Origin: Octopus bimaculoides
Taxonomy: Eukaryota
DNA: 64,000 nucleotides
Direction of reading: 5' to 3'
Assembly (NCBI RefSeq): GCF_001194135.2
Contig: NC_068987.1
Coordinates: 12,472,992 to 12,536,991 of the forward strand
A model generated the notes under the pieces. It saw only the letters and a list, made by a program, of their open reading frames with translations, was not told the origin of the DNA and searched no databases. A program made the position numbers and the translations under genes. Below, piece by piece: positions 1-64,000 of this stretch. How positions within the stretch are numbered: position 1 is the first letter of the stretch; each line of letters starts with the position of its first letter.

Positions 1-13583: not shown

Positions 13584-15425
13584 GAGAAAACCTTAATCCA
13601 AGTAAGTATTTCTAGTATCATGGAGTAACCCTTTTGATACCAACTCATTTGAAACACATCTGGTTCTGCACTACAAACTTTGTGTTTTAAAGTAATATAA
13701 ATTAAATTCTTCCATCAAAACTTCAGGCAAGTTTATGCTCCTAGCACCAACTTAAAATAGCTTCAAATTTTGGCACAAAGTTAGCAGCCTTGAAGGAGGG
13801 CATAAATCAATTACATCAAATCCAGTGTTCAACTGGTACTTCTGTTATCGGCCCTGGAAGGATGAAAGGCAAAGTTGACCTCTGTGTAATTTGAACTCAG
13901 AATAACACCAACTTAATAATGACAAAGTCATTTTACTATGTTCTTTAATATTTACAGAAGTAACTGAAAGAATATCAGCATATTTCAACAGAAACATGGT
14001 AACAAAATACGGTAACACTATCCCAAATTTAGAGAAATTTAATGTAAACTCACTATTTATTCTATACTTAGTAAAAGGTTTTTCATGATATCAATGATCA
14101 TCATCACCATCATCGTTTAACGTCTGCTTTCCATGCTAGCATGGGTTGGACGATTTAACTGAGGACTGGTGAAACCGGATGGCAACACCAGGCTCCAATC
14201 TAATGATATGTTTATTAAATATGCAATCTAAAATAATTGTAGATTCTACCTACTGAAACGTTTTATGTTTAAAATTCACATCAAGATATTTTGATTTGTT
14301 TTTAAGTTCACTTATACCATGATATATTATTATATAATATATGTTATAGTAATATATTATTCATTTCAATCTCAACCAAACTACAAGTGGGTGCTGAAAA
14401 GTTATTGGCTATAAGAAAATGCAGGAGGGTCAGTTGATCATGATTTTATTTAACATATTCCCCTCTCAGATTCACATACTTATTGCAATAGTCGTTCAGT
14501 GTTTTTAAGCCCTGTAAAAGAACTTAGAAGGTTGGGCCTCCAACTAGGCCTTTTGTGATACCCTTAAAGCCAGGAACTTTTCACTTTTCAGCACCCTCTC
14601 GTATAATAAAAATGCAACTGTAAAAATATAAGGTTATGTATTTACCAATAACTTTCAAAGTACAGCAACAGGATGTTCTACCAGCCTCATTTGATGCCTC
14701 ACAGCTATAAATACCAGCATCCTCAGGAAACACTTCAGCAATTATTAATTTATAGGTGTCATCGCTATTTTCATATGCAAATTCTTCAGAATTTTCAATC
14801 TTATTTCCACCATGTAACCAAGTGATGCTTGGTTTTGGCATTCCTAAATCAAAGTTTAAAGTTCCTTAGGCTTACATTACAACCATTAAAAAAAAGTATT
14901 TGACACTTAAAATGTAACTAAAGTGCAAAAACAAAAACAATAAGCAATTACATGAAACATTATACAAATAAGAGCATGTTAAAAATCAATTTAAAAACAA
15001 AGAACAAAAAATGAAATACTAATATTTCTAAGTCTCTCTAAAGGAGACTATGGCGGTATTGGATATTATGTTGGCTTGGTGATAACTATTAAAAAATGAA
15101 TTCATATAAAGCTAAGAATACAAAGTAAACTATAATTAGTAATTATAGGATATTTTTATACTCAAATATTTTATTAGATAAAATCGTAAAATTTGTTTTT
15201 ATCTTTTATCTCTTACTTATCTTAGTCATTAGACTAAGGCCATGCTGTGGCAATTGCCTTGAAGAATTCTAGTCAAATTAATCTACTCCAGGGCTTATTT
15301 TTTTAAAGCCTGGTACATATTCTCCCAATTTTCTGGGGTTCTATTTTTACCAAGCCACTAAGTTGTAGAGATGCTGTGATCAATATTGGTTGTCAAAAAG
15401 CAGGTGCACAAACATAGACACAAAG

Positions 15426-15466
<41 letters not shown>

Positions 15467-16438
15467 CACACATATATACATACATATATACACACACACA
15501 CATATATACATACNNNNNNNNNNTATATATATATATATATATAGCTTCTTTCGGTATTCATCTTCTAAATTCGCTCACAAGGCTTTGGTTGACCTGGAGC
15601 TGTAGCAGAAGACACTTGCCCAAGATGTAATGCAGTGGGATTGAACCCAGAACTATGTCATTGAGAAGCAAACTTCTTACCACACATCCATAGCTATCTT
15701 CTCCAATGCATTTGGTTGATATTTATAATTTGCTTTGATTAATTTCATTCAGTAGATGAAAATATTCCAGGCTACTTCAATTTTATAATTTTAGACATAT
15801 TTTCAACAATATATAGTCTGATATACCAAGAAAATATCTTACCAGTTATTTCACAAATCAAAGAAACAGCATCTCCATCTTTCACCACAAGACCAGTAAG
15901 AGGTTTTGTAACACATGGTGGATTTCCTATTTCAGTTATGGCAGGTTTTTCAATCACTTAAAAAAAAAAAAAAAACAGAACTTTGCTTTATATTATTGTT
16001 TACATCATGCATTTTTGCTTAATCCAATGCTGTTCATATAACATTGTACATCATGTGAATCATACACTATTCACTCTTTTGAAATAATTATAATTTCTCA
16101 GCTTTCATTCATTATAACTAAACTAGTTGACCACGTGCCATCAATAGTGATGGCTAATTGTAGTATTTTATATATAAATAAGTTACAACATAAGGTACAT
16201 GATAATCACACATACAAATATTCACATACTTCCCTTGTACATGCACACACATATACACATATACTCACACAGAATTGAAATGCTGATTTTCTTTTCATCC
16301 CATCCTTCCTTATTCATCTATCACCCCTTTCTTTCTCTCATTACTATTACTTTCGCTCAATCAGGGCTATTACTCTCACTACTTCTCCCTCACTGAATTA
16401 CTATTTTCTCTCCTCCTCTCTGTCCAGCATGATTCTGG

Positions 16439-16474
<36 letters not shown>

Positions 16475-19400
16475 TTTTCTACTCTAGGCACCAGGCCCAA
16501 AATTTTGGGGAAGGGGCCAGTCGATTCGATCAACCCCAGTACACAGCTGGTACCTAATTTATCAACCCCAAAAGGATGAAAGGCAAAGCCGACCTCAGCG
16601 AAATTTGAACTCATGACATAAAGACAGACGAAATACCGCTNNNNNNNNNNNNNNNNNNNNNNNNNNNNNNNNNNNNNNNNNNNNNNNNNNNNNNNNNNNN
16701 NNNNNNNNNNNNNNNNNNNNNNNNNNNNNNNNNNNNNNNNNNNNNNNNNNNNNNNNNNNNNNNNNNNNNNNNNNNNNNNNNNNNNNNNNNNNNNNNNNNN
16801 NNNNNNNNNNNNNNNNNNNNNNNNNNNNNNNNNNNNNNNNNNNNNNNNNNNNNNNNNNNNNNNNNNNNNNNNNNNNNNNNNNNNNNNNNNNNNNNNNNNN
16901 NNNNNNNNNNNNNNNNNNNNNNNNNNNNNNNNNNNNNNTTTACATTTTTATATTAGGAGATTGTCAGATCATGCAGAAGGAGAACCTGATCAGAACCAAA
17001 TTTTAGAAAAGGAGAATCATTGGTCAGAGAATGTTACAAAAGACAGTGCTCTTCACCCAATGAATTTAACCAGGCGAGAGTGAACAGAAACGTGATGTAT
17101 CTCAATGTATTTTATTTTCCAACAAATAGAGTACACACCTTACTATAAGGCCCCCTTCATTTCCACAAAAGAGGGCTTGGAAGAGGTCTGGCTTATGCAC
17201 AGCAGTATGTGTACTCCGCCGTCAGAGAAAGGGTATGTTGAGGAGTCTCCTTGGTTTTTAAAACTGAGAATGAAGTGAAGACAAGCTAATGCAGGCATCA
17301 AATGCTTACCCACCAGTTATTGTCAAAGTGCATAGGTCTCAAGACTGAGAATCACCACCTCCGTGTGTGTGTATGTGTGCACATGTGTGTGTGTGCATGT
17401 GTGTGTGTACACATGAAGAAATGTTGTTTAAAATTGCTCACCTTTAACATGAACAGTTGCTGATGTACTCGATTCTCCTGCAGAATTAGTAGCTTTACAA
17501 ACATATTTTCCACTATCACTTGGTAGGAGTTCTGGAAGCTGTAGTGTGCAAACCCCATTTGAGTATGTTTGGGAAGCAACATTACTCTTAATAATCTATA
17601 AAAGTAAACATATCAATATTTTCATAAATATGAAATGAAGCAAAATGCGGTAAGTAGCTTCTACTATTAGGAAGGGCATCCAGCTGTAGAAACCTTGCCA
17701 GATAAGATTGGAGCCTGGTGCAGCCTTCTGGCTTACCAGCTCTCAGTCCAATCGTCCAACCCTTGCCAGACTATAGCCTCAGGCCGACCAAAGGTAGACA
17801 GAAACTGAAAGAAGCCCGTCGTATATATGTATACATATATATTTATGTGTGTGTGTCGTTGTGTCTATGTTTGTCCCTCAACCATTGCTTGACAACTGAT
17901 GCTGGTGTGTTTACATCTCCGTAACTTAGCGGTTCGGCAAAAGAGACTGATAGAATAAGTACTAGGCTTACAAAGAATAAGTCCTGGGGTCGATTAGCTC
18001 GACTGGATGCCCTTTGTAATGCCAACCACTCTGAGAGTGTAGAGGGTGCTTTTTACATGCCACCGGCATGAGGGCCAGTCAGACAGTACTGGCATTAACC
18101 GCACTTGGATGGTGAATATTATCACACTAGTATTCTAAATTATAACTCAAGCTCAATATGAATAAATTATATTTTACCCTATCGTTTATTGACCATTCAA
18201 TATCAGGTTCTTCACTTGATTCAACAGTGCACTTTAAGGTAAGTTTGTCACCTTCATTCAGAGCCTGCGACTGAAGTGGCTTGGTGAATTTTGGTAGATC
18301 AATTTCGTCTGAAATGGAAATAAGATTCATTATATTTATATCATTTTCGTAATAATTTTTTAAACAAATTTTTAAGCATTTTTCATGCACACAAAAAAAA
18401 TATTGGTAGTGTGATTTTAAATATTTTTAGATTAATTTCCTTAAATGTTATAATTCACATTAGATATGAATATATTTATTTTTAATTAAATTTATGCATA
18501 CTCATATAGAGAAATTAAAATTTTGTAAATAAAATCTGAATCACTGTAAAGCATCATATTTCATTAAAAAGTATACAACTATCACCAATCAAAAAATTCC
18601 TAAAGTAAATGTGTGTATTATATTATACTTATAATAAATTAATAGATACATGGGAGTTTATTTTGTTTTTAATTTTTTTTTCCATTTAACACCACAATGA
18701 AAAAAAGGGTAGGTTATTGGAACACAAAGATGATAAAAAAGATGCAGTATGAAGCAAAATGTATATTAATATTAATATGGTATGCATCCTATATATATAT
18801 GTATATATACACACACACATACATATATATATATACATGCATACACATATTTATATGTACACACATATATATGTGTGTATGTAAGTATGAAATAACAAAA
18901 TAGAAGTCCATTTTCTCATTTTAAAGTTGCTTTGTAAATTTATTTCATATCTTTCTGCTACATTTTGGAGTTAAAACACCACATNNNNNNNNNNNNNNNN
19001 NNNNNNNNNNNNNNNNNNNNNNNNNNNNNNNNNNNNNNNNNNNNNNNNNNNNNNNNNNNNNNNNNNNNNNNNNNNNNNNNNNNNNNNNNNNNNNNNNNNN
19101 NNNNNNNNNNNNNNNNNNNNNNNNNNNNNNNNNNNNNNNNNNNNNNNNNNNNNNNNNNNNNNNNNNNNNNNNNNNNNNNNNNNNNNNNNNNNNNNNNNNN
19201 NNNNNNNNNNNNNNNNNNNNNNNNNNNNNNNNNNNNNNNNNNNNNNNNNNNNNNNNNNNNNNNNNNNNNNNNNNNNNNNNNNNNNNNNNNNNNNNNNNNN
19301 NNNNNNNNNNNNNNNNNNNNNNNNNNNNNNNNNNNNNNNNNNNNNNNNNNNNNNNNNNNNNNNNNNNNNNNNNNNNNNNNNNNNNNNNNNNNNNNNNNNN

Positions 19401-22400
19401 NNNNNNNNNNNNNNNNNNNNNNNNNATAACATTATAACATATATACACATATATATATGTATGTATGTATAAACATATAAATATATATGTATGTATATAT
19501 ATAGATATATATATACATATATGTGTCTATATATATACAGATATATACATATATATATGCATATAAATATATATGTGCATATATATGTTTATTCACATAT
19601 ATGTGTGTGTGTGTATGTATATTTATATATGTATATATACACACACACATACATATATATATATACATGCATACACATATTTATATGTACACACATATAT
19701 ATGTGTGTATGTAAGTATGAAATAACAAAATAGAAGTCCATTTTCTCATTTTAAAGTTGCTTTGTAAATTTATTTCATATCTTTCTGCTACATTTTGGAG
19801 TTAAAACACCACATTTGTTTCTTGTTAGTAAATATCCTTAATATATAAAACAATTCACTTCACTTCTAGTAAAGATATATATATTTCAAAAAATGATTTT
19901 GAATTACTGGAATATTCTAAAATATATACAAAAAAAAAAAAGCACGCCAATTCCCAAATTTTTTGTTAATTAAAGCAAGTTACCAAGTTAGATTTCAATT
20001 TAGAATTCAAACACAAACAATCATAAAGAAGAAATAGAACAAATCTGAATATTAAAATTAGTCTTGGAAAACACAAAATCTAAAGTTTCAAAAATATCCT
20101 AAAAAGTATAAGAAATATATTACATAAGATATGAATATATTGTCCAAATAAAGTAAAAAAAGATTCATAAATTGCCTGTAGATAGTTTTTTTGTTTTGAT
20201 TGCTATATTGTTATTTAAAACTCAGTTATGGGTGTAAGTTATTGTTATCACCTATTATACTTTCAATTGATGATTATTTGTTTGTTGATGAAATGAAAAC
20301 AAATTTATAATAAAATTTAAAATACAGTATGTTTATCAAAATGATTGAATTTATGAAAAAGTGAATAGAAACTGAAAATAAAATGTAATAAATTAGCTCA
20401 AAATGATAGAGCAGTATCATATATGAGGATAGAAAAATATTGAAATATAATGAATTTAAGAATTTTATCAATCTGACATTTGTTGCTTCTTCTCTAGTCT
20501 CTGCATATTAACATTGTAATTTATATCAAAAATATCTAATTTTGAATTTTCTTTTATATAACAAAGCAAATTCCTAGACTATTACAGTTAAACTTATCTT
20601 CACATGTTTATGCATTGTATCCTTACATGCAGTAATGTTTTGTGTAAATATGAAAAAGGAAAAGAGTAAAGAATATACAATGCTTCCAAAGTGGGGAAAT
20701 AAATAAAATAATTACAAAATGAGGAATATTAAAACATTCTTGTCAATGAAAAGCACCCCAAGGTCAGTCATAATTAAAAGAATTTTATGGGAAAAGGGGA
20801 AGGTCTTTTGGGTTGGTAAAACTTTGCACACAGTGTTATATATATAGGAAAGGTAGAATAGGGGGAAACACAAGGTAAAAATTAAGAATATATAAATAAT
20901 ATATGCTTTAAGAGATAAATATTGCACAACAAAAAAATCTTCTATCATTTGAAAAATCTTTCATTCCAAGTAGAGCAGAACTGACTCTTCTGCGGCTCAT
21001 GCTGCCATACATGCATATTGCATATTCACCTACCAGGTGCTATTGTCCTCAGGTGGAAGTTGAAATAGGTTTCTCTCATCATAGCTTTGTGTGGTATTGA
21101 AGTAGCCAATTATATCGCACTACTTTAAACAATCAAACCCATTATACAGTTCGCTCCAATTTCAGCCAAAATGTAGCCAAGCAAACTTTGAAAGGTTCTG
21201 TTTTTTTTTTTCTTTTTTTTTTCGAATTAACTTGGGGAAAAAGCCACATTTTATTGATTTATTTCTGCTTCTTAAATATTCTGAAGACTTAAGATAACTA
21301 GCAGAAAAAATTCCTTAAAATAAAATTCATTTTGTTTCTTTTTTTCCATAGGAATGTGTTCGATTATTATATGTGAATACATGAAACTTTCAAATTAAAA
21401 TTAATCAAGGAAACTGCTTATAAATAAAAAGTAATTCTCATTATGTTCAATATGCACTTTTGCATACATTTATATATAAAAAAAAAGTAACTTTTAAAAT
21501 TCAAATTATAATTATCAGAGATGTCTATATTAAAAACAAACAAGAATGTGTTTTAAGTTTCATAGTTTGACACTTACAATTTTTTCTTTTAAATACTAAA
21601 ATTCATTCTTCGGCAAAATGAATTTTTGTTATTTAATTTAGTTGTGGTTTCTTAAAATGTGGACAATTTTAGGTTTTGAGATTTTTACATTGTTTTATTC
21701 AGATATGAAAGTAAAAATTTTTTAATATAATATTTTATACATATATAATATATATATGTAATATATATATAAAAAANNNNNNNNNNNNNNNNNNNNNNNN
21801 NNNNNNNNNNNNNNNNNNNNNNNNNNNNNNNNNNNNNNNNNNNNNNNNNNNNNNNNNNNNNNNNNNNNNNNNNNNNNTATATATCATATATATATAATAT
21901 ATATATTATATATATATGTGTGTGTGTATATGCAAGTAACTACATGCATATGCATATATATATATATAGGTGCTGTGAACTATTCAGCTTGCAGTGCTCA
22001 AGACTCCTACTATCTGCTCGCTGAACTGGTAACTCATCTTGGAGAGGTGTAAGTCTTAGTAACAGCTGATGCAGGGTAGATCTGACTTTTGTTGCAGACA
22101 ACCTCTAGTGCTTGTTACATGATAAAATGTACCCAGTTGCTGCTGTAAAATGATTGTTGATAAGAAAGGTATCCAGCCATAAAAACAATTCATCCCACCA
22201 CTAAGGGGAAAAAAGGACGTACATAACAGCAAAGTTTTGCCAGTTTTTTCTGTTACATGGTGTGCCAGAAGACGAAACACATGGACTTATGTTGTGAAAC
22301 CCATTCAGTGTATGTCAGCATGAAATAGTGGACATCAAAATTGTGATGATGAAAAAAGATGGTGATATATCATATTCATTTGAAACTGATCACTCACTCT

Positions 22401-22782
22401 ATTGTTACTCTGAGTTTCCCCTATTTATGGAATGGTTCAGGAGACAAATGACTTAAGCAACATGTATTTTTTTTTGCTGATGCACCACCATTAATTATTA
22501 AAGAGATGTATTTTATGGAAATCTTTCAATTTGTTAATGAATTATGCTAATTATTTCCTGTTTCTGGGATCAGAATATACTTGGACAATATTAGAATGTA
22601 TACTTAAACTTAGACAGAAGCAAAATTTTCTACACAAGTTATATAGAGAAGAATTTTCAGTTAAAGCACATCAAAATATCTACATCAAATAATAATTACA
22701 GGCACTAGACTAATTTCACATATTCTTGATTAATATCTTTTTATTTCAATGGAAAAATTATTTTTGGACTGAAAACTAATTA

Positions 22783-22823
<41 letters not shown>

Positions 22824-23756
22824 GATGTAGCGTAACTAAGAGTATCATGATAAACATGATATATTCTATTCAACTCAAGAGTAAATTATCTAGAATTGGA
22901 AATTCTTTAAACTATTTCAAATTGAGTAAAAATCTATGAGGAAGAATTACAATATATTTTGACTTATAGATGGTATGAAATGAATATGTCTAATGAAATA
23001 ACATATGCAAAATACTGTCTTCTGGAGAAAAAAAAACACTTTGTAGGAAGCATAAAAAACAACAGAAACAGTACACTTAAACTAAAAAATTTTCCAGAAG
23101 AAATATTATGTTCTGATTCCTTATAAGCAATTATAGTTTCTTGCAAAAGAATATGAGCTGATAAATATGTCTTTTCACTTCTGATTATTTTGATAGTTAA
23201 CAATTTCATTGACTAAGATCATCTAGTGTGAAAAAAATCTTTGCATATTAAATTCTACGTACCAAACACTTTTAAAAATCTACCAAATATGAGATCAATT
23301 GAATAGCTAATTCAAGCAAGCAAATAATTTTTCTAGATGATTCCATACATGCAATGTACAGTTATTAGTTTTTTAAGTTCTATTCTACATGAAACAGATG
23401 CAAATACTATATAGCTTGCAACAAATTAAGATAAATAGAATAAGTGGTAGTTGAAATATGATTGTTTTTTCCTTCCTTCATTTCTTCTTCACCCCCACCC
23501 ATCAGCTGCGTTTCATAAAGGCAATTAACAAAAAGAGAATTGATAGATATTTATCATTTACCACACACATAAACACTTATACTAAATATTAAATGTGCTA
23601 TCTAGAAATATCAGCGCACATGTATTTTGCAATAAACATTGTTTATGAACTGAATTAGCCTTATAAAATTCAATTGATAGTGTATGAAATTAGGAGTATA
23701 TAGCTTGGACTACAATTTGGAAATATAGCACTAACAACGTTAAAATACAGCAGTCT

Positions 23757-23833
<77 letters not shown>

Positions 23834-26800
23834 ATTAGATGGAAAACTTTGAAAAGTTTATTGAATAATCTGTTAAATAAAACCTATCGGAGCATTTTTT
23901 TTTAACACAACACATTATGTCACCAAATTATTAATATGTATATAAGTAGCATACAACTCTAACTCGATATATGTCACATGACTTCCTGCTCACTTTCTTA
24001 CTTTACTAAAATAAAAATTTCCTTCTATGTATCTTTTGTATATGTACTTTATGAAATAGTAAAAGTAGTACTATAGGAAAATTCATTCTAATTTAATTAC
24101 AATAATTTAAAAAATTGTATGCAAAAGTATTCTTCAATTCTTGCAGATAGATATCTGTAAAATTAAGTAGAAAACCCAAACTACTTTTTTAACTTCAGAT
24201 TAAGAAGGATTTGTTAAAACAAAATAGTTATAAATTATTGAAATTAGTTTTTTTATATACAATTGTATTCAACTATTTGAAATATTAAAAAAAAAGACAT
24301 GAAATAATTTATTCTGTGACAGTATTATTCTTTTTCATAGTAGCATAATAAATTGAATTAACTTTCTTAATAAACTTAATATTTTTATTTTGTCCTTGCA
24401 TTTGGTTTGAATGGTTCTTGTTTTTAGATAATTTAGAACATGAAAATTTTATATTAAGATAATCATATAATATTAACTTAGTTTTCTTACTGATGATATA
24501 ATATGAACTAAATTTTCTTATTGAGAAATATTCAATTGATTTTATTAAGTAGACGATGATTGGTTATGTTATTTCTACAAACTTAACTCATTACTGTGAT
24601 GAAGCACATAAAAATAATTTTGAACCAGAAATAATAAACAAAGCAAATGACTGAAGGTGATTAAGAACAATTCTAAGTGAAAAATTAAGTTCTATGAATA
24701 ATTTATGAAAAAGTTTATTTACGAAACAAAATACAATTGTTGAAATTTAAGCAAATTTTAATAGCACAGGTCAATTCAGTATCTCTCAGAATATTAATTA
24801 AATTAATACATAAAATTGATCTAACTGATCAACAGAATCTTTTCTTAGTATTCTTAATAAGTTCATCAGTTTTTAACTGAGATACTTAAATAATTTTTTT
24901 TTTTTAATATTCATTGCAGATAAATTTCAAGGCTGAAGGAAAATTTACTAGGAAGGAGTATTGGGAAAAAAAATGAAGGTTAATGAATTACATTTAAATT
25001 TCTTCCTTCAAATAAATCAACCGAAAGAAGAAAACTTTAGTCAGTTCTCTATTATATTTATTTCTCTATATTTTTTCTTAGTTTTTTCAGCTGTACAAAC
25101 TAGAAGGCAAATTGTTATTAGAATTCACAATTTTAAAAATAAACTGATTTTATTTTTTTTTCCTTACCAGATAAAGAAATCAGAATATTTTTTTTTTTCA
25201 TACTAAAGATGAACATCTAAATAAAAAAATGCATATAAGAAATCTAATAGATTTGCTCCATTAAATCTAATCATTGAAATAAATAGATATTAGATTCAAT
25301 GTGTTGTTATATATGCATGAAGTAAGTTTTAATGTAAACTTAGTGAATTCAGGTAAAAAAAAAAAAAGAAATACTTAAAAACAAGATCTTTCTTGTTTTT
25401 CCATTTACCTTCTAGGAAGCGCACAGCCTCAGAATTGCTAAATTAATTTGCAAAAATATTTTATTTTCATTTTTTTTTTAATTGTTATTTTAGAATATAT
25501 AAATAGAATTCTTTTCCTTAACTACTAGTGTTGCCTGTACCATTCCAGACACCATTATTAGTAGCAGTATTACTACCTTTATTTTTCGCACTTTTTATAT
25601 ACTACTTCAGATATCTCAGTAGAAAACTGAGATATTTTTATTGGGACAATGATAAAGCTATTCAATCATTAATCACATTTAACAGTATTCTGATAAATTC
25701 AGTATTTATGTGTGTGTGTGTGTGTTTGTGTGTGCATGTGATATTATCTTGTAGATTTGATTTGTATTAGGATTACCTTCATTTTTAATTAAATACTAAA
25801 GGTTTGGCAAATACAAAAGAGATCTTTAAAGGATTGTCTTTTGTCCTTTTTTTTTTTTTGTTAAAAAAAAGTCAGTATTAATATTAATAAATATTGTCAG
25901 AAAATATAGACTAGTAGAGTTAGGCCAATTGAACCAACATCAAGTTGGAAAACTTAAATAATTAATTGTATTTTAAAATGACTTTTTGTTTTAAGATTTT
26001 TTGTATTTTGCATCATATAAATATATAAGAATATTTTTAGATTAAATCTCCATTTAACATACTTTTGTGTGTTGTCCTGCTGGATGAAGATGAAGAGTGA
26101 ACAGTTGTAGTTGTTCTGATTGTTCCATCCTCACTAGTAGTAGTAGTGCGGGAGGAATGTCTGCTGCTACTTTCCTCGTTGTCAAGAGAATTAAGCATAT
26201 CATCAAGATTCTTGGTACGTCTTGCAACACGGGTAATTCTGCTCTGTTTCTGCTTAGACAAATCTAAGCCTATTGGTTTTTGTTTTACATCACCTATGCG
26301 ATCTATAAGAAGAAAATAGTTTTGCAGTATTAGTATTCAATAGAATTTTTTAAATTTACATATCAGAGTTAATCATTGTTTTTGTTGGCATTCTGTCGGT
26401 TATGACATTGAGGGTTCCAATTGATCCGATCAACAGAACAGCTTGCTAGTGAAATTAACGTGCAAGTGACTGAGCACTCCACAGACACGTGTACCCTTAG
26501 CATAGTTCTCGAGGATATTCAGCGTGACACAGAGTGACAAGGCTGACCCTTTGAAATACAGGCACAACAGAAACAGGAAGAAATAGTGAGAGAAAGTTGT
26601 GGTGAAAGAGTACAGTAGGGTTCGCTGCTATCCCCTGCCGGAGCCTCGTGGAGCTCTAGGTGTTTTTGCTCTATAAACACTCACAACACCTGGTCTGGGA
26701 ATCGAAATTCCGATCCTATGACCGTGAGTCCGCTGCCCTAACCACTGGGCCATTGCACCTCCACTTTAATCATTGTAAATAGCACCTAATAGATCAGATT

Positions 26801-29159
26801 GAGCATATTTTACAAAAGAAGCAAAATGTCTGGTAGTAGCTTGCAAACTCAACAAGCTGTTCATATTAACTGGAAATTTGCTTTAGAAAAGAGATTATAA
26901 TAATTGATTCAATTATTAATAGAATAATTCAAGACCAAAGATTGCATTTAGCAGGATTTGAATTACGATTTTAACTTGTATTTGTATTCGATGTTGCATT
27001 TACTATAAATCCTCGAGTATAATCCGCACTTTTTTCCCAAAATTTAAAGGTCAAAATTTCTAGTGCATACTATATACGAGGTTAAAACTGAAATATATTT
27101 TCTAAGCAAAATTTTCTAAATGATAAATATGCGAAGGCAATTTACTTAATATTTATTTTTCACTGACGTTATTACTGTTATTTCTTTATTTTCTGCAAAC
27201 AAAGTGCACAAAAAAGCTACATGTTTGCATTATGTTATATATACAACAATAATAAAGGACGTTACCGTATATACATTTACAAACCAAGGACATTATACAG
27301 ACCTCCTTGACTCAAGTTAGAGAAGGGGTGCATATTATACACAAGGTTTAGGTTTTTCAGAAGTACAGCCCCCTAAAAATCCCCTGCGTATTATACTCAA
27401 GGGCAGACTATACTCGAGGATTTACAGTAATATAGCAATTAGTCATTCCATCTTAATTTTGCTTGTTGACCCAGAAATTAGACACAGACAAGTTTTCAAA
27501 GAGAAAAGGAAATGTATATAAATGTTTTTTTATCACAATATACAAAAACAAAATTAATTACTTTTATTATATGCAATATAACATATATAACATGATGTAC
27601 AATGTAATATATAAAGCTTGATGTATATTAATATATATATAGCTTGATGTATATTAATATATATATAGCTTGATGTATATTAATATATATATAGCTTGAT
27701 GTATATTAATGTAAAACATTAATGCTGAATGTAAAACATTAATGTCTGAATGTTTATATTCTTTGATTTTCCCATTTAACTGAACAACATTTATTCGGAT
27801 GGTAGTTCAGGGCACTCAGATTTAAGAAGCATAACCTCGGAATTTTGTCTAATGGATGAGAAGTATCTAAATAGTTATTGAAACCATCTACAACATCATC
27901 ATCATCATCATCGTTTAACATCCGTTTTCCATGCTGGCATGGGTTGGACGGTTTGACTGAGGACTGGCGAGCCAGATGACTGCACCAGGCTCCAATCTGA
28001 TCTGGCAGAGTTTCTACTGCTGGATGGCCTTCCTAATGCCAACCACTCTGAGAGTGTAGAGGGTGCTTTTACGTGCCACCAGCATGAGGGCCAGTCAGGC
28101 AGTACTGGTGACGGTCATGCTCAAATGGTGTTTTTTATGTGCCACCTGCACAGGAGCCAGTCCAGCGGCACTGGCAATGACCTCACTCGAATGTTGTTTT
28201 CCACATGCCACCGGCACAAGTGCTAGTAAGGCGACGCTGGTAATGATCACGCTCAAATAGTGCTTTTTTATGTATATATATATATAGCATATATATGCTT
28301 GCATATGTTGGACAAAGTTTATTGAGGCAGATTTTAAAATATATAACAAATATAAATAAATACTTACCTTCAACATTCACTCGGCATGAACTCTGAACCT
28401 CTCCTAGTGAGTTTTCTGCAATACATGTGTATTTACCAGCATCAGAAAGTTCAGCTGTGTGTACTTCTAATGAACAGATTCCATATGAATAAGTAACCAT
28501 ATAATGATCACCAGTCTTTATTTCTTTTCCATCTTTAAGCCATGTGACCTGCAAATAATTGTAATAATGATAATGATTATTATAACAACAATAACAACAA
28601 CAATAATAATAATAATAGAGAGTAACTGCCATTTCAGTAGTTGTAGGAGCACTTGGAACACTAACAACCAAGTTTGAGAAATATGTCAGAGAAATTGGAA
28701 CTGACATGAGGGTAAATACATGCTCAAAAAACTGTTCTATTGGAGACAGCAAGGATTTTGAGATTGGTACTTGGGTGTTCAGTATTTTCAATGATACCTG
28801 ACATCTAAGTACCGTATCTTATAATTCATAGAAACAGACCCTGTGAGACCTTTGACAGCATAATTAACTGCTTTCACAGAATTAACCGGAGCAAGTAAAA
28901 TTGAGAGCTCCGAGAAGTAAAATTTAATAAAAGTAATAATAATCCTTTCTATTATAGGCACAAAGCCTGCAATTTGGTAGGAGGAGGGCCAGTCGATTAG
29001 ATCGATTCCAGTACACAACTGGTACTTAATTTATTAGCCCTGAAAGGATGAAAGGCAAAGTCGAATTCAGCAGAACTTGAACTCAGAACTTAACGACAGG
29101 TGAGATACCACTAAGCATTTCGTCCGGAGTGCTAATGATTCTGCCAGCTCACCACCTTC

Positions 29160-29207
<48 letters not shown>

Positions 29208-32200
29208 TAGTAATAATAATAATAATCTAGAACAACGCTATGTACAAATTCAAATATATGGTACCCTAGGCATAACACCTACATGAACTTCTAACTTGTT
29301 GTCTCTTGAGGTCTCTGGGTGAGACTTGGATCCAACTTGTACAAATGCAAAGCAAAAGAAAAACATGATGATGATAGTAATAATAATAATAATTTCAAAA
29401 TGATTCATGAAGAATACATATTATGTATTACACTACAAACACTTAAGTGTCATGAGACCTAGAACTCATAAAGATGGAGCTTAAGCCAGTTTCCATGGTA
29501 TATAAGTAGCTGAGATTACAACACTCCCACCTCCACTGAATGGGATGCTGGTCCAATGCAAGGGTTTCGCCTGGAACAATGTGAAATGAAGTGTTTTGCA
29601 TAAGAACATAACATACCACCTGCTCTAAGAATTGAAATCATGATCTTATGGTCGCGAGTGTGACACTCTAACCACTTGACCACGTGCCTTCACCATAACA
29701 CACTATAATACATTGTTATAATTCAACCCTTTAGTATTTAAACTGGTCATATCTGGCCGATTAGTCTACCTGCTTTATGATTAAATCATCCAGACCCAGG
29801 TTCTCACACTAACCCTCCGATGTTATTCTAAAAACATACAATGACATCACTGAAATTTCAAAGCTGTGAGACAATGCATGATTAATTCAAAACAATGTGA
29901 GTAAATAAGTATTACTTTTGACAAAGTAATTTGAATGCTAAAAGGTTAATTGCTGAAATTTAGATAAGTTCTATTACATAAGTAGATTATTGCAGTTAAA
30001 CTAGTATATTTACCTTCGGATGTGGCAAAGCTGCGACTGTACACAGAAGCTTGAATCCAACACCAAGCTGAATGAGTCTTTCACGAAGGTCAAAAGTAAA
30101 TGAAGGAGGAATATCCTTTGGTTTTTCAACTGCTCTCTCTTGTGACACACGCACTTTCCTGTTAAAATAAAACAGAGTATTTGACTCAGAAATGTTTGTT
30201 GCATCAATATTTTTTTGAATAAAGTAACAGAAAAATAATGTTCCATATACTAAGGAAGCTATGACCATTAGCTGTACTGTAATGATATCATTTTATCGAC
30301 ATCTGTAATTATGTTATATATTAGAAATATAAATATAGATAATAATTATATTAGAAAAAAATATATATTAGAAAAAATATAAATATTAGAAAAAATATAA
30401 CTTTGAATCATATAATAATAAATATTAGAAAAATATAATTTTGAATCATATAATAATTTCATTTATGCATACAATGCTTAAGATGTTATCTTGAGATTTG
30501 TCTTTCATCTAACGTGTTTTACATAATCTAGTTAAATTTTTGCATTTGCTTTGTAAGATGTAAAGATGTGTAAGATGTAAAGACAGAAAACCTGTAGCAG
30601 GTCTGGATCTGAGAGGGTATGTCATTGATGAGGTTGTGAAGGGTGACGAAAGGACTTTGACAAACTTAATTGTTTGATTGACTCAGTGATTAATTGAACA
30701 ATTGATCAGTTAATTGATTAGATGTTAACTAATCGATGAATAACAATAAAAGTGAAAGAGAACCAGTGCATGTGTTTATTATTGACATAATGACCCTCCT
30801 AAGATACAGCAAAATAACTGAAATATATTTTAGATTAATAACTAGAGTTATAGATAATTCATTGAGCAGATGTCTCTATGTCAGGTTTTGTTTTAATACC
30901 AGAAAATTGCTGAAAGAATGGTTACCACAATATCTTTCTTCTGAAGTTTACTATTTTGTAAACGGTATACTGATGTTTAGGACAGAAGTCTCTACCAAAT
31001 ACCAAACTCAGTAAAATTTCAGACATTATAAATAACCATTTTTACATTAGAGAAGAACAGACAATAACTGTTTTTCATATCTTATTCAACCCAGAACAAT
31101 TAGTGATACTTTTATACCCTTGGTTGTGGATATATGATTTTAATGAAGTGGGGGCAAAGCAATGTGTTCACAGATGTAACTTCCAACTACCAATACATGA
31201 GACCCCAATGCCTTCTCCTCCTGTGTCTCAACAAGACATTACTCTTTGTAAGATTTCTACAAATCCACCTTTTAATCACACAAGGGTGTTAATGTCTATC
31301 GACACATCAGATACAAAATTCATAATTTGTTCCAATTAAAAACTGAATCTCAGACTTTTGATCACCATGATCATTGGCTAGTGTTTAGTATCTTTTTTTT
31401 ATTATTTTATAGAAATTTATATTATAAATTATATTATATTAAATTATAAAGACATTGAAATTTAAAGTTAGGATATAAATTTGTAGCTTATTTCTCTCTT
31501 TGAAATTGATAAGACCTGTGTTTTTACTTTTATTACAATTAAAAGTACATAAACTGAAGATATGTTAATAATAAGACATTGCAGACATTTAAAATTATTT
31601 TACTTTTTAATCAGATTTCAATATAATTGTAATTAGATTACAAAACAAGATTTATTTGCATGTGAATTTGAATTACCTTCTAGGTGTACCCTCACGGCTA
31701 GATGGTTGACGGCTGACTTCTCTCATTGCTGAAATAATAAGAATTGGAAATTTACAGTTTATCAAGTTTCACAGAGTATTCTAAATGTTCCAATCAAAAT
31801 TGGTGTAAGTTCTTTTAAATAAACTCTTAGAAGTTTTAAATTCCATATACCCAAAAACAAAAATTAGTACACAAACAGATAAAGAGTTAAAATGTCAAAA
31901 TAATATANNNNNNNNNNNNNNNNNNNNNNNNNNNNNNNNNNNNNNNNNNNNNNNNNNNNNNNNNNNNNNNNNNNNNNNNNNNNNNNNNNNNNNNNNNNNN
32001 NNNNNNNNNNNNNNNNNNNNNNNNNNNNNNNNNNNNNNNNNNNNNNNNNNNNNNNNNNNNNNNNNNNNNNNNNNNNNNNNNNNNNNNNNNNNNNNNNNNN
32101 NNNNNNNNTATATATATATATATATATATATCGTAGCACTCTGTCGGTTACGACAACAAGGGTTCCAGTTGATTCGATCAACAGAACAGCCTGCTTGTAA

Positions 32201-33291
32201 AATTAACGTGCAAGTGGCTAAGCACTCCACAGACATGTGTACCCTTAACATAGTTCTTGGGGAGATTCAGCATGACACAGAGTGTGACAGGGCTGGCCCT
32301 TTGAAATACAGGTACAACAGAAACAGGAAGAAAGGGTGATAGAAAGTTGTGGCGAAAGAGTACAGCAGGGTTCGCCACAACCCCCTGCTGGAGCCTCGTG
32401 AACCTTTAGGTGTTTTTGCTCAATGAACACTCACAAGGCCTGGTCTGGGAATCGAAACCGCGATCCTATGACTGCGAGTCTGCTGCACTAACCATTGGGC
32501 CATTGTGCCACCACCACACACACACACATCTCTTTCTCTATCACTTTTGCCCCCTCTCGTTTTTCCTTCTGTTACTACTATATCTCTCTCTTTCCCTTCT
32601 CGTTCTTCCTTCTGTTACTACTATATTCCTCTCTTTCTCTCGTTGCTCACCTATTCTTCTACTTCCTCCCTTTGTTTCTCCCTCTACCACTCTCTCTTCC
32701 TTTCCCCTGCCTGGTCACATGCTTCCGATCACATGCTTCCTTTTCTTCCTTGGCTATCGCCGAGCAAACGCGCGAACTTACTTCGTCCCTCACAGCGTTC
32801 ATATACACATAATTTTTCACGTCTGGCCGCATAGCCTTTTCCGTTTGTTTTCCTATCTTGTTTTCGTTTTCGTTTGTTTTCCTGTCTTGTTTTTTGTCCG
32901 CCACTACATTCCTCCATGGCACAGGTTTAATTTGTGTATACAAATTTAATTTGCGGTCCATGGGAAGAGCCGTCTTAACGATGCGTCCTGCCCAACTCTT
33001 CGAAACGCCGGTGTTAAAACGGGGGTAGCTGATGAAGGAAAANNNNNNNNNNNNNNNNNNNNNNNNNNNNNNNNNNNNNNNNNNNNNNNNNNNNNNNNNN
33101 NNNNNNNNNNNNNNNNNNNNNNNNNNNNNNNNNNNNNNNNNNNNNNNNNNNNNNNNNNNNNNNNNNNNNNNNNNNNNNNNNNNNNNNNNNNNNNNNNNNN
33201 NNNNNNNNNNNNNNNNNNNNNNNNNNNNNNNNNNNNNNNNNNNNNNNNNNNNNNNNNNNNNNNNNNNNNNNNNNNNNNNNNNNNNNNNNNN

Positions 33292-33340
<49 letters not shown>

Positions 33341-33341
33341 T

Positions 33342-33376
<35 letters not shown>

Positions 33377-36300
33377 GTGTACAATAATTTAAAATGCCAA
33401 GCTATTTATTTTTATATACTTTTGAAACTGATCACAGATGTTTAAATATTGAAGGCAAGATTTTTGTTTTCTATTAATATATGAAACAGAATTTCATTAA
33501 AGTTGCACTTACGTTCGACTTTAAGTATAGCAACTTCTTCACGGCAACCAAAAGAGTTTTCTGCTCTTACAACATATTCACCCTTGTCGTCAACTTTCAG
33601 TCTGCTGATTTTCAGTTCATATTCGTTGTTATTGTATTTCTGCATATGTTTTACACTCTGAGTGAGTATGGAATCTTCCTTTGCCCTATTAGAAAAAAAA
33701 AAAAAATTTAGATAAATTTAAATCACAATATGGGGGCATAGTAAAAGTCTGAACCCAAGATCCCATGGTTGTGAAGTGAACATCTTAACTACATAGCCAT
33801 GCCCATCGTCATCATCATCGTCGCCATCACCATCGTTGTCTTTTAATATTGGTCTTCGTTCTTGGCATGAGTTGAATGGTTCAACAGAATCTGATGAGCC
33901 AGAGGACTGGGTTATGCTCCAATGTCTGTCTTGGCATGGTTTTCTATGACTGGATTCCCTTCTTAATGCCAACCATTTTACAGAGTGTTGTGTGTACGTT
34001 TTTTGTGCTACTGGCAATATTAAGGTTGCCAGGTAACTCAATAAAAAGCACCTTTGGCAGAATGAAGTTGTAGTTGAAAAGATATCTTTATAACATGTGT
34101 TGAGAAGCTAATGCATGTTAGCCTCTCAAGTAAGTAAAATATACCCTGTTAATTTCAGATGAGAAATTTTAATTCCTTTAAAACGATTACAATATATAAT
34201 TAATTTCACATATATAATGTAGATTATAAATTATGATACATACCATGTAATAATAGGAGGTGAAACTGCAATAACTTTGCAGTCAAATTTAGCAATTTGA
34301 CCTTCACCAGCCAAAACATTACGTGGCTTACGCACAAAGCGAGGAATAGCTTCACGGCGATCTGAATAAGATACAAATGATATTTATGATTGCGTTTTTA
34401 CTATTATATTTGATTATTGGAATTTGCTTTTTGTATTCTAATCATTTTCATAGTCACTCTGATATCGTAATAAACATTGGTCTGAAACTGTTTGTAATAT
34501 ATTGTAATAGGCTCATTTACATTGATATGAAAGAAAATATTATTAGTGCATCCTAATGGATTTATAAACATTTTGTCTCTCTTTCATATATTCTAAAAGT
34601 ATGTTAGTGAATATATCTCACACACATAAAATGTTTATCAAGCTTTGTGTAACGTAGTATCTAAATAAATACAAGGGTGTTATGTAAATATTGTATTGGT
34701 TATGCAAGAACATTAATATTTGAGCAAATAGTGTACTTTATTTTCATCTTCTGCTTTTTAATATTTCTTATTTGTCTTTTTTATTAGAATAACTGGTCTT
34801 TATAGTTTAATCACATGATGGGAAAAAATATTTCATATTCTCAATAGTAAAGCTATTGCAGTGCACCTCAGCACTGTATGAATTAGGTTCGTTATTATTA
34901 TTGTTTTTTTTTATAATATTCACTATATTATATTCATCTTGGACAACCAATATGTACAATATTAGTAAAAGAAGCTGACTGAATGAAGTTCAATTAATAT
35001 ATTTCAAACTATTTCACTGAAGATTGTTCACAATACATTTCATTATTGATTTCTTGACTTATAATTTTAACTTTATAGTTGTTCAAATTTTATCTGGTAA
35101 AAATAGTTACAACTGAATTGCTTATCAAAGATTGCTGCTTTGAATTTACTAGTATTATATATTTTATTATGTGTGATTCAGTTGTACATTGATACAACTG
35201 TTTTATTGCAATGATTTTTATATAATCTAGAGATTTTTGTTAGTTTCCCGGTGTAATTTGTTAGAACTTAGATATATAATATCACTGTGTGTTAATGTGA
35301 CCACTGCGAAATTGCTGAAATCAGTAAAAAGGGTAAAAGTGCATGGAATTAAATAAGTTAGATAATTGAATTTTAATTTGATGGGACGATCCTTACCAAA
35401 GTAGGTATCGTATATCTGGTATTCCTTGGGTCTGTGTTTACGCAATGAACTGAAGTTAGCAATACGACCAATGGCGGGCATTGGTTGAGGCCAATCAGCC
35501 TAGATAAGGGGGAAAAAATATTTATTAGTTTGAGAACATTTTTATTAGGTATAAAAATAAACAGAAATGCCAATAATTTCTATTTCAGAAAAGTTTATAT
35601 AACATTTTTAGGACTAATTACAGCATTTACAAAACAGTTTGAAAATATTACAAAAGAAAGTAATATTTTGAATTGTTGTCATTAAAATATTCTGATTAAC
35701 AATAATATATTTATAATATTGAACATTAGAATGATATGTATATACATACAAGTGTAATTGTTGTTACTTTTACTCTCTAAATATTTATGAATATATACCA
35801 CTTTACACACACACACACACATTGTTGTCACTTTTACTTGTAAGACATCGATTACAAATATATACTGATTAAATATTTTATCAATAACGATTCAGATTAC
35901 TGCTGTATTACTGAAAAAGCAAAGCTACTGGCACAGGATGAGTGGAAAGAACATGAAAGAAATATTTTATTGTTTTGTTAATGATTATACTTTACAACTT
36001 TCGAAGCCTAATCGTAGAAAGCACTAATTCATCTGATGAGAAAACAAAAATTTGTTTCGATAACAAAATAACCCTATTTAGAGAAAACTAATATACAAAA
36101 GCATATATGCATATGTGATACAGAAATTGGGTTATGTTTAATATGCCCATGTATCTTTTATGCTATCAAATATGGCAATAGTTTCTTACCCTATGATTTT
36201 AAGAAAGAAAACCTTAAAATGATAGGATAAATTATAAGGAAGCATGTAGTTTTATAACTTTTTCACAACACTTTAACTGGATCATTGTGAGACTGAGTTC

Positions 36301-36979
36301 AACTTCTTCCAAGAATGATATCTTTTAAGAACAACGTGTGTGAGATTTCAGTCAGCTGCTGTTCTTATACGATGAGAAATAAATCTTGCAACATCTAAAC
36401 TTCAAGAACGCTGGTATGATCTTCAGCTAATATCACTTAATCTGCTGGCTACTTTTAGAGATAAGCATTAGTAATGGAAGATCCTATTAAAATTAGGCTT
36501 AATCAACAGCCAGTTACAAGTTTATTAAAAAAGATATATTTCACTGGATAATATTTGTTTGAAGAACAGCAATGATACTTCAGAGATTAAGATCATAATT
36601 ATATGAAATCAAGATTATAAATCCAAATGTGGTTTGTGATATTTATATTTTTCTCAAAAGCTTCAGAGAAGTAAATAAAATAGTTTTGATGGGGGACATG
36701 AAATATATACATCTACTTAAAGCAAGGTTGTTTTTAATAATTCTTCAGTGGATAATAATTGAAAAATGTGCATCTATCGAAATTATTACCAAAGTAATAA
36801 TAATAATAATATTAATAATCCTTTATACTACTGGCACAAGGCCCGAAATTTTGGGTAAGGGGTAGGTTGATTACATCAATCCAAGTGTTCAACTGGTACT
36901 TATATTATCGACCCCCAAAAGTATGAAAGGCAAAGTGGACTTAGAATTTGAACTAAGCACTTTGCCTGGCATGCTAATG

Positions 36980-37028
<49 letters not shown>

Positions 37029-40000
37029 TAATAATAATAAATTTTACATTAATACTTACATATTTCTCTTTGATCTTCTGCCTGATTTTGTTGTATCGAC
37101 TTGATGGAATTCTGTGTGTAAGATTACTGTGATCACCCTATAACAAGATAATTGGGTAAAAAAAAAAAAACAAAAAAAAAAGAAAACAATTGAATAAATG
37201 CATCAAATTTTCTTTTCCATGGGCCAAAATTATAATTTTTGTTTTTATTATAGAACTATTTGAAATGGCATACTATTGTTTATTTCTTTATCTAGAAGCA
37301 TGATTTAGTTCTTATTTTAGACATAAAATAATTTCTTGCTGATTATCTAATTTCAATGTACTTTCATTATTCTGCTTCAAATTAAGAGCAAAGAAATTAT
37401 TTGTATCAATATCTCAATCCCATTGCTACCGTTCTTTCAGTAAGTTATGTTTGTAGTCACGATGGAACATTTCCATCTTTTGGTCATCAGTTTATTTCCT
37501 TTTCAATTAGTACATACACATATATAAGTACAAGAATTATTGATTGATTAACCCAATAAATTATTTCAATGCTGCTACACTATCCCATATATAGAAGCTC
37601 AAAATAATAGAAAAATATATTAAAAACAGTCTAAAATAAAATTACATTTCTGAAAAGGAAACAAAGCATTGTAATTATCATTTATTATTTTAAATATATA
37701 TTTTGATAAGAACAGAAACAATATATTACTTCTTAAAGGCAAATAAATATATAACTTTTTTTTTTCAAAGATAATTAATTAAAAAAAAATGATGCATCAG
37801 ATGCATCCATCTTAAGATATATATATTTTCAATAACATTAACAAAAAGAATAATAAAAAATATATAATGAAATTTGTGGAAAGTATTACAGTCTTAAGGA
37901 AAGCCAATATTTTATCATATATTTTTTTCATTATGAAACAATTTAAAATCAAATAGTCTGATTTTATTCTTTCCTTTCCTACTCTGTATAAATGTTATAA
38001 ATCAACTCAGGCATAATACTACATTCAGATATATATATAGTTTTAAGATATTTTCATAAGTAGGCTAAAGTTTTCCAATGTTCTGGAACTGGTATAAAAG
38101 AAACTCTAGATAAATCACTAGTGTGTATATATATATATATATATATGCATCCAATTGGAAATAAACATATATAATATTGAGAAACAATTATCATTATCAA
38201 TAGTCAGTAATATTCTGATTCTTTTCATTGTAACTTAATATGATGTTTGTGATGATGATGATGATGACAATATTAAAAAAGCATGATGAATTGATGGATG
38301 TCATTATGATGATGTTTATGAAAAGACACTGGTGATACGGCAGTGATGATATAATGTTCATGTTCATCATGTTAATTATAATACCACTATTCATAATAGT
38401 GTTAGAATTTTGATCAACTAAATAACAATTTTTTTTTTCTATTGGTTTTAGAAAACTGCTACATAACTAAGTTACCACTGCGGAATGACAAATATTAATG
38501 AGATTAGTAGTGACGAAGCGAACTATTGACAGGAAACATGCAGCAATTATTATTAAGTGTTCAATAATATGTGTTTTTTTTTTTTTTTCGTGACATCAGT
38601 GTGCAATCAACACAAATGATACATAACTGCTGAAACAAAATTATAATTTCAATTTATATTGTCTCTAACAAAATTTAACAATTAGCAAACAAGGGTAAAT
38701 CTATCCTTAACTGTCTAATTATATATCATTCTTTTATAGTTGTTAATGTTAGTGCCTTATTTATTTTACAAACTAATTTTATATCACTGTTTTGTTTTCA
38801 GTAGGGTTACTGTTTCATTTATATACAAACTAAGGCAGTGGTGAAATACCTACTTCAAAAATTAAGTATTGAATCATAAATTTGGTTATTACTTTATAGG
38901 AATCTTGTCGATTTCCAATGGCATAGAGATAGTGACTCTTATGGGTTAATAAGCATAATTTAAACCATAACAAAATACTGGTAAAATAAGTATTTTGTTT
39001 TACTAAGAAAACTGTAACTTATCCGTCTTCTTTTAGCTAAAGTTATACTTGCAGTATAATATTTAAAGTTTTAAATATCTATTTCAAAATAGATGTGTGT
39101 ATATATATATATAATTATGTTCAATTTATACTCAAATTTACAATATGTAAATTCATAGATTTCCCCAATCTGAAGACACTAATTAATTATAAAATTTGAA
39201 AACTCTTACATTCAATCAAATTATTTTGTCATCTATATATACCGCAAGCTTCAGTAATCAACCAGTAAAAATATTGATCTATACTGGGAATTATGATTAA
39301 CTATCATTTAAGTATAAGGTAGAGAGTAATGTTTAAACTTGGCATTTTTATTTCAATATGTGTCATCATCATTCAACATCGAGATGATTTAAGAGAAATA
39401 ACAGTTTTAGAAAGTTTCAGAGAATCTATTAAGGACTAAAATACCCAAAGAAAAATAATAATAAAAAAAAGCTATTTGTTGGACATAAAAATAATTTGTC
39501 TGGACAATGATACTAATTTATAGCATTTTGCTCTTACACACGCACAATATCTCTCTCTCTCTCTCATACACACACGCACTTGCACACATACATACAAATA
39601 CATATGCATACCTCACAGACATACATACACACAAGCACATTTACATAACTTTTCAACATGTACTTGAGAAAATTGCCATCTTAAAATAACATTGTCACCA
39701 CAATGAAATCATTAACAAATATAACTTTTATGAAATATTATGTTAAGAGTTTCTGGACAGATAAGCTCAGCTTTGAACATATAACCTTAACCCAAATAGG
39801 TATTGGATACAGAACTACTTAAATCCATTAACTTCGATCTGATTTTTTTAAAGTAATTATTACTTACAAGTCCCGAAAACCTGGTGTAAATCCCTGTGGA
39901 ATGTATCCCAGTGGAATGTATTCCTGTGGAATGTATCCTTGTGGAATGTTTCCAATTGGAATGTACCCATGTGGAATGTCGGTCGAGCCAAAGATTTTCT

Positions 40001-42241
40001 GTAGAATTGTAGTTGCTGTGGTTGTTAAGGATATATTCATCACTTTGATCACTGATCATCATCTTTGAAAAACACATTTTAAAGTATTTATAGAATGTAT
40101 AGAGATAAGGTATTATGTAAGCACTGAATGTCTTCCAAATGTGAGTGGGGTTAAGTTTATCATTTGTGGATATTAGGTTAGGTTTTTTTTTTTTTTAAGT
40201 GATCTTAATATTATGATAAATATTTACTTTACTTGAGTATCATAACAAACTAGAATTTCCAATAACTAGATTAATATCTTCATATGTATTTTTTTAAATT
40301 AAATGTTTATCAAGCATATATATAAACATATATATATATATATATANNNNNNNNNNNNNNNNNNNNNNNNNNNNNNNNNNNNNNNNNNNNNNNNNNNNNN
40401 NNNNNNNNNNNNNNNNNNNNNNNNNNNNNNNNNNNNNNNNNNNNNNNNNNNNNNNNNNNNNNNNNNNNNNNNNNNNNNNNNNNNNNNNNNNNNNNNNNNN
40501 NNNNNNNNNNNNNNNNNNNNNNNNNNNNNNNNNNNNNNNNNNNNNNNNNNNNNNNNNNNNNNNNNNNNNNNNNNNNNNNNNNNNNNNNNNNNNNNNNNNN
40601 NNNNNNNNNNNNNNNNNNNNNNNNNNNNNNNNNNNNNNNNNNNNNNNNNNNNNNNNNNNNNNNNNNNNNNNNNNNNNNNNNNNNNNNNNNNNNNNNNNNN
40701 NNNNNNNNNNNNNNNNNNNNNNNNNNNNNNNNNNNNNNNNNNNNNNNNNNNNNNNNNNNNNNNNNNNNNNNNNNNNNNNNNNNNNNNNNNNNNNNNNNNT
40801 ATATATATATGTATATATATGTATATATATATATGTATATATATATATACACAGATATCTATATATATAAAACAACAGACATATATAAATATATATCAAT
40901 TGAAACATTTATTTTTTAAGTCCTATCTTATGGCATTTCTATATCTCTGAAGTTTAACATCAAAGAATAGAAATATTTCTAACAAGAACGATGCAAGAAC
41001 TTTTAAAATATTAATTAGAAGCTATGTTTTTTCATACTCTTTCCTTTCTCTGTCTATGTACTATTCCCTTTTCTATTAATATTACATAGGGATTAATAAT
41101 GTTTAATACATCCCTAAATTATACTTGAAGCTGTATAAATACAAACCAAAATGCATAGCACCACAGCCGTCATCGAATAAGATACATTGAATAAGATGTA
41201 AAGTTATAATCCGAAAATTTGGATAACAAATATGATTTGAATATTTTCTTCCAATTTTTTTCTTATATTGTTTTTCTCTATAAAGAACAGCATTTTAAAT
41301 TTATGATACATTAAGATATAAATAAGCTTTGGATATAAATTTTAATCTCTTAGCTAAAGTACTATATTGTTTGTAACAACATTTATGAATTTCACTGGTA
41401 GATTCATCAGTGTTTTAGAGAATTTAAGAAATGCTAATAAGATTATGTATTACAATAAACATTTCAGTTACTAATATTTTAAATGAAGATCTTCATAAAG
41501 CTACGAATCATCAAAAGTAATCACACTTTTAGATTATGTTAATGAGCAGTTAGAGAAGCTTAAATTCAGTAACAATATGAAGACCTTCTTTTAAAATATT
41601 CCTTGGATTACTAAATTTGTAAGCGATTTAATCATAAATAAATGCATAAATGTATTTTTTTAAATATAATAGCTAAAGTTGTTTCTCATTAAAATAAATA
41701 TAATTTGAATTCATAAACTAAAAATATTTTAATAATTTTCATGCATAATTTGATANNNNNNNNNNATATATATATATATACACATATATTGTATAAAAGA
41801 TCGTGGGTAAGGCCAAAACAATGCGAAGCAAATGCAAGAAAACAAATATGGGAATTAATGTAGACTTATTTTGTATTCAATATTTCAGGGTTATGACCCC
41901 ATCTTCAAGAAATTGATGAATTTTGCTGATGTGCATGTGTGGAGTGGACATGAGCAGAAGGGTGTTGCTATAGCAACCAGCTAGTTTCCTGTAACACCCG
42001 TATAGCAACACCCTTCTGTGCATGTCCACTCCACACATGCTCACACACATGCACATCGGCAACATTCGTCAATTTCTTGAAAATGGAGTCATAACCCCCG
42101 AAATATTAAATACAAGGTAAGTCTACATTAATTCACATATTTGTTTACTTGGAATATACCTTGCATTTACTTTGCATTGTTTTGGCCTTACCCACAATCT
42201 TTTATACAATATATTCTACACAATGTTTCATAGTAATTATT

Positions 42242-42280
<39 letters not shown>

Positions 42281-57800: not shown

Positions 57801-60800
57801 AAGATGCATCTTTTCAACAGCTAACTTGCAGTCCAGAACCTGCATTAAAGAGCCAGATTCTTTCCCCAGAGATGTAGCTTTTCTACCACTAACTTATAAT
57901 ATTTAAAATCAAACATTAACAACACCTATCTTAACCATACAACAATTAACGAGAAAATTGAAACAGAAAGGCCCCAGTCATGGGAATCTTATTGTTTTTC
58001 TAGGATTCTTGATTAACCCCCAGTTATAAATAATAAAAGTTTTGGGGGAAAAGGGAAATACAATAAAATAGAAATACCATATACTGGATAAACTATCTAT
58101 TTTAGAATCTACAATATCTACATTTTATATGAGAATCTGCAGAATAAGATTCATTACTTAGAATACCCAGTGAGGTTTGAAATTGCCTTCACTGTCATAT
58201 ATTTTTGTCATCGTTTCTGATAATAACTAGAAAAATTTGCAATTTTTTTTAGATTTCAAATTGTCACTTATAAGAAATTTAGGAAATAAAATTAAGTAAT
58301 TCTTTTAATGGATAAAACGAAGGCTCTAAATTAAAAGAAATATATATATATTATACTGCATATTAGGTATATAAAGTATACATTTTAGAACAGTTTCTCT
58401 ATCAATTTTATATTTACAAGGAAATATTAACTACTTCTATATTGCCACCTATCTTCTCTCTATATCCTTCTCCTCTTATGCTTGTACATCAATACATTAA
58501 TTACTTTCATTATATATGAAACAGAAACATACCAGTAATGCTTAAAACAGTCATATATTTTCATCTAAATGAAATAAATAAAGTTAATAAAATACAAGTC
58601 CATTGTATAAAAATTACATTGTCTATTTATTAAAAAAAGTCAAACTTTTAAATTGTGTATCATATTATGTTAACTCTGATGTTCATATGTCCTCCATTGA
58701 TTTTATGTATGTTTTGGTCTGTCATCAGCATGCAACACACTGAATAACTGATGAACATTTTTGAGTGAATGAAACAAGCTAATAACATTAGTTGCATGTG
58801 GATGACAATGAAAATGTTTTTATGAAGTAGTTTGGCTTTCAGGTAGTGAATTTCTCATTAAAATTTTGAATAGTTCCTCATTATCTATATTAACCAAATA
58901 TTTATTTTTCATTATATACCCTCATCAATGGTTAGATATTTATATAAAAGGTTGAAACAAATTAATATCAAACAGAATTGCTTTAGTAAAACTCTTCTGC
59001 TTCTGCTAAGTCTATCCAAGCTTAATTTATTAAGCATCACTTAATTCAGTTAGTTTTTTTTATATATATATATACATCTGTATCAGAGTTGTATTTTCAT
59101 AGATCTCTGTGATCGATTACATTGTTGTCCAGTTTTAGTTCCTGCGACATTAAATAGATAAAAGATAAATTCATTTTTTGGCAGAATGTTGATCTATAAG
59201 AGCATAGGTATTGGCCTGGTTAACCAAATTAGACCCCTTAGTAGTATATACAGAGATATTACAGTATCATCAAATATCATAAACCTCACCTAATGTGGAA
59301 GGCTGTTTTTATCAATATATCTATATTAGTCAAGACAAACATACACAACTATGCCCACCACTTATGACATAGAATTACAATTCTTGTAATTTGACACTTT
59401 TTGTAGTAGTATAAATAGCTCTCTCTGATCAGTGCTGAGCAGGGAACAAACTGACCTTGACCAATGATTGTTAATTTTCTAGTGTAGTTGCTGATTATGC
59501 AGTACACTATAAGGCAGATGGACTCAGCTATTGAGAGTTATATTTTAGCTACATGTACACAGAACACTATTATTGACAGAATGTGAACTGCCAGCCTTTC
59601 AGCTCTTGATTTAGCATTTATGCTCTCAGTTTGCATTGCACCTATCTACGTCTGTGAAATGTTTTACATAACAAAATTGTTACAACTTATCAATAAAATC
59701 TATCTTCTTTCATTCTCTAACTTTATTTATACAGCTACACGTATATTTACCCAAGAATTCAGGGGAAATAGTCTTTAGATCATCAACATAGCTTGTATTA
59801 ACAAATATAAAGATATAATTTATTTGTATATAGGCATGTGGTTTATGCAGTTTAACACCCAAGAGATAGGGAGTAATGCATTAATTTATTTTCCAAGGTT
59901 TTAATGACAAAGCTGAAGTAGGGCGACTCCAAATGGGAATAAAAGTGTCATAGACATTTCTTTTTAGACCTAACTGCTACCCTAGGGTTCTTGATCCTGA
60001 TTTACAATTATAAATCATTTATGATAATATAAATGTTTTAAGAAAATAATTTGAGATTTTTAGCTCAGAGACCTTCATTACCTGAGGCCAAATTTAATTG
60101 TCTAATTATGAGACATGACATGATATTTTATTTTTTCATTATTAAACAATGAACATGCCAAGTACATAATGAAAGCATCCATACTAAATATATACGAAAT
60201 AAAATAGTTAGTATGCATTATGATATTTGAATAGGATATTACATCCTACTGCTATTATTTCACGCTGTTTATGGAACTGTCATGAAAGTTAAATATGCTT
60301 AATGGTTCAAATGTATTGAATGATTATTTTATTTCTTCACATCCATTTCGAATTTTTTCTAAAATTCAAAATAAAACTTGATCCCACTGAAAAATATCAC
60401 TATCATATAATAATTAATTCACATAAATATATAAGTATAATAAGAGTCGTATCTAAAAACGTATTTTGATGTGTTATATTGCCTTTCCAAATACTGAATG
60501 TGTCACCTACCTTCAGCCAAGCATGATCAATTGCTTCATGAACAGTTAACCTTTTCCTGAAAAAGAAACAAATGAAACCAATGAACATGTCTTAACACTC
60601 TCTTTTACTCTCTTTTACTTGTTTCAGTCATTTGACTGTGGCCATGCTGGAGCATCACCTTTAGTCGAGCAAATCGACCCCGGGACTTATTCTTTGTAAG
60701 CCTAGTACTTATTCTATTGGTCTCTTTTTGCCGAACCGCAAATGAGAGATATTTTGGTTTGATTAGCTGTTGACAGAGCAAGAAAAAACAAAGAACTATG

Positions 60801-63431
60801 CAAGTTACCTTTTCAAAGATTTCAATAATGCACTGTAGATTATTTTGTAACCTTTTGTGATTTATATCAATTTTTGTTTTTATCTTTGGACTCATTCTTC
60901 CTTGACACTCAATTATCATTTAGATAATATTTTTATGATGATACAATTACAGCAACAGTCTTTTCAATATGACACGCTCTGGATTGAATCTTTTATCTAG
61001 CATGTTAGGAAGTTAACTATTACCTAATCCATGCAGATAAACAAGGATAGGAATAAGTAAAATAACAGAATTTCAAAAGAATGAGAATACTTACGCTGGA
61101 TTTCTGAGCAAAAGTCTTTTGATGAAGTCTTTTGCCTCTGCAGAAACATTGCTAAATGCTTCTTCATCAAAGTCCCAATCACATCTTTTGACATTCTGTA
61201 GAGTCTCCAAGTCATCCTCCCCAGCAAAAGGTGATAATCCACTCAACCTGTTCATAGATAAAAAAAAAATATTTATTAGACTAAAATGTATATCACAAAT
61301 CAAAGTGATACTTTTATAATTTTAATTTCTGTTTATATAACTTCAAAAATAAATATAAACATACTTAAAATGCATTGTATAGTTAAGGAATATCCAAAGT
61401 GTAATCATAAGTACAACTTTAATCATCATCATCATCGTTTAACGTCTGCCTTCCATGATAGCATAGGTTGGACGATTTGACTTAGGACTGGCGAACCAGA
61501 AGGCTGCACCAGGCTCCAATCTGATCTGGCAGAGTTTCTACAGCTGGATGCCCTTCCTAACGCCAACCACTCCGAGAGTGTAGTGGGTGCTTTTACGTGC
61601 CAACGGCACAAAGGCCAGTCAGGCGGTACTGGCAATGGCCATGCTCAAAATGGTGTATTATACATGCCATCTGCACAGGAACCAGTCCAGTGCCACTGGC
61701 AACGACCTCACTCGAATGTTTTTTTCACGTGCCACTGGTACAAGTGCCAGTAAGGCGACGCTGGTAACGATCACACTCAAATGGTGGTGTTTATGTGCCA
61801 CTGGCATGGAAGCCAGACAGCTGCTCTGGCAATGATCACGCTCAGACGGTGCTCTTAGCGCTCCACTGGCACAGGTGCCAGTCATCGAATTTGGTTCAAT
61901 CACAATTTTAATGTTAAAGTTATTTGACTTGAAATGTTAGATTTTAACTTTGAAACCGAAAATGATTTTCCTTTTTAAACATGTATCAAAAGTGTTATTA
62001 TTATAAGTTTCACAAATTATAACTTCCATTATAATATTCTTACAAAATTTACTTACAAAACATAGGCAAGTACTCCAACTGCCCACATATCTGTGTAGAA
62101 GCCGACAGCTTCTCTATCAACAATTTCTGGAGCAGCAAACTCTGCAGTGGCTGTTGTAACTTTAACAATTTCATCAGGGTTTAATTTTGTTGCCAGACCA
62201 AAATCTATGATTTTAACTTGTGTGCTTTTCTTTGTTTCACACATGATGTTTTCTGGCTGTAATGTAGAATAAAAACAGCATTTTATTTTTAAAAGTATTA
62301 GAATACCACAATCACAAAGCATTCAATGAAAAAAAAGTCCTAAATATGAAGGGGGATTTCTTTGTGATGAGTACATTCATTCAAGCATGTCTGCTCGTAG
62401 GAATATTGGTGTTTACAGTTTCAGTTCACATGTTGCTTGCCATTTGTCTAGTAGACATCATAATCCACTTTTTAAAATAAACCCACAACAAATCATGTGC
62501 CACCTCAATGTCCACATTTGTTCTGCCCTACATTGGATAAAATTGTCACATATAAATAACCCAAGATAAAACTTTGGACATTTCCAATGAATTATCAAGT
62601 TACCAAGACCAGCTAAGGTTTGACCCCTGAACCTACAAAAATCCTCTACAAAAATTGAGCTCACATTATATAACAATATTGTGACACAACATTTTTATTT
62701 CGGCTGATCTTGTTTCATTCAATGTAATTCCAAAATAAATTGATGAAAAAAGACTCTAACGTTTAGTCAGTATCTGGACAAATTCCTCCAAGAAATACCA
62801 GACAAACTTCCGCTACCCAGATACATCTCTGTAAACAATATCTTCCAACTCAAGTGGTCTATGAAGTCACAAAACATGAGTTAAAGGACTATTGCAAATG
62901 GTGCTATTAAGTTAAAGATGACCTGGGCTTAACATGGCCAAGATCTAAGTTATCTTACTTAAAACACTATCTGTCACAACTCAATATACAATTGTATTAG
63001 TTTGCTCTTCTTTTTAACAAATAATATCTAAAAGATTTTCATTAGCATATGTTACATAGGAAATTATTATTATCACACAGCGTTTAAACAGAAAAAAATT
63101 CCTCAAAGAAATGTAAGATAAACTTTTGAAATATCTGAAAAGCGTTTCATCTAGAAAAGCGTTTTTAATAAATAATTTATAAATTATGATCTAAATATTT
63201 GATACTGAAAAATGAAAAATTTTTATATATATTTTTAGTATATACATGCTTTATTTTATTTTTTGTTATTGTTTTGTTTCTCCACTTACCTTAATATCTA
63301 AGTGGACAATGCTGTTTTCGTGCATATGTTTAAGACCTTCACAGACTTGTCGCATATAATTGATAACTTCTGCTTCAGACATCTTATAATCTTCAGCTGC
63401 AATTCTATCGAAAAGCTCTCCTCCAGAAAGA
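11347..63431 (-). CDS. unc-22: Twitchin (unc-22/projectin-like giant muscle Ser/Thr kinase), 3' portion: kinase C-lobe, autoinhibitory tail and 5 Ig domains; multi-exon, 5'-partial
   Basis: The spliced translation reads [50 protein letters not shown]...[27 protein letters not shown]...[74 protein letters not shown]. This closely matches Aplysia twitchin kinase as I recall it. All junctions are GT-AG and phase-consistent. Confidence 0.96.
11792..11943. repeat. Near-perfect 152-bp palindrome (MITE-like) in the last twitchin intron
   Basis: tgaagtatatttgccacttaaatg...ccccaggag / ctcctgggg...catttaagtggcaaatatacttca. Confidence 0.85.
12043..12284 (-). CDS. unc-22: Twitchin exon: Ig5, second half and C-terminus ([10 protein letters not shown]...DSGVYKV...QELLKSIE)
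   Basis: 242 nt; acceptor ttatttcag, donor gtaata; phase 1 to 0; not in the ORF track. Confidence 0.9.
13066..13179 (-). CDS. unc-22: Twitchin exon: Ig5, first half ([38 protein letters not shown])
   Basis: 114 nt; acceptor ttgttatttag, donor gtgagc; phase 1 to 1; not in the ORF track. Confidence 0.9.
14646..14843 (-). CDS. unc-22: Twitchin exon: Ig4, second half ([13 protein letters not shown]...[19 protein letters not shown]...LKVI)
   Basis: 198 nt; acceptor tttgatttag, donor gtaaat; phase 1 to 1. Confidence 0.94.
15843..15956 (-). CDS. unc-22: Twitchin exon: Ig4, first half ([20 protein letters not shown]...SLICEIT)
   Basis: 114 nt; poly-T acceptor ending taag, donor gtaaga; phase 1 to 1. 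Confidence 0.93.
17442..17595 (-). CDS. unc-22: Twitchin exon: Ig3, second half (IIKSNVASQ...[25 protein letters not shown])
   Basis: 154 nt; acceptor cttttatag, donor gtgagc; phase 0 to 1; frame not shown in the ORF track. Confidence 0.93.
18178..18308 (-). CDS. unc-22: Twitchin exon: Ig3, first half ([27 protein letters not shown]...WSINDR)
   Basis: 131 nt; acceptor tttcag, donor gtaaaa; phase 1 to 0. Confidence 0.93.
23760..23831. repeat. (AAT)n microsatellite
   Basis: Perfect AAT run. Confidence 0.95.
26037..26302 (-). CDS. unc-22: Alternative terminal exon of twitchin (short isoform): [17 protein letters not shown]...[15 protein letters not shown]
   Basis: Strong acceptor ttttcttcttatag in phase 1, matching the upstream exon; 87 sense codons then TAA; non-Ig, Ser/Thr-rich tail. 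Confidence 0.8.
26371..26764 (-). mobile_element. tRNA-derived SINE family D
   Basis: tRNA-like head on the minus strand (gtggaggtgcaatggcccagtggttagggcagcggactc...ttcgattcccagacc); second copy at 32132-32513. Confidence 0.85.
27001..27429. mobile_element. pogo/Tigger-like (Tc1-mariner) MITE
   Basis: Terminal inverted repeats ctataaatcctcgagtata / tatactcgaggatttacag flanked by TA; subterminal attatactc-like repeats. Confidence 0.75.
27615..27710. repeat. 26-bp minisatellite, about 4 copies
   Basis: Unit agcttgatgtatattaatatatatat. Confidence 0.9.
27895..28265 (-). mobile_element. SINE/LINE-tail family B copy
   Basis: Highly similar to 61422-61882. Confidence 0.85.
28368..28548 (-). CDS. 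unc-22: Twitchin exon: Ig2, second half ([10 protein letters not shown]...[11 protein letters not shown]...VNVE)
   Basis: 181 nt; acceptor ttgcag, donor gtaagt; phase 0 to 1. Confidence 0.95.
30014..30158 (-). CDS. unc-22: Twitchin exon: linker plus Ig2, first half ([30 protein letters not shown]...LPHPK)
   Basis: 145 nt; acceptor ttttaacag, donor gtaaat; phase 2 to 0. Confidence 0.94.
31677..31728 (-). CDS. unc-22: Twitchin exon: Ig1-Ig2 linker ([17 protein letters not shown])
   Basis: 52 nt; acceptor ttattatttcag, donor gtaatt; phase 1 to 2, which is the bridge required between the flanking exons. Confidence 0.88.
32132..32513 (-). mobile_element. tRNA-derived SINE family D copy
   Basis: Collinear with 26371-26764. 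Confidence 0.85.
33513..33685 (-). CDS. unc-22: Twitchin exon: post-kinase Ig1, second half ([10 protein letters not shown]...[11 protein letters not shown]...ILKVE)
   Basis: 173 nt; acceptor ttctaatag, donor gtaagt; phase 2 to 1; DxGxY motif. Confidence 0.95.
34244..34361 (-). CDS. unc-22: Twitchin exon: post-kinase Ig1, first half ([40 protein letters not shown])
   Basis: 118 nt; acceptor ttattcag, donor gtatgt; phase 1 to 2; I-set Ig pattern. Confidence 0.95.
35397..35499 (-). CDS. unc-22: Twitchin exon: regulatory tail ([34 protein letters not shown])
   Basis: 103 nt; acceptor ttatctag, donor gtaagg; phase 0 to 1. Confidence 0.96.
37060..37137 (-). CDS. unc-22: Twitchin exon: start of autoinhibitory C-terminal regulatory tail ([26 protein letters not shown])
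   Basis: 78 nt, not in the ORF track; acceptor cttgttatag, donor gtaagt; phase 0 to 0; matches the recalled Aplysia [26 protein letters not shown]. Confidence 0.96.
39868..40062 (-). other. Candidate alternative exon carrying a 6 x 15-bp ACATTCCA repeat array
   Basis: Consensus donor gtaagt at 39862-39867. The acceptor tgtttttcaaag gives an open 195-nt phase 0-0 exon. TGGAATGT occurs at 39897, 39912, 39927, 39942, 39957 and 39972. Confidence 0.35.
41784..42214. mobile_element. Fold-back element / MITE with arms of about 190 bp
   Basis: tattgtataaaagatcgtgggtaaggccaaaacaatgc... is mirrored by ...gcattgtttttggccttacccacaatcttttatacaata, with complementarity continuing to a short central loop. 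Confidence 0.85.
44700..45200. repeat. Compound (TA)n/(TG)n microsatellite
   Basis: Dinucleotide repeats; similar tracts at 19430-19720, 13310-13450 and 63700-63850. Confidence 0.9.
45649..46385 (+). mobile_element. SINE family A copy interrupted by an N gap
   Basis: Head gctgtgtggtgagtagcctgc...ggttcagtcccactg and body matching 1-90. Confidence 0.75.
48313..48351 (-). other. Candidate 39-nt cassette exon ([13 protein letters not shown] in phase 0)
   Basis: Acceptor tttttcactttttccag, donor aag/gtatag; symmetric and open in the phase of the host intron. Confidence 0.35.
49692..49900 (-). mobile_element. tRNA-derived SINE family C
   Basis: aaggcccgaaattttgggg...cgaaaggatgaaaggcaaagtcgac...atttgaactcagaa; copies at about 11395-11560, 13785-13905, 16481-16640, 28961-29160, 36829-36960 and 43708-43890. 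Confidence 0.85.
51000..53470 (+). mobile_element. Highly decayed non-LTR retrotransposon (CR1/L2/Jockey-like RT region)
   Basis: Broken-frame remnants resembling RT motifs in the expected order: LDI at about 52470, FL-x-x-x-TCQRVI at about 52580, YIWDGA at about 53135, GY-x-STEL at about 53255 and WNSL at about 53400. Many stops and frameshifts; boundaries approximate. Confidence 0.45.
60511..60556 (-). CDS. unc-22: Twitchin exon: end of catalytic core ([15 protein letters not shown])
   Basis: 46 nt; acceptor tttttcag, donor gtaggt; phase 2 to 0. Confidence 0.95.
61095..61247 (-). CDS. unc-22: Twitchin exon: kinase ([12 protein letters not shown]...RLLLRNP)
   Basis: 153 nt; acceptor gaacag, donor gtaagt; phase 2 to 2. 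Confidence 0.97.
61422..61882 (-). mobile_element. SINE/LINE-tail family B with (GAT)n tail
   Basis: catcatcgtttaacgtc...ggctccaatctgatctggcagagtttctacagctggatgcccttcctaa; further copies at about 1803-1936, 3317-3470, 7430-7600, 8130-8290 (+), 13455-13550, 14100-14200, 17660-17770 (+), 27895-28265 and 33805-34010. Confidence 0.85.
62057..62256 (-). CDS. unc-22: Twitchin exon: kinase catalytic loop end, DFG, APE and subdomain IX (PENIMCE...GVLAYV)
   Basis: 200 nt; acceptor acag, donor gtaagt; phase 0 to 2; DFG and AAPE intact. Confidence 0.97.
63290..63431 (-). CDS. unc-22: Twitchin exon: kinase subdomains V-VIb (LSGGELFDR...HLDIK)
   Basis: 142 nt; acceptor tttttatag, donor gtaagt; phase 2 to 0. 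Confidence 0.97.
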
Positions 63432-63736
63432 CTATAAAAAGAATTGAAATTATTGTTTGAATTCAAGTAAAAGTTATTATTTCCTAAAATATAATCCAAT
63501 CTTTGTAAACACAAGTATATTTTTTCTTGTTTATTTAACATTTTTGCTAGGTTAAAGCAATTCGCCATGAGAGAATTGGTATTAATAACAGATTACAAAA
63601 ATTAACAAAATACTTCATTCATCACAAATAGTATAGTAGTTTCTATATTGATCACTTTTTAATTATAGTTATTTTTAAGGTAACAAAACCATTGAAATTA
63701 CACACACAATACATGCATACACACACACACACACAC

Positions 63737-63779
<43 letters not shown>

Positions 63780-64000
63780 CACACAAACACACATATATTT
63801 GTGTATGTATACATACATACATACATACATATATTTGTGTATGTTTGTGTGCACTCATTCCATATACAGACTTGAATATCCAGTATCACCAGGAGTTTCT
63901 ATAATTATTTCCAAATATTTGGCTGACATTTATGTAGAAAAGGGATGCATACTTATTGGTAAAAAGGTATTTAATCTTAAAAATAAAAGGCAGTCAAAAC

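What the first reader, a model, noticed from the sequence alone, without database searches (positions are those of the whole stretch)
37138..60510. A 23.4-kb intron sits exactly between the twitchin catalytic core and its autoinhibitory tail
Seen: this intron is 23,373 bp, whereas the other constitutive introns here are 0.5-2 kb. The only other large one (10 kb) houses the alternative last exon. It is phase 0 and splits ...HAWLK from GDHSNL.... Known: the twitchin C-terminal tail occludes the active site, and vertebrate smooth-muscle MLCK makes kinase-less telokin from an intronic promoter. Inference: the intron may host internal promoters or alternative exons. These would give a kinase-less tail+Ig protein, a tail-less (possibly de-inhibited) kinase, or a variable spacer.
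Basis: partly seen in the sequence, partly recalled or inferred. Interest (0 to 1): 0.7.

Follow-up and report, generated by a model that had tools for sequence, protein, structure and literature searches.

The report
Long intron before twitchin's inhibitory tail
The intron is real and lies one residue after the end of the twitchin kinase domain, but nothing in its sequence points to a hidden promoter or exon, so it is best read as an old domain-boundary intron that grew long in the octopus lineage.

Summary
**Observation confirmed.**
- On the minus strand, exon 60556-60511 (...HAWLK) ends at a gtaggt donor.
- Exon 37137-37060 ([26 protein letters not shown]) follows a ttatag acceptor.
- The intron is phase 0.
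- The joined exons align without a gap to Aplysia twitchin kinase (1KOB, E 7e-150).
- The Pfam kinase profile ends one residue before the junction.

**Length is approximate.**
- The 23,373 bp include 1,265 N in four gaps, each next to a (TA)n run.
- 17.4 kb is contiguous with the two flanking exons.
- The other introns here are 0.5-3.4 kb, plus one 10-kb interval that holds a stop-terminated exon.

**Interpretation neither supported nor refuted.** The intron shows:
- no Pfam domain in 46 ORFs;
- no copy of a neighbouring exon;
- no CpG island, CArG box, recursive splice site or curated RNA family;
- no excess of splice-flanked in-frame ORFs over controls.

**Verdict.** An ordinary expanded intron. 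Low interest.

The parts
60511..60556 (-). Exon E4, the last kinase-core exon (A)[15 protein letters not shown]. Its donor is AAG|gtaggt.
   Evidence: It aligns to 1KOB and 1KOA. Pfam Pkinase ends at the L of HAWLK.
37138..60510 (-). Phase-0 GT-AG intron of nominal length 23,373 bp (22,108 sequenced bases plus 1,265 N). It is AT-rich (GC 0.29) and CpG-depleted (o/e 0.25).
37060..37137 (-). Exon E5, 78 nt, phase 0 at both ends. It encodes [26 protein letters not shown], the start of the regulatory tail (the alphaR1 / S100-binding helix region, by alignment).
   Evidence: The alphaR1 assignment is inferred from PMC3114093 and the 1KOA/1KOB alignment.
35397..35499 (-). Exon E6, [34 protein letters not shown](D). 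This is the rest of the tail, the part that blocks the ATP site. Its donor is G|gtaagg.
40347..40799 (.). Assembly gap of 453 N, with (TA)n on both flanks.
41756..41765 (.). Assembly gap of 10 N, with (AT)n on the right flank.
42281..42586 (.). Assembly gap of 306 N, with (AT)n on the left flank.
45848..46343 (.). Assembly gap of 496 N, with (AT)n and TA-rich sequence on its flanks.
41784..42214 (.). Imperfect palindrome of 431 bp (arms of about 200 nt, about 90% complementary, RNA fold -256 kcal/mol). It fills most of a 515-bp contig between two gaps and looks like a foldback or MITE-like element.
   Evidence: Rfam gives only sub-threshold hairpin matches (mir-449 at 38.8 bits against a cut-off of 60.4, with no miR-34 seed).
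44682..45206 (.). Degenerate (TA)n/(TG)n microsatellite of about 0.5 kb. It is the source of all the other pseudo-miRNA Rfam matches.
43681..43863 (.). Fragment of an interspersed repeat that also occurs elsewhere in the window. A second copy is at 49679-49900, and other fragments are at 45645-45836 and 54042-54177.
   Evidence: (family D9).
39868..40077 (-). Best hypothetical alternative first exon. It is an ATG-initiated 70-codon ORF ending at a consensus gtaagt donor in phase 0. It contains a 15-nt tandem repeat (39890-39979). The total number of such candidates is within chance expectation.
   Evidence: 9 candidates against 4.3 +/- 2.9 in shuffles. No Pfam hit.

Best explanation
This is an ordinary spliceosomal intron of the octopus twitchin gene. 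It sits at an old, phase-0 position that coincides with the border between the kinase catalytic domain and the C-terminal regulatory tail.

The position is shared with a bivalve twitchin-like gene, where the intron is under 1 kb. In the octopus lineage the intron has grown to roughly 17-24 kb. The added material is AT-rich, CpG-poor non-coding DNA, TA/TG microsatellites, a foldback element and fragments of interspersed repeats.

It is removed as one unit by the E4 donor at 60510 and the E5 acceptor at 37138. No embedded exon or promoter is needed to explain it.

What is shown: the position, the phase, the colinearity of the product, the conserved position in the oyster, and the lack of detectable coding or RNA features. 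What is inferred: neutral expansion, and single-step removal.
For: **Splice sites and product**
- Splice sites and phase.
- Gap-free colinearity with 1KOB, 1KOA and 3UTO across the junction.
- Pkinase profile ends one residue before the junction.

**Conserved position**
- A Saccostrea cucullata twitchin-like gene has an intron at the same codon boundary and phase (AWLV|GDLATR...), 896 bp long. The neighbouring intron positions match as well.

**Nothing detectable inside the intron**
- 46 ORFs of at least 55 aa have no Pfam family better than E 0.025.
- tblastn with ten neighbouring exon peptides gives a best E of 0.38.
- GC is 0.29, CpG o/e is 0.25, and no 500-bp window holds more than 7 CpG.
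- No tRNA, and no Rfam family at gathering score.
- In-frame cassette candidates: 8 on the gene strand, 11 on the opposite strand, 5.9 +/- 2.8 in shuffles.
- No CArG box.
- No recursive-splice consensus on the gene strand.

**Repeats and gaps**
- Microsatellites and repeat fragments are present.
- All four gaps abut (TA)n runs.

**Genome context**
- Octopus introns are long in general, with a mean of 5.4 kb in O. minor (PMC6279123).
Against: - Within this gene segment the intron is a strong outlier. It is 7 times the next constitutive intron, while its neighbours have stayed about as short as in the oyster. Expansion was therefore local, not uniform.
- Only about 5% of the intron matches interspersed repeats elsewhere in the 64-kb window, and about 7% is simple repeat. 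Most of its sequence is of unknown origin.
- No transcript data and no cephalopod orthologue could be examined. Embedded small exons, promoters or enhancers are not excluded.
- The oyster comparator is probably a paralogue (56% identity, DFG changed to ELG), not the true twitchin orthologue.
Confidence: 0.7

Rival explanations
1. The intron houses an internal promoter or alternative exons. These would give a kinase-less tail+Ig protein (telokin-like), a tail-less kinase ending inside the intron, or a variable spacer.
For: - The intron is a size outlier at a domain boundary.
- The family has precedents. Telokin is transcribed from a promoter in intron 28 of MYLK (PMC4530952).
- A 10-kb interval downstream in this same gene does hold a stop-terminated exon (26302-26040).
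- There are 9 ATG-to-donor phase-0 candidates against 4.3 +/- 2.9 expected. One is a 70-codon ORF with a gtaagt donor at 40077-39868.
- Read-through past the E4 donor would add 35 residues and a stop, with AATAAA/ATTAAA motifs nearby.
Against: - No domain, no homologous exon, no CpG island, no CArG box, and no enrichment of in-frame cassette exons.
- The first-exon excess is about 1.6 sd, and the best candidate owes its open frame to a 15-nt tandem repeat.
- AATAAA is equally common on both strands in this AT-rich DNA: 44 against 39.
- All predicted unc-22 isoforms and all projectin isoforms keep the kinase (PMC5469603, PMC2120353).
- Database proteins that seem to start in the tail are truncated ORF calls with the kinase in frame upstream.
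- A product starting at E5 would begin with the inhibitory tail, unlike telokin.
Confidence: 0.15
2. Regulated skipping of the small symmetric exon E5. The 78-nt, phase 0-0 exon that encodes the first helix of the tail sits behind a very long intron. It could be skipped in frame (HAWLK|ADWPQP...), giving a kinase with a shortened tail.
For: - E5 is 78 nt and phase 0 at both ends.
- The oyster homologue's exon is also 78 nt.
- Exon skipping is more frequent when the flanking introns are long (statement in PMC5534336).
Against: - There is no transcript evidence of any kind.
- The E5 acceptor and donor are of ordinary strength.
- The tail is highly conserved from nematode to mollusc. That argues the full tail is needed.
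Confidence: 0.07
3. Scaffolding artefact. The intron length or content is wrong because the three short contigs between the gaps are misplaced, inverted or collapsed, or because E4 and E5 are not really neighbours.
For: - There are four gaps of estimated size.
- E4 and E5 lie on different contigs.
- A 515-bp contig is almost entirely a palindrome.
- Continuity could not be checked with reads.
Against: - Exons on both sides are in the same orientation and correct order, and give a gap-free match to Aplysia twitchin.
- 17.4 kb of the intron is contiguous with the exons regardless of the inner contigs.
- The palindrome arms differ at about 10% of positions, unlike a library fold-back artefact.
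- The gaps are the usual failures at (TA)n runs.
Confidence: 0.05

Closest known systems
Twitchin kinase region (Aplysia 1KOB; C. elegans unc-22 1KOA/3UTO): Fn-NL-kinase-CRD-Ig
   Same: - The window encodes the kinase C-lobe, a tail of about 66 residues and the following Ig domain.
- It is colinear with 1KOB (E 7e-150) and with 1KOA/3UTO (E 1e-114 to 1e-115).
- The tail motifs IPSSRY..KIR..IK.KY and [12 protein letters not shown] are kept.
   Different: Nothing differs at the protein level. The only special feature is the gene structure, a very long intron at the kinase/tail border. Two unidentified compact-genome animals have no intron at this site (L004 and L005).
Telokin/KRP promoter inside intron 28 of vertebrate MYLK
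   Same: Both involve an intron in the 3' part of an MLCK-family kinase gene, with Ig-coding exons downstream. The family is known for internal promoters (PMC4530952).
   Different: - No independent transcript, first exon or promoter element was found here.
- From my own knowledge, telokin begins after the calmodulin-binding/autoinhibitory segment. This intron lies before the whole inhibitory tail.
Saccostrea cucullata 'myosin light chain kinase, smooth muscle-like' gene (P0011, locus L001)
   Same: It has an intron at the identical codon boundary and phase (AWLV|GD...), followed by a 78-nt exon. The neighbouring intron positions are also shared.
   Different: - Its intron is 896 bp, and its neighbouring introns are about 0.15-1.3 kb.
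- The protein is only 56% identical and has ELG in place of DFG. It is probably a paralogue or pseudokinase.

Membership tests
Twitchin / titin-family autoinhibited kinase gene | Ser/Thr kinase catalytic domain of the MLCK/CAMK branch | tested here: met
   Pfam Pkinase E 1.2e-48, matched to the last profile position. The best PDB matches are twitchin 1KOB, 1KOA and 3UTO.
Twitchin / titin-family autoinhibited kinase gene | C-terminal regulatory tail of about 60 residues, directly after the kinase and before an Ig domain | tested here: met
   66 residues lie between the Pkinase end and the I-set start. They align residue for residue with the tails of 1KOB and 1KOA. The CRD is described as 60 residues in PMC8523150.
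Twitchin / titin-family autoinhibited kinase gene | Giant protein with many Ig and Fn3 domains upstream of the kinase | not testable with these tools
   The window starts inside the kinase domain, so only the downstream Ig exons are visible.
U2-type spliceosomal intron | GT donor, AG acceptor with a pyrimidine tract, and exons joining in frame | tested here: met
   gtaggt ... ttatcttgttatag, with phase 0. The product is colinear with orthologues.
Telokin-type internal promoter in an intron | Independent transcript that starts inside the intron and splices to the downstream exons | not testable with these tools
Telokin-type internal promoter in an intron | Recognisable promoter signature (CArG box / AT-rich core, or a CpG island) | tested here: not met
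   No CCW6GG in the intron. No CpG-rich window. One MEF2-like site, at chance level. The relevance of these motifs to molluscs is uncertain.
Intron with alternative or mutually exclusive coding exons | Splice-flanked open frame with similarity to neighbouring exons or to a known domain | tested here: not met
   tblastn best E 0.38. No Pfam hit. Candidate counts are at chance level.
Recursively spliced long intron | Ratchet site (Y)AG|GTRAGT on the gene strand inside the intron | tested here: not met
   The only match in the window is on the opposite strand, at 42899.
Intron hosting a non-coding RNA gene (miRNA, snoRNA, tRNA) | Match to a curated RNA family at its gathering score | tested here: not met
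   There is none in the intron. Sub-threshold miRNA matches are microsatellites or the long palindrome, and they lack a seed.

The most novel reading that the evidence does not exclude
The long intron carries an octopus-specific internal promoter or first exon, for example near 40077-39868. Its transcript would splice to E5 and make a free 'inhibitory tail plus Ig' protein. Such a protein could bind thick filaments or inhibit twitchin kinase in trans, as a molluscan counterpart of telokin that includes the autoinhibitor. Alternatively, E5 could be skipped to tune autoinhibition.
Probability: 0.1. Interest if true: 0.6.

Novelty: already known. Interest (0 to 1): 0.2.

Why it matters
If the intron only separates two exons, it is a routine piece of gene structure. 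It is one more example of an intron at a protein domain boundary, and of the local intron growth that is typical of large cephalopod genomes.

It would matter only if transcripts start or end inside it. In that case an animal with unusual muscle control would have a way to make twitchin kinase without its brake, or the brake without the kinase. That can be settled cheaply with existing octopus RNA-seq or Iso-Seq data.

Tried and rejected
1. **RNA evidence.** I therefore did not use read laying and made no attempt to get reads another way.
2. **Cephalopod orthologues.**
   - The search for homologous proteins returned no hit above 77% identity and no cephalopod protein.
   - The representative library gave only anonymous giant Ig proteins and fragments.
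   - Orthologous introns and conserved blocks could therefore not be compared.
3. **Apparent kinase-less proteins.**
   - P0009 and P0010 start at MPAIGRI. Their contigs L002 and L003 carry the kinase and the first part of the tail in frame upstream, so they are ORF-calling truncations.
   - Short hits that start at query residue 54 begin at the internal Met of R-M-TVHE.
4. **An intronic miR-34/449.** Rejected. The match is below threshold, lacks the seed, and is the centre of a 431-bp palindrome.
5. **A telokin-like promoter.** No CArG box, no CpG island, and MEF2-like sites at chance level.
6. **Recursive splicing.** No site on the gene strand.
7. **GC-richer patches with long ORFs (46.5-47.6 kb, 51.7-52.3 kb, 53.6-55 kb).**
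   - No Pfam hit.
   - There are weak matches to other places in the window, and the composition is pyrimidine-rich.
   - I read them as old repeats or compositional effects, not genes.
   - I ran no further search on them.
5. **Papers not held.** Two papers on the telokin gene structure and one on Mytilus twitchin isoforms were not in the library.
Full report
**1. What is at the coordinates**

The gene runs on the minus strand.

- Exon E4 (60556-60511) reads (A)[15 protein letters not shown] and is followed by gtaggt.
- Exon E5 (37137-37060) reads [26 protein letters not shown]. It is preceded by ...ttatcttgttatag and followed by gtaagt.
- The intron therefore spans 60510-37138.

I joined the open frames found (E1 to E7) and searched them against solved structures.

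- Aplysia twitchin kinase 1KOB matched at E 7e-150.
- C. elegans twitchin 1KOA and 3UTO matched at E 1e-114 to 1e-115.
- The alignments are gap-free across the junction: HPWLKGDHSNLTSRIPSSRY in Aplysia.
- The Pfam kinase profile is matched to its last position on the L of HAWLK, one residue before the exon end. The next Ig domain begins 67 residues later.

The tail between them corresponds to the C-terminal regulatory domain that blocks the active site (PMC8523150, PMC3114093). 'Exactly between the catalytic core and the autoinhibitory tail' is correct.

**2. The gaps**

The intron holds four runs of N, 1,265 in all.

- Each gap abuts a (TA)n or TA-rich microsatellite on at least one side. This is the usual place where short-read assemblies break.
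- All four gaps lie in non-coding sequence, so reading frame is not at stake.
- The exons on both sides have the same orientation and order, and they join without a missing residue. No constitutive exon is hidden in a gap.
- E4 and E5 sit on different contigs. The pieces contiguous with them are 14,167 bp and 3,209 bp. The intron is therefore at least 17.4 kb even if the three inner contigs (956, 515 and 3,261 bp) were misplaced.

**3. Is it unusual?**

Exon mapping gives the other introns in the window:

| Intron | Length (bp) |
|---|---|
| E1-E2 | 1033 |
| E2-E3 | 809 |
| E3-E4 | 538 |
| E4-E5 (this finding) | 23,373 |
| E5-E6 | 1560 |
| E6-E7 | 1035 |
| E7-E8 | 554 |
| E8-E9 (two gaps) | 3354 |
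| E9-E10 | 1465 |
| E10-E11 | 2065 |
| E12-E13 | 582 |
| E10-E12 (holds E11, which ends in a stop) | 10,059 |

- Within the gene the intron is a clear outlier.
- Genome-wide it is less so. A congener has a mean intron length of 5.4 kb (PMC6279123).

**4. What the intron contains**

*Composition and repeats*
- GC is 0.29 and CpG o/e is 0.25. No 500-bp window holds more than 7 CpG.
- About 1.5 kb is simple repeat, including a 0.5-kb TA/TG array at 44682-45206.
- About 1.1 kb matches interspersed repeats present elsewhere in the window.

*Coding potential*
- Forty-six ORFs of at least 55 codons on both strands gave no Pfam family better than E 0.025.
- tblastn with the ten neighbouring exon peptides gave nothing better than E 0.38. 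There is no duplicated or mutually exclusive exon.

*RNA genes*
- No tRNA, and no Rfam family at gathering score.
- The sub-threshold miRNA matches are microsatellites, apart from one at 41941-42032.
- That one is the centre of a 431-bp imperfect palindrome and lacks the miR-34/449 seed.

*Splice-flanked open frames*
- I calibrated splice-site thresholds on the real exons.
- In-frame cassette candidates number 8 on the gene strand, 11 on the opposite strand and 5.9 +/- 2.8 in shuffles.
- ATG-to-donor phase-0 candidates number 9, against 4.3 +/- 2.9 in shuffles.
- The longest is at 40077-39868. It is open because of a 15-nt tandem repeat.

*Regulatory motifs*
- No CArG box, one chance-level MEF2-like site, and no recursive-splice consensus on the gene strand.

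**5. Comparison with other animals**

The protein databases contained no cephalopod twitchin, so orthologous introns could not be compared.

- One mollusc locus was reachable, a Saccostrea cucullata gene annotated as MLCK-like (P0011, L001).
- It has introns at the same positions as the octopus gene. One lies at the same codon boundary and phase (AWLV|GDLATR...), is 896 bp long, and is followed by a 78-nt exon.
- This gene is probably a paralogue, because it is 56% identical and has ELG in place of DFG.
- It still shows that the intron position predates the bivalve-cephalopod split and that the intron is short in the oyster. The octopus intron is about 26 times longer, while its neighbours are of similar size in both animals.
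- Two genomic contigs from unidentified compact-genome animals (L004, L005) encode kinase end, tail and Ig in one exon. The intron is therefore not universal.

**6. The functional inference**

No evidence for a kinase-less or tail-less product was found.

- The two database proteins that begin in the tail (P0009, P0010) come from contigs with the kinase in frame upstream.
- Hits that begin at query residue 54 start at an internal methionine.
- The literature reports that all nine predicted unc-22 isoforms include the kinase (PMC5469603). All projectin isoforms do as well (PMC2120353).
- Telokin is indeed made from a promoter in MYLK intron 28 (PMC4530952). From my own knowledge, it starts after the regulatory segment, so the analogous octopus intron would be E6-E7 (1,035 bp), not this one.
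- These sequence tests are weak against a small first exon or a promoter without a strong signature. The idea is unsupported rather than refuted.

**7. Verdict**

- The best explanation is an ancient phase-0 domain-boundary intron that expanded locally in the octopus lineage. Confidence 0.7.
- Rival readings:

| Reading | Confidence |
|---|---|
| Internal promoter or alternative exons | 0.15 |
| In-frame skipping of the symmetric 78-nt exon E5 | 0.07 |
| Scaffolding artefact | 0.05 |

- Interest is low unless transcript data show otherwise.

Noticed in passing
window 41784-42214: A 431-bp imperfect palindrome (arms of about 200 nt, about 90% complementary, predicted RNA hairpin -256 kcal/mol). 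It fills a 515-bp contig between two gaps and lies inside the twitchin pre-mRNA. It could be a foldback or MITE-like element, and in principle a substrate for RNA editing or small-RNA production. There is no other copy in the window.
   Followed up: partly
window 26040-26302 (minus strand): Exon E11 encodes a Ser/Thr-rich segment and runs into a stop codon. Transcript-like contigs from other animals (P0009/L002, P0010/L003) also end with a Ser-rich segment and a stop right after the second Ig domain past the kinase. A short C-terminal twitchin isoform may therefore be conserved.
   Followed up: partly
window 37060-37137 and L001 39445-39522: The exon encoding the first helix of the inhibitory tail is 78 nt and phase 0 at both ends, in both octopus and oyster. 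Skipping it would stay in frame.
   Followed up: no
L001 37256-37456 (Saccostrea cucullata): The oyster twitchin-like kinase has IELGLA where the octopus and Aplysia have IDFGLA. The catalytic DFG motif is lost, so it may be a pseudokinase paralogue.
   Followed up: no
window 32250-33000 and 26400-26770: The most CpG-rich patch of the window (32501-33000: 21 CpG, o/e 1.06, GC 0.45) lies in the E8-E9 intron next to a gap. It belongs to a repeated element with a second copy near 26400-26770, and the two copies have similar translated frames. It is a repeat, not a CpG-island promoter.
   Followed up: partly
window 61435-61936, 27911-28376, 17846-18134, 13469-13714, 7421-7705, 3324-3473, 1774-1902: Many copies of one interspersed repeat sit in the short introns. 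In translation they share a frame such as ...[33 protein letters not shown].... The 23-kb intron has none of this family.
   Followed up: no
window 9218-9290 (minus strand): A marginal tRNA match (30.3 bits against a cut-off of 29), well downstream of the finding. It is probably a tRNA-derived repeat or pseudogene.
   Followed up: no
window 39790-40194 (minus strand): The longest gene-strand ORF in the intron (135 codons). It contains a 15-nt tandem repeat (39890-39979, 6 copies) that translates as repeated HSTGI. No Pfam match.
   Followed up: partly
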